Part shown: positions 1 through 64,000 of the stretch, piece after piece
How the letters are laid out: the number at the start of each line of letters is the position of its first letter
Numbering within the stretch: position 1 is the first letter of the stretch
Notes under the pieces: generated by a model
What the model saw: the letters and a program-made list of their open reading frames with translations, nothing else
Databases searched by the model: none
What the model was told of the DNA's origin: nothing
Program-made: the position numbers and the translations under genes
Source: an uncultured Planctomycetota bacterium
GTDB taxonomy: Bacteria > Planctomycetota > Phycisphaerae > Tepidisphaerales > Tepidisphaeraceae
Assembly (NCBI GenBank): GCA_963841915.1
Contig: CAWJEN010000006.1
Location: 672,001-736,000 of the forward strand
DNA: 64,000 bases
Direction: 5' to 3'

Positions 1-192
1 TTGAAGGACGTGCTGCGCTTGGCCCACGGCAGTATCCTGGAGCTTGATCGCGGCAGCGAAGAGCCGATGCACCTCATGATCAACGACCGCGTCATCGGCG
101 AAGGCGAGGCCGTCAAGGTCGGTGAGCATTTCGGCCTTCGCGTCACCGGCATCGGGGACGTCCGCGACCGCTTGGGTGCGATGCGGAAGTAA
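1..192 (+). CDS. FliM/FliN-family flagellar motor switch C-terminal (SpoA) domain, 5'-partial
   Basis: L.L..GSILELDR...EP..L.IND..IG.GE.V.V...FGLRV pattern of the FliN/FliM C-terminal domain; truncated by the window edge. Confidence 0.8.
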   Translation: MKDVLRLAHGSILELDRGSEEPMHLMINDRVIGEGEAVKVGEHFGLRVTGIGDVRDRLGAMRK

Positions 193-195
193 ACC

Positions 196-948
196 CTACT
201 CCGGGGCCCGCACGATGAGCAGGTGGTTGAACCCACGCAGGTAGAACCCTCCCTCGTCGGCGGCCTTGCGATAATTGCCCATCTCCAGCGTCTTGTTCCT
301 ACGCACGACCGCGACCCAGTCGACCGGCTCGAAGCCGCCGTTGAGCAGCAGGCCGAACAGTTCGTATCCGATCGGCCAGAACCCTTTGCCTTGGCCGCGA
401 TTGACGAAGCTGTCGCAGACGTAGACGCCCAACGTGCCACCCGGCCGCAGGATTCGGGCCGCTTCGGCAAACGTTTCGTCCATCGCCTCGTAGTACGCGT
501 CCTCGCTCGCCGGTAGCTTGCCGATGCACCGCGGGTCGTCGCTGTAGTCGATGTGAGTTCCGTAGGGCGGATCCATGAACACCAGCGACGCCTTGGCGTT
601 GTCGATCGGCAGCTTCCGCGCGTCCGCCCGCTCTATGTCGGGCCGGGTCGGTGCCAAATCAAAGCCGCGACTCTTGCGGCCCAGGTCGCGACACACGTCG
701 AGCGTCGTTCCGCTGCCGCAAAAAGGGTCGACGACGAGGCCGGTCGTCGGGCAGTAGCGCTCGACGAGATTCCAGACGACGTGGCTGGGCGTGACCCCTG
801 GATACTTCTCGTCGCCCTGGCGGCCTGTGCCGTAGTTCTGGCTCGGGTAATCCCACAGCGTCGTGACGTGCGGGCGGACCGGCGGCTTGTGCTCGCGAGC
901 GGGAGCGGGGCGATTCTGAGGATTCCGGGGCGGCGATCGGCGAGTCAT
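196..948 (-). CDS. SAM-dependent amino-methyltransferase (N4/N6 DNA methylase-like), orphan
   Basis: VVDPFCGSGTT SAM-binding motif followed by catalytic DPPY; no restriction gene adjacent. Confidence 0.8.
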   Translation of the reverse strand: MTRRSPPRNPQNRPAPAREHKPPVRPHVTTLWDYPSQNYGTGRQGDEKYPGVTPSHVVWNLVERYCPTTGLVVDPFCGSGTTLDVCRDLGRKSRGFDLAPTRPDIERADARKLPIDNAKASLVFMDPPYGTHIDYSDDPRCIGKLPASEDAYYEAMDETFAEAARILRPGGTLGVYVCDSFVNRGQGKGFWPIGYELFGLLLNGGFEPVDWVAVVRRNKTLEMGNYRKAADEGGFYLRGFNHLLIVRAPE

Positions 949-1017
949 TTGGAGCAGCGTTGGGTGAATCGTAGATCAGTGGCAACCCCGCACGCCTCCC
1001 CGCGAAAGGACCTCGCC

Positions 1018-1578
1018 ATGAACCGCCGCCTGCTTGTTGCCTCCGTCGTTGCCGCCACCGCCATTGCTTTGCAAGGCTGTGCTTCTTCCAAGCCGCAACC
1101 GGTCGACACCGAAGCGCGGTCGGCCGTCGTGACGAAGGCCCAGCAGCAGGCCAAAGTTGCCGCCGAGTTACGGGCCGACGCCAAAGCCGCCGCGAATGAA
1201 GCGGCCGCGTTGCGACTCGCCGCTGAGCGTGAACGCTCGCTCGCCGGTCAGGAGAAGTTCAACGCCAACCGTCTCATGATCGCCGCCGATGTCTACGAGA
1301 GCAACGGCGAGTCAGCCCTGATGGCGGCCGGTGCCTACGACGATTTCCTTGACCGTAATGCCTTCGAAACCGTGTCGCAGCGAGGCGAGACGCGTCTTGC
1401 CAAAGCCGCCGCCAACCGCGAAGCCGCCGCCGATCTGCTCGAATCGCGTGTGGCCCGACTGGATCGATCGCAAGACCTCGATCAGAAGGCAGGCGAGCTT
1501 GAAGGCCGAGCCCGCGCCCTCGCCGCCAAGGCGAGCGAGAACGAACAGGCCGTCCGCGTCATGACCGCGTCGCTGTAG
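1018..1578 (+). CDS. hypothetical Ala-rich coiled-coil lipoprotein
   Basis: ATG 1018 after AAGGA; signal peptide ending LQG-C; helical Ala/Glu/Arg-rich body. Confidence 0.7.
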   Translation: MNRRLLVASVVAATAIALQGCASSKPQPVDTEARSAVVTKAQQQAKVAAELRADAKAAANEAAALRLAAERERSLAGQEKFNANRLMIAADVYESNGESALMAAGAYDDFLDRNAFETVSQRGETRLAKAAANREAAADLLESRVARLDRSQDLDQKAGELEGRARALAAKASENEQAVRVMTASL

Positions 1579-1641
1579 CGGCCGAATCAGTCGGTGACAT
1601 CGACGTAGCTGCGGGCACCGTGCCCGCAGCTACGCTCGTTC

Positions 1642-2451
1642 ATGCCCACCGACCGTCCCGCCGACCAACTCCGCACCGTGACCGTCGAACGCGGCTTCAC
1701 CCGCACCGCCGCCGGCAGCGTCTTGTGGCGGCAGGGCGGCACCCTCGTGCTCTGCACCGCGGCCGTAGAACAGAAACGGCCCGGCTTCTTCCGCGACAGC
1801 CAGGCAGGCGGCTGGGTGTCGGCCGAGTACGTCATGCACCCGGCGAGCGTGAAGGGTCGCAAGGATTGGCCGGGTCTGAAGGCCGATAAGCGTGGCATCG
1901 AGATCGGCCGCCTGATCGGCCGAAGCCTCCGCGCTGCCGTCGATGCCACCAAGATCGGCCCGCACACGATCACGATCGACTGCACCGTCCTCGAAGCCGA
2001 CGGCGGCACCCGCACCGCCAGCATCTGCGGCGGCATGGTCGCCCTCGCCGACGCCCTCAAGACGCTGCCGAAAGACATGCCCGGCACGCCCCACACCGTC
2101 CGCAGCCTTCGCGGCGGCTACGACTCCGAGAGCCACACTGAAGAGCCGCCACCGGCCCTGGACCCGCGTCTGTACAAGCCCGAAGAAGCCATCGTCGCCC
2201 AGGTCGCCGCCGTCAGCGTCGGCATCTGCAACGGCACGCCGACGCTGGACCTCGACTACGTCCTCGACAGCGCCGCCGAGACGGACTTGAACGTCGTCAA
2301 GACCGATAAGGGCACGTACGTCGAGATCCAAGGAACCGCCGAAAGCGGCTTGGGCTTCACGCCGGACCAGTTGGCGAGCATGCTCAAGTTGGCAGACGAA
2401 GGCATCGCCGTTCTTCTTAAATATCAGAGTGAAACCATCAACGCGGTCTAG
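1642..2451 (+). CDS. rph: ribonuclease PH
   Basis: GWVSAEY, EIGRLIGRSLRA, IDCTVLEADGGTRTASI, LDLDY..DS.AETDLNVV, EIQGTAE motifs. Confidence 0.93.
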   Translation: MPTDRPADQLRTVTVERGFTRTAAGSVLWRQGGTLVLCTAAVEQKRPGFFRDSQAGGWVSAEYVMHPASVKGRKDWPGLKADKRGIEIGRLIGRSLRAAVDATKIGPHTITIDCTVLEADGGTRTASICGGMVALADALKTLPKDMPGTPHTVRSLRGGYDSESHTEEPPPALDPRLYKPEEAIVAQVAAVSVGICNGTPTLDLDYVLDSAAETDLNVVKTDKGTYVEIQGTAESGLGFTPDQLASMLKLADEGIAVLLKYQSETINAV

Positions 2452-3089
2452 CTGCGTCGTCGGAGCAGACAGGACGACGTAATCAGCAGCAGGCTGGCCG
2501 CGCCCGGCTCCGGCACAAACGGTGGGATGCCAACAATGACGATCGGATCGACGATGACGAAGCCGTTGCCGGGCTCCGTCCCGACCGCGTTGAAGGCCGC
2601 TCCCGGGTAGGTGACGGAGGAGCCCGGTCGAACGAGGTCAGCCTCGAGTTCGGCCTGCTCAATTGTGCCGTCAAAGGCATTAGGGTCGTAGAACAGGCCG
2701 ATGTCGACAGGCCCGAGCATCGAAAAGTCGTAGGCGGTTCCGGACGTGCCGATTGCCGTCACGCCGGTGCCGGGCGATCCCAGAACCTCGGAGAATCTTA
2801 ATGAGCCCTGCGTCGGTGATACCGAGAACGGGATAACGTCTCCCGACGCGTCGAACCCCGTGACGATCCCTAAGTCGCGAGGCAGCGCGTCACGCCGGAT
2901 GGCACCGGCATCCGAATAGAAATCAACGATGAACATGGCCCCCGTGCCGTCGAAGTACGTCCTGCCGGTCTCCGGCTCGACATAAATCGTGAGCGACTGG
3001 TCTTGCGCGTGGACCACATGGCTGGTCGTCGCGAGCGTCAGGAGCGCGAAGGTGGTAAGCAACGATCCCGTAAATGCATCTCTACCCAT
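2448..3089 (-). CDS. PEP-CTERM sorting domain protein
   Basis: signal peptide (..VVHA/QD); C-terminal VPEPGAASLLL...LLRRRS. Confidence 0.8.
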   Translation of the reverse strand: MGRDAFTGSLLTTFALLTLATTSHVVHAQDQSLTIYVEPETGRTYFDGTGAMFIVDFYSDAGAIRRDALPRDLGIVTGFDASGDVIPFSVSPTQGSLRFSEVLGSPGTGVTAIGTSGTAYDFSMLGPVDIGLFYDPNAFDGTIEQAELEADLVRPGSSVTYPGAAFNAVGTEPGNGFVIVDPIVIVGIPPFVPEPGAASLLLITSSCLLRRRS

Positions 3090-3189
3090 GTTGACAGCAT
3101 AGCGGTTTGCCGAAAGACCACAACGCCCGTTGAGGTGCGCCTTGAGACGTGGTCTCCAGAAGAGAATCATCGACCCGCTACGGTTCGGC

Positions 3190-3987
3190 GTGTCCGAGCA
3201 GTTGCCGCAGGAGCCCATCCGTTACAAGCTCACCGTCAGCTATCGCGGCACTGCGTACCACGGCTGGCAGCGGCAGATCATTCCGGGCGACGACACGGGG
3301 GCGATGGAGCTGCCGACCGTGCAGAACACGCTGCGGCTGGCGTTGCAACGTGTCGTCGGGCACCCGGTGACGCTCACGGGGGCCAGCCGGACGGATGCGG
3401 GCGTCCATGCCATCGGGCAGAAGGCGATGTTCGACACGATCAGACATCAGATTCTGCCGGAAAAGCTGCAGTTGGCGACGAACGCAAAGCTGCCGGCCGA
3501 CGTGGCGGTGACGGGCATCGAAGCCGTTCCCGGCGACTTCTCCGTCATCGGCGACACGATCGAGAAGGGGTATCGCTACTCCGTCCACAACGGCCACGAC
3601 AAGGACGTGTTCGGCGGTGACCTGTCGCTGCACGTCGCGCGGCCGATGCTCGACGCCGAAGCCATGCAAGATGCCGCCTCGCGGCTCGTCGGATCGCACG
3701 ACTTTGCCGCCTTTGCCAAACCGGGTCACGGCCGCGAGTCGACCGTCCGCACCATTACTTCCGCAATGGTCGAACGCAACGGCGATCTCGTGACGTTCAA
3801 TGTCAGCGGCACCGGGTTCCTTTGGAACCAGGTCCGCATCATGGCCGGGACGTTGCTCCGCATCGGCCTCGGCAAACGGCCGCCGAGCGATGTCGACGAC
3901 GTGCTGGCGTCACAAGATCGTCAGATCGCCGGCCCAACCGCGCCCGCGCACGGGCTGTGTCTGATGTGGATTCGGCATCGGGATTGA
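3190..3987 (+). CDS. truA: tRNA pseudouridine(38-40) synthase
   Basis: YRGTAYHGWQRQ, GASRTDAGVHA, GFLWNQVRIMAG, AGPTAPAHGL; GTG start at 3190 chosen. Confidence 0.95.
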   Translation: MSEQLPQEPIRYKLTVSYRGTAYHGWQRQIIPGDDTGAMELPTVQNTLRLALQRVVGHPVTLTGASRTDAGVHAIGQKAMFDTIRHQILPEKLQLATNAKLPADVAVTGIEAVPGDFSVIGDTIEKGYRYSVHNGHDKDVFGGDLSLHVARPMLDAEAMQDAASRLVGSHDFAAFAKPGHGRESTVRTITSAMVERNGDLVTFNVSGTGFLWNQVRIMAGTLLRIGLGKRPPSDVDDVLASQDRQIAGPTAPAHGLCLMWIRHRD

Positions 3988-4000
3988 CACCTCGCGGCCA

Positions 4001-5389
4001 TCACGACTCGGGCATCAGGCTGTCGGGGTTCTGCAGCAACTGCAGAATCGCGTTGAGCCCGCCGACGGCGGTGCCGCCGTCGATGACGCGGTGGTCGCAG
4101 GTCAGGCTCAGCGGCAAGAGCTTGCCGACGCCCATCAGGCCGCCTTTGACGACGACGCCTTCGCGGGCTCGGCCGACGGCGAGGATGGCCGCCTCCGGAT
4201 AATTCAGGATCGGCGTGGCGAATCGGCCGCCGGGGTAGGAGCCGAAGTTGCTGATCGTGAACGTGCTGCCGCGGAGTTCGCCGGCGGGGATCGAGCGGCT
4301 CCGGCACGCCGCCGCCGTCTCGGCGATGCGGCGGCCCAGTTCCATCACGCCAAGCTTCCGCGCGTCTCGAATGACCGGCACCATCAGCCCGTCGCTCGTG
4401 TCGACGGCCAGTCCAAGGTGGACCGTTTTGTGCCTGAGAATGTCGTGTTGCTCGTCGTCGACGGTCGAATTGAGCCGCACGAGGTCGGGCCCCATCTCGC
4501 CCGACAGCACGCGGGCGACGGCAGCACATACAAACGGCAGCAGCGACACCTTGATGCCCGTGGCTGCGACGAGGCGGCGACGCTGCGACTCGAGCAGCGT
4601 CACGTCGGCCTCGTCCATGACGGTGAAGTGAACCGCGCGGTCGACGCTTTCCCGCAACCGGTCGGCGATGACACGTCGCAACCCGCGGAACGGGACGTGG
4701 ATGGTGTCGCTGTCGTCGGCGGCCATGCGGGGCGAGCCGGCGAGGTCGCTTTTACCGTTGCCGTGCAGGGCGCCGGGCTTGTGCTTGGAGCCGTTGCCGC
4801 CGGTTTTGCTGACGGGCTGCGGCATGTAGGGCTGTGGTGCGGCGGCTTCGACGTCGCGGGCGACGATGCGTCCGCCGACGCCTGTGCCGCGGATGAGGCT
4901 CAGATCGACGCCGCGGTCTCGGGCGAGCTTGCGGACGGCTGGCGTGGCCTGTGGCTTGTCGCCGTGGTTGGCGGCTTCGGAAAGGGCACCGACGACGGTG
5001 CCGCCGTCTTCGCGTTTGGCGGCAGGCGCTTCCGTTGTCGTCGCGACGGCCGTCTCGGGTTCGGACCGCTCACTGGCAGCCCCGGAACGCGAAGCGTCCG
5101 CATCGGCCTTGGCTGGTGCATCAACGGAGGTGTCTGCGTAGGTGACGACGGGTTTGCCGACGGAGACCATGGTGCCTGGCTCGACGAGCAGCTTGTCGAT
5201 GACGCCGTCGCGCGGAGCCATGAGTTCGGTCTGAGCCTTGCCGGTCTCGACAAGGGCCAGTGGATCGCCTTCCTCGACGGCTGCCCCGGGCTCGACGATC
5301 CACTCGACGATCTCGCATTCCTCGAGTCCTTCGCCCAGGTCAGGCAGAAGGAAGTCGTTACCGTCAAAGACGTCGCCGGGGCTTGCCAT
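4001..5389 (-). CDS. 2-oxo-acid dehydrogenase E2 (dihydrolipoamide acyltransferase)
   Basis: lipoyl domain LPDLGEGL...VETGKA; E3-binding ATPAVRKLA...GTGVGGRI; catalytic DHRVIDG. Confidence 0.93.
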   Translation of the reverse strand: MASPGDVFDGNDFLLPDLGEGLEECEIVEWIVEPGAAVEEGDPLALVETGKAQTELMAPRDGVIDKLLVEPGTMVSVGKPVVTYADTSVDAPAKADADASRSGAASERSEPETAVATTTEAPAAKREDGGTVVGALSEAANHGDKPQATPAVRKLARDRGVDLSLIRGTGVGGRIVARDVEAAAPQPYMPQPVSKTGGNGSKHKPGALHGNGKSDLAGSPRMAADDSDTIHVPFRGLRRVIADRLRESVDRAVHFTVMDEADVTLLESQRRRLVAATGIKVSLLPFVCAAVARVLSGEMGPDLVRLNSTVDDEQHDILRHKTVHLGLAVDTSDGLMVPVIRDARKLGVMELGRRIAETAAACRSRSIPAGELRGSTFTISNFGSYPGGRFATPILNYPEAAILAVGRAREGVVVKGGLMGVGKLLPLSLTCDHRVIDGGTAVGGLNAILQLLQNPDSLMPES

Positions 5390-5444
5390 GCCAGTAGCTT
5401 AACAGGGTAATCTGCCGCCTGTCAGATGATCGCCTGGTCGGAGG

Positions 5445-5587
5445 AACGCGAAGAGGCGAAGAGGCGCGCAAAGGGCGGAGGAGGTGAGAGAATGGGACCG
5501 GGAAGGTTGCACGTGTCGCTTCGAGAGGCGGCGTCTTTGAGCAGGTCTGTACCTTCGCGGGCCTTTGCTTCTTCGCTCCTTCGCGTT
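5445..5587. repeat. intergenic imperfect inverted repeat (REP/MITE-like)
   Basis: AACGCGAAGAGGCGAAGAGGC at the left end; GCTTCTTCGCTCCTTCGCGTT at the right end is its imperfect reverse complement. Confidence 0.6.
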
Positions 5588-5624
5588 TCTCTGGTTGAAG
5601 GTTGAACTTTCCTAAGCTCTCAGC

Positions 5625-6602
5625 ATGACCGAGGCCACCCCGAAGATCGTGATTCTCGATGCGTACTGCAGCAATCCGGGCGACCTTTCTTGGGAACCGT
5701 TGGCGAAGCTGGGGGATCTTGAGGTCTATGACCGGTCGACGCCTGACGAAGCGATCACGCGGGCGGCCCCGGCGACGGCGATTCTGACGAACAAGGTGCC
5801 GATCGACGATAACCTGCTGGCGGCGTCGCCGAGCGTGGTCTACGCGGGCGTGCTGGCGACGGGGTTCAACGTCGTCGACCTCGATGCGTGTCGCCGGCGG
5901 GGCGTGACGGTGACCAACATCCCGGGGTACTCGACCGAATCGACCGCGCAGCACGCCTTTGCGTTGCTGTTGGAGTTGACGAACCGTGTGGGCGAACAGG
6001 CACGCACGGCAGCAGACCGGTGGCCGACGAACAAGGACTTCAGCGTGGTCGACAAGCCGCTGATGGAGCTTGACGGCAAGACGTGCGGGGTGATCGGGTT
6101 CGGAGCGATCGGCAAGGCGTTTGCACGACGGGCGGTTGCGTTCGGCATGAACGTTCTGGCCACGACGGCCAATCCCGACAAGCACCGCCAGGCGGCGGAC
6201 GAGCTTGGTGTGCGATTCTGCGCATTGCATGAGCTTCTGGCACAGAGTGATGTCGTGAGCCTGCACTGCCCGCTGACGCCGGCGACGGAGAATCTGATCG
6301 GCGAGGCGAACCTGAGGCGAATGAAGGACGGAGCGTTGCTCGTCAACACCGGCCGCGGTCAACTTGTCGATTCTGCGGCGGTGGTCAAAGCGTTGCAGAG
6401 CGGCAAGCTCGGAGGGGCGGCGGTCGACGTGCTACGGCAGGAACCGCCGCGAGACGGCGACCCGTTGCTCGGCGCAGACGGTGTGCTCGTGACGCCGCAC
6501 GTGGCATGGGCGACGACGGCGGCGAGGCGGCGGTTGATCGACATCGTGGCCGGAAACTTCAAGGCGTTCCTCGACGGCTCGCCGCGGAACGTGGTGTCGT
6601 GA
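5625..6602 (+). CDS. D-2-hydroxyacid dehydrogenase (glycerate dehydrogenase/hydroxypyruvate reductase-like)
   Basis: NPGDLSW, GVIGFGAIG, SLHCPLT, LVNTGRG, VTPHVAWA. Confidence 0.9.
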   Translation: MTEATPKIVILDAYCSNPGDLSWEPLAKLGDLEVYDRSTPDEAITRAAPATAILTNKVPIDDNLLAASPSVVYAGVLATGFNVVDLDACRRRGVTVTNIPGYSTESTAQHAFALLLELTNRVGEQARTAADRWPTNKDFSVVDKPLMELDGKTCGVIGFGAIGKAFARRAVAFGMNVLATTANPDKHRQAADELGVRFCALHELLAQSDVVSLHCPLTPATENLIGEANLRRMKDGALLVNTGRGQLVDSAAVVKALQSGKLGGAAVDVLRQEPPRDGDPLLGADGVLVTPHVAWATTAARRRLIDIVAGNFKAFLDGSPRNVVS

Positions 6603-6734
6603 GTCGGCGAAGAACGTGCGTACGGCGTCGCAGTGGCCAGTACCGCATCGTGAGATTCAACGGGTTTTGCCGCAGGAAGCTTGCTTAAAAGTCAGCACGG
6701 CCGACGACCCGCCGACGCACTGGCGGGCTCAAAA

Positions 6735-6750
6735 TGTTCCACGTGGAACA
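6735..6750. promoter_or_regulatory. parS centromere-like site
   Basis: perfect palindrome TGTTCCACGTGGAACA matching the widespread parS consensus. Confidence 0.9.
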
Positions 6751-6810
6751 ATTTGAGTCGTCGGCGGCGTCAAAAATCTCCCGCCGCCGAGCGTGGCGAG
6801 GGTTGGCGAA

Positions 6811-6826
6811 TGTTCCACGTGGAACA
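6811..6826. promoter_or_regulatory. parS centromere-like site
   Basis: perfect palindrome TGTTCCACGTGGAACA. Confidence 0.9.
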
Positions 6827-6910
6827 TTGCCCTGATTCGCCGCCTCCACGCCCGCCGGATGTGGCCGCCGCGGCGCAGCGCGTAGGGTGCCGGCCCCTGC
6901 GAGACCCGAT

Positions 6911-7957
6911 ATGCCAGCCGAGACCGAAAACGTGAATGTCGCCGGCTTCCAGCCGTTGCTCAGCCCGGCGTCACTGTCGGCCGAGGTGCCGTTCACCGAC
7001 GCGGCCAAGCGAACGGTCGTCACCGCCCGGCGGGACATCTCGCGCGTGCTCGCCGGTGAGGACAAGCGGTTGCTGGCGGTCGTGGGTCCGTGCAGCATTC
7101 ACGATGTCGACGCTGCCGAGGCCTTTGCTGCAAAACTGGCCGATTTGGCTGAAGAAGTGAAGGAAAAAGTGCTGGTCGTGATGCGTGTCTACTTCGAGAA
7201 GCCTCGCACGACGACGGGCTGGAAGGGGCTGATCAATGACCCGTTTCTGTACAGCGATCGCGAGTTTGATCTGGAGACCGGCTTACGTGTCGCCCGCAAG
7301 TTGCTGGCCCGCGTGGCGGAGATGGGCTTGCCCGCCGGGACCGAGTTTCTCGACCCCTTCACGCCGCAGTACCTCGACGACCTCGTCAGCTGGGCGGCCA
7401 TCGGTGCCCGGACGACGGAGAGCCAGACGCACCGCCAGATGGCCAGCGGACTCTCCATGCCGGTCGGCTTCAAAAATGCGACGACGGGTGACGTGCAGGT
7501 CGCCCTTGACGCGATGAAAGCGGCAGGCGGGTCACACCATTTCCTCGGCATCGATGACGACGGCCGGGCGAGCATCGTGACGACGCGAGGCAATCCGACG
7601 AGCCACGCCATTCTCCGCGGCGGCAATGAAAGGTCGAATTACGCTGAAAAAGACGTCAAAGACGCGGCCAAGCGTCTGGCAGATGCCGGTCTGCCGCCGC
7701 GGTTGATGGTCGACTGCTCACACGCCAACAGCTTCAAAAAGCATGAGAAGCAGGAGGTGGCGTTCAACAGCGTCATCGCTCAACGCAACGCCGGCAGTGA
7801 CGCGATCGTCGGCGTCATGATCGAGGCCAACCTGCACGAAGGCCGCCAGGATCTACCCGACGATCCCGACGGTCGTGGTGATCTTCGTTATGGCGTGAGT
7901 GTCACCGACGCGTGCGTCGCCTTCGAGGATCTGGCCCAGATGCTGCGAGCTGTCTGA
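6911..7957 (+). CDS. aroG: 3-deoxy-7-phosphoheptulonate (DAHP) synthase, class I-alpha (AroF/G/H type)
   Basis: GPCSIHD, RVYFEKPRTTTGWKGLINDP, IGARTTESQTHR, DCSHANS, YGVSVTDAC. Confidence 0.93.
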   Translation: MPAETENVNVAGFQPLLSPASLSAEVPFTDAAKRTVVTARRDISRVLAGEDKRLLAVVGPCSIHDVDAAEAFAAKLADLAEEVKEKVLVVMRVYFEKPRTTTGWKGLINDPFLYSDREFDLETGLRVARKLLARVAEMGLPAGTEFLDPFTPQYLDDLVSWAAIGARTTESQTHRQMASGLSMPVGFKNATTGDVQVALDAMKAAGGSHHFLGIDDDGRASIVTTRGNPTSHAILRGGNERSNYAEKDVKDAAKRLADAGLPPRLMVDCSHANSFKKHEKQEVAFNSVIAQRNAGSDAIVGVMIEANLHEGRQDLPDDPDGRGDLRYGVSVTDACVAFEDLAQMLRAV

Positions 7958-8009
7958 GGAGCACTGCAGAGCAAAGACTTCGGAGCTTCCGCACCGGTCG
8001 TGCCCAGGC

Positions 8010-8025
8010 TGTTCCACGTGGAACT
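8010..8025. promoter_or_regulatory. parS site (15/16 match)
   Basis: TGTTCCACGTGGAACT between the convergent aroG and aspS stops. Confidence 0.8.
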
Positions 8026-8033
8026 CTCGCCGC

Positions 8034-9878
8034 TTACGGGTGCTGTACTTTTTGCTGCATGGCGGCGAGATGGGTCGCGTCTTCGACCTCGGCAATGCTC
8101 TTGACGTGGACCTCTGCCAATGACTTGTCGTCGACTGGGGCCGGAGCTTTGCAGAGCAGGTCGGTGCCGCTCTGGGTCTTTGGAAAAGCGATGACGTCAC
8201 GAATGTTGTCGAGGCCACGCAGGAGCATGATCATCCGGTCGACGCCTAACGCGATGCCGCCATGCGGCGGGGCACCGAACTGCAGGGCGTTCAGGAGAAA
8301 TCCGAAGTTCTGCTCCTGCCGCTCTTCATCGATTCCGAGCGCGGAAAGCACCTTCTTCTGCACGTCGTAGCGGTGGATACGGATCGAACCGCCTCCAAGC
8401 TCGCTGCCGTTGACGACGATGTCGTAACCGCGGCTCATAGCGCTGAGCAGCGTCTGCTTGTCCGTGCTGCTGAGCTTGTCGACGTCTTCGTCGCTCGCCA
8501 AGGCCGTGAACGGGTGGTGGGTGTAGGTGAGCTTACCGGTCTTTTCGTCCTCTTCGAAGGCCGGGAAATCGACGACCCAGACCCACGCGAAGTCGGTCTT
8601 GGGCGCCATGGCGCGATCTTCTGCCATCTTGAGGCGAAGCTCGCCAAGGACCTTGTGCACGATGCGCGGGCGATCTGCGGCAAAGCACAGCAGGTCACCG
8701 TCGCTGGCACCGGTTCGCTCGATGACGTCCGCGGCCACAGGCTCAAGGAACTTGGCGACGCCGCTCTCGAGCTTGCCGCCGACGACCTTGGTGACCGCAA
8801 GACCTTTTGCCCCGAAGCCCTTGGCCCACTCGGCCAGCGCGTCCGTTTCCTTGCGGGTCATCGCAGCGCCGCCGGGCACGCAAAGGGCCTTGACCATGCC
8901 TGCCGTCGAGAACACCTTAAAATCGGTCTTCTGCCCCAGGTCCGTCAGGTCGAACAGCGGCATATCGAACCGCAGGTCCGGCCGGTCGCTGCCGTACTTG
9001 GTAACGGCTTCGTGATACGTCATGTGCGGAATCTCCGCCGGCACTTCGACGCCGATTGTTTCCTTCCAGACGCTCCGCACGACTGCCTCGGTCACACGCA
9101 TGACGTCTTCCTGCGTCACAAACGACATCTCCAGGTCGAGCTGCGTGAACTCTGCCTGCCGGTCGGCCCGCGGGTCTTCGTCGCGGAAGCAGCGGGCAAT
9201 CTGCATGTACTTGTCACAGCCACCGACCATCAGGATCTGTTTAAAAATCTGAGGACTTTGCGGCAACGCGTAGAAGCTGCCCGGCACCAGGCGGCTGGGC
9301 ACGAGGAAGTCGCGCGAGCCTTCGGGCGTTGCACGCGTCAGGCACGGCGTCTCGACCTCGAGGAAACCTTCTTCGTCGAGAACGCGGCGGATGACCTGCA
9401 ACGCCTTGCTCCGAACGCGCAGCGTTTCCTGCATCGTCGGACGACGCATATCGATGAAGCGGCTCTCCAGGCGACGTTCTTCGTTGACCTTCGTATCGCC
9501 GACCTGGAACGGCGGCGTCGGTGACTCGCTGTAGACGGTCAGGCTCTTGGCCATGATCTCGATGTCGCCGGTCGCAAGCTTCTCGTTCTTCTTATCTTCG
9601 TCTGCCTTGCCGGCCCGCTTGATGACCTTCCCTTCGACGCCGATGCACCATTCGGTGCGGAGCCGGCGAGCCTCTTCAAGCATGGCTTCACCGCACAGTT
9701 CGACGTCGAAGGTGATCTGCGTAATGCCTTCGCGATCTCGGAGGTCGATGAAGACGAGGTTGCCGTGGTCACGGTATTTGCCGACCCATCCGGCGAGCTT
9801 AACGCTGGTGCCGACATCGTCGACGCGGAGCTGGCCGCAGGTGTGGGAGCGGAAGGACGGCGAAAGGGCCTGGGACAT
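8034..9878 (-). CDS. aspS: aspartate--tRNA ligase (likely non-discriminating Asp/Asn)
   Basis: RSHTCGQLR, RDHG..FIDLRD (His typical of ND enzymes), ALPQSPQIFKQ, FRDEDPRADRQAEFTQLD, GAPPHGGIALG. Confidence 0.97.
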   Translation of the reverse strand: MSQALSPSFRSHTCGQLRVDDVGTSVKLAGWVGKYRDHGNLVFIDLRDREGITQITFDVELCGEAMLEEARRLRTEWCIGVEGKVIKRAGKADEDKKNEKLATGDIEIMAKSLTVYSESPTPPFQVGDTKVNEERRLESRFIDMRRPTMQETLRVRSKALQVIRRVLDEEGFLEVETPCLTRATPEGSRDFLVPSRLVPGSFYALPQSPQIFKQILMVGGCDKYMQIARCFRDEDPRADRQAEFTQLDLEMSFVTQEDVMRVTEAVVRSVWKETIGVEVPAEIPHMTYHEAVTKYGSDRPDLRFDMPLFDLTDLGQKTDFKVFSTAGMVKALCVPGGAAMTRKETDALAEWAKGFGAKGLAVTKVVGGKLESGVAKFLEPVAADVIERTGASDGDLLCFAADRPRIVHKVLGELRLKMAEDRAMAPKTDFAWVWVVDFPAFEEDEKTGKLTYTHHPFTALASDEDVDKLSSTDKQTLLSAMSRGYDIVVNGSELGGGSIRIHRYDVQKKVLSALGIDEERQEQNFGFLLNALQFGAPPHGGIALGVDRMIMLLRGLDNIRDVIAFPKTQSGTDLLCKAPAPVDDKSLAEVHVKSIAEVEDATHLAAMQQKVQHP

Positions 9879-10009
9879 GGGACGGGCACGATAGTCCGCC
9901 GGGCATTGCGGAACGGAAGCAGAATGTGCTTGCCGACCGAGATGCAACTGTTAACCTGCTCCCGACCGACCGCAGGCCTGACCAGCACTGCAGCATTTTC
10001 GGAGAGATC

Positions 10010-10537
10010 ATGAACATCAAGACCCTTGCCGCCACCGCGGTCCTTTCGTGCGCCTTTGCCGCCTCGTCGTTCGGCCAAACCGTGCTCTTTGACAGCGCCA
10101 GCATCACCGAGGCTGGCCAAACGTTCGTCTTCGACTTCTTTGACGTCGATGTCAGCGACGGCATGGCCGGCACGCTCGTCATTGACGCCTTGGGCGATTT
10201 CAGCGCGACGCCACCGAGCAGCGAGATCCTCGATATCGACGTCGATGGCATCTTCACCGACTTTGCGTTCGACCCGTCCCGCGGCGCCATCATCGGCTCC
10301 GATCTGTTCCAGAACGCCGCTACGCAGACCTACACGATCAGCGGCTCCGACCTATCGGCTATCACCGCTGACGGCACCGTGACGATCACGCTCGACGCCG
10401 CCAGTTCTGTCGGCTTCTTCACCGATCAGCCCGACGATTTCGTTTCGGCCACGCTGACGTACACGAGCGTGCCTGAGCCGACGACCGCTGCGGTCATCGG
10501 TCTGGGCGGAATGGCCATGCTGCGTCGCCGTCGTTGA
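10010..10537 (+). CDS. PEP-CTERM sorting domain protein
   Basis: signal peptide; acidic beta-rich body; VPEPTTAAVIGLGGMAMLRRRR. Confidence 0.9.
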   Translation: MNIKTLAATAVLSCAFAASSFGQTVLFDSASITEAGQTFVFDFFDVDVSDGMAGTLVIDALGDFSATPPSSEILDIDVDGIFTDFAFDPSRGAIIGSDLFQNAATQTYTISGSDLSAITADGTVTITLDAASSVGFFTDQPDDFVSATLTYTSVPEPTTAAVIGLGGMAMLRRRR

Positions 10538-10560
10538 GAACGGTGTTCCAGAGACACACG

Positions 10561-10597
10561 AACGGGCTGCGTCGTCGGACGCAGCCCGTTTTTCTTT
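10561..10597 (+). terminator. rho-independent terminator
   Basis: 13-bp stem AACGGGCTGCGTC/GACGCAGCCCGTT, 4-nt loop, T-rich tail. Confidence 0.85.
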
Positions 10598-10681
10598 GGG
10601 TTCAAGTTCTCCGCCAACCGGCTGATATGAACGTGTTGATGGGTTTCCGGTCCAAAGCCGCGACGACTGACGCTTTTTGAC

Positions 10682-11809
10682 TTAGTCGCTGTCGAAGCTG
10701 TCCACGCTCCACCGGTCTTTCGTGAACCACTCACGAATGACGCCCGCTGCCGGTTTGCCCTCGGGGGTGTAGCCGCGGTCGTCGGGCCCGCCGTCGCCGG
10801 GCGGCCATTCCCAGACGCTCATCCCGCCGAGCCATGGCGTCCCGTGCCACGTCTGCCAGAAGCCCTGCCACAGACGCTTCTGCAGGGCCAGATCAATCGG
10901 CACGTTCTGCGTGTAGTCCCAAGGTTCCGTCGCGGCATTTCCAAGGCTGCACCAGCCGACCTCGAGGAAGATGAGCGGCTTGCCTTGGCCTTCGACGAAC
11001 TGCTTCAGGTTCCGCTGGATCGGCTGCCAGTTACCGACAATCTCTTCCACGGTGGCCTCGGGGCCGTCGCCGAGCTTCCAGTAGCTGTTCATGCCGATCA
11101 GGTCGAGCTGCTGCCAGAACGGGATGTTCTGGTAGTGATCCCAGTTGCTGCTGTAGGTGAGCAGTCCGCCGAATCGGCCGCGGGCGAAGTCGATCGTCTT
11201 CTTCCACTGCGCGTCTTGCTTCTCGCTGCTGAGCAGTTCGCTGCCGATGACGAACACGTCCACGCCATTGCCCTCGGCAATCCACAGGAAGTGTCCGAGC
11301 ATCTCGCGATAAGAGTCGAACCATTTGTCCCATGACTGCGGATTGATCGTGCCACGCCATTCGTCGCCCTTAGGATCATCGATCAGCACGATCGGCATGA
11401 AAATGACGTCCAGTCCGGCGGCGTCGGCGTGCCGAAACAGCTCGCCGAGCTGATTGGCCGTCGGTGTGCGACGCATGTCGAGATAGATTGCGTTGCTTGT
11501 CCCATCTTCCTGGCGGGCGTCGCAGACAATCTTAACCGCCGTTGCGCCCAGGGCTGCCGCCTCGTCGATGCTCGTCTTGTACCGGTCGATCCAGTCGGTT
11601 CGCTGCACCTGCATGCCAACGGCCAGGATCGGAAGCAAAGCTGGATCGACGTCTCGTTGCTCGACGGCAGGCGCGACTGGCGTTTCAGCCTCTGTGGCGA
11701 CTTCGTAAGGGGCCGGTGGGAGCAAGCCCGATCGCCCACCATTCATCGCGCAGCCGGCAACGACTGCGTACAGGATCACGCCGACAATCGGGATCGACCA
11801 AACCTTCAT
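10682..11809 (-). CDS. glycoside hydrolase family 113-like lipoprotein
   Basis: lipobox VAGC; WRGTI.P..WD.WF.SY, IGSEL, LTYSSNWD, FW..LD.IG...Y, KP..F.E.G motifs. Confidence 0.8.
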   Translation of the reverse strand: MKVWSIPIVGVILYAVVAGCAMNGGRSGLLPPAPYEVATEAETPVAPAVEQRDVDPALLPILAVGMQVQRTDWIDRYKTSIDEAAALGATAVKIVCDARQEDGTSNAIYLDMRRTPTANQLGELFRHADAAGLDVIFMPIVLIDDPKGDEWRGTINPQSWDKWFDSYREMLGHFLWIAEGNGVDVFVIGSELLSSEKQDAQWKKTIDFARGRFGGLLTYSSNWDHYQNIPFWQQLDLIGMNSYWKLGDGPEATVEEIVGNWQPIQRNLKQFVEGQGKPLIFLEVGWCSLGNAATEPWDYTQNVPIDLALQKRLWQGFWQTWHGTPWLGGMSVWEWPPGDGGPDDRGYTPEGKPAAGVIREWFTKDRWSVDSFDSD

Positions 11810-11873
11810 TGCCCACTGTACGACGGGTGCTTCCGGAGCCTCGGTATGTGGGCCCGCAGCTGCTTCCTGAAGC

Positions 11874-12938
11874 TCACGCAGAACGAGCCACGACGAAGCC
11901 GCAAATCTGCTCGAGGGCATCGCGGCCGACGCCCCTGGGAAGGTGCTGCAGACAGGTCGCCGCCTCGGTCGTCAGGCGGCGGGCCTCGCCTCGAGCGTAC
12001 TCGATGGACCGGCTCGGCCGAACCAGTTGGCGAACCTGCTCTGCCCGATCGACTTCGCTGCCGGTGAGCAATCGGCGAAGCAGCGTCGCATGCTCGCTTG
12101 GGGCAGTCTTCAGGAAGTGAATCAGCGGCAGCGTGAGCTTTTGCTTCTCGGCATCGATGCCGAGCGTCTTACCGACTTCACGAACGTCACCCTCGAGGTC
12201 GAGCACGTCGTCCTGCACCTGGAACGCCATCCCCAGCAGCTCGCCGTAGCGGTAGAGTGCTTGGCTCGTCTCCTCACTCGCGCCGGAAAAGCGGGCACCG
12301 AGCTGGCAGCTTGCACCTGTGAGAGCGCCGGTCTTTCTGCGAACGATTTCGTAATATGTCGGCTCGCCTAGATCAAGATTGCCGCGATTGCTGACCTGCA
12401 GTAGCTCGCCTTCGCAAAGCCGATTCGTCGTGTCGGCAATGACGCGTGCCGCCCACTGGGCGGGCAGGCCCTGCGGGTTCTCGACGCCGCTGCAGAGGTG
12501 GTAGCTGTGGCTGATAAGGAAGTCGCCCAGCAGCACTGCCGCCTCATTGCCCTTGAGGTGATTGATCGTCGCGCCCTTGCGACGCAGTTCGGCCTCGTCG
12601 AGCACGTCGTCGTGGACGAGCGTGCTCATGTGGACCATCTCAACGACGGCTGCAAGCTTTATGCGAGCATCGTCTGTCGCAGCGTCAGGAGAAACGGCCT
12701 TGCCGGTCAGCAGAAGCAACGTCGGCCGAAGCATTTTGCCCCGGAATCGGCGGACGTGGCGGACGAGCGTGTTCACACTGGGCAGGTCGCAGTCAAGTTC
12801 TGCGTCAAAGGCTTCTTCGACCCGCTTCAAGTCACTGCCGAGAAGGTCGTGCATGAGATGCGCCATCGCCGCCGACGCATTGCCGCCTGGTGCGCGGTGC
12901 TGGGCGGTTCGATCGGTTGTGTCTACGGCGGTGGGCAT
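11874..12938 (-). CDS. long-chain polyprenyl diphosphate synthase (IspB/HepT family)
   Basis: GKMLRP, LVHDDVLDEAELRR, KTGAL, FQVQDDVLD. Confidence 0.93.
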   Translation of the reverse strand: MPTAVDTTDRTAQHRAPGGNASAAMAHLMHDLLGSDLKRVEEAFDAELDCDLPSVNTLVRHVRRFRGKMLRPTLLLLTGKAVSPDAATDDARIKLAAVVEMVHMSTLVHDDVLDEAELRRKGATINHLKGNEAAVLLGDFLISHSYHLCSGVENPQGLPAQWAARVIADTTNRLCEGELLQVSNRGNLDLGEPTYYEIVRRKTGALTGASCQLGARFSGASEETSQALYRYGELLGMAFQVQDDVLDLEGDVREVGKTLGIDAEKQKLTLPLIHFLKTAPSEHATLLRRLLTGSEVDRAEQVRQLVRPSRSIEYARGEARRLTTEAATCLQHLPRGVGRDALEQICGFVVARSA

Positions 12939-13058
12939 GAGGGCTCGCTTTGGTCGATTATCGACGGCAAGTCACGCCCGAGTCGCCTTAGTTGCGACCT
13001 TTTCGTACGAAATGAAACCGACGAATCTTCGGCTCTCGCCGAAGCGTCGGTGATGCCG

Positions 13059-14597
13059 TTATTGCGGCGTCAGGATGGTGAGGGAGAAGGCTGGAAGCGT
13101 TACCGGCTTGCCGGCGTCGGTGGTCGACTCGGCGGGCGTTAGCGGGCCTTGGGTGTAGGACGCCTCCTCGCCACCGAGCTTGATGGTTGCCGTAGCCGGC
13201 GCGTCATCCGTGGTGAGGTACGAGCACATCGCGTATGTCGATGCACCTGGGAGTTGCAATTCAACGGCTGACTCACTGCGGTTGATGACGACGAGCGTTG
13301 CTCCTTTGTCACCGGCAAGGGCCGCACCGTGAAGAGCACCAGCCGAGGCGTCAGCGAATGCATTGGCGAGCTCCGGGTTGTTCTTGAAGTCGATCGCATG
13401 CATCGTCTCTGCCTGCTCTGCAATGGCTGAAAGGTGTGCAAAGACCTGGCCGGTTCCGGTCACGGTGGCCTCGGTTTCGCTCACGGGTAGGCCCATGCCC
13501 CAACCCAGCCCGACGTTGGTGATGCTGTGGTGATTGAGCACGCCGACGCCTTTAGGGTGGTGCATAGCCGTCAGCCAGAAGCCGGCCTGGTAGAGCGCGT
13601 TCCAAGGCGTGTTGGCCGTCGACTTGATGAACGCGTCGGCCGGTCCGGCGTCGTCGCCGATGCGGTAGTAGCCGATGACGTTGAACTCGGTGATCCACAT
13701 CGGCACGCCGCCGAATTGGTCGTCGAGCATCTTTACGCCGCGGTCGAGTGTGATCTGCGGGCATGTCAGGAAAGCGCGGGCGAGCGCATCTTCGCCTTCG
13801 ATACCGTCAAGCGTGCCGCTGTTCATGACGTAATGGTGCAGGATGAAGGCGTCGAACATCTCGCGGTACGGCTCGCTCGTGATGACGTCATTCCAGACCT
13901 TGAAGGCGTCGTTCTTCTCGTCGTGCATGTCATCGACAAAGATGCCGTTCTCGGAGGCGACGATGCCGATCTCAGCGTCGGGAAAGACCTTCCGGATGTG
14001 CGGCGACAGGTCGGCAACGCGCTTGACGTAGTTGATCGCCCGGTCGCGACCGCCGCCGAACTCGGCACCCCAGAAGTACGTCTCGTTGTCGAGCTCGACG
14101 AACTTCACGTCAATGCCGTTTTCCTTCAGAAAGTCGATGAAGGCGTGCTGATCCTCGGCCCGTGTGGTGAGGTTGAACAGCCACTGCACGTCGACACCTG
14201 CGGCGTCGGCAAACGAGGCATAGTTCAGCGGGCCCAGCTTTCCGTCGGGCAAGGCGGCGACGTCGCGGACAAGCGGCAACATCCAGTTGCCGTGTTCTGC
14301 CGGCCAGATGCGGGTGATCTCGTCCTCCGGGATATATTTGCCCGTTCGCCAATCCCAGAACGAGATGGACGAACCGCCGACGTATCTGGCCTGGGTTGCA
14401 CCAAGGGCGTCGATGAGGGCGATGTAGGCCGGATCGCTCGGATCCGAGTCGGCGGCGGCGTTGTTGTTGTTGATGCCGAAGATGCCCGGATTTACCGGAT
14501 GCGGTGTTCCAAGCTCAGCGACAACGGGATCGGCTGTGGCCGAACCACACGACAAGGCAGCGGCGATGGATGCCATTAGCAGGCTCTTTGCGGTCAT
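13059..14597 (-). CDS. secreted clan GH-A glycoside hydrolase (GH79/GH51-like)
   Basis: signal peptide; RYVGGS...WDW, ELDNE (acid/base), WITEFN (nucleophile), C-terminal all-beta domain ending LPAFSLT. Confidence 0.6.
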   Translation of the reverse strand: MTAKSLLMASIAAALSCGSATADPVVAELGTPHPVNPGIFGINNNNAAADSDPSDPAYIALIDALGATQARYVGGSSISFWDWRTGKYIPEDEITRIWPAEHGNWMLPLVRDVAALPDGKLGPLNYASFADAAGVDVQWLFNLTTRAEDQHAFIDFLKENGIDVKFVELDNETYFWGAEFGGGRDRAINYVKRVADLSPHIRKVFPDAEIGIVASENGIFVDDMHDEKNDAFKVWNDVITSEPYREMFDAFILHHYVMNSGTLDGIEGEDALARAFLTCPQITLDRGVKMLDDQFGGVPMWITEFNVIGYYRIGDDAGPADAFIKSTANTPWNALYQAGFWLTAMHHPKGVGVLNHHSITNVGLGWGMGLPVSETEATVTGTGQVFAHLSAIAEQAETMHAIDFKNNPELANAFADASAGALHGAALAGDKGATLVVINRSESAVELQLPGASTYAMCSYLTTDDAPATATIKLGGEEASYTQGPLTPAESTTDAGKPVTLPAFSLTILTPQ

Positions 14598-14750
14598 GGG
14601 AAGCTCCTCTGCTCCACGTCGACCGTTGCTTCCGAGGCAGGCACCCCATGGCAACGGACAGGTTCAAGCGACTGTAGTAACACAAAGGAGGGTCGTCGCC
14701 AAGTGGCTTATTCACCTGACAGCAAGCACATCGGCCGTTAGCTTGTTTTG

Positions 14751-16232
14751 ATGCGCCGTCTCCTCACCTGTGCCATCCTGGCCATTGCTGCAAGTCCAGT
14801 GCTGGCCACGCCTCCTAACGTGATCGTGATCCTGGCCGACGACATGGGGTACTCCGATGTCGGCTCGTTCGGCTCAGAAATCTCGACGCCGACGCTCGAT
14901 CGCTTGGCCGACAAAGGCTTGCGTGTCCGCCGTTTCTACAACTCAGCCAAGTGCGTCGAGACTCGCTCGTCCTTGCTGTCGGGACGTCATTGGCAAACGG
15001 TCGGCCCGGGCATTCAGAAGGGCAAAACGGTCGCCGAGCACCTTCAAGAGGGCGGCTACCACACCATCGCTGCCGGCAAATGGCACCTTCAAGGAGAGCC
15101 GACCGAGCGGGGCTTCGACCGGTACTTTGGCCACCTCAGCGGGGCGACGTCATACTTCCGAGGCGACGGCAGCTTCCGCCGCGACGGTGAGGAATTCAAC
15201 GTACCTGCCGAAGGCTTCTACACGACGACGGCCTTTGCCGAGTACGCCATCGAGGCCCTCGAAGCCAACGAAGATCAGCCGTTTTTTCTGTATCTCGCAT
15301 TCAACGCACCGCACAGTCCGCTGCAGGCTTTGCCCGAGGACAAGGCCAAATACGACGGTCGCTACGCGATGGGCTGGGACACACTTCGCGAGCAACGGCA
15401 TGAGCGGCAGATAAAGCTCGGCGTCGTCGATGCTGCCGCACCAATTCCGCCGCGTCCGGCGACGATTCCGGCCTGGGAGACGCTGAGCGATGAGGAACAG
15501 GCCTTCGAAGCCAACCGCATGGCGGCGTACGCGGCATTGGTAGATCGCATGGATCAAGCGATCGGCCAAATCGTCGAGCACCTCGAAGCGACAGACCAAC
15601 TCGATAACACGCTGATCCTGTTCCTCAGCGACAACGGTGCGTCGCCGTACGACCGGACGCCGCGCCCTCAGAATCCGCTCGAGAGGGTGCCGCACAATGT
15701 GGGTCTGGGCTGGGCCTGGGCGACCAACACGCCGTTTCGCGACTACAAGCGGAACATGACCAACGGCGGCCACGCATCGCCGCTCATCGCCCACTGGCCC
15801 GCGGTCATCACCACCGGCGGCAACATCATCGACGGCTCCGGACACATCATCGACATCGCCCCGACACTGCTCGATCTGGCCGGGGTCGAGACAGCGGTCG
15901 CGTCGGACGGTGTGAGCCTGCGACCGATGCTGGCGGGCGAGGTTTGGCCGCCGGAGCGTCCGCTGTTCTTCCAGTTCGTCGACCACCGGGCCGTCATCGA
16001 CAGCGACATGAAGCTTGTCTCCAACTGGGGTCGGCCGTGGATGTTGTTCGACCTGAAGGCCGACCCAGCCGAGGCGAATGACCTTGCCGCCGAGCGGGAA
16101 GATGAGGTTGATCGGCTCAAGAAGCTGTACGAAGGCTGGGCAGCCGTGACGCCGCAACCGGGCGTCAAGAATTCGACGCCCGAACCCGCGTATCGCCCGA
16201 TGGACGTTGCTGGTGAAGTCTTTGTCGAATAG
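14751..16232 (+). CDS. arylsulfatase (S1 family)
   Basis: PNVIVILADDMGYSD, CVETRSSLLSG, GKWHL, APHSPLQ, SDNG. Confidence 0.92.
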   Translation: MRRLLTCAILAIAASPVLATPPNVIVILADDMGYSDVGSFGSEISTPTLDRLADKGLRVRRFYNSAKCVETRSSLLSGRHWQTVGPGIQKGKTVAEHLQEGGYHTIAAGKWHLQGEPTERGFDRYFGHLSGATSYFRGDGSFRRDGEEFNVPAEGFYTTTAFAEYAIEALEANEDQPFFLYLAFNAPHSPLQALPEDKAKYDGRYAMGWDTLREQRHERQIKLGVVDAAAPIPPRPATIPAWETLSDEEQAFEANRMAAYAALVDRMDQAIGQIVEHLEATDQLDNTLILFLSDNGASPYDRTPRPQNPLERVPHNVGLGWAWATNTPFRDYKRNMTNGGHASPLIAHWPAVITTGGNIIDGSGHIIDIAPTLLDLAGVETAVASDGVSLRPMLAGEVWPPERPLFFQFVDHRAVIDSDMKLVSNWGRPWMLFDLKADPAEANDLAAEREDEVDRLKKLYEGWAAVTPQPGVKNSTPEPAYRPMDVAGEVFVE

Positions 16233-16401
16233 CCCTGACGCATTTAAGGGCTAGCCCTGAGCAACACCGATAGGTCAAGGCGCTACTGCTTGTTTGCGAG
16301 CACCTTTGTAGCGAACTGGCGGACCGCGCGTCCATCTGTTAGTATCCTCGGCCGTCTGCTCGAGGAGGAGTGGCACGTTTTCGCTCGGTCGTTTCGGCGA
16401 T

Positions 16402-16413
16402 CGGATTAGTCCA
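16402..16413. promoter_or_regulatory. candidate operator (TGGACTAGTCCA-like)
   Basis: CGGATTAGTCCA immediately upstream of the GAGGAGG RBS of the GntR gene. Confidence 0.5.
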
Positions 16414-16426
16414 TCGAGGAGGACCT

Positions 16427-17614
16427 TTGTCGAAACACCGCGACATCAGCGAAACCCTGACGCAAGCCATCCGCAGCGGCGAGTTGGCTCCAGGCGACAA
16501 GTTACCGGCCGAGCGTGAACTGGCCGAAAGGTTCGGCGTTCACCGCATGACTGTGCGGCAGGCGACGACCACGCTCGTTACGAACGGGCTCGTCGTCAAG
16601 CGTCTCCCGGCCGGTGTCTTCGTTCGTACCGACGCAGACGTAGCCGCCAAGCGACGACTCAACATCGTTTGCCCGGCCGGAGACCTCGCCCAGGCCAGCG
16701 CCTTCATCGCCGAGGGCATCGTGCAAAGCGAAGCCGACGATCGAACGGCCCGCGTGCTTCGCTTGTACCCAGGCGACGAGCATCTGGCCGTAGAGGCGAT
16801 GGCCTCGAGTGATCCGACCCTTCTGATCGGACTTGAGATGGATCGTCGCGGTCCATTGCTCCGTGAGGCCAAACGGGCCCGTGACCGCACCGTCGTCATC
16901 GGCAGTCGAATGGACGACGCTGGCATCGCGTCGGTGGTCGGTGACGACGAGATGGGCCTACGACTGGCCGTCGAGTATCTGCACGGCAAGGGGCACGAGC
17001 GGATCGCACTCGTCTGCTCGCTGCCGGGTGAGCACAATCCGCTCATGGAAGTGCAGGTTCAGCAGTTCCGCCACGCCGTCCACGTGGTCGGCAGCGGTGA
17101 CGCCCGGCCGCGGGAGGTGTTGCGCCTCGACCCTGAGATCTTCAAGCGGGGCACCATTCCGGCGGCGGCGGCGGCGGTGGAGGCCTACTGCAAACGCAGC
17201 CGCAGACCGGCCACCGCCTTCATCGGGCTCTCCGAAGACGCAACCCACGGTACCGCGTCGGCCCTGCATCAGCTCGGCCTCCGCGTGCCCCAAGATGTCT
17301 CGCTGCTCGGCTACGCCGGCACGCCTCTATCGGCCTATGCCATCCCGCCGCACACGATCATCGACATCGGCATCAAGGGGCACATGCAGGCGGCCTTGGC
17401 TTGGATCAAGGCACACGAACTAAAGCTCGATTCCGACGATCTTCCGCCGCTTCGCCAGCGGATCACGCCGACGATCATCGAGCGAAGCAGCGTGGCTGAG
17501 GTCGCAGAAACCCCCCGTGGTCACGGCGGACTGGGTGACAGTCGAGCCGGAGCAAACGATAACGCGGCAAGTGACATCCGCAGGAGTGCGACGCGGCACC
17601 TAGCCGCCCGCTAA
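16427..17614 (+). CDS. GntR-family regulator with LacI-type ligand-binding domain (AraR-like architecture)
   Basis: I.SGEL.PGDKLPAERELAERFGVHRMTVRQA winged HTH; GH.RIA and GLRVPQDVSL LacI-like C-terminus; TTG start after GAGGAGG. Confidence 0.88.
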   Translation: MSKHRDISETLTQAIRSGELAPGDKLPAERELAERFGVHRMTVRQATTTLVTNGLVVKRLPAGVFVRTDADVAAKRRLNIVCPAGDLAQASAFIAEGIVQSEADDRTARVLRLYPGDEHLAVEAMASSDPTLLIGLEMDRRGPLLREAKRARDRTVVIGSRMDDAGIASVVGDDEMGLRLAVEYLHGKGHERIALVCSLPGEHNPLMEVQVQQFRHAVHVVGSGDARPREVLRLDPEIFKRGTIPAAAAAVEAYCKRSRRPATAFIGLSEDATHGTASALHQLGLRVPQDVSLLGYAGTPLSAYAIPPHTIIDIGIKGHMQAALAWIKAHELKLDSDDLPPLRQRITPTIIERSSVAEVAETPRGHGGLGDSRAGANDNAASDIRRSATRHLAAR

Positions 17615-17639
17615 CAAACGTTGTTTGAAGAGTTTGAAC

Positions 17640-19703
17640 ATGAAATCCATCTTCCTGTGGTGCTGCTGCGCCGTCTTCTTGCTTGCTGCCACATCTCGTG
17701 CGCAAGGTCTGCCAATCGTTCGCGTGACGCAGGACGCCATCGAGATCGAATTCGACAAGACGGAGGTCGACCAGCAACTGGTGTCGCTCGGCCTTTACGA
17801 AGCCGATGACGCAGCCGGCCTGCTGGACATGATCGTCCCGGCTGGCACAACGCGTCTCAGCCTCGACCGCATCGCGCCCGACGGCAGCGATCGCCTGTAC
17901 CGCCGCTTCGTGCTGCGACAGGACGGCGTCAATGCATTCGACCCACAGTTCGTAACCGACACGTCGGCCCTTGCTACCAACGACAGCGACCTGACGTGGC
18001 CCAAGGGCATTAAGGGCGTTTCGTGTCCCGTCGACGTGAGCGATTTGGTCGAGCTCGGCATCGAGCACATCCACACGAACGTCAGCATCAGCAAAGCGTT
18101 CCTGCCAGAGGGCACGCAAGCCGCGGATGAGGCGTTTCGCGTCGAGCACGACGGCTACACGTTCCACTTCAACAAGAGCTTCTGGGTCGCAACTGATCGC
18201 GAGATTCAGGAGCTGACCGCTGCGAACATCAACGTCGTCACGGTCATGCTCAACCCGTTCGTCAAGGACGCGGGCTTGACCGAGCTGCTGACGCATCCCG
18301 AGGCCGACGAATCGGGCTACTACAGCGCCTATCGCATCGACAATCCGGAGTCGGTCGCCCGATTCGCGGCATTCTTCGAGTTCTTTGCAGACCGCTACAC
18401 GAAACCGGGCTTCCCGCACGGCAAGGTCGGTGGGATCATCGTCGGCAACGAAGTCGATTCGCACTGGACGTGGCACAACATGGGCCGTACCGATGTGGAC
18501 ACCGTCGCCGAGCATTACGGCCGCGAGCTTCGCCTGGTGCAACTTGCGGTGCGGTCGGCCCACGCTGAACTGCCGATCTTCGCGTCGCTGACCCACTCGT
18601 GGACGTGGCCCAATTCGCTCGACCTCGAACGCAACGTCGCGGGTAAAGAGCTTTTCGACAAGCTCATGTCGATCGGCAAAGCAGGCGGAGACTTCAACTG
18701 GCATCTGGCGTACCACCCGTACCCGTCGAACCTGTTCAAGCCGGCCTTCTGGAACGACCGTATCGCCGTCTTCGGTCACGACACGCCGCAGATCACGTTC
18801 AAGAACGTCGAGGTGCTCGGCGATTATCTGAATCAGCCGGCCCAGCAATACGAGGGTAAGACGCGGCGCATCATCTTCAGCGAGCAGGGCCTCGACGCCG
18901 GAAAAACTGCCGAAAGTGAAGAGCTTCAGGCGGCAGCGCTGGCACTGGCCTGGCGGAAGATCGAGGCGATGGAGAGCGTCGACGCTTTCATCCTGCACCG
19001 CCATCTCGACCACCCCAAGGAGGGCGGGCTACGGCTCGGGCTGCTCAAGCTCGACAGCAACGACGAGACAAAGATGATGGACAAGTCGCTGTGGAGCCGT
19101 CGCCCGGCCTGGCACTTGTTTCAGGCGGCGGGAACCGAAGATTTCAACAAAGCCGCGCTGCCTTACCTGGCGCAGATCGGCCGCGAAAATCTGCTCAAGG
19201 CTCGTGCTCCAACGTATATTCCCGAGTCGGCACCGGTCGACATGGGCAAGAAGCGAAGCGAAGACGTGGTCGTCAGTCTGCCGACCGTGGCAGGCAAGGC
19301 GACGGTGCAGAACCATCTCGCCTGGGGCCGGCGAATGTCTGACCTGCCGGATGGCGGGGTGCGGGAGTCAATCCTGCTTCACCCGACGCAGTCTGACGAA
19401 CCGGCCGAGGCCACCTTCGAGCTGACGCTTCCCCAGGCGAACAAGCTGACGCTGCTCCTAACCACCGGCAAACAGGCGGCAGGTGGTGACGGCTACACCG
19501 TCGAGATCCTCGCCAACGGCCAGTCGCTGCTGACGCACAACCAGCCCGATCAGGCAATGGTTGATCACGTCATCGACCTGTCGTCGATGGTGGGCCAGTC
19601 GTTGACCCTCGTGTTCCGCGTCTCCAAGAACGCTAACGAGCGGTACGACGGCGCGCTCATGATCGACCCGCGCATCATCCGCGGCGAAGGGGGCGGGCAA
19701 TGA
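17640..19703 (+). CDS. secreted DUF5722-like putative glycoside hydrolase with C-terminal beta-sandwich (NPCBM-like) domain
   Basis: signal peptide; IVGNEVDSH, LAYHPYP, ITFKN, IIFSEQG motifs. Confidence 0.7.
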   Translation: MKSIFLWCCCAVFLLAATSRAQGLPIVRVTQDAIEIEFDKTEVDQQLVSLGLYEADDAAGLLDMIVPAGTTRLSLDRIAPDGSDRLYRRFVLRQDGVNAFDPQFVTDTSALATNDSDLTWPKGIKGVSCPVDVSDLVELGIEHIHTNVSISKAFLPEGTQAADEAFRVEHDGYTFHFNKSFWVATDREIQELTAANINVVTVMLNPFVKDAGLTELLTHPEADESGYYSAYRIDNPESVARFAAFFEFFADRYTKPGFPHGKVGGIIVGNEVDSHWTWHNMGRTDVDTVAEHYGRELRLVQLAVRSAHAELPIFASLTHSWTWPNSLDLERNVAGKELFDKLMSIGKAGGDFNWHLAYHPYPSNLFKPAFWNDRIAVFGHDTPQITFKNVEVLGDYLNQPAQQYEGKTRRIIFSEQGLDAGKTAESEELQAAALALAWRKIEAMESVDAFILHRHLDHPKEGGLRLGLLKLDSNDETKMMDKSLWSRRPAWHLFQAAGTEDFNKAALPYLAQIGRENLLKARAPTYIPESAPVDMGKKRSEDVVVSLPTVAGKATVQNHLAWGRRMSDLPDGGVRESILLHPTQSDEPAEATFELTLPQANKLTLLLTTGKQAAGGDGYTVEILANGQSLLTHNQPDQAMVDHVIDLSSMVGQSLTLVFRVSKNANERYDGALMIDPRIIRGEGGGQ

Positions 19704-21339
19704 GTCCGCTTCCGTACAAAATCCCGCAGACTGCAATGTCATCGTCACGCGTCTCGCTGACGACGCGCATCGGCTGGGGATTCGGCGGCGTGGCCGACAA
19801 CTTTATGGCCAACACGCTGTTCGTGCTCGGCATGATCATCTACGTCACGGCCTTCAACATGCCGGCCGGCCTCGCGGGGCTGGCGCTGTCGATCCCGCGG
19901 TTCGCCGACGCGATCACCGACCCGCTCATCGGCAACTTCAGCGACAACTTCAAAAGCCGCTGGGGCCGACGTCGCCCGCTCATGGTCGTCGGGGCGATCG
20001 GGTCGGCGATCCTGCTGCCGATGTTCTGGTTTCCGCCGATGCTGAGCACGGTGCAGAACCCGTGGTACAGCAACGTGCCGTTCTGGTGGATGGCAATCCT
20101 CGGGTCGCTCTACTTCCTGTTCTACACGCTGTTCATGGTGCCCTACACGGCGCTGGGCTTCGAGCTGACAGACGACTACGACGAACGGACGAAGGTCCTG
20201 GCTTGGCGGATGTACCTTGGCCTCTTCGCGAGCATGACGGTTCCCGCGCTCTACTGGGCGTGCCGGCAGCCGGTCTGGGGCGGCGAAGTCAACGGCGCGA
20301 TCGGGGTCAGCGTCATCCTCAGCTTCGTGATCCTGGCTACAGGGCTGGCCCCGGTCTTCACCACGCGGGAGAGAGTTCGTTTCTCGTTGATCGTCCCGCG
20401 ACCGAGGAGAAGCCGGCCTTTGCGCTGGAGGCGTCCGACTCGATCGAGTACGAGTCGAACGCGCTCGACTACAGGAATAAGGAGCAGGCGGCACTCGGCA
20501 TCCTGCCGGCGATCGGCTACACGGTGCAGAATAAGGCCTTCGCCATCCTGCTCGTCGCGTACCTCGCGGTCATCATGGGCCTGATGACCGCCGGGACAAT
20601 TGGCACCTTTGCCCTCATCTACTACGTCTACCAGAACGTCCCGACCGTCGACCTCGCCAAGGATCATGCCTCGCTGCTCGGCCTCATCGCGGGCATCCTC
20701 GCGGCGCTGACGGCATACGGCTCGATGTTTCTTGCAAGCCGACTCTCCCGCGTTACCGGCAAAAAAGCGGGCATGCTGATGGGCCTCTGCTTCATGCTCG
20801 TCGGTACGATCGCGGTCTGGTGGCTTTACAACCCGAACCTGACTTTCAACGAACCCGGATTCGGGCCGAGCCAGTGGCTCAGCGACAGGACCGGCATCGC
20901 CCCCGAGACGTTCAAGTGGGGCGTGCTGGTCGCTGTCTTTGTCGGGGCACTCGGCGGGCAGGGGTGCTGGCTGATGATCGACTCGATGACAGCTGACGTG
21001 TGCGACGAGGACGAACTGATCAGCGGTCGGCGGCGTGAGGGCATGTTCAGCGCTGTGCAAGGCTTCGCCCGCAAGATGGCGGTCGCGCTGACGGTGTTGT
21101 TCGGCGGATACCTGTTGGAATTCGTTGGCTTCGACGCCGCCAAGGCGGAGCTGGCCGGTGGGGTGTCGCCGGAGGTCAACCAGCGGATGCTGCTCGTCCT
21201 GATCTTTTGCCAAGGCGGCGGCCTCGTGCTGGCGATCATCGGCTTCCTGTTCTTCCCGATCACCCGGGCCAGGGCAGAAGAGACCGCCGCCAAGTTGCGA
21301 GCTCGTCGAGGAGGCTCGTCTACCGCCACCACGGTGTGA
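19700..21339 (+). pseudogene. GPH-family (MelB-like) MFS sugar transporter, frameshifted near 20370
   Basis: N-half DAITDPLIG..SD...SRWGRRRP and ELTDDYDERT in one frame; C-half ADVCDEDEL.SGRRREGMF in another; frames switch near GGGAGAGAG (20367-20375). Confidence 0.8.
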
Positions 21340-21372
21340 CGGCCGGCACGACGCAACAGCCAGGCGCAACGA

Positions 21373-21408
21373 AACGCCCCCGGCAGATGAATGCCGGGGG
21401 CGTTCTTT
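21373..21408. terminator. terminator between convergent genes
   Basis: 13-bp stem AACGCCCCCGGCA/TGCCGGGGGCGTT with 6-nt loop. Confidence 0.8.
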
Positions 21409-21429
21409 GGCTAGGCTGTGAGTTGTCGA

Positions 21430-22044
21430 TCAGCGACGGCGACGCAGCATGGCCAGGCCACCGAGCCCGAGTGCGGCCAGCGATGTCGGCTCCGGCACGT
21501 TCGTCAGGCGAACGTAGTCGAGCTGGAAGGTGTTGCCGATCGAGGCGGGCAGGTTGCCCGGATCGATGCGGTAACCTTCGATGACGCCGGTGCCGATGGG
21601 GCTGAAATCGAGCGCGTTCAGGTCGATCGAGTAGTCGACGAACGTGTTGTCGGGGCCAAGGTCACCAGTGACGGAGACGATGTTGCCGCTGACGGCACCA
21701 TTGGCATCGCCTTCGGACTCGTAGAACACGACGGTGTAGGTGGTCGGGTCGTCGTTTACAAAGTCGACAAGCAGGCGGAACTCGAGGGTGTCGTACTCGC
21801 CGACTTCGAAGCTGAAGTTATCGCCGTTACCGTCGCGGAAGCGACGAAGCTGAGCGTCACCGCTGGTGGTGGTGCCTGAGTAGACGCCACCGGCAACGGT
21901 GTCACCTGCAACGCGGTCCATGAAGTCAATAAAGCCTTCGGTGTCGCCGGGGGTATCGAATTCGACGAGGTGAGCTGCCTGCGCGGCCTGAGCGGCAGAC
22001 AGTGCAACGGCACCGGCAGCGAACATTGAGAGAGTGGTCTTCAT
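21430..22044 (-). CDS. PEP-CTERM sorting domain protein
   Basis: AGGAGG RBS; signal peptide (AAQA/A); VPEPTSLAALGLGGLAMLRRRR. Confidence 0.9.
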   Translation of the reverse strand: MKTTLSMFAAGAVALSAAQAAQAAHLVEFDTPGDTEGFIDFMDRVAGDTVAGGVYSGTTTSGDAQLRRFRDGNGDNFSFEVGEYDTLEFRLLVDFVNDDPTTYTVVFYESEGDANGAVSGNIVSVTGDLGPDNTFVDYSIDLNALDFSPIGTGVIEGYRIDPGNLPASIGNTFQLDYVRLTNVPEPTSLAALGLGGLAMLRRRR

Positions 22045-22080
22045 TACAAATCCTCCTGGAGATCGGTCTGACGCACTGCA

Positions 22081-22092
22081 GGGGCTAGTCCA
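22081..22092. promoter_or_regulatory. candidate operator (TGGACTAGTCCA-like)
   Basis: GGGGCTAGTCCA (TGGACTAGCCCC on the minus strand) ~37 bp upstream of the PEP-CTERM start. Confidence 0.45.
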
Positions 22093-22235
22093 ACTAGCTC
22101 TGCTTCCATTCGGTAGGGCAAGATGTCGCCCGGCCAAACGTGCGCCAGTGTGGAATCTACTGCGCCCAGCCACGTTGGTCAACCACTTTCTCGACGATCT
22201 GCGGCAGAACACGAAGAACGTGCTGCGTGTATGGG

Positions 22236-24182
22236 CTAGTTCTTGGTGTCCGCCGCTTCGGTATGGCTGGTCGTGAACCGCCAGCCGTAGGCAGCGTTAC
22301 GCTCCTGGTGCAGGCGGTTCATTCGGCCGTCTGGCCCTTGCACCCGCAGCACGTCGTTGTCCCACAGCAGGTAATACATCGACTCCGGCTCGAGCAAAGG
22401 CGTCTGGTCGAAGACCAGCGTTCGTGGGCCGCTCAGGTGGGCAGGTGTCGGATCGACCACCCAGACCGGCTCGACCTGTCCGTATTTCATGAGTCTGATG
22501 GTGCCGTCCATACCGACGCCTTTCTCGTCCTTGAACTCGATGTCACCAATAAAGGTCATCGTCAACTTGGCGTCGAGCGGAGCGTCTGGTTCGCTCATCT
22601 TGGGTGACACGCTGGCCAAGCCGGGTGGCATGCGTTGGTGCATCCAGTAGAAGGTCTCGCCCCGCGGCTGATTCCAGTCGGCCGGCACGTTGCCTGCTTC
22701 CTCGACGAAGGCGTCCCAGATCGCGATCATCTCCGCGAGCTTTTGTGGGTTGGATGCCGCGAGGTTCTTCGTCTCGGTGCGGTCGGTTTCAAGGTCGTAC
22801 AGCTCCCACGGGTTGGTGAACATGCTCGCCAGCTTCCACCGGCCGTCGACGATGCCGCGCGTGTAGGAGAAGCTGGAAATGAACCGGTCATACCCAGGCG
22901 CATCGGCGTCAACAAACATCGGCTGCAGCGGCTTGCCCGCGACGGGTCGCTCCTGACCGGTCGGTTCGTGCGTCACGCCTGCCGCCTGCAGGATTGTGGG
23001 ATACAGATCCCAGACCCGAACGTTCTGGTGGAGCAACGTTCCCGCTGCCGTCTCGATGCCGGCGGGCCAGCGGACGATGAGCGGGGCCGCGATGCCGCCC
23101 TCGTGGCCTGCGTGCTTGTACCACTTGAAGGGGGCGTTATTCGCGTACGCCCAGCCGTTGCTGCCGGTGAACCGCTCGTACGCGTGGCTTGTCGAGCGAT
23201 CCCACGGCAGGGCGTCAAAATTGGTGTCAATGCCGACAAAATCTGCGCCGTTGTCGCTTGCGAAGATGATCAGCGTCTCGTCGAGTATGCCCTTGGCTTC
23301 AAGGTGGTCGAGCAGGTCGCCGGTCTTCTCGTCAAGCCTGTCGATCATGCCTGCGTAGGCGGCCTGCTTGAGAGTCTCGAGCTTTTGCTCCTGCTGCGTC
23401 AACAGGTGCCAAGGTTCGACGTCCGAGGTCGGCGGTGGGAACGTGTTGTCCGGGCCGATCAGGCCGAGCTTGATGAGGCGCTCGATTCGCTGTGTGCGGA
23501 TCGGCAGCCAGCCGTCGTTGTAGACGCCGCGGTCGAGGTACTTTCGAATGTTGGCCTCCGGGGCCTGCAACGGCACGTGCGGAGCGTTGTGCGCGAGGTA
23601 GACGAAGAACGGTTCGTCGGCATCGAGTGCCGAGTCAATCTCTTCGATGGCGTAGTCGGTGAAGGCGTCGGTGGAGTAGAAGTCGCTCGGCACGTCGACG
23701 AAGGGCTTGCCGTCTTTGATCCAATCGGGTCCGGCCTCGAAGCAGTTGGTTTGCCCGCCGAGGAAGCCGAAGAAGCGGTCGAAGCCGTTGTGCTCGTCGG
23801 TGGGCGTGCCGGCAAGGTGCCACTTGCCGACGGCGATGGTGCGGTAACCGGATTGATTGAGCACATTGGCCAGCGGGCGAGCTTGCGTCATCGCCTGCTT
23901 CCCGGCGAGGTGGTACTCCATGCCGCTGAGCAGGGCAACGCGGCTGGTGACGCACATGGTCGTCGTGCGGTAGTGGGAAAACTGCAGTCCTTCTGCGGCG
24001 AGGTCGTCGAGAACAGGCGTGTCGATCTCACCGCCGTAGACGCCTAGATCGGAATACCCAAGATCGTCGGCGAGAATGACGATGACGTTGGTCCGCTCAG
24101 CCGCCGACGCCGAAGCGTTTGGCAGGCAGGTTGAGAGTAAGGCCGCAGCAAGCGCGGCCACAGCGGGCAGAAGGCGAGACAT
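22236..24182 (-). CDS. arylsulfatase with C-terminal Ig-like extension
   Basis: NVIVILADDLGYSD, CVTSRVALLSG, GKWHL, HEGGI..P; ~140 aa beta-rich tail ending WRFTT. Confidence 0.9.
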   Translation of the reverse strand: MSRLLPAVAALAAALLSTCLPNASASAAERTNVIVILADDLGYSDLGVYGGEIDTPVLDDLAAEGLQFSHYRTTTMCVTSRVALLSGMEYHLAGKQAMTQARPLANVLNQSGYRTIAVGKWHLAGTPTDEHNGFDRFFGFLGGQTNCFEAGPDWIKDGKPFVDVPSDFYSTDAFTDYAIEEIDSALDADEPFFVYLAHNAPHVPLQAPEANIRKYLDRGVYNDGWLPIRTQRIERLIKLGLIGPDNTFPPPTSDVEPWHLLTQQEQKLETLKQAAYAGMIDRLDEKTGDLLDHLEAKGILDETLIIFASDNGADFVGIDTNFDALPWDRSTSHAYERFTGSNGWAYANNAPFKWYKHAGHEGGIAAPLIVRWPAGIETAAGTLLHQNVRVWDLYPTILQAAGVTHEPTGQERPVAGKPLQPMFVDADAPGYDRFISSFSYTRGIVDGRWKLASMFTNPWELYDLETDRTETKNLAASNPQKLAEMIAIWDAFVEEAGNVPADWNQPRGETFYWMHQRMPPGLASVSPKMSEPDAPLDAKLTMTFIGDIEFKDEKGVGMDGTIRLMKYGQVEPVWVVDPTPAHLSGPRTLVFDQTPLLEPESMYYLLWDNDVLRVQGPDGRMNRLHQERNAAYGWRFTTSHTEAADTKN

Positions 24183-24224
24183 GCGGTCGATCCTACCACG
24201 CATTCGATGAAGAAAACTGGTCGC

Positions 24225-24236
24225 CGGAGTAGTCCA
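24225..24236. promoter_or_regulatory. candidate operator (TGGACTAGTCCA-like)
   Basis: CGGAGTAGTCCA upstream of the minus-strand sulfatase. Confidence 0.45.
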
Positions 24237-24322
24237 TAAGGGCGCGGGGCCGGCAGTGATCTATCTTGACACCGAAGAACCTACCGATTACTGTCGGTGT
24301 ATCAGGTTCAACCCGTCCGCTC

Positions 24323-24334
24323 TGGACTAGACCA
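24323..24334. promoter_or_regulatory. candidate operator (dre-like palindrome)
   Basis: TGGACTAGACCA upstream of the plus-strand sulfatase. Confidence 0.6.
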
Positions 24335-24382
24335 TCAGGTGAAAGTCGAGTCGGGTCCTACTAACGCTGGAGGAGCGTTTTG

Positions 24383-25903
24383 ATGAAGTTATTACTGTCG
24401 TTCGTCGGCATGTCCGTCGCTGCTCAAGCGGCGCTCGTTGCCCTGCCCGCTGCCGCCGATGCCGAACAGGCTATGGACGAGCGGCCCAACGTGCTTGTCG
24501 TCTTCACGGATGATCAGCGGTTTGACGCAGCCGGTTTTTCGGGCAACACGGCCATTTACACGCCGAACCTCGACCGCGTCGCTCGGCAGGGCGTGATCTT
24601 CGACAACTGCTTCGTCAACACCAGTATCTGCGCCGTCAGCCGGGCAAACCTCATCACCGGCCAATACCCCGATCGGCATGGCGTGACGGACTTTTTCAAA
24701 GTCCTCGACGACGAGCAGATGCAGGCGACCTTCCCCGTGCGTCTCCGAGAAGCCGGGTATTTCACCGGGCAGATCGGCAAGTGGGGTATCGGCGACTCGA
24801 TCGAGTCAACGCACCGCGCAGCCACCTTCTTCGACTACTGGGGCGGCGCGTCGCACCAGACGAACTTCCTTCACGAGGCCGACTGCACGTACGTGCTGTA
24901 CGACGGCGTCAGCAAGCCGATCAACGATGTCTGCGACTGCCCGGCAGATAGTCGCGGCGTCAAGGGGCCGCACGTGCGCATTGGCCGTGCCAACCTGCAG
25001 GGCGAGGTCCTGCAGGTTGACATGGACGTGGCACCGATGAAAGCGAAGGACTTTCTCGATGCCCGTGACGAAGCGGGTAAGAACAAGCCGTTTGCGTTGC
25101 TGGTGCAATTCAAGGCCCCGCACTCGCCGTTTGGTGATTGGGACTTGGAGATGAAAGACAGGTACAAAGGCCTGTTCCTGCCGCACCCGCCGACGGCGAC
25201 GATGCAAGTCGCCGATGCCGAACCGCAGGTGGTCAAGAAGTCTCTCGGCGGCGGTGGAGGTCGTCGCCTCGCCGGGAGTGAAGAGGAGATGCAAAAGCAC
25301 CTGCAGAACTACTACCGCCTTGTCAGTAGCATGGATGCCGGCTTCGGCAAGATCATCGACGAGCTCGAAGCTCGTGGCGAACTCGACAACACCGTTATCT
25401 TCTTCACGAGTGACAACGGCTTTATGAACGGCGATCACGGGTCGATCGAGAAGTGGCTCATGTACGAGCCGTCGCTGCGGGTTCCTGGCTTCGTCACCGA
25501 CATGCGTCAGCCGCGGACACAAGGCCCCAAGCGTGTGCAGGAACTGGTAACGACGGTTGACTTCGGTGCGAGCGTTCTTGATGCCGCCGGCCTGGACGTG
25601 CCGTCGAACATGACGGGCGTGAGCTTCATGTCTGCGATCGACGGCGAGTTGACCGGGTGGCGTGACGACTTCTACTACCACCAGCCGTTCCTGGCCAACG
25701 GCCGGTTGCCCTACACGACGGGCGTCCGAAGCGAGCAGTACAGCTATACGGCCTACGAGAGTGAGACGCCGATCGTCGAGCAGCTCTTTGACCTGCATGC
25801 GGATCCGATGCAGTTGAACAACCTTATAAACGATCCGGCCCATGCCGAAGTGGCTAAAGCTATGCGACTTCGGCTCGAAGAGTTGAAGAACGAGGTGAAG
25901 TAA
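24383..25903 (+). CDS. sulfatase (S1 family)
   Basis: GGAGGAG RBS; RPNVLVVFTDDQR, ICAVSRANLITG, KAPH, SDNG, KWLMYEPSLRVP. Confidence 0.92.
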   Translation: MKLLLSFVGMSVAAQAALVALPAAADAEQAMDERPNVLVVFTDDQRFDAAGFSGNTAIYTPNLDRVARQGVIFDNCFVNTSICAVSRANLITGQYPDRHGVTDFFKVLDDEQMQATFPVRLREAGYFTGQIGKWGIGDSIESTHRAATFFDYWGGASHQTNFLHEADCTYVLYDGVSKPINDVCDCPADSRGVKGPHVRIGRANLQGEVLQVDMDVAPMKAKDFLDARDEAGKNKPFALLVQFKAPHSPFGDWDLEMKDRYKGLFLPHPPTATMQVADAEPQVVKKSLGGGGGRRLAGSEEEMQKHLQNYYRLVSSMDAGFGKIIDELEARGELDNTVIFFTSDNGFMNGDHGSIEKWLMYEPSLRVPGFVTDMRQPRTQGPKRVQELVTTVDFGASVLDAAGLDVPSNMTGVSFMSAIDGELTGWRDDFYYHQPFLANGRLPYTTGVRSEQYSYTAYESETPIVEQLFDLHADPMQLNNLINDPAHAEVAKAMRLRLEELKNEVK

Positions 25904-25966
25904 ATTTGCCGGGTGACAGCGTGGGCACCCCGCGACGTTGCTCAATTCCATCTGGAGGAGCATCCC

Positions 25967-26752
25967 ATGAAGAAGTCCACGAGAACTCCTCGAACCGGCT
26001 TCACGCTGGTCGAGTTGTTGGTCGTCATCGGCATCATTGCTTTGCTGATCTCGATTCTGCTGCCGACGTTGTCGAGTGCGATGAGTAGCGCACGAGGCGT
26101 GAGGTGTGCCAACAATTTACGTCAGCAGGCGTTAAGCATGCACCAGTACGCTCTCGATGAAGATGGCTGGTTCCCGCAGTCGACCGCTAAGGGCCGTTGG
26201 GCGTTAGGCGGCATGAGTTCTTCGCCAATCACTGATCCGCTGCCAGTACGCTTCAAGGAGCCGGCTGCCCAGGCATTGCTGTACGTCGGTGAGTACATCG
26301 ATGAGGTAGATTTGTTTTACTGTCCTGATAAGGCCGCAGGCGTCATCAGGAGAGACCAGATTCCTGTCTACCGCGAAAAGTTCGAGAACGCGGACTACCG
26401 AAATCTGTTTGTCAATTACCCGATGTGGTCCAACTATCGTGCGGCCCAGTTCTCGCCGGAGAACAACGTACTCATCGAGCGTGGCGAACTCATTTCGGAC
26501 CGCAACAACCAAAGCGGTGCGAATATCATCGTTTCAGATGCCGTTGCCGTACACACGACAGATGGATACGACCCCTGGACGAATCATGTGGAGGACGGGG
26601 CCTATGTGGACTCTGTGACGGGCAACACATTCCAAGCTAAGCCGCTGGGCGGTCGAATCGGGCGAGCGGACGGCTCTGTTATCTTCGAATACTTCCCAGA
26701 TCTGGAGCTGCGTTACAGCGCCCCGCAGGGTAACGTGCGTTTCTTCTTCTGA
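25967..26752 (+). CDS. prepilin-type N-terminal cleavage/methylation domain protein (DUF1559-like)
   Basis: [33 protein letters not shown]...C.NNLRQ; C-terminal NH...G....ADGSV. Confidence 0.9.
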
Positions 26753-26848
26753 TCCGCAGCCTCTCTAACCTGTGGCGCCCGTGCCATCCGGGCACCGCTT
26801 GATTTCATGCTCGTGGTCTTTAATCACGAGTTCATTAGGAACCAAATC

Positions 26849-28793
26849 ATGACTCCAAAGCCTTATTGGGTTGTCGCCCTCGCCGCCTTTGGCTGGCTGG
26901 CCGGGCTGTCGCCCGCCGCCGCCCCTGCCGCCGAGCCTGCTCGGCCGAACATCGTCTTCATTATGGCCGACGATCTCGGCTGGATGGATACGGGCGTGTA
27001 CGGCAGCGACTTCTACGACACGCCGCACATCGACGCCCTTGCCGCACGTGGCATGCGGTTCACCAACGCCTACTCGGCCAGCCCGCTCTGCTCGCCGACG
27101 CGAGCGTCAGTGCTGACCGGGCAGTACCCCGGTCGTATTGGCATGACGGCGCCGCACGGCCACCTGCCGCAAGTCGTGCTCGAATCGTCCGCCGGTCAGG
27201 CCGGCGACACCTTCCTACCGCGCCACGGCCAATGTGTCGGTTTCTCGGTTGAAAAACAGCTACCAAACCTACGCCGAAGATCTCAAAAACGCCGGCTACG
27301 CCACCGGCTTCTTCGGCAAGTGGCACCTCGGCTTCGATCCCTACATCCCGGAGAACCAAGGCTTTGACACCGTTGTCGGTGGCGGCGGATACCCGGGGCC
27401 GCGGAGCTTCTTCTCGCCTTACAACATGCCCGAAGTTCCCGACGGGCCCGCAGGCGAGCACATCGATGACCGCATGGTGGCCGAGGCCATCAAGTTCATG
27501 GACGAAGCCGCTTCGGACGGCAAGCCGTTCCTCGTCAATTTCTGGAGCTGGGACGTTCACGCACCGTTCCAAGGCAAGGACGACCTCATCGCCAAGTACC
27601 AGGCGAAGCTCGATGCCAATCCGAACCTGAAGCAGAAGAGCCCAACCATGGGCGCGATGGTCGAGACGCTTGATCAGAACGTCGGCCAGCTCATGGCCCA
27701 CGTCGAGGAACTTGGGCTCACGGATGACACCCTCGTCGTCTTCTTCAGTGACAACGGCGGCAACATGTACGACGAGGTGGACAGCACCACGCCGACGAAC
27801 AACGCGCCGCTTCAGAACGGTAAGGGCAACATTCTCGAGGGTGGCATCCGCGTGCCGCTTATTGCAGCCTGGCCCGGCAAGATCGCCCAAGGCAAGGTCA
27901 GTGACACCCTTGCCATCTCGACCGACATCTACCCGACGTTCCTTGATCTGCTCGACCTCGAACCGCCTTCGAACCAGGTGATCGACGGCATCAGCATCGC
28001 ACCGGTTCTACTGCGTGGTGAGTCGCTGGATCGCGACTCGTTCATCATCGATTTCCCGCACAATGTCGTTGCGACGGAAAATCGCTCGTCGATCGCTGTC
28101 CGCAAGGGCGACATGAAGCTCATCCGCTACTACTGGGATGCCAAGATTCCGACCGGTGCCAAGCCTGAGCACCGCTACGAGCTCTACGACCTGTCGAGCG
28201 ACATCGGCGAGAGCAAGAACCTCGCCGCCGATCAAGCTGACATGGTGAAGGTCATGGACGCGATGATCGAGGATTATCTGGAGGAAACCGGTGCCGTCTC
28301 GCCGGTCCCCAACCCCAATTTTGACGCTGCCGCACCGCCTGCTGTCAGGGGTGGTGGCCAAGCCAACGGCCCGCCCCGCGGCGAGCGTGACCCTGTCGCC
28401 GGCTGGATTCCCGGTGGAACCTGTGACCTCGAAGTCGTCGACGGCATGCTCGTCCTGACGTCCAAGGGCAACGACCCGTACCTCTCTTGCCGTGAAGGTG
28501 TGCCCAGCGCGACCGGCAAGCTGGAGGTCCGCTTCACCATGTCCTCGAATATCACCGGCTCGGGCCAACTCTTCTGGACGAGCGGCAAGCTCAAGGCATT
28601 CCAGGCAGCACGATCCGTCGAATTCGACATGAAGAAGGGAGACGACGAGCACGACTACGTCGTCGAAATCGACATCGATGACGAGCTGACCGGCGTGCGT
28701 ATCGACCCGGGCCGTTCGCCCGGCAAGGCGTCGATCAAGTCGATCGGCATTTACGACGCCAGCGGCACGAAGCTCGAGGAGTGGACCTTCTAA
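26849..28793 (+). pseudogene. sulfatase with C-terminal beta-sandwich domain, frameshifted near 27210
   Basis: N-part PNIVFIMADDLGW, LCSPTRASVLTG; C-part GYATGFFGKWHLG, VHAP, SDNGG, GKGNILEGGIRVP in the +1 frame. Confidence 0.82.
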
Positions 28794-28819
28794 AACACTC
28801 CTTCGCATTTGAGACGAAA

Positions 28820-28853
28820 CACGGCCGAACCTTCGGGTTCGGCCGTGCTTTTT
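28820..28853 (+). terminator. rho-independent terminator
   Basis: 12-bp stem CACGGCCGAACC/GGTTCGGCCGTG, TTCG tetraloop, TTTTT tail. Confidence 0.88.
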
Positions 28854-28880
28854 GCGCTTCACGGGCTATATTCGCGGCCA

Positions 28881-31577
28881 ATGAATCTTCAGGCGTCACG
28901 CCCTATGTCTCAGTCGGTTCGCCTCGATGATCTACCTTGGTCAGCCGCTGCCGTTGCTCCGTCGCTGAATGAGAAGGTCGGCCCACCGATCCGGTTCGGC
29001 GGGCGCTTCAAGGCCGTCGCGGCCGAGGGCAGCGATGTCGCCCGGTTGCTGTGCGTCGTGCCGTTGACGAACGCGTTTCCGGTGTCGTCGGGCTACTTCA
29101 TCGTCGGCAGCACGACGAAGGCGAAGCTGCGCATCAACGGCCAACCCGTCGATCTTGTCGCCGGTCAGGATGAACCCTTTGACGTCTGGGGGCACCTTTG
29201 GGCGCATCTCGTCAGCGGGGACAACACGCTCGAACTCGAGGTGCCGGTCGGCGAGACTTTTGAGTACGCGCTGCAAATGCGTGACGTCGACGCCAACGGC
29301 GATGCGACGATCATCGACTTCGATAGCGACGGGTGGACCGTCAGTGACGGTGCGATCGAGAAGGTCGGCGACTCTGACGACACCGAGCTGTTCGATCGGC
29401 CGCGTCGCAGCGTCGAGCTGTGCAAGCGTGTTCCGCACGACAAGCCGATCCGCAGCGCCTCGCTGACGCTGGTCGGCCCGACGGCGCGAGACGTACGCCT
29501 TAACGACAAAGCTGTCACGCAGCTGGCGCTCGAGCCGGGTTGGACCGATTACCGCAAGCGGCTGACCACGACGACCTACGACGTCACCGACCTCATCGAT
29601 GCCGAGGGCGACGCGATCGCGTGGAACATGACGCTCGGTAACGGCTGGTACACGAGCGGCATGGGCTGGCAGCACAAGGGTCGCTTCACCTCACCCGACA
29701 CGCCGCTCTGGATCATGGGCGAGCTGACGCTCGAACACGACGACGGCACGACCACCAGGCACGTCACCGACACGTCATGGCAATGGCGTCGCTCGAGTAT
29801 CGTTTTTGACTCGATCTACGACGGCGAGCACCGCGAACCCGTTGCCGACGAGGCGGCGTGGCAGAGCGTGGTCAGCGTCGACATCAACGGCGACACGCTC
29901 GTCGGCAAGACGATGGCACCGCCGATCGCTCACATCGAGACGCTGGCCGTGCAACACGCCGAGGCTAAAGGTGACGGCCGCTTCATCCTCGACTTCGGCC
30001 AGAATCACACGGGCGTCTGCAGTGTGACGCTGACCAACGTGCCGAGCGGGTCAAAGCTGCGGCTTCGGCACGCCGAATTGCTGACCGACGACGGCGAGCT
30101 GAACGTGATCTACCTACGGACCGCCCGCGCCGCCGACCGGTTGACGACGAGCGGCGAGTCGACCTGGACGCCGGGGATGACCTATCACGGCTATCGCTTC
30201 GCCGAGCTTGACGGCTTGCCGAGCGGCTGGACCGCCGACGACGTGAAGCAACGCGTCGTCAGCCTCGTCTTGCACTCTGACGTCAAGAAGATCGGCACAT
30301 TCAGCACATCCAACTCGCTGCTGAACAAGATCAATGATGCCGTCAGCTGGGGCATTCGATCGAACCTGCACTCGACAATCACCGATTGTCCGCAGCGTGA
30401 CGAGCGGCTCGGCTGGACAGGCGACGCTCAGATCATCGCCGACACCGCGCCGTGGTACTTCGACATGCACGGCATGTACCGCAAGTACCTGCTCGACCTC
30501 ATAGACGCCCAGCACGACGACGGCGGCGTGCCGCACGTCGCGCCGCAGACCGTGGTCGATGAAGTATCCATGGCCTGGGCGGACGTCATCGCGGTGCTGC
30601 CTTGGACGCTTTGGCAGCAGTACGGCGACCGTGAGGCGATGGAAGTTGCCTATCCGTCGGTGAAGAAGTGGCTCGACTATCTCGAGCGGCATGAGGTCGA
30701 CGGCCGCTGCGATGTCGAGACGTTCGGCGACTGGGTGCCGGTCGTCGAGACGCCGACGAAGCTCGTCGCCCAAGCTTGGAGCGTTCAAGCGGCGCAGCTG
30801 GCCCAGAAGATCGCTACCGCACTCGGCCATGACGCCGACGCCAAGACTTACGCCGCCGCCGCGAAGCGGCGGGCGAGCTACTTCCACGACAAGTACTTCA
30901 ACGCCGCCGACGGCCGATACGAGCCGAACACGCAGACGGCGCAGGTGCTGCCGTTGGCATTTGGGATCGTTCCCGCCGAGCAGGTCGAAGCCGTCGCCAA
31001 AGCACTCGCCACCAATGTGCGGGAGCACGACGGCCGCCTGACCGTCGGGTTCTGCGGCGCGCCGCTGCTGTGCCATGTGCTCAGCGAGAACGGTTACGAC
31101 GACCTTGCGTACGGCATCGTGTCGACCGATCAAAAGCCGTCGCTCGGTTACATGATTAAGGCCGGCGGGACGACGATCTGGGAACGTTGGGACAGCGACA
31201 CGTCGCCGCCTGACATGAATTCGCGGAATCACTTTGCGTTCGGGTCGATGAGCCGCTGGTTCTACGAGCACCTTGCCGGCGTCACGATGCAGCGTGGCAA
31301 CGACGGACGGCTGGCAATCACGCTGCGGCCGCGTCCGTTCGGGGATCTGGAGCACGTCGAAATCAGCCGCGACATGCCCGAGGGAACGCTAAGGGTGCGA
31401 TGGGAGCGAGAGGGCAATGCATTTCGCGTACACGGAGATGTTCCTGCCGATATGAACGTGACGCTGGAGTTGCCTTCTGGGAGCAACGGCGTCGAGGTCG
31501 ACGGCGGCGAAGCTGCCGATGGAATGTGGCAACTAACGAAACCCGCGTTTGCGGCGACAGCAACGCTTATGGAATAG
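28881..31577 (+). CDS. alpha-L-rhamnosidase (GH78)
   Basis: PGWTDYRKR, LDFGQN, TYHGYRFAE, TDCPQRDERLGWTGD, TTIWERW, MNSRNHFAFG. Confidence 0.93.
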   Translation: MNLQASRPMSQSVRLDDLPWSAAAVAPSLNEKVGPPIRFGGRFKAVAAEGSDVARLLCVVPLTNAFPVSSGYFIVGSTTKAKLRINGQPVDLVAGQDEPFDVWGHLWAHLVSGDNTLELEVPVGETFEYALQMRDVDANGDATIIDFDSDGWTVSDGAIEKVGDSDDTELFDRPRRSVELCKRVPHDKPIRSASLTLVGPTARDVRLNDKAVTQLALEPGWTDYRKRLTTTTYDVTDLIDAEGDAIAWNMTLGNGWYTSGMGWQHKGRFTSPDTPLWIMGELTLEHDDGTTTRHVTDTSWQWRRSSIVFDSIYDGEHREPVADEAAWQSVVSVDINGDTLVGKTMAPPIAHIETLAVQHAEAKGDGRFILDFGQNHTGVCSVTLTNVPSGSKLRLRHAELLTDDGELNVIYLRTARAADRLTTSGESTWTPGMTYHGYRFAELDGLPSGWTADDVKQRVVSLVLHSDVKKIGTFSTSNSLLNKINDAVSWGIRSNLHSTITDCPQRDERLGWTGDAQIIADTAPWYFDMHGMYRKYLLDLIDAQHDDGGVPHVAPQTVVDEVSMAWADVIAVLPWTLWQQYGDREAMEVAYPSVKKWLDYLERHEVDGRCDVETFGDWVPVVETPTKLVAQAWSVQAAQLAQKIATALGHDADAKTYAAAAKRRASYFHDKYFNAADGRYEPNTQTAQVLPLAFGIVPAEQVEAVAKALATNVREHDGRLTVGFCGAPLLCHVLSENGYDDLAYGIVSTDQKPSLGYMIKAGGTTIWERWDSDTSPPDMNSRNHFAFGSMSRWFYEHLAGVTMQRGNDGRLAITLRPRPFGDLEHVEISRDMPEGTLRVRWEREGNAFRVHGDVPADMNVTLELPSGSNGVEVDGGEAADGMWQLTKPAFAATATLME

Positions 31578-31667
31578 TCCGCCTGATCAGCTGGTGTGAC
31601 GGTAGATTGAGTCGGACGTTGCCGCGTCACGAGAAGCGTTGTAAAGTTGAATAATCCCCGACCTTCT

Positions 31668-31679
31668 TGGTATAGACCA
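31668..31679. promoter_or_regulatory. candidate operator (dre-like palindrome)
   Basis: TGGTATAGACCA ~38 bp upstream of the PEP-CTERM metalloprotease start. Confidence 0.6.
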
Positions 31680-31716
31680 TGGCGGGCTGTTCAACGATGT
31701 TCCTGAGGAGGAAGTT

Positions 31717-33648
31717 ATGCCTGATCGAACTGTTCCTGCTGCCGTCCGGCTTGCCGCCGCCGCCGTTTTGGGTGGCCTGTGTTTGGCACCGCACACTGCC
31801 GACGCTGCCGACTTCAACGTCGGCAACCGCTGGACCCGTACTGCCACCGACGGTGGTGGCATGGCCCGTGGCGACGCGATGACGCTCACCTGGGGCATCG
31901 TCCCCGATGGCACACCGACCTTTGGCGGTCGCAGCAGCAACCTGCTCGGTCGACTCGACGCGGTTTACGGCTCGGGGCCGGGTGGTGACGACCTGACCCA
32001 AAGGCCTTGGTTCAACACGTTCGAAAGTGCCTACGCCCGCTACGAGGGCAAGGTCGGCATCCGTTACGTCTACGCGGGCGGCGACGACGGTGCGAGCATC
32101 AGCGGGGCCAACGGTGGCGAGCTAGGTGTTCGCGGCGATATCCGCGTGGCCGGCCTCGGTAACCCGTTCCCGTTCCCGGCGCTCGGCTTCAACCAGTCAC
32201 CGCTTGGCGGCGGGGACACGGTGCTCAACACGGGTGCCGCCTTCTTCAGCGACCCGTCGCCGCTGCGTGGCATCACGATGCACGAGCACGCTCACGGCCT
32301 CGGGCTAAGCCACTCCAACCCGCGTGGCGATCTGCCGCCGACGGTTGTGCAGGGTTCAGGCTTCAACGGCAACGGGCCGCAGTACGACGACCTGCTGGGC
32401 CTGCACCGTTTGTACGGCGACGCCCTCGAACTCGACGGCGGTAACGACACCATCAGCACTGCGACATCGCTCGGCAACCTCGCCGTCGGCACCAGCACCA
32501 GCCGCGGAAGTGACGCAACCGAGTTCGCGATCGGCCTCAACGCCACCGACATCGTCAGCATCGACGGCACGAGCGATAACGACGTCTACCGCTTCACCGT
32601 CGACGGCCGTTCGCAGGCGAACATCATTCTCAGCCCGGTCGGCCCGACCTACACAATTGACTACGAAGGCCGTCCCCCGGAAACCATCAACGGCAAGCAA
32701 CAGGCGAACCTGGCGTACGACATCTACAACGCCGACAATGTCCTGATCCTGTCGAGCGACCGCAGCGACATCGGCGGCAACGAGACCTACCTCGGCTTCC
32801 GTGCCCCGGCGGCGGGAGATTACTACGTCCGCGTTCGCTCGACCGACGACCAGTCGCAGTTCTATCAGCTCGACGTCGCTGTCAACGCAACCGCCGCCGC
32901 GAACGATGCAAATCTGCTGCTCGTTGACAACTTCGACCTTCCCGGCAGCGCGTCGGCCAACGGCGCCAACAGCTTCCGGCTTGCCTCCGGCCGGCAAGCT
33001 TCAGGCGTGATTGAATCAGCCTTCGGCGAGTCGACGAGCGACGATGCCAACACCACCGTCTCGATCGTGAACGACAAGCTCACCTTCACCGCCACTGGTG
33101 ACGGCGACGGAGCGAGCAACCAGACGCTCGACGTCCTCCGCAACGTCTTGCCCGAAGTCGAAGGCCAGCGGTGGCAGGCGTCATTCGAACTTGATCTGTC
33201 GAGTCAGGGCAACGTCAGCGACGGCTGGTTCGGCGTGACGTTCAACGACCAGACGCCGATCGGCATTCCGTTTCTGGCCTCGGCCGAGATGAGCATGCTC
33301 ATCCGCGAGGACGGCCGTGTCACCGTCCGCGAAAATGGCACCGACGGCGCTTCCGCCAACGTCGGCAGTGGCCCGTTCGACCTGTCGTTCATTGTTGATG
33401 AGACAGGCGTCGATCCGACGATGACGGTGCTCGTCAATGACATCGCTGTGCTGCAAGATGAAGTCATCAGCCTCAATGATCTCGGCCGTTATTTCAGCTT
33501 CACACTCCACAACGGCGGCTCGAGCGAGGTCGGCAGCGTCTTTACCGGGGCGATGGACAACCTCCGGCTCGAGATTCTCGTCCCGGAGCCGGCGACGGTC
33601 GCCAGCCTGAGTCTCCTCGGCGGACTCCTGTTGCGTCGCCGCCGGTGA
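31717..33648 (+). CDS. PEP-CTERM-anchored matrixin/M10-like zinc metalloprotease with pre-peptidase C-terminal-like domain
   Basis: GAGGAGG RBS; signal peptide; GVRGDIRV, HEHAHGLGLSH (HExxHxxGxxH), DDLLGLHRLYG; D.DVYRF and AAGDYYVRV; VPEP...LLRRRR. Confidence 0.85.
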   Translation: MPDRTVPAAVRLAAAAVLGGLCLAPHTADAADFNVGNRWTRTATDGGGMARGDAMTLTWGIVPDGTPTFGGRSSNLLGRLDAVYGSGPGGDDLTQRPWFNTFESAYARYEGKVGIRYVYAGGDDGASISGANGGELGVRGDIRVAGLGNPFPFPALGFNQSPLGGGDTVLNTGAAFFSDPSPLRGITMHEHAHGLGLSHSNPRGDLPPTVVQGSGFNGNGPQYDDLLGLHRLYGDALELDGGNDTISTATSLGNLAVGTSTSRGSDATEFAIGLNATDIVSIDGTSDNDVYRFTVDGRSQANIILSPVGPTYTIDYEGRPPETINGKQQANLAYDIYNADNVLILSSDRSDIGGNETYLGFRAPAAGDYYVRVRSTDDQSQFYQLDVAVNATAAANDANLLLVDNFDLPGSASANGANSFRLASGRQASGVIESAFGESTSDDANTTVSIVNDKLTFTATGDGDGASNQTLDVLRNVLPEVEGQRWQASFELDLSSQGNVSDGWFGVTFNDQTPIGIPFLASAEMSMLIREDGRVTVRENGTDGASANVGSGPFDLSFIVDETGVDPTMTVLVNDIAVLQDEVISLNDLGRYFSFTLHNGGSSEVGSVFTGAMDNLRLEILVPEPATVASLSLLGGLLLRRRR

Positions 33649-33649
33649 T

Positions 33650-34204
33650 TCAGCTGAGGGCGATGCCACATTCCGGGCACCGGTCGGGCGTCGCGCGGAC
33701 GTCATAACCACACGCAGGACACGGCAGCGCGTCGCCAGAAGCGACGCGCTCCTGTCGTGCGGCCTCGCGGGCTTCGCCGATGATCGTCCTGGCCTCGGCT
33801 TCGTCCTGCTCGCTTACCCGAACCGTCGTGTGAGCCAGGCCCATAAAGCCGAGGTTCGTTGTCGTCGCACCGCCCGTGACCAGCGTCGGCAGCCCGGCAT
33901 CCCGCAGTACGGCTGCGACCAGATCCGACTCGAGTGCCTGCTGACTGCTGAAGACCTCAACCGTCCGCTCACCAGGTGCAATGTCCCGCGATGGAACGCC
34001 ATCTTGGTCATGAAGGTCGTCCGGCTCCTGTGGCGGCTCGATTTGCTCATAAGCGAGAACGTCCGAATCTTCCGATGAAAACGGCTCACCCATGGCTTCG
34101 ACCTCGTCATGCCTTTGCTGACGCGTACGGACGATCTTCACCGTCGCGACCACGATGAACAGCACGACCACGAGCGGCCCGATGCCTGCGAAGACGTCCA
34201 CCAT
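33650..34204 (-). CDS. membrane protein with DUF2007-like domain and C-terminal zinc ribbon
   Basis: N-terminal TM helix; E..LV..VLRDAGLP...VRV...D..EAR..I; CPACGYDVRATPDRCPECG. Confidence 0.72.
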   Translation of the reverse strand: MVDVFAGIGPLVVVLFIVVATVKIVRTRQQRHDEVEAMGEPFSSEDSDVLAYEQIEPPQEPDDLHDQDGVPSRDIAPGERTVEVFSSQQALESDLVAAVLRDAGLPTLVTGGATTTNLGFMGLAHTTVRVSEQDEAEARTIIGEAREAARQERVASGDALPCPACGYDVRATPDRCPECGIALS

Positions 34205-34299
34205 GCCATCCAGCGTCGGGTGAAAATGCTCAACCGTCAAATCGTTCGAAAGACGCACTCGCCGCGGCACAGGGTTTCAGTCGCCGCTAAAGTGTGGGC

Positions 34300-36228
34300 A
34301 TGGCAGCTCCTACTGAAAAGCGTGCGATCGTCGTCGGTGGTGGTTTGGCCGGTCTGGCCTGCACGGTGAAGCTCGCCGAGCAGGGCGTGGCGGTCGACCT
34401 CATCTCGATGGTTCCGGTCAAGCGTTCGCACAGCGTCTGCGCCCAGGGCGGCATCAACGCGACGAACGACATTGCCCGCCAGCAGGGGTACAGCGAGTGG
34501 CTGCACTTCGACGAGACGATTCTCGGTGGCGACTTCCTGGCCGACCAGCCGCCTGTGCTGGAGATGGCCAACGCGGCTCCGAAAATCATCGACCTGCTCG
34601 ACCGCATGGGCGTGCCGTTCAACCGGACGGCCGAGGGCCAGCGGTCGCTCCGCATGTTCGGCGGCTCGCTCTTTAAGCGGACGTTCTACAGCGGCGCGAC
34701 GACCGGTCAGCAGCTTCTCTACGCCCTCGACGAGCAGACGCGCCGCTTTGAGGCAGAAGGTAAAGTCAACAAGTACGAGTTCTGGGAGTTCCTCTGGCCC
34801 ATCACCGAAGAGATCGACGGCGAGAAAACCGTCGTCGGCATCGTCGCCCAGGACATGCGGACGATGGAGATCCGCGTCTTCAAGGGTGAGGCCGTCGTCA
34901 TGGCCACCGGTGGGAACGGCCTGATCTTCGGCAAGAGCACGATGAGCGTCATCTGCACCGGCGGTGCTGCCAGCCGCTGCATGCAGGCCGGCGCCAAGTA
35001 CGCCAACCCGGAGATGATGCAGGTCCACCCATCGGCCATTCCCGGCGAGGACAAGTGCAGGCTTATCAGCGAAAGCGCCCGCGGCGAGGGCGGCCGCGTC
35101 TGGGTGCCCAAGACGCCAAAGGACGAGCGACATCCCAACGACATTCCCGAGGATGAGCGGTGGTACTTCCTCGAAGAAAAGTACCCCAAGTACGGCAACC
35201 TCGTCCCACGCGATATCGCAACCCGCGAGATCTTCCAAACCTGCCTCGACGGCTACGGCGTCGGTGGTGGCAACATGGTCTACCTCGACCTCCGCGACCA
35301 GGTCAACAAGATCGGCCGCGACGGTGTGATGAAGAAGCTGGCGGGCATCCTCGAGATCTATGAAAAGTTCGTCGGCGTCGACCCGCTCAGCGAGCCGATG
35401 AAGATCTTCCCCGCCATCCATTACTCCATGGGCGGACTGTGGACCGGCTACAAAAAGGACGACAAGACCGGCGGCATGGTCCACGGCGACCCGGCCAACA
35501 TGATGACCAACATCAAGGGCCTCTACGCCATGGGTGAGGCCGTCGTGCACTACCACGGAGCCAATCGCCTCGGGGCGAATTCGCTGCTGTCGTGCATCTT
35601 CGACGGCCTGTTCAGCGGCCAGTCGGTCGCCAACTACGTCAAGGACGTCGCCCCCGAGCGCGACTCGATCAGCCAGAGCACCTACGACGCAGCAGCCAAG
35701 CAGGAGCAGGACCGCATGGACACGCTCATCAACTCCGACGGCGACGTCAACCCGTACGAGCTGTGGCAGGAGATGGGCCGCGAGATGACCAACCACTGCA
35801 CGGTCGTCCGCTACAACGACAAGCTCGACATGCTCATCGCCAACATGCGTGAGTACAAGGAGCGGTACAAGCGGGTCAAGCTCAGCGACACCGGCATGTG
35901 GACGAACCAGAACCTGTCGTTCGCCCGCGCGGTGCGAGACATGATCGCGATGGCCGAGGGCATCGCCAAGGCCGCCCGCATGCGGGACGAGTCGCGTGGT
36001 GCGCACTACAAGCCCGAGTTTCCAGAGCGTGACGACGCCAACTTCCTCAAGAGCACGGTCGTCACGTATGACGCTGCCAAGGACGAAGCATTCGTCGAGT
36101 GGGGCCCGGTCGACACGTCGCTCATTCCGCCGCGGCTTCGGACCTACGGCAAGGTCGAGGCCAAGGAGGACAAGAAGGACGACGCGCCGAAGGTCGAGAA
36201 GAAAGAGCGCGAAGCAGCGGTCGTCTAG
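34300..36228 (+). CDS. sdhA: succinate dehydrogenase flavoprotein subunit
   Basis: VVGGGLAG, RSHSVCAQGGIN (FAD-His), LISESARGEGG, HYSMGG, HGANRLGANSL, RDESRGAH. Confidence 0.95.
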   Translation: MAAPTEKRAIVVGGGLAGLACTVKLAEQGVAVDLISMVPVKRSHSVCAQGGINATNDIARQQGYSEWLHFDETILGGDFLADQPPVLEMANAAPKIIDLLDRMGVPFNRTAEGQRSLRMFGGSLFKRTFYSGATTGQQLLYALDEQTRRFEAEGKVNKYEFWEFLWPITEEIDGEKTVVGIVAQDMRTMEIRVFKGEAVVMATGGNGLIFGKSTMSVICTGGAASRCMQAGAKYANPEMMQVHPSAIPGEDKCRLISESARGEGGRVWVPKTPKDERHPNDIPEDERWYFLEEKYPKYGNLVPRDIATREIFQTCLDGYGVGGGNMVYLDLRDQVNKIGRDGVMKKLAGILEIYEKFVGVDPLSEPMKIFPAIHYSMGGLWTGYKKDDKTGGMVHGDPANMMTNIKGLYAMGEAVVHYHGANRLGANSLLSCIFDGLFSGQSVANYVKDVAPERDSISQSTYDAAAKQEQDRMDTLINSDGDVNPYELWQEMGREMTNHCTVVRYNDKLDMLIANMREYKERYKRVKLSDTGMWTNQNLSFARAVRDMIAMAEGIAKAARMRDESRGAHYKPEFPERDDANFLKSTVVTYDAAKDEAFVEWGPVDTSLIPPRLRTYGKVEAKEDKKDDAPKVEKKEREAAVV

Positions 36229-36261
36229 GTCGATTAACGCATTGGTCGATTTACGCACTGC

Positions 36262-36339
36262 TCACTGTTTTAGCCGACAGCGGGAGCGGGCGCGTTCGGA
36301 GCGAGACGCGCTCGCTCCCGCGGGCGGTGAAAACGGTGA
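36262..36339. repeat. long imperfect hairpin between convergent genes (REP-like or terminator)
   Basis: TCACTGTTTT..GCGGGAGCGGGCGCGT pairs with ACGCGCTCGCTCCCGC..AAAACGGTGA. Confidence 0.7.
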
Positions 36340-36360
36340 CGTTGACGAGTCAAGGTCAAC

Positions 36361-37116
36361 TCACCCGTAGATGGTGAGCGAGAGCAAGAGCCCGACGCTG
36401 CCGCAGGAGATGCCGGCGATGGCCATGCCCTTGCCTGCGCCTTCGGGTTGACGCAGGGCGATGACGCCGAAGATCACCGCCAAGAGCGGGACGATGATTG
36501 TGCAGAAGGTCGGCAGCCCGACGATGCCCAGCACGAGCGACGCTGTTGCCATCCCGTTGCTCCCGCCGGCAGCTTCAAGCGTGGTGCCTTCCATCGTGAA
36601 AGGCATTCCGCAGTTGCGGCAGTTGTTGGCCTGGATCGGCGAACTCGTGCTGCACCGCGGGCAGCGGATGTACTGGTGGCCGTCGTCGCCGCGTTCGATC
36701 AGCGGTGCTCGCTCACCCGCGGCGGCGTAGGCGTGGACCGGGTGCGGGTCCTGCTTGATGACCTTGCCCGTCATCGGGTCGATCAGCCGTCCGCTGCGGT
36801 CGAGGATCGGAATAATGATCGTGTTGCTGCACGTCGGGCAATGCCCTTCCTGTCCGGCCATCGCACTGTTGGCCTCGAGGCGACTCGAGCAATACTGACA
36901 GTTGAAGCCGTAACGCCTGCCCGGCATCGGCGACGCCGAGGGCGTGACGACGGGGCGGCTCGGTCGGACGGGCTCGATGACTTCAGCCGTTGCGATATCG
37001 TCGTCGGCCGGGACGGGCATCGTCTCCTTGCACTTGGGACACCGCACCAGCCGACCCGTGGCATCGGCCGGGGCACGTAGCTTGGTGTCACACGTGGAGC
37101 AGGCAAACTCGGGCAT
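36361..37116 (-). CDS. multi zinc-ribbon protein with C-terminal DUF4190-like membrane domain
   Basis: three CxxC...CxxC pairs; SNGMATASLVLGIVG...FGVIAL...GKGMAIAGI..G. Confidence 0.8.
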   Translation of the reverse strand: MPEFACSTCDTKLRAPADATGRLVRCPKCKETMPVPADDDIATAEVIEPVRPSRPVVTPSASPMPGRRYGFNCQYCSSRLEANSAMAGQEGHCPTCSNTIIIPILDRSGRLIDPMTGKVIKQDPHPVHAYAAAGERAPLIERGDDGHQYIRCPRCSTSSPIQANNCRNCGMPFTMEGTTLEAAGGSNGMATASLVLGIVGLPTFCTIIVPLLAVIFGVIALRQPEGAGKGMAIAGISCGSVGLLLSLTIYG

Positions 37117-37203
37117 CCGTACTTATGGTACCGCCAAACCGGCCCAATGTTTCGTTGGGTGCAATAGTGTCCCCAGCCACGGCGTTCTACCGTCGCAACG
37201 CGT

Positions 37204-37803
37204 ATGGCGACTGACGATCCGAGCCCGACGCCCGACGATAGCGATCTGGTGGTCCGTCTGCAGTCGGGTGACGTGGCGGCGGGTGACGAGCTTGTGATCC
37301 GCCACACGCGGCCGTTGCTCGGATATCTGCGTCGCATCACCCGGGGCGACGTGTCGTTGGCCGAGGACTTGCATCAGGCGACGTGGTCGTCGGCTTTGGA
37401 ACACCTGGACAGCTTCGACGTTCGCGGCCGTGGGCCGGGCTTTAAGCCTTGGCTGTTCCGGATCGCGACGAACAAGGCGAACGATCATTTTCGTCGCCGC
37501 GGGCGGGAGGCGAGGCGGCTGGACCTGTTTGCAAGTGGTCCCGGTCCGCATCGTGCCGAGCCGGTCGTCGGTGAAGCGGTAGACGACGCCGAAGCCGCCG
37601 ATTCACTGCGGGCGGCTGTTGCGACGCTGCCCGAGCCGCAGCGGATGGTCGTCGAGCTCCGCTTCTGGGGCGGCCTGAAGTTCACGGAGATTGCCGAGGT
37701 CGTCGGTTGCCCGCTTAATACGGCATTGGGCCGCATGCATAAAGCGCTCAAAAAGCTGCGACACGCGCTACCGGCGACAATAAACGAGCCGTCGCTGCGT
37801 TAG
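37204..37803 (+). CDS. ECF RNA polymerase sigma factor
   Basis: AEDLHQATW, FKPWLFRIATN...DHFRR; LPEPQR.VV.LR...GL.F.EIAEVVGCPLNT...R. Confidence 0.92.
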   Translation: MATDDPSPTPDDSDLVVRLQSGDVAAGDELVIRHTRPLLGYLRRITRGDVSLAEDLHQATWSSALEHLDSFDVRGRGPGFKPWLFRIATNKANDHFRRRGREARRLDLFASGPGPHRAEPVVGEAVDDAEAADSLRAAVATLPEPQRMVVELRFWGGLKFTEIAEVVGCPLNTALGRMHKALKKLRHALPATINEPSLR

Positions 37804-37828
37804 ACGGATAGACCAGACCCCGACTTTC

Positions 37829-38425
37829 ATGCACCCTCACGACGATTCCATCACCGCCGCCCAGGCAGACGTTTATCTGCGAGCCGATGTCGACGGCCCG
37901 GCCGACGCCGAGGCGGCCGAGCTGCGTCGCGAGCTGAACCAGTTGGCGACCTGTGCGATGCAGCCGCTACCCGATCGTGACGAGCGACTAGCGATCAGGC
38001 AGACGCAGGCGCTTGTGCGGAATTGGGTGAATCGTCCGGTCGTCGCTGGTCGCATAGGGCCGGGTGACACGGCCGGTGGATCGGCGCTGGGTCGCTGGGT
38101 GCGCTGGCCTTTGGCCGCGGCGGCACTGCTTGTGGCAGGGCTGGTCACGCTCACATTCCTGGCCAATTCCGGATCGGCCACCGACCCAGGCCTGGCGGTA
38201 AACGGGACCGACACGAGCGGTCTTGGAACCGAGATCGACGGCCGCCGCCCGCCGAGGCCTGACGATCACGTAGATCGCTTTGACGAGCTGTTTGACTCAC
38301 CCGCGTTGTCGGATCGCCAGGATGAATTGTCCGCCGCCCTTGCGTGGATTGACATCGACTCACCGATCTACGAGGAAGAGGCAGTTTTCGAGTTGATCGA
38401 TTGGTCCGACGAAGGTTCCCTGTGA
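37829..38425 (+). CDS. putative anti-sigma factor (single TM helix)
   Basis: directly downstream of the ECF sigma; central WPLAAAALLVAGLV helix. Confidence 0.6.
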   Translation: MHPHDDSITAAQADVYLRADVDGPADAEAAELRRELNQLATCAMQPLPDRDERLAIRQTQALVRNWVNRPVVAGRIGPGDTAGGSALGRWVRWPLAAAALLVAGLVTLTFLANSGSATDPGLAVNGTDTSGLGTEIDGRRPPRPDDHVDRFDELFDSPALSDRQDELSAALAWIDIDSPIYEEEAVFELIDWSDEGSL

Positions 38426-38460
38426 TGACGATGCGACATGTGATGACGATGCGACATGTG
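38421..38460 (+). repeat. 18-bp tandem duplication
   Basis: TGTGATGACGATGCGACA x2 plus TGTG. Confidence 0.9.
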
Positions 38461-39129
38461 TACCCGATGATCGTGATGCTGGCACTTGCCGGGGCCGCTG
38501 TCATGCCCGCTTCGGCACAGCCGGTGGACGGCAAAGCGCCGGCTGACCGGGGTGAGCAACAGGAGCGACGGCCTGCACGTGTCAGCCCGCCGACCGACGA
38601 GCAATGGGAGCAGTCGCGGCAATTCCTCACCCAGCACTCGCCCAAGCGGCTCGACATGTACGACAGTTTCGTCAGTCGGCTGGGCGTCGATTTCGATGAC
38701 ATGTCCCGCAACGGCCGACTCGTGATGCGAATCCGGGCACGAATCCACGGGCAAGTCGCCGAGCTTCAGAAGCTGGAGGTGCGGGACCCGCGGCAGTATG
38801 AGCACGCGCTGATGCAGTACGAGACGGAGGACCACATTCTTCTCCAGCTGAGCAACGCCCGGCGTGCCGCTACGGAGGGTGACGAAGCGGCAGAGGCCAA
38901 GGCGCGGAAGGTGGCCGAAAAGTTGTCGGCGACGTACGTCGAGCGTGCCATGGCCGTCCGCAAAGAGTCTATCGAGCGGATGCAAAAGCGGATCGAAATC
39001 GAGACGAAGCGGCTCGAGAAAGACCGTGCTCGTGCGGAAGAACTCGAGGCCGAGCTGCTGGCAAAGTTCGAGCGACGGCTGCCGCGGCGACCGGCTGACG
39101 GCGGGACGACCACACGACCGGCCGAGTGA
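38425..39129 (+). CDS. exported helical hypothetical protein
   Basis: TGATG-coupled start; signal peptide (PASA/Q); charged helical body; third gene of the ECF operon. Confidence 0.7.
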   Translation: MTMRHVMTMRHVYPMIVMLALAGAAVMPASAQPVDGKAPADRGEQQERRPARVSPPTDEQWEQSRQFLTQHSPKRLDMYDSFVSRLGVDFDDMSRNGRLVMRIRARIHGQVAELQKLEVRDPRQYEHALMQYETEDHILLQLSNARRAATEGDEAAEAKARKVAEKLSATYVERAMAVRKESIERMQKRIEIETKRLEKDRARAEELEAELLAKFERRLPRRPADGGTTTRPAE

Positions 39130-40104
39130 TCATGTTGAAGCAGGCGGCGCCGGATACGTCGGCGTCTGGCCCAGACACACGGCCAGCACGTCACGCACAA
39201 CCCACGACATGTTCTCCGTTGCGACCTTCGTCCGGCTGGCCATGTGCGGCGTGAGGATGACACGGTCTGCGTGCTCGCGTTGCAGTGTCGCGTAAGGCGA
39301 ATCAGGCGTCGGGGGCTCCGGGTCATAGACGTCGATGGCCACGCCCGATAGCCGGCCGCTCGCCAGTGCGCTTGGCAACGCGGCGGCGTCAAGGACGAGG
39401 CCGCGGCTGGTGTTGATGAGGTAGCGGAACGACCCCCGCACGATCGCACCGCCGTCGATGAGGTGCCGATTCCCGGCCCGGCCGTCGACGTGGATCGACA
39501 AGAGGTCACACGTCGTCAGCAGCCGCTCAAAGTCGATGGGCGTCGCCGCGAGGCCGTCGTCCCGCACCGCGGCAGAGACGTCAGCGACATCGTAGTAGAC
39601 AACGCTAGCCCCATGCGCCTGCTCGAAAACGCGGGTGACGGCCCGGCCGACCCGGCCCATGCCGAGGATGCCGATCGTCAGGTCGGCTAAGTGTTCGCCT
39701 GCGTCTTGTCTGAGGATTTTGAAGCCATCGTTGGTGAAGTCGAGTGCGTTGGCGTGCCAAGGCCGCACGAGCTTGACCGCCAGCCCGCTGACGAATTCTG
39801 CGACGGCACGCGTGTTGGCGTCGGGCGTATAGACGACCTCGATGCCACGCGTCTGACAGGCAGCTACGTCAATCGACTCGAGCCCGACGCCGCCGCGACC
39901 GACGACTTTCAAGTGCTTGGCGTGGGCGAGCAGCTCGGCCGTGACGTTCGTGTACGACCGAACGACCATGCCGTCCGCCCTGGCGACGGCCGCTTCAAAG
40001 CCTTCGTCATCCGGGCCGACGTCCAGCACGTCGGCCCGCTCGCGCAGCCACGCCATCGGCTTGGCGTCGCCGCCTTCGGTCACCAGAATCGTCGGCTTGT
40101 TCAT
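39130..40104 (-). CDS. D-isomer-specific 2-hydroxyacid dehydrogenase (SerA-like, no ACT domain)
   Basis: LKVVGRGGVGL..ID, GILGMGRVG, INTSRG, DVYDPEP, LTPHMAS. Confidence 0.87.
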   Translation of the reverse strand: MNKPTILVTEGGDAKPMAWLRERADVLDVGPDDEGFEAAVARADGMVVRSYTNVTAELLAHAKHLKVVGRGGVGLESIDVAACQTRGIEVVYTPDANTRAVAEFVSGLAVKLVRPWHANALDFTNDGFKILRQDAGEHLADLTIGILGMGRVGRAVTRVFEQAHGASVVYYDVADVSAAVRDDGLAATPIDFERLLTTCDLLSIHVDGRAGNRHLIDGGAIVRGSFRYLINTSRGLVLDAAALPSALASGRLSGVAIDVYDPEPPTPDSPYATLQREHADRVILTPHMASRTKVATENMSWVVRDVLAVCLGQTPTYPAPPAST

Positions 40105-40733
40105 GTCGGCACCTCGGCGTCGGCCTCATCCACAGCTCGGCGGCCTTGTAAAGCGTCAGCCAGCATGTTCCGGTTCGCATATTCGATGGCCCCACCCGCA
40201 GGCAGTCCGCGGGCCAGCCGCGTGATCTTGACGCCTTTGAATCGGCGGACGATCTCGTCCCGCAGGAATAGGCTCGTCGCATCGCCTTCGAGCGTCGGAT
40301 TTGTGCCGAGGATGACTTCCTGAACGTCGTCATCGGCCACCCGCTTGAGCAATGCGTCGACCGTCAGATCCTCAGGCTCGATGCCTTCAAGCGGTGCGAG
40401 TCGGCCGAGTAGGACGTGGTACGTCCCGCGAAAAGCACCGACATCTTCGAGGGCGATGACATCTTTGGGCTGCTCGACGACGAGAACGACCTGCCGATCC
40501 CGCCGTGGGTCGTCGTAGATGATGCACCGCTCGCCGTCGGTCAGGTTGAAGGTGATCGGGCAGTGCCGGACACGTGTCTTGATGTCGCTGAGGGCCTCGG
40601 CAAAGGCGAGCACGTCTTCCTTGTCGTCGCGAAGTAGCTGAAAAACGATCCGTTCTGCCGACCTCGGGCCGATGCCGGGCAGGCGGCCGAAGTGGCGGAG
40701 CAGGGCATCGACGACGGGCAGGTTCTTGGCCAT
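40101..40733 (-). CDS. recR: recombination mediator RecR
   Basis: LPGIGPRSAER (HhH), VVEQPKDV, YHVL.G, EVILGTNPTLEGDAT, ITRLARGLP.GG.IEY. Confidence 0.95.
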   Translation of the reverse strand: MAKNLPVVDALLRHFGRLPGIGPRSAERIVFQLLRDDKEDVLAFAEALSDIKTRVRHCPITFNLTDGERCIIYDDPRRDRQVVLVVEQPKDVIALEDVGAFRGTYHVLLGRLAPLEGIEPEDLTVDALLKRVADDDVQEVILGTNPTLEGDATSLFLRDEIVRRFKGVKITRLARGLPAGGAIEYANRNMLADALQGRRAVDEADAEVPT

Positions 40734-40903
40734 CAGAAAGTCAACGGGCGGCAGAAGCGAAGCAGGGCGATTGTTGGAGCAGAAAGGCCATTTCGCTTCG
40801 GGACCGTTTGCGACTATAACCGCATCCTTGGCGGGTGTGGCCGCTTGTGCGGCCGATCACACCCCACCGCCAGACGTTTCCCCGTGAACGGAGACAAACA
40901 ACT

Positions 40904-41032
40904 ATGAAGAAGATCATCAAGCGTTTCGGCCTGCTGCTGCTCGTCGGCGCCCTCGTCAGCCCGATTGCCCTCACCTCCGGTTGCGAAGGTGATGTCGACG
41001 GCGACGGCGCCAGCCTCGAAGTCGGTGACTGA
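40904..41032 (+). CDS. small lipoprotein (42 aa)
   Basis: GGAG RBS; MKK + hydrophobic stretch + TSG-C; acidic 16-aa mature part. Confidence 0.65.
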   Translation: MKKIIKRFGLLLLVGALVSPIALTSGCEGDVDGDGASLEVGD

Positions 41033-41215
41033 GTGAAGCGGTTCGGCTGCCGAAAGAGGCCGATCCACCCACCCGTCCCACCAAGAGCGGTGGCAGCAAG
41101 CCACCCCAATTCGCCAACGCGTGAGACCGGGCGGCGTGTCGACTCTGCAAGAGTTCGACAGGCCCGGTATCCACGAAAACCAGCACCCGCGGCATCACGC
41201 CGCGGGTGCTGTGCG

Positions 41216-42025
41216 TTACGCGCCTGCGTGTGCCTTGGCCTCGCCCAGCAGCTTCACAAGCATCGCGCGGTCCCCGGCACCGATCGCCTCGACCAGCCTG
41301 CCAAGCTCGGCCTGCATGGCTTCTGCCGCCTGCGCGATGGAGCCGCGGTTGTCGAGCAGGATGTCGGCCCATAGGTCTGCACTTCCGCCCGCCACGCGTG
41401 TCGTGTCGCGGAATCCCGGACCGCCGCGCGTGGCTCGCGTGCCTGCCGTCAGCCGCAGCGCGACAGCCGCCAGGTGGGGCAGGTGACTGACCGTCGCCAT
41501 CAGGTCGTCGTGCGCCTCTGCCGTCAGCGTCGCATCGACCCGGCAACCGAGCTGTCGCCAGAAGTCACCGCCGCGTCCGGTGGTGTCATTTATGACGTAG
41601 CACGTCGCGTCGTCGAAGAGGTCGACCCGCGCTGCCGACGGCCCGCCTTGATGCGAACCGGCCATCGGGTGGGCGGCGACGAAGCGGCCGGCTAAGCCAA
41701 CGTCTACCGCTGCGTGCAGGACAGACGACTTCGTGCTGAGCGTGTCGGTCACGATAGCGTCGGACGACACACGTGGGGCCACCTGCCTGAGCACCTCGGC
41801 CGCGGCACCCACCGGCGTCGCCACGACGACCACATCGGCCTCTGCGACGCCGTCCAGTGACGCCGCCGCTTCATGGAACCCGCCGAAATCTCGCGCGGCC
41901 TCTGCGACGCTGTGGTCGCGGTCATACCCGACGACGTGCCCCACGCCCGCCCGGCGTGCCGCCAACCCCACGCTCGTGCCGAGCAGGCCGGTGCCGATGA
42001 CGAAGACGGAGCTGGGCAGGACCAC
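41216..42025 (-). CDS. tyrA: prephenate/arogenate dehydrogenase
   Basis: IGTGLLGTS, TDTLSTK, HPMAGS, HD..MATVSHLPH, GFRDTTRVA, W.DI..DN. Confidence 0.9.
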   Translation of the reverse strand: MVLPSSVFVIGTGLLGTSVGLAARRAGVGHVVGYDRDHSVAEAARDFGGFHEAAASLDGVAEADVVVVATPVGAAAEVLRQVAPRVSSDAIVTDTLSTKSSVLHAAVDVGLAGRFVAAHPMAGSHQGGPSAARVDLFDDATCYVINDTTGRGGDFWRQLGCRVDATLTAEAHDDLMATVSHLPHLAAVALRLTAGTRATRGGPGFRDTTRVAGGSADLWADILLDNRGSIAQAAEAMQAELGRLVEAIGAGDRAMLVKLLGEAKAHAGA

Positions 42026-42164
42026 GCATCACCCTAGAGACGGTGCCTTGTACCGGGCTGCGTTGTGTCCGACGCCTGCCCGTGTTGCCGCGTCGGTCGG
42101 CCGGTTCTAACGTGTCGGTGCCCGCGGGCGGGTTGAGCCCGCTACGCCAGCGGGCATTGAACGC

Positions 42165-43250
42165 ATGACTGCCACCCTTACCGAGCCGATGTCGTCTGCC
42201 GCGCCGTCGAGCAACGGGCAAAGCCAGTCGCACGCTGCCGATCGGCACGTGTTGCCTTTTGAAGAACCGGTCGCCGATCTCGAAACAAAGATTCTCGACC
42301 TCGATCGCCGCCAACGCCTCGAGGGCGGCGTCGATGTCTCTGCCGAGCTCAGCGAACTCCGCGACACCTACGCCCGGCTGCTCCGCAAGACCTACGACAA
42401 CCTCAGCGCCTGGCAAACGGTCCAGGTCGCAAGACACCCGCAAAGGCCGCTGTTCCTCGACTACGTGTCGATGCTCTGCCGCGAGTTCAAGGAAATTCAC
42501 GGCGACCGTCGGTACGGCGACGACCGTGCGATCCGCTGCGGCCTGGCCCGCATCGGTGGGCGGAAGGTCGTGCTCATCGGCCATCACAAAGGCCGCGACA
42601 CCAAAGAGCGTATCGAGTGCATGTTCGGCTGTGCCAACCCTGAGGGCTACCGCAAGGCTCTGCGGGCGATGAAGCTGGCCGAGAAGTTCAAGCTGCCGGT
42701 CGTCACGCTCGTCGACACGCCCGGTGCGTATCCGGGCGTCGGTGCCGAGGAGCGTGGCCAAGCCGAGAGCATCGCGGTCAACCTGATGGAGATGGCTCGG
42801 CTGCGGACGCCGATTGTCAGCGTCGTCATCGGCGAAGGTGGCAGCGGCGGGGCGCTTGGTCTTGCCGTCGCCGACGTTGTGGCCATGAGCCAGTACGCCT
42901 GGTACAGCGTCATCAGCCCCGAAGCCTGCAGCAGCATCCTATTCAAGGATGCAAGCCAGGCACCGCGGATGGCAGAGAGTCTGAAGCTCGTCAGCCGCGA
43001 CCTCATGCGGCTGGGCGTCATCGACGCGATCGTGCCCGAGCCCATCGGCGGGGCACACCGTGACCCGCTCGCCGCGGCCCACCAGTTGGAGCACTTCGTC
43101 ACCCGCTCGCTGCGTGATCTCGAGCGGCAGGGCAAGAAGGACATGGACGCGTTGCTCGAGCAGCGGTACCAGCGGTTCCGTCGGCTTGGCGACTTCACCG
43201 AGCCGGTGACCGACCAGGATCAGCCGCTCACTTTCACAGCAGCAGGCTGA
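42165..43250 (+). CDS. accA: acetyl-CoA carboxylase carboxyltransferase alpha subunit
   Basis: VQVARHPQRP, HGDRRYGDD, PEGYRKALR, DTPGAYPG, GEGGSGGAL, YSVISPE. Confidence 0.97.
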   Translation: MTATLTEPMSSAAPSSNGQSQSHAADRHVLPFEEPVADLETKILDLDRRQRLEGGVDVSAELSELRDTYARLLRKTYDNLSAWQTVQVARHPQRPLFLDYVSMLCREFKEIHGDRRYGDDRAIRCGLARIGGRKVVLIGHHKGRDTKERIECMFGCANPEGYRKALRAMKLAEKFKLPVVTLVDTPGAYPGVGAEERGQAESIAVNLMEMARLRTPIVSVVIGEGGSGGALGLAVADVVAMSQYAWYSVISPEACSSILFKDASQAPRMAESLKLVSRDLMRLGVIDAIVPEPIGGAHRDPLAAAHQLEHFVTRSLRDLERQGKKDMDALLEQRYQRFRRLGDFTEPVTDQDQPLTFTAAG

Positions 43251-43891
43251 TGACCCCGCCTGATCCTGCGCAGCGGCCGAGTCGTCTGGCGCTGGTCGCG
43301 CTTATCGCGTCGAATCTCATCCCGCTCGTCGGTGTCGCAGCGTTCGGCTGGAGCGTCCGATCGCTCATGCTTCTTTACTGGGCGGAGAACATCGTGGTCG
43401 CGTTCTACGCGGTCCTGCGGATGGTCAAGGTCGGTGGCCTTGTCGCACTGCCGACGGCGGCGTTCTTCTGCATCCACTTCGGCATCTTCACCGTCGTGCA
43501 CGGCGTCTTTGTCTTCACGCTCACCGCACCCAACGGCCCGCTGGGCGGTGCGGCCGTCACCGCCGACTCAATGCCGTGGCTGGCGGTGTTGGGCCTCCTT
43601 GCCAGTCACGGCGTCTCCTTCGTCGTCAACTTTCTCATCGGTGGCGAATGGCGGACGAGCAATATCACTTTAGAAATGGGCAAGCCGTATCCGCGCATGA
43701 TCATCCTGCACGTCGCCATCGTCATTGGCGCGTTCTTTGTCATGGCGCTGGGACAGCCGGCGGCACTCCTGATTCTGCTCGTGATGCTCAAGACCGGGCT
43801 CGACGTCGTCGTCCACCTGACCGGGCACCGCATGCGGATGGCCGTCAAACCTCTACCCGCGCCAGCAGCAGCCACATCACTGCCGCAATGA
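43250..43891 (+). CDS. DUF6498-like membrane protein
   Basis: NLIPLVGV..FGW....LLYWAEN, FFCIHFGIF..VHG, PY.R..ILH. Confidence 0.75.
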   Translation: MTPPDPAQRPSRLALVALIASNLIPLVGVAAFGWSVRSLMLLYWAENIVVAFYAVLRMVKVGGLVALPTAAFFCIHFGIFTVVHGVFVFTLTAPNGPLGGAAVTADSMPWLAVLGLLASHGVSFVVNFLIGGEWRTSNITLEMGKPYPRMIILHVAIVIGAFFVMALGQPAALLILLVMLKTGLDVVVHLTGHRMRMAVKPLPAPAAATSLPQ

Positions 43892-44486
43892 GGCAGAGCA
43901 GCAACCCGAGGCCGATCCACTGCAAGGTGGTTGCGACCCAACGCCGCCGAACGGTGCGTTTCTTCAGGCGAACCGCGTAATCGGCAGGTAAGTCGATGCG
44001 GCTGTAGGCGGCGGCGATGCGTTGCAGCCACTGGCCGACATCATTGTCCGCCACCTCGCGGAGTGCCCGCAGCGCGCCTTCTCGGTGCGTCGTTGCAGCG
44101 GTCATGCTGCAGTCCATTGCGATGCCAAGCTGCCGATCCGTCAGGCCCGCCCCGCGGGACAAGAGCAACGCTTCCTGCTGCTGGCGGTTGAGCTTGCGAA
44201 GGGCGGCGACGGCGGCGTTCGTTGGCACGTCGGCGTCAGACGCCAACGGGTCGGCGGGCGACAGCGTCGCGCTCGGCAGCGGCTGGTCACGCAGCGTTTG
44301 CACCGTGTGCCTTGGAAACCACCGGTCCGCCTGGGCGTCGTCCGTCCAGGTTTCAGCGGCACTCTGGGCATGATCGACGACGACATCGACCACCTTGTGC
44401 CCCACGCTTTGCGACGCGGACAAACTCATCGCCAGCCGCCAGACGAACGGCAGGTGCGTCGACAACTGAGCTTGAAGCGGCTTCAC
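43845..44486 (-). CDS. divergent ECF-sigma-like protein with C-terminal TM helix
   Basis: ALRKLNRQQQEALLL....GL...QLG.AM.CS......H...AL resembles sigma region 4; terminal WIGLGLLLCLIAAVMWLLL. Confidence 0.5.
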   Translation of the reverse strand: MKPLQAQLSTHLPFVWRLAMSLSASQSVGHKVVDVVVDHAQSAAETWTDDAQADRWFPRHTVQTLRDQPLPSATLSPADPLASDADVPTNAAVAALRKLNRQQQEALLLSRGAGLTDRQLGIAMDCSMTAATTHREGALRALREVADNDVGQWLQRIAAAYSRIDLPADYAVRLKKRTVRRRWVATTLQWIGLGLLLCLIAAVMWLLLARVEV

Positions 44487-44597
44487 TGGTGAAGCGTAGA
44501 ACAGGCGGTTTTCAGGCTGATGATTCGAATCATGCCACGCGTCATTAGGTGACAGATATAGGAGGCATCTGCTATCGGATGACTTAGCTCCGCGCCA

Positions 44598-46661
44598 TCA
44601 TGCAGTCGCTGAGACGATGGCGACGCCGAACGCTTCGAGGGTGCACCGCTGGCCCGCGTCGATGTCGCGGGTGAGTTCGCGTCCCGGTGGCAGGTCGACG
44701 TCGACCGCGTCAATGCCTTCGTTGAGGAAGAAGTGCAGCACGCGGCCGCCTTGTCCGACGCGACGGGTGTAACCGACGCGGGCGTCGAGGCGATCGGGCC
44801 TCAGTCGCTCGACGGATGAGGCCATCGCCGGCAGCAGGGCGTCTGCAACGTCGGCGGTGAGGTAGGTGCCGACGTAGACGACTCGGCCCTGGCCCACGGT
44901 GTGTCGCGTGACGGCCGCCTGTCCGGCGAACGGGCCGCCGAGCCACGTGGCGACGACGTCGGCGGTCGTGGGTTGCAGCAATTCGTACCAATGCTCCGCG
45001 GCGACGGGCGTATCTCCGACGCGGATGGTCATGCCGCGTCCGCCGGTGTTGAGGCGGCCGTACTCACTGACGGTCATGCCGCACAGGTCGCTCAGCACGC
45101 CCGGTCTGGACGCGCCGGTGAGATTGTTGTCGACATCGCGGCTGGCGGTGCGGGCCCCGACGACGAGCGTGCCACCTTGCTCGACCCATGTGCGGAGCGG
45201 CTCGACCCATGCCGGATCGAACGTCGTCCAGTGGGGAAGGACGTAGAGCCCGACGCCGGTGAGGTCGTCTGCCGGGTGGACGCAGCCCGGGGTCAGGCCC
45301 AGCCGCAGCATGGCGGCATGCGTGGTTTCGGCCATGTTGTCCGGAGACGGCAGGCCCAGCGTGTAGGCCAGGTACGCATCGGTCGCCGCCGTTCCTGCAG
45401 ACGCGACGGCGGCGTCAATTGCAACGCTCGTGTCCAGGACGGCCGGACCGACGCGTTGCAGTTCGCCGCCGAGGGTGGTCGCTTCCTCGAAGCGTCGGCG
45501 TCCGACGTTGTCGTGGTCGATGAGGCCAAGCCACGCTTGTTCTGCTCCGAAGCGACACGTTCGCCAGCGAAAGAAGAGCAAGCTGTCGGCTCCGCGTGCG
45601 ATGGAGCGGTAGCACTGCTGCCGCATCTCACCGGGCAGCGGTTGCTCGAGCATGTAGTCGTTTTGCCCGCCGGCCCCGGCCTGATGTTCAAGGACAATGA
45701 AGTTGCCGCTCGACGCGCGGACGCGGTCAATATTGAATGCGTGACCCGCCGCCCGGCCGTCGGGGCCGCTGAACATGGGATAGGTGTCGAACCCGAGTAC
45801 GTCGAGGTCTGCGGTGAAGGGGCCGCGGTAGTCGAGGTGGCCGAAGACGCCGTTGTGCGTGATCCACCAGGAGGGGTTGATCTCCCGCAGGATTTCAACC
45901 TGGTCCCGCTGGAAGCGCGACACGCCGTCGCTGAGGAAGCGGAAGTAGGCGGCCGCGTGGGCGGGGTTGGGGTACGTCGGCGCGTCAGGCTTGGGCAGCG
46001 TGACGTCGTCGAACGTGTCGAACTGCTGGCTCCAGAAGGCGGTGCCCCACGTGCGGTTGAGGGTGTCGATGTCGCCGTACGTCCGCTCGCACCAGCGGCA
46101 GAACGCGTTCGCCGCAGCGGCGGAGTAGTCCTCGCTGAAGCCGCAGTGGAACTCGTTGTCGGTCTGCCATCCGACGACGCTTTCATGACCGTCGAAGTGC
46201 TCGGCCATCGCCCTCGTGATCCGGCGACTTTCGCGGCGGAAGCCTTCGTGAAAATGGGACGCGTGCTGCCGACTGCCGTGGACGAAGGCGAGGCCTGTCG
46301 CATTCGTACGCACCATGTCCGGAAACTCATTGAGCAAGCGTCTAGGCGGCGTCGCGGTAGGGGTGCAAAGGATCGCAGAAATGCCGACCCGCGACAGCAG
46401 TTTCAGCGTCTCGTCGAAGAGCGAAAAGTCGTAGGAGCCGGGTGTCGGCTCCATGACGCTCCACGCGAATTCGCCCATGCGGACGACGTTCATCCCCGCC
46501 GCGGCCATGCGGTCGGCGTCGCGGGCGCGGGTGTCGGCGTCCCAGTGCTCGGGGTAGTAGCAGACGCCGTAGTGGAAGCGATCGAACGCCGACGGTCGTC
46601 GATGCGAAAGGCCGCCGCGTCCGAGCGGCGGGGACAGCTCATGGGAAAGCGGCGTCGTCAC
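44598..46661 (-). CDS. beta-galactosidase (GH42)
   Basis: YGVCYYPEHW, VVRMGEFAWS..EP, TPTATPP, WQTDNE, WGTAFWSQ, FFRWR..RFGAEQ. Confidence 0.93.
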   Translation of the reverse strand: MTTPLSHELSPPLGRGGLSHRRPSAFDRFHYGVCYYPEHWDADTRARDADRMAAAGMNVVRMGEFAWSVMEPTPGSYDFSLFDETLKLLSRVGISAILCTPTATPPRRLLNEFPDMVRTNATGLAFVHGSRQHASHFHEGFRRESRRITRAMAEHFDGHESVVGWQTDNEFHCGFSEDYSAAAANAFCRWCERTYGDIDTLNRTWGTAFWSQQFDTFDDVTLPKPDAPTYPNPAHAAAYFRFLSDGVSRFQRDQVEILREINPSWWITHNGVFGHLDYRGPFTADLDVLGFDTYPMFSGPDGRAAGHAFNIDRVRASSGNFIVLEHQAGAGGQNDYMLEQPLPGEMRQQCYRSIARGADSLLFFRWRTCRFGAEQAWLGLIDHDNVGRRRFEEATTLGGELQRVGPAVLDTSVAIDAAVASAGTAATDAYLAYTLGLPSPDNMAETTHAAMLRLGLTPGCVHPADDLTGVGLYVLPHWTTFDPAWVEPLRTWVEQGGTLVVGARTASRDVDNNLTGASRPGVLSDLCGMTVSEYGRLNTGGRGMTIRVGDTPVAAEHWYELLQPTTADVVATWLGGPFAGQAAVTRHTVGQGRVVYVGTYLTADVADALLPAMASSVERLRPDRLDARVGYTRRVGQGGRVLHFFLNEGIDAVDVDLPPGRELTRDIDAGQRCTLEAFGVAIVSATA

Positions 46662-46712
46662 GCGCGCACGTTACGCCGGCTAAGGCCGATCGGCGGTAGT
46701 GGCGTAAGCGGA

Positions 46713-47366
46713 TCAGCTTGAGGCCAGCCGCTGCATCGCCGCCCGGTCGTCGGTGTTGAACGCTCCGTCTTCGTGGGCACACAGCTTGGCCACCCGCCGC
46801 ACGTGTCGCCCGCCGCTGAAGGCGGTCTCCAAGAACGTTTCGACCACGCGATAGAGCGTCTTTTCTCCAATAAGGTCAACGCCGACGCAAAGGGCGTTGC
46901 AGTGGTTGTGCTCCCGGGCGATGCGAGCGGTGATCTCGTCGTGGCAGGTAGCGGCTCGAATGCCACGCACCTTGTTGGCGGCGATGCCCATGCCGATACC
47001 ACTGCCGTCGAGCAGAATAGCGGCGTCGTAGTCACCTTCTGCCACCCGCACCGCCGCGGGAATGGCGTAATCCGGGTAGTCACAAGCTCTTGTGTCATCC
47101 TCGCAGCCGAAGTCGAGGATGACGCGGTCGGGCATGTCGCAACGAAGCCGGTCGAGTAATCGACACTTGGCTCTGAAGCCGCGGTGATCGCTGGCGACAA
47201 TGACGCGGGTTAGCACGCTTCCGGAGCCGTCGATGCCGTTATCGGCAAAGGCAGCCAGGGCACCGCCGTTGCTCTTGGAGCGTGAAGTTGGCAAAGCTGG
47301 GGCATCCGTTGCCGCCGCCGAGTAGGCCATAGCACTTTTGGTTGCCGACGTTGTCGTCTCGCTCAT
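46713..47366 (-). CDS. rpiB: ribose 5-phosphate isomerase B family protein
   Basis: ASDHRG, DYPDYA, GSGIGM.IAANKVRGIRA, AREHNHCN, F.GGRH.RRV. Confidence 0.88.
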   Translation of the reverse strand: MSETTTSATKSAMAYSAAATDAPALPTSRSKSNGGALAAFADNGIDGSGSVLTRVIVASDHRGFRAKCRLLDRLRCDMPDRVILDFGCEDDTRACDYPDYAIPAAVRVAEGDYDAAILLDGSGIGMGIAANKVRGIRAATCHDEITARIAREHNHCNALCVGVDLIGEKTLYRVVETFLETAFSGGRHVRRVAKLCAHEDGAFNTDDRAAMQRLASS

Positions 47367-47653
47367 CGTGGTCCTTTCCTTGGCCGCGTGTTGTTCCACT
47401 GAATCTTCTGCATCTCACCCCTATATCGGCCTTCGCAGCGGACGTCTGTGCTGTCGATTTCGCTCGCCGCCCATAGGCGGGGGCTTCACCATACCACAAG
47501 GTCACCGATGCTGTCGCCGCTGCATCTGCGACGGGCTGCTTGTGGATAGATGGTCAAGCCGTTCTGCCTGTACAGACACCCTTCCCCGCATCGGCGGGCG
47601 TGGCCTTGTCCGTTCTGGCATTCATGCAAGTTGTCCCGACACCACAGCGGATG

Positions 47654-48793
47654 TCAGCCCGCAAGCGCGGCAGCATCGTCAAGCCGCTTCTGAACAAGAC
47701 CTTCAAGGCGACCGGCCATGCGACGGTATGTCGCCGCGTCGCTGCCGATCGGGTCTTCGATATCGCCCTGAGGGTCGAGCATCATCGTCTTGTCTGCCGC
47801 CGACGGCACCATCGCCTCGACCATGTCACGGTGCCCACGCCCCATCGTGATGATGAGGTCTGCCCGGTTGATAAGGGCGACATCGACCGGCTGGCTGCGG
47901 TGGGAGCTGAGGTCACCGCCCAGGTCAGCCACCGCGTCCGCCGCGGCCGGGGTGGCCCGCATGCCCGGCATGGCACCGGTGCCTGCTGAAATGACTTCAA
48001 AACCCTTATCGCCGAGCGTTTCGACGGTCACGCCGAGTTTCTTGGCGAGAATCTTGCGACCCATCGCCATGGCCATCGGGCTGCGGCACGTGTTGCCGCT
48101 GCAGACGAAAAGCACGGTCGTTCGCAGCAGCCGCTCGACGATGCGTCGGTCGTAGATTCCCTCACGCACCACGTCCCAGGACGAGCCATCGGCACCAACA
48201 CGAATAACAGTGCTCGGCCGCGCATAACGCGTTGGGCCGGCATCGATCAGCAGGTTAACGCCCAACGGCTCGAGCTCTTCCACCGTTGGTGGCTTCGTCG
48301 CAGGCCCCTTCGGCAGCCCCGCACGCGTCAAGATGGTCGGCTGCCCCGCACCCCGAAGCACCTCACGCGCGAACGGATCATCCGGACATCGCAGCGTGAT
48401 GCGGCCGTCGTCGGCAAACAGCTCGCCCTCCGCAAGCCCCAGTGACTTCGCGGCGGCCTGACGTTTGGCTTCGTCCGGCTGCTCGAACACCAGGGCGACC
48501 GGTCCCGGCCACAGCTTCTGGACGAGCTTGCTGCCCGCTTCGCCTGGATCGATGTCGAATAACGACAGGTCAGTCGGTTCGGCCAGGTGGGGCGTCAGCG
48601 GACCCGTTGCACCGCCACGCAGCGTGGCTAGCGCGTCACGGGCGACGGCGACGTCGGGCTTGGCGGCCAGGCCGTAGACGGTTTCGGTCGGCAGGGCGAC
48701 GACGCCGCCCTCGCGTAGCACACCAGCCGCATCGGTGGCGGCCTGGCGGGGGTCGATCGTGTAGTCGTTTAAATCAACGCGGCGAATCGGCAT
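47654..48793 (-). CDS. Sua5/TsaC-like domain fused to low-molecular-weight protein (Arg/Tyr) phosphatase
   Basis: ALPTETVYGL, LWPGP, LRCP, PSTVI; then VLFVCSGNTCRSPMA and DIEDPIG. Confidence 0.88.
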   Translation of the reverse strand: MPIRRVDLNDYTIDPRQAATDAAGVLREGGVVALPTETVYGLAAKPDVAVARDALATLRGGATGPLTPHLAEPTDLSLFDIDPGEAGSKLVQKLWPGPVALVFEQPDEAKRQAAAKSLGLAEGELFADDGRITLRCPDDPFAREVLRGAGQPTILTRAGLPKGPATKPPTVEELEPLGVNLLIDAGPTRYARPSTVIRVGADGSSWDVVREGIYDRRIVERLLRTTVLFVCSGNTCRSPMAMAMGRKILAKKLGVTVETLGDKGFEVISAGTGAMPGMRATPAAADAVADLGGDLSSHRSQPVDVALINRADLIITMGRGHRDMVEAMVPSAADKTMMLDPQGDIEDPIGSDAATYRRMAGRLEGLVQKRLDDAAALAG

Positions 48794-49070
48794 GGTGGCG
48801 GCTGAGCGGGTGCGAACTGGCCCCGCACGCTAGGGACGCCAATCTTTCGGTACCGGGAGCAGGGGGTCAGGAGTCGCCCGCTCGGACCGCTTTCGATGTG
48901 CGGACGCATGCTGCCGCGGGCGACGCCTGAGCCCATTCGATCCGCCAGAGAAGTTGGTGCCACGGTCTCAGACGCCGTCTGCGGCGGGCAGACCGTGTCG
49001 GGCCTCGTGGCGTCACCGACACGGTTTGCCCGCATCGGAATGCGGCTCAAACCGTGGCACCTTCTCGGCC

Positions 49071-50177
49071 TCAGCGTGACGGCCGCGAGGCGGGGCGGGT
49101 GGTCAGCTTCTGCGTGACGTGCTCCGGCGGCCGCTCGTACTCGCCCTGCGATTCGGCCCACGCCTGCCGCCAGGCGGTTTCGACAGTCGCAACACCATCC
49201 AGTACTCCACCGACCTTCACGCGAAGGACGCTCGGCCGAATTCCCTCTTTCTGATAAGTCGCGAAGGTCTCTATCGCGTCAGGTGCGGCAAGAGCTGCGA
49301 GCGCAGCCTCCCCAAGCAAGGGTAGAAAGCGATAGATGTAGAGGCTCGTCGTCAACGTCGATTCGAAGGGGTCACGCAGACTCAAATACGGAATTTCATT
49401 CTCCATCTCCTGTCGCATTGCAGCTCCTTCAGCTTCCGCGTTTAGGTATGACTGCACAAGGTCCTCCCGCAGCTCTGGCCACTTCGGCGGCTGGCCGTCG
49501 TCGATGAAGCCGTACTCCATCCACCCGTGCACGTTGGGCCGCTCGTTCCTGGGCAGGTGCTCGAAGTAGCTGTGGCTGCGGAAATCCACCGTCGCGTGGT
49601 GCGGCTGCGTGTTGTCTTGCAGGTAGTGGGCCAAATAGCCGGCCCAAATCATGGCTGATTCGTCGTCGCCGGTGGCAAAGGCCTTTACCAGTTCGTTGTA
49701 ACACTGCTCCACCCGGAACGGCAGGAAGCCGGCCTCCTTGAACCGCTCGTCGTCAGGGTCCCGCGGAATGTCGCCCAAGCCCGGCAGGCCGCTGAGGTCG
49801 TCGAAGTAGCGACGCTTCTCAGGGTCCTTGTTGAACAGCTCCAGGTCGATGAAGTGCATCTTGGCTTCAACAGTGTCGAAGGCAGGCACGTAGGTCGAGC
49901 GATTGAAATCCGGGTGCATCGCCCAGTAAGCCAGCCCCTCGTAACCCTCAGGATTGGGGCCGACGTGCGTGTTCATGACGAAGTCGTGCAGGTGGAAGTC
50001 CTCTGCCTCGGGGCAGTGCTTGCGGACGAAGTCCTTGAGCCCGGCCGGCGCTTCGTCGTCCGCCAGGATCCGCTGGGCAGCCAAGCGGGTCATGAGGATG
50101 TGCTCCTTGTACGACCACGCCGAAGCCGGCAGGGCGAACACGAGCAACGTCAACGCGAATGCGAGCAGTCGAAGCAT
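49071..50177 (-). CDS. secreted S1/P1 nuclease or zinc phospholipase C-like protein
   Basis: signal peptide ending ASA/W; W...EH, HFID, AHYLQD..QPHH, VH...E zinc ligands. Confidence 0.75.
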   Translation of the reverse strand: MLRLLAFALTLLVFALPASAWSYKEHILMTRLAAQRILADDEAPAGLKDFVRKHCPEAEDFHLHDFVMNTHVGPNPEGYEGLAYWAMHPDFNRSTYVPAFDTVEAKMHFIDLELFNKDPEKRRYFDDLSGLPGLGDIPRDPDDERFKEAGFLPFRVEQCYNELVKAFATGDDESAMIWAGYLAHYLQDNTQPHHATVDFRSHSYFEHLPRNERPNVHGWMEYGFIDDGQPPKWPELREDLVQSYLNAEAEGAAMRQEMENEIPYLSLRDPFESTLTTSLYIYRFLPLLGEAALAALAAPDAIETFATYQKEGIRPSVLRVKVGGVLDGVATVETAWRQAWAESQGEYERPPEHVTQKLTTRPASRPSR

Positions 50178-50186
50178 GGCTTGAGT

Positions 50187-50738
50187 TTACAGCGTCTCGA
50201 GCCAGTACTTGAAGTCGATAAAGAGCTTGGCCATCGCGTCGGGCGAGTAATGGGCGTTGAGGCCGCTGGGATTAGGCAGCACGTACAGACGCGTCGGGCC
50301 GAGCGTGACGTCCTGCGGCCCGAGCTTGGCCTTCTTCATCCCAAACCCGGTGCGAAACGCGCCGATGCCGAGCATGGCGATCGCCTGCGGCTTATATCTG
50401 CGACACTTCTTTTCCAGCAGTTCCACGCCTGCGGGGTACTCCTCATTGTTCAGCTCCGCGGCACTGGCCGTTGCGCGGGCGACGAGGTTCGTGACGCCAA
50501 GGCCATGCTTCAACAGCTCTACATTCTGTCCCGGTGACAGCTGCTGAGGAGTGAAGCCCGCCCGCGCCAGGGACGGCCAGAAGCGGTTACCGGGAGTCGC
50601 AAAGTGTGCCCGGTCGGCCGCACTTGAAAGCGACGGATTGATTCCGCAGAAGATCGCCCGAAGGTTTGGCCCGATGATGTCGGGCACCGTTTTGTCTTGA
50701 AAAGCAGCCAATGCGTCACGACTCAGCCGCTTTGCCAT
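50187..50738 (-). CDS. mug: G/U mismatch-specific DNA glycosylase
   Basis: FCGINP, HFA.PGNRFW, G.TNLVAR.T, LPNPSGLNA. Confidence 0.92.
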   Translation of the reverse strand: MAKRLSRDALAAFQDKTVPDIIGPNLRAIFCGINPSLSSAADRAHFATPGNRFWPSLARAGFTPQQLSPGQNVELLKHGLGVTNLVARATASAAELNNEEYPAGVELLEKKCRRYKPQAIAMLGIGAFRTGFGMKKAKLGPQDVTLGPTRLYVLPNPSGLNAHYSPDAMAKLFIDFKYWLETL

Positions 50739-50746
50739 GCAGAAGT

Positions 50747-51883
50747 CTAGCCGACGGCGACATTCACCCCAGGCCGCGAGACGGCCCACCACAGCACGCT
50801 CATGGAAGCTAGTCGACCGACGACCATCGTTGCCGCCAGCACCCAACCGTCTGCCCCGGCCGCATCGGGCGAGCCGGCGGCGTGGTTGGCCAAGGCTGAC
50901 GCCGACGTGAAGAGCACGACATCCAATGCCGCCTGTGGCCACGCAAGGCGAAGGCTGATGACCGCCGCTGTGTAGAGCAGCACAAAGACACCAACCCACG
51001 CGATCGCAACGCCGACGGAGCGGTCGACAAGCGTGCCGCGGAGCAGTCGACATACTGCAACGGCCAGCACGATCAGCGTCGTCATCTTCAAGCCGCCACC
51101 GACGCCACCGGCGGTCGACCCGATCAGCACCAGTGGCAACATCGCCAGGCGACCTGGCTCGGACGACGGCTCATCGATGAATCCGCCCGCCCAACCGTCT
51201 GCCGCCAACGCAGGAACACCCAGGGCAAAAGCGATTGGCAGCCCGACGGCAAAGGCGATCGCAACGCCGACACAGGTCAGGCGAACCTGCGGGTCGAGAA
51301 CCTTGCCGCCGATGAAGCGTGCGACGAGCGTCGGGCCGACGAGGCCAACGAGGGACAGGGGCACGAGCGTCAACCAGAAGGCCGCACCGGTGGCCGAGGC
51401 GGCTTCGGGTAGCCAACCGCTCCCGCCGAGCGATGATGCCTTCGTCGCTGCACCCCCGTCAACGAGGACAAGCACAGCCCACAAGGTCCCAGGTAAAGCC
51501 GCGACGGCGAGCCAGGTGTGCAGTCGAGCCGTCTTCCCCGCCAGATGCATCAGGGCTGCGACGCCGAACGTCGCGATGCTCGTTGCAGCCAGCAGCGCCA
51601 CGACGGTGCTGGCGGACGTCGGCGTTGCCCAGTCGACTCGAAAGCCACTGAGCGTGGTCACGCTGGTGGCAAGGAAGGCCGACCGCGAACCGGACAGCAC
51701 ATTGCCCGGCTGCGACGCGCCCTGAGCCATCGAGACGCCGCCGATGGCCAGCGTCAGCAGCCACGCTGCAACGCACGCCAAAGCAACGGCTGTGGGGCTG
51801 ATAGGGCGAGCGATCGACACCCCGGTTCTTAGCGCTCTAACAAGACGCCAAAGATTTAGCGACCCTACGAACGGGATGAGCAC
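50747..51883 (-). CDS. TrkH/KtrB-like cation transporter membrane protein (divergent)
   Basis: F...S..T..GF, IGSTAGGVGGGLKMTT, LF...SAL, M.VGRL; many TM segments. Confidence 0.6.
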   Translation of the reverse strand: MLIPFVGSLNLWRLVRALRTGVSIARPISPTAVALACVAAWLLTLAIGGVSMAQGASQPGNVLSGSRSAFLATSVTTLSGFRVDWATPTSASTVVALLAATSIATFGVAALMHLAGKTARLHTWLAVAALPGTLWAVLVLVDGGAATKASSLGGSGWLPEAASATGAAFWLTLVPLSLVGLVGPTLVARFIGGKVLDPQVRLTCVGVAIAFAVGLPIAFALGVPALAADGWAGGFIDEPSSEPGRLAMLPLVLIGSTAGGVGGGLKMTTLIVLAVAVCRLLRGTLVDRSVGVAIAWVGVFVLLYTAAVISLRLAWPQAALDVVLFTSASALANHAAGSPDAAGADGWVLAATMVVGRLASMSVLWWAVSRPGVNVAVG

Positions 51884-51892
51884 GCGCGGCGG

Positions 51893-52312
51893 GTGACCGT
51901 CGAGCGGGACGGGGACATCACGCGCGTGGTCGTGGCAATGACCGGGCTGTACGCACCGGTGCCGTCGTGGTTGGCTTCCATCGGCCTGTTAGCACTCATG
52001 GTCGTCCCGGTGTGGGTCGTGGGAACCTTGGTGGTGCGGGCGTTGCGCGGGCTTGAGAAGCCGCCGCGGGCGGTGTTTGAGGTCGATGCGGATCGCGTGA
52101 CGCTGCTTCTGCGGGATTCCGAGTCGGGGCAGCTGACACGGCACGACTGGCCGCGGGCGAGTGTGGCGGCCTTGCGGGCGAATCGATACGGGCGGGGGCT
52201 GTGGGTCGACGTGCCCGGGCACATGAAAGAGACACTGCTCACCGACGAATCGAAGACGACGATCAATCGACTGGCGTTCGTGCTGACGGAGGCACTGGAG
52301 CAACAGGGCTGA
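51893..52312 (+). CDS. hypothetical membrane protein
   Basis: ORF with hydrophobic segment filling the intergenic space; no motif recognised. Confidence 0.5.
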   Translation: MTVERDGDITRVVVAMTGLYAPVPSWLASIGLLALMVVPVWVVGTLVVRALRGLEKPPRAVFEVDADRVTLLLRDSESGQLTRHDWPRASVAALRANRYGRGLWVDVPGHMKETLLTDESKTTINRLAFVLTEALEQQG

Positions 52313-52333
52313 ACAAGTCGCGACCTTCGGGCA

Positions 52334-53176
52334 TCAGTCGCCGTCGGCGGCAGTTTCGAGGTGCTCCTTGAAGAAAGCGATCGTCCGAGTCCACGCGGCT
52401 TGGGCGGCCTTGGCGTTGGCGCCGTCGCGGGCGCTCTGTTGACGCAGGAAGCCGTGACCGGCGCCGTCGTAGATGACAGGCTCGTAGCTCTTGCCTGCGT
52501 CGGTCATAGCTTTGGCGGTCGGTTCGACGGTGCTGGTAACGCGGGTGTCGTCGCTGCCGTAAAGGCCCAGGACAGGGATCTCGATTTCGTCAAGGTCGTC
52601 GTCAGGCGCGGTGCCGTAGTAGACCACTGCCGCTTGGACCTCGTCGGCGTCGACCTCGGTGGCGTAGGCGAAGCTTTGCGAACCGCCCCAGCAGAAACCG
52701 ACGACGCCGGTCGTGCCGCTGGCGGCGGGTAGGGCGACTGCGTACTCGCGGACGGCATCGAGGCGATCTTCGACGGCGTCGTCGTCGAGCTGCCGGATCG
52801 CCTGCCGTACTTGGCCCTCGGGAAAGCTGTCGGTGCCGCCGTCGTCTGGGCCCATGCCGCTGAGCATGTCGGGGGCGATCGCGATGAATCCCTCGGCTGC
52901 GAGTTGATCGGCGACGCCGCGAATCCAGTCGCTTTGCCCGAAAATCTCGTGAATGACGATGACGACGGGCGCCTTGTCCGGCCGCTCGGGGTAGACGACG
53001 TAGCTGACGATCGGAGCGCCGTCGTCAAATGGAACGTCGACCGACTCGCCGTGACGCGGCGACGCGGCCAAGGCGGCGGCAGCTCCGTCTCCGTCGGCCG
53101 GCAGCGCCTGCTCCTGTGCAAGCGCGGGGACGACAGCCAACAGGACGGAGAAAACGCTTGCGTGCAGGGGGTTCAT
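52334..53176 (-). CDS. dienelactone hydrolase family protein (exported)
   Basis: VIHEIFG, GVVGFCWGG, YYG, GAGHGF; signal peptide. Confidence 0.9.
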   Translation of the reverse strand: MNPLHASVFSVLLAVVPALAQEQALPADGDGAAAALAASPRHGESVDVPFDDGAPIVSYVVYPERPDKAPVVIVIHEIFGQSDWIRGVADQLAAEGFIAIAPDMLSGMGPDDGGTDSFPEGQVRQAIRQLDDDAVEDRLDAVREYAVALPAASGTTGVVGFCWGGSQSFAYATEVDADEVQAAVVYYGTAPDDDLDEIEIPVLGLYGSDDTRVTSTVEPTAKAMTDAGKSYEPVIYDGAGHGFLRQQSARDGANAKAAQAAWTRTIAFFKEHLETAADGD

Positions 53177-53248
53177 GCAGACTCCTCTTGTAGAAACAGC
53201 AGGTCGCCCCATGCTACGACGGTGGCACGTGGCGGCATCACGTCAGCC

Positions 53249-55591
53249 TCACCCGGCGGGGGCGAGCTTACTGGCGGCGATGTCGAGCATCAGGGTTTTC
53301 TTGCCGAGCTTGCCGAAGTCGATCGTGATGCGGGCGTTCGTGCCGGGCGAGACGTCGAGCACCTTGCCGACACCGAACGTCGTATGGCGGAGCTTTTGCC
53401 CTGCTTTATACCGGTTGCTGATGTCGCTGGTCGGCACACTCGACCACCGCTCGCCGCTTGCACCGGGGATGCCGGTGCGGTCGATCTCTTCGAGGCATTC
53501 ACTCGGCATTTCCTTGAGAAACGGGCTCGGGACGGTTCGTTCGCGGACGCCGCGTTGCGTGCGGTATTGGGCACGGCTGAGGATGAGGTTCGACTGGGCC
53601 CTCGTGATGCCGACGAAGGCGAGGCGTCGTTCTTCTTCGAGTTCGCTGATGCTGTCGCGGGCGCGGCTGTGCGGCAGGCAGCCTTCTTCAAGCCCGACCA
53701 TCGCAACGACCGGGAATTCGAGGCCCTTGGCTGCGTGAAGCGTCATGAGCGTGACGGCGCCGCCGTTGCCTTCAAAGCGGTCGGTGTCGCTGACAAGGCT
53801 GATCTGCTGAAGGAAGTCCCCTAAGGAAGCCGGCGCATTCTCCTCCCGGCGACCTTCTTCGTACTCGGCCGCTGCGCTGACGAGCTCGTTCATGTTCTCC
53901 AGCTGCGGCTGCTCGGTCTCGCCCGCTTGCGTGTGGTGCTGCTCGAGCCCGCTTTCGCGGATCAGCCGAGTGATCAGGCCGGCCAGGGTCGCGTCATCTC
54001 CGCCTTCGGGAACGACGGTGCTGTCGGCGAAGAGGCTGCCGTCTTCGTCTGCCAGATCGTCGGTGAATGGGTTGTCGTCACTGAGTTCCGCGGGACCCGT
54101 TGCGGCGGCATCGGCGTGGAGTCGCCAGGCCTCGATCTTCTCGACGAACTTCTTCATCGAGCCCTGGGCCCGCGTGCTGACGCCGACCACTTCGTCGATG
54201 CGGGTCATTGCTTCCCAGAGCCCGATGCCGCTAGCCGTCGCCCAGGCGGTGGCGGCTTTGATGCTCGCGTCGCCGATGCCGCGGGTGGGCGTGTTGACGA
54301 TGCGGGTCAGGCTCACCTCATCGGCCGAGTTGGCGATGGCCCGCAGGTAGGCCAACACGTCCTTGATCTCACGCCTGCTGTAGAACTCGGTTCCCTTTGC
54401 GATCTGGTAAGGAATGTTGTCCCGCCGCAGAGCCGTCTCGATGACGCGCGACAGGCTGTTCATCCGGTAAAAGACAGCCATGTCGCTCCAGGCGATGCCG
54501 TCCTCGTTGTACTTGCGGAGCCGCTCAGCGACCTCGCGGGCCTCGTCGTTCTCGTCCTGGCAGGCGAGGGCGATGACCTTCTCGCCGCCGGGAATGTTGG
54601 GCACAAGCGCCTTGTCGCGTCGCTCGGTGTTGTGCTTGATGAGCTTGTCAGCGACGGCCAGAATGGTGGCGGTGCTGCGGTAGTTGACCTCCAGCTTCAC
54701 GACCGTGGCATTTGGGTAGTCGTTTTCGAAGTCGAGGATGTTCCGCAGATCCGCACCTCGCCAGGCATAAATCGACTGGTCCGGGTCGCCGACGACGCAG
54801 ATGTTCTTGTGCCGATCGGCCAGAATGTGTGCCAGGACGTACTGCGCCCGGTTAGTGTCCTGATACTCGTCGATGTGCAGGTATTGGAACTTTTGCTGAA
54901 GTTCCTTGAGAATCTCGGGCCGATCCCGCAGCCCGACGACGACACGCAGGATGAGGTCGTCGAAGTCGACGGCGTTGTTCTGCACGAGCAGCGACTCGTA
55001 CTTGAGATAGGCTTTGGCGACCGTTCGCTGGTAGAAGTCGTCGGCCACCGCGGCAAACTCGCGGGCGTTCATGAGGGCGTTCTTGGCGTTGCTGATCGCG
55101 CTGAGCACCTTGGCCGGTGGGAAGTTGGAACTGCTCGTCTCCAGCTCCTTGAGCGCCTGCTTCATCGCCCGCGTCTGGTCGGCCGTGTCGTAGATGGTGA
55201 AGTTTTTGGGAGCACCGAGCGCTTCTCCGTAGTGCCGCAGGACGCGCAGGCACAGCGAGTGGAACGTGCACAGCGTCGGCCCACGCTGGTCGAGCTGACC
55301 GAAGTCGCGGCCGCCGCGGACAATGGCATCGATGAGCGGGCGGACGCGTTCGCGCATCTCACCGGCGGCCTTGTTGGTGAAGGTGATCGCCAGCACGCTC
55401 GACGGCTCGACGCCCAGGCGAACGAGGTGAGCGACGCGTCGTGTTAAAACCCGCGTTTTTCCTGAACCGGCAGCCGCCAGGATGAGCAATGGCCCCTCCG
55501 TCGTCGTCACCGCCCGGCGTTGTTCGGGCGTCATTCCTTCCAGCAGGTCGTCCGACTCCATCCGTGGCAGGGCACTCATCGCCGCCAGCAT
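53249..55591 (-). CDS. pcrA: ATP-dependent DNA helicase PcrA/UvrD
   Basis: AAAGSGKT, TFTNKAAGEM, DEYQDTN, VGDPDQSIY, NYRST, TLHAAKGLEF, EERRLAFVGITRA; Tudor-like tail. Confidence 0.95.
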   Translation of the reverse strand: MLAAMSALPRMESDDLLEGMTPEQRRAVTTTEGPLLILAAAGSGKTRVLTRRVAHLVRLGVEPSSVLAITFTNKAAGEMRERVRPLIDAIVRGGRDFGQLDQRGPTLCTFHSLCLRVLRHYGEALGAPKNFTIYDTADQTRAMKQALKELETSSSNFPPAKVLSAISNAKNALMNAREFAAVADDFYQRTVAKAYLKYESLLVQNNAVDFDDLILRVVVGLRDRPEILKELQQKFQYLHIDEYQDTNRAQYVLAHILADRHKNICVVGDPDQSIYAWRGADLRNILDFENDYPNATVVKLEVNYRSTATILAVADKLIKHNTERRDKALVPNIPGGEKVIALACQDENDEAREVAERLRKYNEDGIAWSDMAVFYRMNSLSRVIETALRRDNIPYQIAKGTEFYSRREIKDVLAYLRAIANSADEVSLTRIVNTPTRGIGDASIKAATAWATASGIGLWEAMTRIDEVVGVSTRAQGSMKKFVEKIEAWRLHADAAATGPAELSDDNPFTDDLADEDGSLFADSTVVPEGGDDATLAGLITRLIRESGLEQHHTQAGETEQPQLENMNELVSAAAEYEEGRREENAPASLGDFLQQISLVSDTDRFEGNGGAVTLMTLHAAKGLEFPVVAMVGLEEGCLPHSRARDSISELEEERRLAFVGITRAQSNLILSRAQYRTQRGVRERTVPSPFLKEMPSECLEEIDRTGIPGASGERWSSVPTSDISNRYKAGQKLRHTTFGVGKVLDVSPGTNARITIDFGKLGKKTLMLDIAASKLAPAG

Positions 55592-55692
55592 AGCGGCGGC
55601 CCACCCGCCTGGATGTTCGGCCGCCGTCCGGGTCGCCCGCGCGCTGCGCCGCGGCGGCCAAATCGGGCCGCGGCCGGGTGGCGGGGGTCAAA

Positions 55693-55708
55693 TGTTCCAC
55701 GTGGAACA
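55693..55708. promoter_or_regulatory. parS centromere-like site
   Basis: perfect TGTTCCACGTGGAACA. Confidence 0.9.
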
Positions 55709-55778
55709 TTCGCCGACCCTTGCAACCCTCGCCAGAGGCAACGGCAAGGGTTTCCGACGCTCGCCGACGCCCCGCCAT

Positions 55779-55794
55779 TGTTCCACGTGGAACA
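55779..55794. promoter_or_regulatory. parS centromere-like site
   Basis: perfect TGTTCCACGTGGAACA. Confidence 0.9.
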
Positions 55795-55969
55795 TTTAGC
55801 TGTTTTGACTACGTCGGCGGGTGGTCCGTGGCCGGTGCTGGTGCGAACGTCGTGCGCAAAATATTGCAGACACCGCACCGGTGGCGGCGCATGGGGTACG
55901 CCGCCATGAGGCATTTCGCTCGCTGCCCTGGGGCGAACCCGCCGGCTGTGCCTGGACGAACCGGGAAGC

Positions 55970-57541
55970 GTGGTGCCTGTTCCTCTAGCCTCGCCCATGC
56001 CCGCGTCGCACCGTCAACCTGTTCACGGCCGCGACGTCGTCGCCACCAGTCAGCCGCTGGCCACCACAGCGGGGCTCGACATGCTCGGCCGAGGCGGCAA
56101 CGCGATCGACGCTGCCGTCGCGGCGGCGATTTGCCTGACCGTGACCGAGCCGACCAGCAACGGCATCGGCGGCGACCTCTTTGCCGTCCTCAACGATGGC
56201 GAACGACTCGTCGGCCTCAACGCCAGTGGCCGCTCGCCCGCGGCATGGTCCGCCGACCGCTTCGCAGGGCTCGACGCCATGCCGACCCGCGGCTGGGACA
56301 GCGTCACCGTGCCCGGCTGCGTCGCCGGCTGGCGCGATCTCAACGAGCGGTTCGGCAAGCTGCCGTTCGCCACGCTGTTCGAGCCGGCCGTCCGTCACGC
56401 CCGTGAAGGCCTTCCGGTCGGACCGATCACCGCCGCCGCCTGGCAGCGGGCGGCAAAGGTTTACGACGAACCCGCCTTTGCCGACACCTTTCTGCCCGCA
56501 CCCGCCGCCGGCGACGTCTGGCAGAGCCGGGCCCACGCGACGACCCTCGAATCCATCGCCGAGACGCAAGGCGACGCCTTCTACCGAGGCGACCTCGCTC
56601 GCCACATCATCGCCGCCAGCGATGCCGCCGGCGGGGCGATGACGCTCGACGATCTGTCGACGCACGAGAACCTCTGGTACGACGAACGCGACCTTGTCCG
56701 CGTCGACGCGTTCGGCGTCAGCCTCTACGAGATCCCGCCCAACGGCCAGGGCATCGCCGCCTGCATGGCGCTCGGCATCGCGGCGAATCTCAACTGCGAC
56801 GACTGGCAAAGCGACCGTGGGATGCACCTGCAGATCGAGGCGATGAAGCTCGCGTTCGCCGACCTGCACGCCCACGTCGCCGACGCGGATGCGATGGCGT
56901 TCGATTACAGGAAGCTCGTCGAGCCGACGTACCTCGCGGAGCGGGCGAAGCTGGTCGATATGGAGCGGGCCGCGACCTATGCCGCCGGCGTGCCGACGGC
57001 AGGTGGCACCGTCAACCTCGTCGCCTGCGACGAGAGCGGCATGATGGTCTCGCTCATCCAGAGCAACTACATGGGCTTCGGCAGCGGCATCGTCGTCCCC
57101 GGCACCGGCATCGCCATGCAGAACCGCGGAGCCGGCTTCGTCACCACGCCCGGCCACCCGAACCAGGTCGGCCCGAGCAAGCGGCCGTTCCACACGATTA
57201 TCCCCGGCTTCGTCAAGCAGGACGGCCGCCCGCTGATGCCAATGGGCTTGATGGGCGGCCCGATGCAGGCCCAAGGGCATCTGCAACTGATGCTCCGCCT
57301 CTTCGCCGGTGGCGAAGGCGTGCAACAAGCGGTCGACGCCCCACGCTGGCAGGTGATGGAAGGCCTGAAAGTCCTCGTGGAGCAGGGCGTGGACAATGCG
57401 GCTCTACAAAGTCGTGGTTATGCCGTAGAGACGGCCGACGCCCCGCATTTCGGCGGCGCCCAACTCGCCCGCCGATTGCCCGACGGCACCTACGAAGCCG
57501 CCAGCGACCCGCGGAAGGACGGCCGCGCGGGAGTCGGCTAA
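55970..57541 (+). CDS. ggt: gamma-glutamyltransferase family protein (cytoplasmic type)
   Basis: GGNAIDAAVA, GIGGDLF, TVPG, PPNGQG, G/TV nucleophile, QNRG.GF, KRPFHTIIP, SDPRKDG; start may be 55997. Confidence 0.92.
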   Translation: MVPVPLASPMPASHRQPVHGRDVVATSQPLATTAGLDMLGRGGNAIDAAVAAAICLTVTEPTSNGIGGDLFAVLNDGERLVGLNASGRSPAAWSADRFAGLDAMPTRGWDSVTVPGCVAGWRDLNERFGKLPFATLFEPAVRHAREGLPVGPITAAAWQRAAKVYDEPAFADTFLPAPAAGDVWQSRAHATTLESIAETQGDAFYRGDLARHIIAASDAAGGAMTLDDLSTHENLWYDERDLVRVDAFGVSLYEIPPNGQGIAACMALGIAANLNCDDWQSDRGMHLQIEAMKLAFADLHAHVADADAMAFDYRKLVEPTYLAERAKLVDMERAATYAAGVPTAGGTVNLVACDESGMMVSLIQSNYMGFGSGIVVPGTGIAMQNRGAGFVTTPGHPNQVGPSKRPFHTIIPGFVKQDGRPLMPMGLMGGPMQAQGHLQLMLRLFAGGEGVQQAVDAPRWQVMEGLKVLVEQGVDNAALQSRGYAVETADAPHFGGAQLARRLPDGTYEAASDPRKDGRAGVG

Positions 57542-57542
57542 C

Positions 57543-57995
57543 GTGTGGGTCAGAAGACAAAAGTCAATCCCAATTGAGGAGAGAACGCGGGAGCATGCTT
57601 CTAACGCTCGCGACGCCCCTATCCCGATTCAGCTAACTTACCGGACAAGATCAGCGAAACATGCGATAGTCTTTTCGCTGATCTTCACCAGCATTTCACA
57701 CCTATTCGCCTATCTCGCCTTTGGTTCGGCAGTTCTGCTCCAATATGGGCACAAACCGGCCCCATATGCTCCGTCAGCCGGTAACATCTTCCGCGAATTA
57801 GGCCACGTCTTCGCTGCTACGAGCTTTTGATTGACGCCGATCCTTTGTGGTATTGCTTTGATAGTCTGGCGAAGTCAGCATTCACTCCGCCGAAGGGTGT
57901 CTGCTGGGCTGGTTGCTGCAATCTCCGTAGCTCTGGCCAACACTCTGCTAATTGTTCATGATCCGTTAGGCGTGGTTTCGTGGCTTGGCGATTAA
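57543..57995 (+). pseudogene. three-TM membrane protein interrupted by in-frame TGA (57828-57830)
   Basis: the frame continues past TGA into LTPILCGIALIVW...AGLVAAISVALANTLLIVHDPLGVVSWLGD*; start uncertain. Confidence 0.5.
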
Positions 57996-58033
57996 TAATC
58001 AGCACACAACGACGATTGCGTCTAGAGGCAGAT

Positions 58034-58076
58034 TAAGGGGTCGCGAAGGCAGAAGAGACGCCCTCGCAACCCCTTA
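58034..58076. terminator. hairpin between convergent islet ORFs
   Basis: TAAGGGGTCGCGAAGGC / GCCCTCGCAACCCCTTA, 17-bp stem with 2 mismatches. Confidence 0.6.
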
Positions 58077-58092
58077 CCACGCCGTCCCCGTA

Positions 58093-58398
58093 TCACGCCG
58101 CGTCGGTCAGCTTGCTGAGCACGCGTCGCAATGCACGCTCAAAGCTGCCTCGTCCGCTGAAACGCTCGAAAGGCAGACCGGACAAACCGTTCTTGAGGTG
58201 ACGAGACTGACGTTCGTTCCAAATCGCACCATCTGCAGTTCGCAGAAGTCGTTCAGCCCGCTGTTGCGAGTTGGAGCCGTCGCCAATGTGGCCACCGTAA
58301 ACCAGCCGAACGTCCGGAGAGAGCAATTCGACAACTCGAACATACTCAAAGAAGCGGCGTCGGAGAACGCCCACGATAACAAGGTTAATCTGTTTCAT
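58093..58398 (-). CDS. hypothetical protein (weak DUF2325-like resemblance)
   Basis: ATG-started 101-aa ORF, LVIVG...Y..VVE...G...AD..I alpha/beta pattern. Confidence 0.45.
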   Translation of the reverse strand: MKQINLVIVGVLRRRFFEYVRVVELLSPDVRLVYGGHIGDGSNSQQRAERLLRTADGAIWNERQSRHLKNGLSGLPFERFSGRGSFERALRRVLSKLTDAA

Positions 58399-58442
58399 TA
58401 GGTTCGGTGGATCTCAATCCAGTATTTTTGAAGGGGATCGCT

Positions 58443-58784
58443 TCAGTTGTCCATGAGTTTGCTGAGACGTGAAGCGGTGCTTCCATTTGCGCTGGTCAAA
58501 ATGAGCAGGATGCCGCGTCCCGAGCCTCCAGCAACTGGTACATCAATGGCCGCATCCCAACCATGATCGGTGGCATATCGGGAGAAAAAGACGCGAACGC
58601 GTTCACAGAAGCGGGCGCAGACATCGCCGGTGATGCTGTTGTAGATCTTGACGGCTCGCGTTGCGTCGATGAAGACAAGGGGGGCAATCTGGTCGATACT
58701 TCTTGGGTATTGGTAGTGCATGTGTAGGGTGTCCAAGTGGATAGAGGAGTGTGGCCTTGTGTTTGCCTCTGGCTGCCTGATCAT
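58443..58784 (-). CDS. hypothetical protein
   Basis: 113-aa ORF co-oriented with 58093-58398, downstream of an AT-rich promoter-like tract. Confidence 0.35.
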   Translation of the reverse strand: MIRQPEANTRPHSSIHLDTLHMHYQYPRSIDQIAPLVFIDATRAVKIYNSITGDVCARFCERVRVFFSRYATDHGWDAAIDVPVAGGSGRGILLILTSANGSTASRLSKLMDN

Positions 58785-59537
58785 ACGAGAGGATGTTCTG
58801 GGGTCAAGCCTATAAGCATGGTGAGCGCGATCAGAACATTGATTGATATTTAATAGATAAATGTAAATTTCAGCGAGTAAAACTATGAAAATTCGATTCT
58901 ACGGAAGAAGTCGTAAAAGTCGCCACTTGTCGCGTGGTACATCAGCAACAGCAACGCCGCACCTGGCCGTCGAATAAAATCTCAGAGCGAGCAATGGGCG
59001 GGTGGGCAGGATGCTAGTCGCTGCCCAAACGGTCTGTGACGACGAGCACGTTGACATACCGGTGGGCGAACTGAGTCAGGTGCAACCCCGCTCGCGAGGC
59101 AGAGACAGGGGTCGCGAGACCGGTCGGCTTGCTGCCGGGGTGCAGGCATGGGATCGGGTCCCTTCTGTATCACCACTGCGACGCGTCGCAACGCATCAAG
59201 CTATTGGGGCGAGCTTTCACCTCCTTAAGGTGTCGTTTCACCACGTTGGCTCGGCGGGTAAGGGGTCTCGTGTCGAGGCGTTGGGGTCTCGCGCCGGGGG
59301 GTTGAGGGCTGCCTGTCTGGACATGAACCGGCGGTCATTGGTTTCGACGTCAGAAGAAGCGTGTTGTCCAGCGGGGCCGATCAACGGGCGACACTGTGCA
59401 TCGGCAGCGGTGCCGGCAGGGTGAGTATCCGGCGGTCCGATTGCGGCGGGTGGGAGGGCGGCGGTTGCCGCAGTTGGTCGGTTCAATTGGCCTATCCCGC
59501 CGCTGCCGGTAGGGTGGCGGTCGCTTGGAGGAGCTTC

Positions 59538-61109
59538 ATGACCACTGCCGATACCGCTGCCATCGCTTCGCCGCCGCCCGTCGCCGGGCGCGGCTTTCTC
59601 TTTGCCACCTGCTTCGTCGCCCTGGTGGCAACCAGCTTTGCGTTCATCATCCGCGCGTTCATCCTTGATGATCTCGCGGTCGAGTTCGGCTTCAGTGAGA
59701 CGCAGAAGGGCGAACTGTTCGGGGCCGGGCTGTGGCCGTTTGCCATCAGCATCGTCGTCTTCAGCCTCATCATCGACCGTGTCGGCTACGGCCTTGCCCT
59801 GTGGTTCGCCTTTGCGTGCCACGTCGTCAGCGTCGTCGTCACCATCACGGCCGACGGCTACAACCAGCTCTACGTCGGCAACTTCATTGCGGCTTTGGGT
59901 AACGGCACGGTCGAGGCGGTCATCAACCCTGTCATCGCCACCGTTTTCTTCAGGAACAAGACGAAGTGGCTCAACATCCTCCACGCCGGCTGGGCGGGCG
60001 GGTTCGTACTGGGCGGCCTGCTGACGCTGTCGCTGTCGCCGGGCAACTTCGGCGGACTCGTCGGCGACGTGAGCTGGCAGTGGAAGGTCGGGCTGCTGCT
60101 CGTGCCGACGCTGGCGTACGGCGTGATGTTGCTGCGGACGACGTTCCCGGTCAATGAACGTGTGGCGGCGGGCGTGCCGTACCGCGTGATGATCGGCGAA
60201 ATGGGAGCACTCGGCGCGCTCATCGCTGCCGGCTTGGTCGCGTGGGAGGTGGGCCGCGTGCTCGGGCGGAACTTCGAGATCGAGCCGTGGCTCTGGATGT
60301 CGGCGGCGGGCGTCGTGGCATTCGGCGTCGCCGCTGCGTTTGGTGCGGTCGGCAAGAGCCTCGGAAGGCCGCTGTTCGTCTTCCTGTTGCTCGTAATGAT
60401 CCTGCTGGCCACCACCGAGCTCGGCACGGACGGCTGGATTAAGGAGCTTATGGGCCCCGTCACCGAGCGCGACTTCGGCCTCGACGGCGGCTGGGTGCTG
60501 GTCTACACGGCCACCCTCATGTTGCTCCTGCGACTGGGTTCGGGGCCAATCGTCAAGCGGCTCAATCCGCTGGGCATGTTGGCCGTCAGCTGCGTCTTCG
60601 TGGCGATCGGGCTCGTCTTCCTGTCGACGGCGGCGGGGCTGGCGATCGTCGTGGCGGCGACGATCTACGGCATCGGTCAGGCGTTCTTCTGGCCGACCAC
60701 GCTCGGACTCGTGGCAGAGCAGTTCCCACGCGGCGGAGCGCTGACGCTCAACGCGATGGCAGCCGTCGGCATGCTCGGCGTCGGCATCGTCGGCACGCCG
60801 CTCATCGGTGCGATCCAGGACCGCGAGATCGAAAACCGCCTTGTAAATGATGACGCGGAGTTGGCCGCCACGGTGCTGGGCGACCCGATGACGAGTGTGC
60901 TCGGCCCCGTTCGGCGAATCGATGCCGACGCAGAAAAGACGCTCGACACGACCTCGACCGGCCGCCTCACCGACGCCCGCAATATCGCCAAGCGGACGGC
61001 CCTGCTCGAGGTTGCGATTCTGCCGATGCTGATGCTCGCCTGCTATCTTGGACTGTTGTTCTACTTCAAGTCGCGCGGCGGTTACAGGGCTGAGCGCCTC
61101 ACGACTTGA
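59538..61109 (+). CDS. MFS transporter
   Basis: GGAGGAG RBS; IDRVGY, GNGTVEAVINP, LN.LHAGW, TELGTDGWI, FFWPTTLG.VAE.FP.GG; >12 TM segments. Confidence 0.9.
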   Translation: MTTADTAAIASPPPVAGRGFLFATCFVALVATSFAFIIRAFILDDLAVEFGFSETQKGELFGAGLWPFAISIVVFSLIIDRVGYGLALWFAFACHVVSVVVTITADGYNQLYVGNFIAALGNGTVEAVINPVIATVFFRNKTKWLNILHAGWAGGFVLGGLLTLSLSPGNFGGLVGDVSWQWKVGLLLVPTLAYGVMLLRTTFPVNERVAAGVPYRVMIGEMGALGALIAAGLVAWEVGRVLGRNFEIEPWLWMSAAGVVAFGVAAAFGAVGKSLGRPLFVFLLLVMILLATTELGTDGWIKELMGPVTERDFGLDGGWVLVYTATLMLLLRLGSGPIVKRLNPLGMLAVSCVFVAIGLVFLSTAAGLAIVVAATIYGIGQAFFWPTTLGLVAEQFPRGGALTLNAMAAVGMLGVGIVGTPLIGAIQDREIENRLVNDDAELAATVLGDPMTSVLGPVRRIDADAEKTLDTTSTGRLTDARNIAKRTALLEVAILPMLMLACYLGLLFYFKSRGGYRAERLTT

Positions 61110-62613
61110 GGCGCGACTGCACCGTTCGACGGTCGAGGCCGATGACCCGGGCGGCGGCGGTGGGTGTGCCGTGCCTGGCCACGGCGAGTCGGCAGTAGCG
61201 GGTTGTAACCTCGTCGGCCGACAGCGTGGCCTTGCGAAGTTCATCGGCTAGCGCCGCGGCATCGTCACGAGGCGTTGCCGGTGGCGTGTAACTGCCGCCG
61301 ACCAGCACAGATCGGCAGCACTGTTCGAGTTCCCGGAAGTTGCCCGGCCACGTGTGGTCGAGGCCGACGCCATCGGTGATGGCGGCGAGCACTTCACTCG
61401 TGAGGCGGTCGCTGTCGATGGGCGACAGCCGCCGGCATGCGAGGGCGACGAGTTGCGACAGTTCCGCCTCGTCACCACCGATGAGATCGCGTAGCGGCGG
61501 AGTCGTGATGACGTCGGCGGCGAGGCGGTAGTACAAGTCGGTCCTGAACGCGCCGCTCGCCAGAAGCGTCGGCAGGTCGCGGTGCGTGGCGGCGATGATC
61601 CTGCCGTCAAAGCTCCGCGGCGTCGTGTCGCCGATGCGGGTAAAGGTCCGCTCCTGGATCACGCGCAACACCTTGACCTGGACGGCCGGCTCGACGTCGC
61701 CGATCTCGTCGAGAAAGGCGATGCCGGCATGGCCGACGCGTTCGAGACGGCCTGGTCGATCGGCGGCTGCGCCGGTGAAGCTGCCGCGCCGGTGGCCGAA
61801 CAATTCGCTTTCGACAAGCGTCGCCGGCATGGCCGCAAGCGTGACGGCCTCGAAGCCGCCGCGCGGGGCGAATGTTTTGGATGTCTCGTCAAATCGGCGG
61901 TAGGCACCGGCGGCGATGCACCGGGCGACGACTTCTTTGCCGGTCCCGCTTTCGCCAAGGACGAGCGTCGGCAGGCTCTGCATGGTCGCGTACGCACCGG
62001 CTGCGTGGCGAAGTCTGTCGCGGGTAAAGCAGCTTTGCCAGACGCTCGCCCGCAATGTCGCCGCCGCTGTATTCCCGCCGAAAAGCTGGTGAAAGATCGC
62101 GTGAAAGGTCCTGAAGGTCTGGTAGGCGATCGCGAACAGATGGCCTTCGTCCACGCCGTCGATCGGCAAGAGCGACTGACCGTCCACGACGAGCAAGCGG
62201 CGGTACGTCTGGCGAAAGCTCCGCCATGCGTCGCGGATGAGTGCAGGGTCGTGGTCGCGTCCGGCGGCATCGTTTCGGACAATCTGCTGAAGCACTGGTG
62301 CTGCGGTGTAGAACGCGGCGTAGAGGCCCGGTGCCGACATTGCAGCCCGCCGTTCGTGCTTCATGGGCCCGCACGCTGCAACCCGCTCTGCAAGCTCCGC
62401 TGCGACGCGGCTGATCCAGGTCAGGCGATTGTGCTGCGTGTCCAGGTCCAGCGGCCGATGCCACACCGCCGCTACCCGTTCGATCGTGTGGCCGCACACG
62501 TCACCGATGACGCGTTCGGCCTCCACCCGTTCCGGCAGAAACGGATTGCCGAAGACGAGTGTCGCAAAGGCATCGCACATCCGCTGATCGGCATCGGAGA
62601 GTGGCTTGGTCAT
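61099..62613 (-). CDS. sigma-54-interacting AAA+ transcriptional regulator
   Basis: GESGTGKE, ESELFGH..GSFTGA, FLDEIGD, FRTDLYYRL, WPGNFREL, C-terminal HTH. Confidence 0.92.
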   Translation of the reverse strand: MTKPLSDADQRMCDAFATLVFGNPFLPERVEAERVIGDVCGHTIERVAAVWHRPLDLDTQHNRLTWISRVAAELAERVAACGPMKHERRAAMSAPGLYAAFYTAAPVLQQIVRNDAAGRDHDPALIRDAWRSFRQTYRRLLVVDGQSLLPIDGVDEGHLFAIAYQTFRTFHAIFHQLFGGNTAAATLRASVWQSCFTRDRLRHAAGAYATMQSLPTLVLGESGTGKEVVARCIAAGAYRRFDETSKTFAPRGGFEAVTLAAMPATLVESELFGHRRGSFTGAAADRPGRLERVGHAGIAFLDEIGDVEPAVQVKVLRVIQERTFTRIGDTTPRSFDGRIIAATHRDLPTLLASGAFRTDLYYRLAADVITTPPLRDLIGGDEAELSQLVALACRRLSPIDSDRLTSEVLAAITDGVGLDHTWPGNFRELEQCCRSVLVGGSYTPPATPRDDAAALADELRKATLSADEVTTRYCRLAVARHGTPTAAARVIGLDRRTVQSRLKS

Positions 62614-62843
62614 CAGGTGGCACCTTGCTGAAGGTGTACATCCAGTGTCTGTGCGAAATGCAGGAAATGCACGCCTGCCGTTGAAGAAACGCCCAGGATG
62701 AACAGCCCGCCTGCCTCTAAGCAATTGCGAAACAACGCCTAAGGAAAAATTTGGCAAGCGGCAGCGTCCCGGCATGCGTTTCTCGTTGAGGCAAGCAGCG
62801 TCGCCGACCGGTGTCGCGATCTTGACCCTTCACCCCGATCATC

Positions 62844-63614
62844 ATGCACAAATGTCTACTTCCCGCCGTCACTGCCGTCGCTCTTGTCGCGGGCGGTTGC
62901 GCTTCGAGTGGCTTCTCACCCCGCGAGTCGAGCGGCCGCGACGTCACCGCCTACATGAGCGCCGTCGAGCTTCGCCCGCAGTCGAACGTGATGAACGACT
63001 TGACCGCCAGCGGTGACAGGTCGTCGGCCAAGCCGATCCAACTTCCTGCGTCGATCGCCGTCGCGCAAGTGGGTGAAGTCGCACCGTCGGACGAGATGCT
63101 CGAGGCGCTCGAGAACGAGCCGGCCTTGTTCAGCAACGTCCAGCCGATCGGCGGCACCACGCCGCTGCAGCAGTACAGGAGCAGCGACGTCGTCGGAAAC
63201 CACCTTGACAAGATGGTCGGTCTCGCCCGCAACGTCGGGGCCGATTACCTCGTCGTCTACGGCGGCACGATCGATCAGTACGACCGCAGAGAGCCGTGGC
63301 GGGTGCTGGACCTGGCGATCCTGCCCGCGTTCGTGTTGCCGAGCAACAAACTCACCGCCGACGCACGGTCTAGTGCGTTTATTCTCGAAACGAGCAGCGG
63401 GCGACTTGTCGGCACAACCAGCGCCGCCTCCAGCGACTCCACGTGGTCGTCCACGGTTGCCCTGCGTGGCAAGGGCGTCGACCAGATGCGGCACCTTCGC
63501 GACGAAACGGTTGAGGAACTAACCGGCCGGCTTATCACGAGGTTCAAGACCGCCGCCGGTCAGGCCGCGTCGGGTGCGGGGGCACCGAGTGATGAGACCA
63601 TCGCGGCCCGATGA
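62844..63614 (+). CDS. hypothetical lipoprotein
   Basis: signal peptide ending AGG-C; divergent from the enhancer-binding protein gene. Confidence 0.75.
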   Translation: MHKCLLPAVTAVALVAGGCASSGFSPRESSGRDVTAYMSAVELRPQSNVMNDLTASGDRSSAKPIQLPASIAVAQVGEVAPSDEMLEALENEPALFSNVQPIGGTTPLQQYRSSDVVGNHLDKMVGLARNVGADYLVVYGGTIDQYDRREPWRVLDLAILPAFVLPSNKLTADARSSAFILETSSGRLVGTTSAASSDSTWSSTVALRGKGVDQMRHLRDETVEELTGRLITRFKTAAGQAASGAGAPSDETIAAR

Positions 63615-63639
63615 GGCGTCGGTTGGCCTGGCGACAGTT

Positions 63640-63999
63640 TCACAAGGTGACCGGCCTGGTCGAGCGTGAGTTCGACCGGGCCGGCCGCTTTTGCTTGACG
63701 TGCACCTGCATCAGCCACGGGAAGCGCTCGCTGTGCAGACGATGCAGGCGGCCGATCGCGGCCAAGGCCAAGTGGCCGACGAAGATCGCCACCGCCACAA
63801 CGCCATACGTCAAAGCTTGCGCAGTGCTTACCGGCAGTGGAGCGGCGGGCCGGATGAGACTGCGGCCGAAGATTGACTGAATCGACTCGGCCATCGCAAC
63901 CGCGGCAACGACATGGGCAACAACTGCCGCCACGAGCAGGGCGAGAGCGAGCGCGTAGTCCCGGCCGCAGACCCGAATGAGGCCGACAAGCCGATGCGG
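63640..63999 (-). CDS. hypothetical membrane protein, 5'-partial
   Basis: frame open to the window end; two hydrophobic helices. Confidence 0.5.
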   Translation of the reverse strand, partial: PHRLVGLIRVCGRDYALALALLVAAVVAHVVAAVAMAESIQSIFGRSLIRPAAPLPVSTAQALTYGVVAVAIFVGHLALAAIGRLHRLHSERFPWLMQVHVKQKRPARSNSRSTRPVTL

Positions 64000-64000
64000 C

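Follow-up and report, generated by a model that had tools for sequence, protein, structure and literature searches.

In the chromosomal ParABS systems described so far, up to 20-23 parS sites lie near the origin, and ectopic sites are tolerated within ~600 kb only (PMC7333895; see also PMC5815017). The residues that determine ParB specificity have been described (PMC7383237), and the ParB protein of Pseudomonas aeruginosa binds many half-parS sites (PMC5961200).

Gene transfer agents (GTAs) provide the second comparison. RcGTA packs random DNA by headful (PMC7947584). CcGTA carries 8.3 kb of DNA and shows two broad peaks (PMC9632790), while for DsGTA, which carries 4.2 kb, seven coverage peaks with no motif are reported and packaging in two directions is proposed (PMC5786225). 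The GTA TerS proteins described lack a DNA-binding domain, and the origin of the coverage peaks is left open (PMC11841831). Where processive headful packaging begins at a polar start, successive fragments are produced at falling frequency (PMC8575950). Among the open-access papers listed by a literature search there was no genome-wide parS array, no study of a planctomycete GTA and no packaging start linked to ParB.

The window, a 64-kb stretch of DNA (G000:C6:672001-736000), belongs to a genome of 3.63 Mb in six contigs, referred to here as G000; G001-G004 are congeners, and G433, G066, G137 and G223 represent other genera of the same family. The original prediction held that the window contains two diverged inverted copies of a cassette with parS pairs and a common 21-mer, and that their similarity extends past the palindromes. 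This is borne out, since all quoted strings are present at the given positions and the inner matches are found as quoted. The parS sequence TGTTCCACGTGGAACA occurs at 6735, 6811, 55693 and 55779; at up to two mismatches, the window contains six matches against 0.23 expected, a number reached in none of 100 shuffles. The prediction missed a further motif (L), a one-mismatch parS at 8010-8025, and the membership of both copies in a set of 63 distributed through the genome. The earlier observation is confirmed as real, and it is far larger than was reported.

Read in its own direction, the cassette consists of U, a linker of ~100 bp, L, parS, a spacer of 50-60 bp, a second parS, and R. U is a palindromic box, TGCGC-N3-GGCGGCCGC-N4-GCGCA, which is present at up to two mismatches in 49 of the 63 copies; it is a full palindrome and, varying by copy, is direct or inverted relative to R. 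The L motif is found at the same threshold in 54 cassettes, R (a box of U's type) in 57, and two parS in 59. The 21-mer of the original prediction is of the box type TGCGC-N16-GCGCA. The features of the two window cassettes, A and B, are as follows.

5625..6602, + strand: D-2-hydroxyacid dehydrogenase gene, upstream neighbour of A
6703..6717, + strand: L motif of cassette A (GACGACCCGCCGACG), 108 bp before the R-proximal parS
6735..6750, no strand: parS 1 of cassette A, a sequence match
6811..6826, no strand: parS 2 (R-proximal) of cassette A, a sequence match
6862..6882, + strand: R box of cassette A, of the box type found before terS and portal genes
6911..7957, + strand: DAHP synthase gene (PF00793), downstream neighbour of A
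8010..8025, no strand: satellite parS of cassette A, one mismatch, intergenic, 1199 bp to the R side
811..8311, - strand: putative first 7.5-kb packaging tract of cassette A, placed by the pooled fit, with a start at ~+1.5 kb and running toward the U side
53249..55591, - strand: UvrD/PcrA helicase gene, downstream neighbour of B
55640..55660, - strand: R box of cassette B, a match to the 21-mer of cassette A
55693..55708, no strand: parS 2 (R-proximal) of cassette B, a sequence match
55779..55794, no strand: parS 1 of cassette B, a sequence match
55812..55826, - strand: L motif of cassette B, one mismatch, 118 bp before the R-proximal parS
55997..57541, + strand: gamma-glutamyltranspeptidase gene, upstream neighbour of B
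54208..61708, + strand: putative first 7.5-kb packaging tract of cassette B, placed by the pooled fit

A recognisable U box is absent from both window cassettes (six mismatches), and both appear to have lost it. No satellite parS at up to two mismatches was found for cassette B. Around cassette A, the local raw skew favours C at 1-3 kb and G at 4-8 kb; around cassette B, on the cassette strand, it favours C at 58.5-62.5 kb and G at 55.5-58.5 kb. In G001 and G003, the D-2-hydroxyacid dehydrogenase gene abuts the DAHP synthase gene with no cassette between them. Rfam and tRNA scans of the 64-kb window found nothing.

Across the genome, 175 parS sites are present at up to two mismatches: 121 perfect, 33 with one mismatch and 21 with two. 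They form 59 pairs and a five-site cluster beside the sole parB gene, and 52 stand singly. The count of 63 cassettes was reached after a false row (C5:330926, a satellite) was removed and C5:1263410 was added by hand; it excludes the parB cluster, which contains a 64th L-parS-parS-R unit and was included as a site for the spacing test alone. The distances within the cassette step by the helical turn (~10 bp): U to L is 112-114 or 121-124, L to the second parS is 97-100, 107-109 or 118, and the second parS to R is 37-41, 48-52 or 57-59, while the phasing between the two parS is looser. The U-L linkers themselves (49 segments) are 0.447 identical, against 0.421 when shuffled. Because the linkers are no more alike than shuffled DNA, the motifs and their spacing have been kept by selection. 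The same lack of likeness, together with the absence of an Rfam match, argues against the earlier suggestion that the 21-mer forms part of a conserved RNA structure.

The genes flanking the cassettes are convergent in 25 cases, tandem in 32 and divergent in six, whereas the 543 long intergenic regions include 77 convergent and 187 divergent ones. Cassettes are therefore poor in divergent and rich in convergent gaps, which speaks against a promoter for the neighbouring gene, another role that had been proposed for the 21-mer. The statement that each copy points into a housekeeping gene is correct for A and B (DAHP synthase and UvrD/PcrA), but it does not extend to the genome, where 23 of the 63 cassettes aim R at a gene start.

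Cassettes are found on five of the six contigs with strands mixed, and their strand shows no significant relation to the replichore (28/63, p=0.06). The 59 intervals have a mean of 54 kb, a minimum of 11.3 kb and a coefficient of variation (CV) of 0.53; random intergenic placement gives a CV of 0.955+-0.113, and none of 20,000 placements was as even as that observed. Gaps also depend on orientation. Those with R facing R average 42 kb (n=18), those with U facing U 72 kb (n=13) and tandem ones 48-58 kb (n=26), the U-facing-U gaps being longer than the R-facing-R gaps (p=0.002 and 0.004). Large gaps were scanned for cassettes without parS, and none were found. The sites are not clustered near the origin: all 63 are evenly spread over the chromosome, and neither dnaA gene is on the contig of the parB cluster.

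Outside the cassettes and the parB cluster there are 45 lone parS sites at up to two mismatches. Of these, 41 lie 0.3-3.5 kb away on the R side of a cassette and none on the U side, where the chance expectation is 5.5% per side. Such a satellite is present at 39 of the 63 cassettes and absent at 24. Satellites occur both in genes and between genes and have no common flanks; those inside genes are counted as having arisen separately.

G000 encodes ParA-like proteins, SMC, ScpA and one ParB (one ParB_N match, with an LGRGL-type N-terminus), in which the Arg and Gly contacts are conserved. The parS beside parB is of the CGCTCC type in G004, of the CGCACC type in G001 and G003, and canonical in G002, and the three parS states go with three states of the ParB recognition helix. 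The 16-bp palindromes of the cassettes are thus predicted to be sites of the host ParB. Beside the parB cluster there is also a gene in two ORFs, which we take to be PurH-like (G000:C5:831059-832679 and G004 L164).

Perfect sites of the genome's own variant number 44 in G004, four in G001, one in G002 and two in G003. The 16 G004 cassettes that were read have their own parS twice, the R box, and satellites mostly on the R side; L090 and L133 also carry a G004-type cassette and are not counted as independent. The recurrence of the module in this congener, together with the 63 copies in G000, upholds the original prediction that parS was spread as a module rather than by a one-off duplication. 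Two of the 16 are orthologous with G000 cassettes, in the same position and orientation, at the 5' side of miaA and the 3' side of EF-G. These two sites are cassette-free in G001, G002 and G003, as is the DAHP site in G001 and G003. The miaA satellite occupies the same codons in both species, each with its own parS (M-F-R-V-E-H versus A-L-R-V-E-L), and the three cassette-less species differ at these codons. Because G004 has its miaA neighbour and its parS type in common with G001/G003, the cassette array is probably ancestral and was lost in the G001/G003 pair. At seven of 17 G004 cassettes, the G000 match of the flanking gene lies less than 3 kb from a G000 cassette, mostly at another intergenic gap, a pattern that may reflect local relocation, although this comparison is not a formal test. 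The DAHP site of G004 (L004:1200-1495) has a different insert of ~290 bp with an inverted REP-like pair, and G004's own parS cassette lies 3 kb from it. G001 also has, well away from parB, a single perfect palindrome of 34 bp whose core is a parS variant (L028:1490-1525).

Among 141 genomes of the family, the parS counts are 130 (G000), 70, 42 (G004), 29 and 21, with three genomes at 10 and most at 0-5; the usual state is one parS on each side of parB. The parS+R pattern, sought in 401 genomes of the class, occurs 37 times in G000 and six times in G004, with one isolated match; on a wider contig collection, the matches listed are mostly due to chance. Canonical parS counts in 40 relatives had pointed to an expansion in a single species, which is wrong, since the congeners use variant parS. 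Dispersed intergenic parS with flanks of their own are also found in G433, G066, G137 and G223 (L233-L272), possibly as separate expansions. In G433, a TGCA-extended parS has 45 matches near and none far, and the flanks also include an ACCACA...GTGG motif, which we take to resemble an NrdR box; the strict form ACCACA-N5-WGTGG has no matches near the G433 parS, although a similar motif is visible by eye.

Whether the 21-mer is confined to parS can be answered from its 51 genome matches at up to one mismatch: the core adjoins parS in 46, and five lie elsewhere. A profile scan places stand-alone R/U boxes directly before terS-terL (C6:1187148), and such boxes also stand directly before the portal, scaffold and major capsid genes (C5:844705) and before a cluster with a holin-like gene (C5:586858). 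The phage-derived genes of G000 include a terminase (phrog_2/PF17289), a portal (phrog_104/PF05133) and a capsid gene (phrog_1328/PF17236), scattered over three separate loci. For TerS (C6:1187181), the profile match is weak (phrog_1482, E=7e-4), and its position and an HTH-like alignment agree with it; the N-terminus is HTH-like in six of six aligned sequences. A sigma70-region-4-like protein (C6:1184722) is encoded at the head of the terminase cluster. Within the family, terL is present in 85 and the portal gene in 78 of 141 genomes, nearly always in single copy, and terL is 66-73% identical in the genus against an average of ~65%. Being scattered, single-copy and vertically conserved, the phage-head genes appear to be domesticated. 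Family portal matches outside the genus mostly have one in-frame stop or are in two pieces, for which a split gene, an insertion or readthrough are the alternatives.

Ahead of the portal gene, the box or its R half is present in 10 of the 11 genomes read, four of which have it two times, and in two of three more; ahead of terS it is present in five of five. Among the other-genus genomes G433, G066 and G223, only G223 pairs dispersed parS with the box, which occurs five times in 3.7 kb near these sites and not at all in 84 kb far from them. The distribution of the 21-mer is what would be expected of a site for a second factor, as originally suggested, and its place before the phage-head genes identifies it as, in all likelihood, the box of a domesticated phage-head system. 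Candidate binders are the HTH-bearing TerS or the sigma70-region-4-like protein; the box could also be purely a transcription-activator site. The idea of a composite centromere unit is right in that the unit is composite, but it is too narrow, as the sites are chromosome-wide and the second motif would belong to phage-derived packaging genes. Two further stand-alone boxes, C5:679555 and C5:615760 (L306 and L307), are followed by a C/A-rich and then a G/T-rich stretch over ~200 bp. The ORF that begins at the first box is 215 aa long and has what we take to be a phage-initiator-like motif (the profile match is weak), and the one at the second box is 29 aa long.

With all cassettes aligned in one direction, the codon-corrected strand skew favours G between -2 and +2 kb and C between -6 and -2.5 kb. 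This first-period contrast is above zero at 60 of 62 G000 cassettes and 15 of 17 G004 cassettes (flip null p=0.0025), and it is present in genes of both strands. The shift is even across sequence contexts and its substitution spectrum is that of the skew flanking dnaA; it therefore reflects a mutational process, not motif selection. A second period on the U side was predicted from the box link beforehand and then found, with windows picked after the G000 profile had been seen. In G000, the skew is +12 at -1 kb, -8.5 at -4 kb, +3.7 at -8 kb and -3.9 at -12 kb, and a damped cosine with a period of 7489+-154 bp and a decay of 7.1 kb accounts for 85% of the variance. The second-period contrast is 5.5 (5.5 and 5.4 on the two gene strands) and is seen at 44 of 60 cassettes (Wilcoxon p=7e-5); none of 2000 random site sets matches it. 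The R side has no mirror wave (contrast 1.3).

In G004, the skew runs +17, -10, +5.4, -4.9 and +5.7, giving three crests with a period of 7531+-274 bp. Here, the orientation of L163 was set from the spacer motif, L179 was added, and four of 20 loci with undefined orientation were left out of the second-period profile; the out-of-sample test of the second period is modest (7.3+-3.9, 11/16, bootstrap 0.032). Raw DNA without gene calls gives a period of 7783 bp with a wide bootstrap range (6.9-11.9 kb), and both contrasts are positive in all four halves. In G000, synonymous GC is elevated between +2 and about -20 kb, with a fall at +2 kb (49/63, p=2e-6); this rise is not seen in G004 when normalised within the same loci. 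The distance of the satellite correlates weakly with the wave centre (rho 0.24, p=0.14). Tracts of three periods would cover 38% of the genome, and they overlap by 1.5% as against 6.5+-2% with shuffled orientation (0/300).

Dispersed parS of other genera do not have such a skew (G433 -1.3+-1.9, n=20; G066 -13, n=4; G223 1.4+-4.6, n=5), and the parB loci of 20 relatives have no common local skew wave. No motif was found at the skew switch, and skew autocorrelation did not discriminate between samples of G001 and G000. Dif and DnaA-box cluster scans of G000 gave nothing clear. The two dnaA genes of G000 are at C6:371297 and C6:510373, and its genome-wide skew is weak with several switches. A ParA-like gene that lies 7 kb from dnaA is preceded by a run of about 15 eight-base repeats (G000:C6:379989-380682, L309). 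The 2.5-Mb contig C1 of G001 (L204-L223) has minus-to-plus switches near 0.3 Mb (the parB region) and 2.0 Mb (dnaA).

An explanation has to account for the anatomy, the phasing, the even spacing, the one-sided satellites, the co-variation of parS and ParB, the common box, and a damped skew wave of 7.5 kb, confined to one side, in two genomes, all of which are directly observed. On balance, it is probable that the cassettes are ParB-assisted, sequence-defined packaging starts (pac-like) for a GTA-like particle with a head of ~7.5 kb. The broader proposition, which has an even chance of being correct, is that about 60 centromere-derived packaging signals tile the chromosome, and that the ParB clamp steers a domesticated terminase to evenly spaced one-way starts. 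This would amount to a programmed, genome-covering gene transfer whose 7.5-kb headfuls are left as a fossil skew wave.

ParB would load at the twin parS, while a box-binding protein would sit on U and R in helical register. Sliding of ParB, or its bridging to the satellite, would bring in the terminase, which would cut ~1-2 kb beyond R. Packaging would then go back through the cassette toward U in two to three successive headfuls of ~7.5 kb. In recipients, both ends of the fragment would be resected to 3' tails and then recombined. A resected linear fragment would expose the bottom strand at the left and the top strand at the right. If an exposed strand loses C, as the lagging-strand template does, the left half of a headful would in the long term become C-rich and the right half G-rich, with reversals at the joints and a slightly raised GC content. 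On the data, these joints would fall near -6.5 and -13.5 kb, and the start would lie between +1 and +2 kb, which coincides with the satellites and the step down in GC. Spacing and orientation would be selected against the overlap of tracts. Because the cassette would be packed within the first headful that it starts, flanked by homology to the left and right, it would promote its own spread, and it may be maintained either by host benefit or by such a self-spreading drive. The particle itself does not need cassettes, since the sister species G001, G002 and G003 keep terL (G001 and G003 also the portal gene and the box) and none has cassettes. Packaging of the RcGTA type, non-specific and with a TerS that has no DNA-binding domain, does not appear to apply, as the imprint seems to be anchored at defined sites.

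A rather unlikely alternative is a polycentric chromosome, where the cassettes would be distributed ParB/SMC loading sites that set nucleoid loops of ~54 kb, the box protein would be a roadblock, and the phage link would be incidental. One parB, SMC and ScpA are indeed present, parS tracks ParB, the spacing is even and orientation-dependent, and the satellites lie inside the ~2-kb range of ParB spreading (PMC5815017). However, this leaves unexplained the one-sided, strand-asymmetric wave of 7.5 kb and the GC step at +2 kb. In addition, ectopic parS is harmful in Caulobacter and Pseudomonas (PMC7333895). Sister species without the array also retain SMC and ParB.

The skew switch at first resembled an origin, and inducible local replication starts, of the onion-skin or run-off amplification kind, would place that origin at the switch 2 kb to the U side; they would be turned on with the phage-derived regulon and feed packaging. 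The first switch does have the polarity of an origin and a dnaA-type spectrum, no canonical DnaA-box cluster was found in the scan, and a box stands before a short ORF (C5:679560) that we presume to have a phage-initiator-like motif, where the profile match is weak. Nevertheless, the skew has fallen to zero by ~4 kb and then changes sign two more times, all on a single side, there is no saw-tooth between cassettes and no motif at the switch, and the long-range skew centred on dnaA persists. The cassette switch is local and 2 kb off the cassette, unlike the long-range minus-to-plus switch of an oriC. Local origins are slightly less likely still than a polycentric chromosome.

A MITE or REP-type repeat that has decayed, in which U and R would be the terminal repeats and parS would be carried by chance, would suit the clean empty sites in sister species, the preference for gene 3' ends, the patchy presence and the fact that most positions differ between G000 and G004 (2/16 orthologous). 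Yet the linkers are randomised while the motifs and 10-bp phasing are kept, there is no family-wide similarity of the kind such repeats have, and the spacing is far more even than random. The satellites, which arose separately inside genes, and the kilobase-scale one-sided wave largely refute this explanation, which is very improbable. Scarcely credible, finally, is a promoter/operator or small RNA unit for adjacent genes: at the phage genes R does stand before start codons, and the window copy has a better fold than its shuffled versions (z -3.4), but this fold is due to the two palindromes, Rfam offers no match, and the neighbours have no common theme, with only 23/63 cassettes aimed at a gene start.

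If packaging starts are indeed what the cassettes are, two rules would be broken. One is that parS stays close to the origin and does harm at other places; the other is that GTAs pack without sequence signals. A chromosome-segregation clamp would be tied to DNA packaging, and the widespread domesticated phage of Phycisphaerae would have its first functional evidence, which would point from sequence alone to an active gene transfer agent. Head size and start sites would be readable from any genome, with exact predictions for GTA packaging: a fragment of 7.5 kb and a start +1 to +2 kb from R, toward U. Should the packaging reading prove wrong, the literature searched still describes no such array: 63 polar, co-evolving ParB sites at even spacing, with a periodic mutational imprint to one side.

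Compared with known systems, G000 resembles chromosomal ParABS in its canonical or variant 16-bp parS and its single parB with conserved contacts (PMC7383237), in parS on both sides of parB, as relatives also have, and in encoding ParA-like proteins, SMC and ScpA. It differs in that its 175 sites cover the whole chromosome and are arranged in polar, phased cassettes that include a second box. As in Noc/NBS of Firmicutes and the half-parS sites of P. aeruginosa, a ParB-family protein has many chromosomal sites (PMC7383237, PMC5961200). However, Noc is a paralogue distinct from ParB and has a site of its own, whereas G000 has one ParB_N match and its sites are parS; composite polar cassettes, satellites and a skew wave are absent from both of those systems.

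With RcGTA, CcGTA, DsGTA and BaGTA, G000 appears to share domesticated, scattered and vertically kept terminase, portal and capsid genes, here on the basis of sequence alone, and a predicted headful (7.5 kb) too small for its own genes, between the 4.2 kb of DsGTA (PMC5786225) and the 8.3 kb of CcGTA (PMC9632790). Its terminase has a different family setting (Planctomycetota) from known GTAs. The GTAs described (PMC7947584, PMC11841831) pack non-specifically, while ~63 sequence-defined, one-way starts built on parS are proposed for G000, whose TerS, unlike those of PMC11841831, retains an HTH-like region. The putative polar start and falling headful series would be as in phage pac sites and in lateral and generalised transduction (P22, SPP1, 80alpha; PMC8575950). 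Phage pseudo-pac sites are chance look-alikes, used by autonomous phages with heads of ~45 kb. The ~290-bp phased multi-box cassette recalls pacL/pacR of SPP1. In contrast to pseudo-pac sites, the cassettes are evenly spaced, selected and parS-bearing, and the cut would fall 1-2 kb outside the site.
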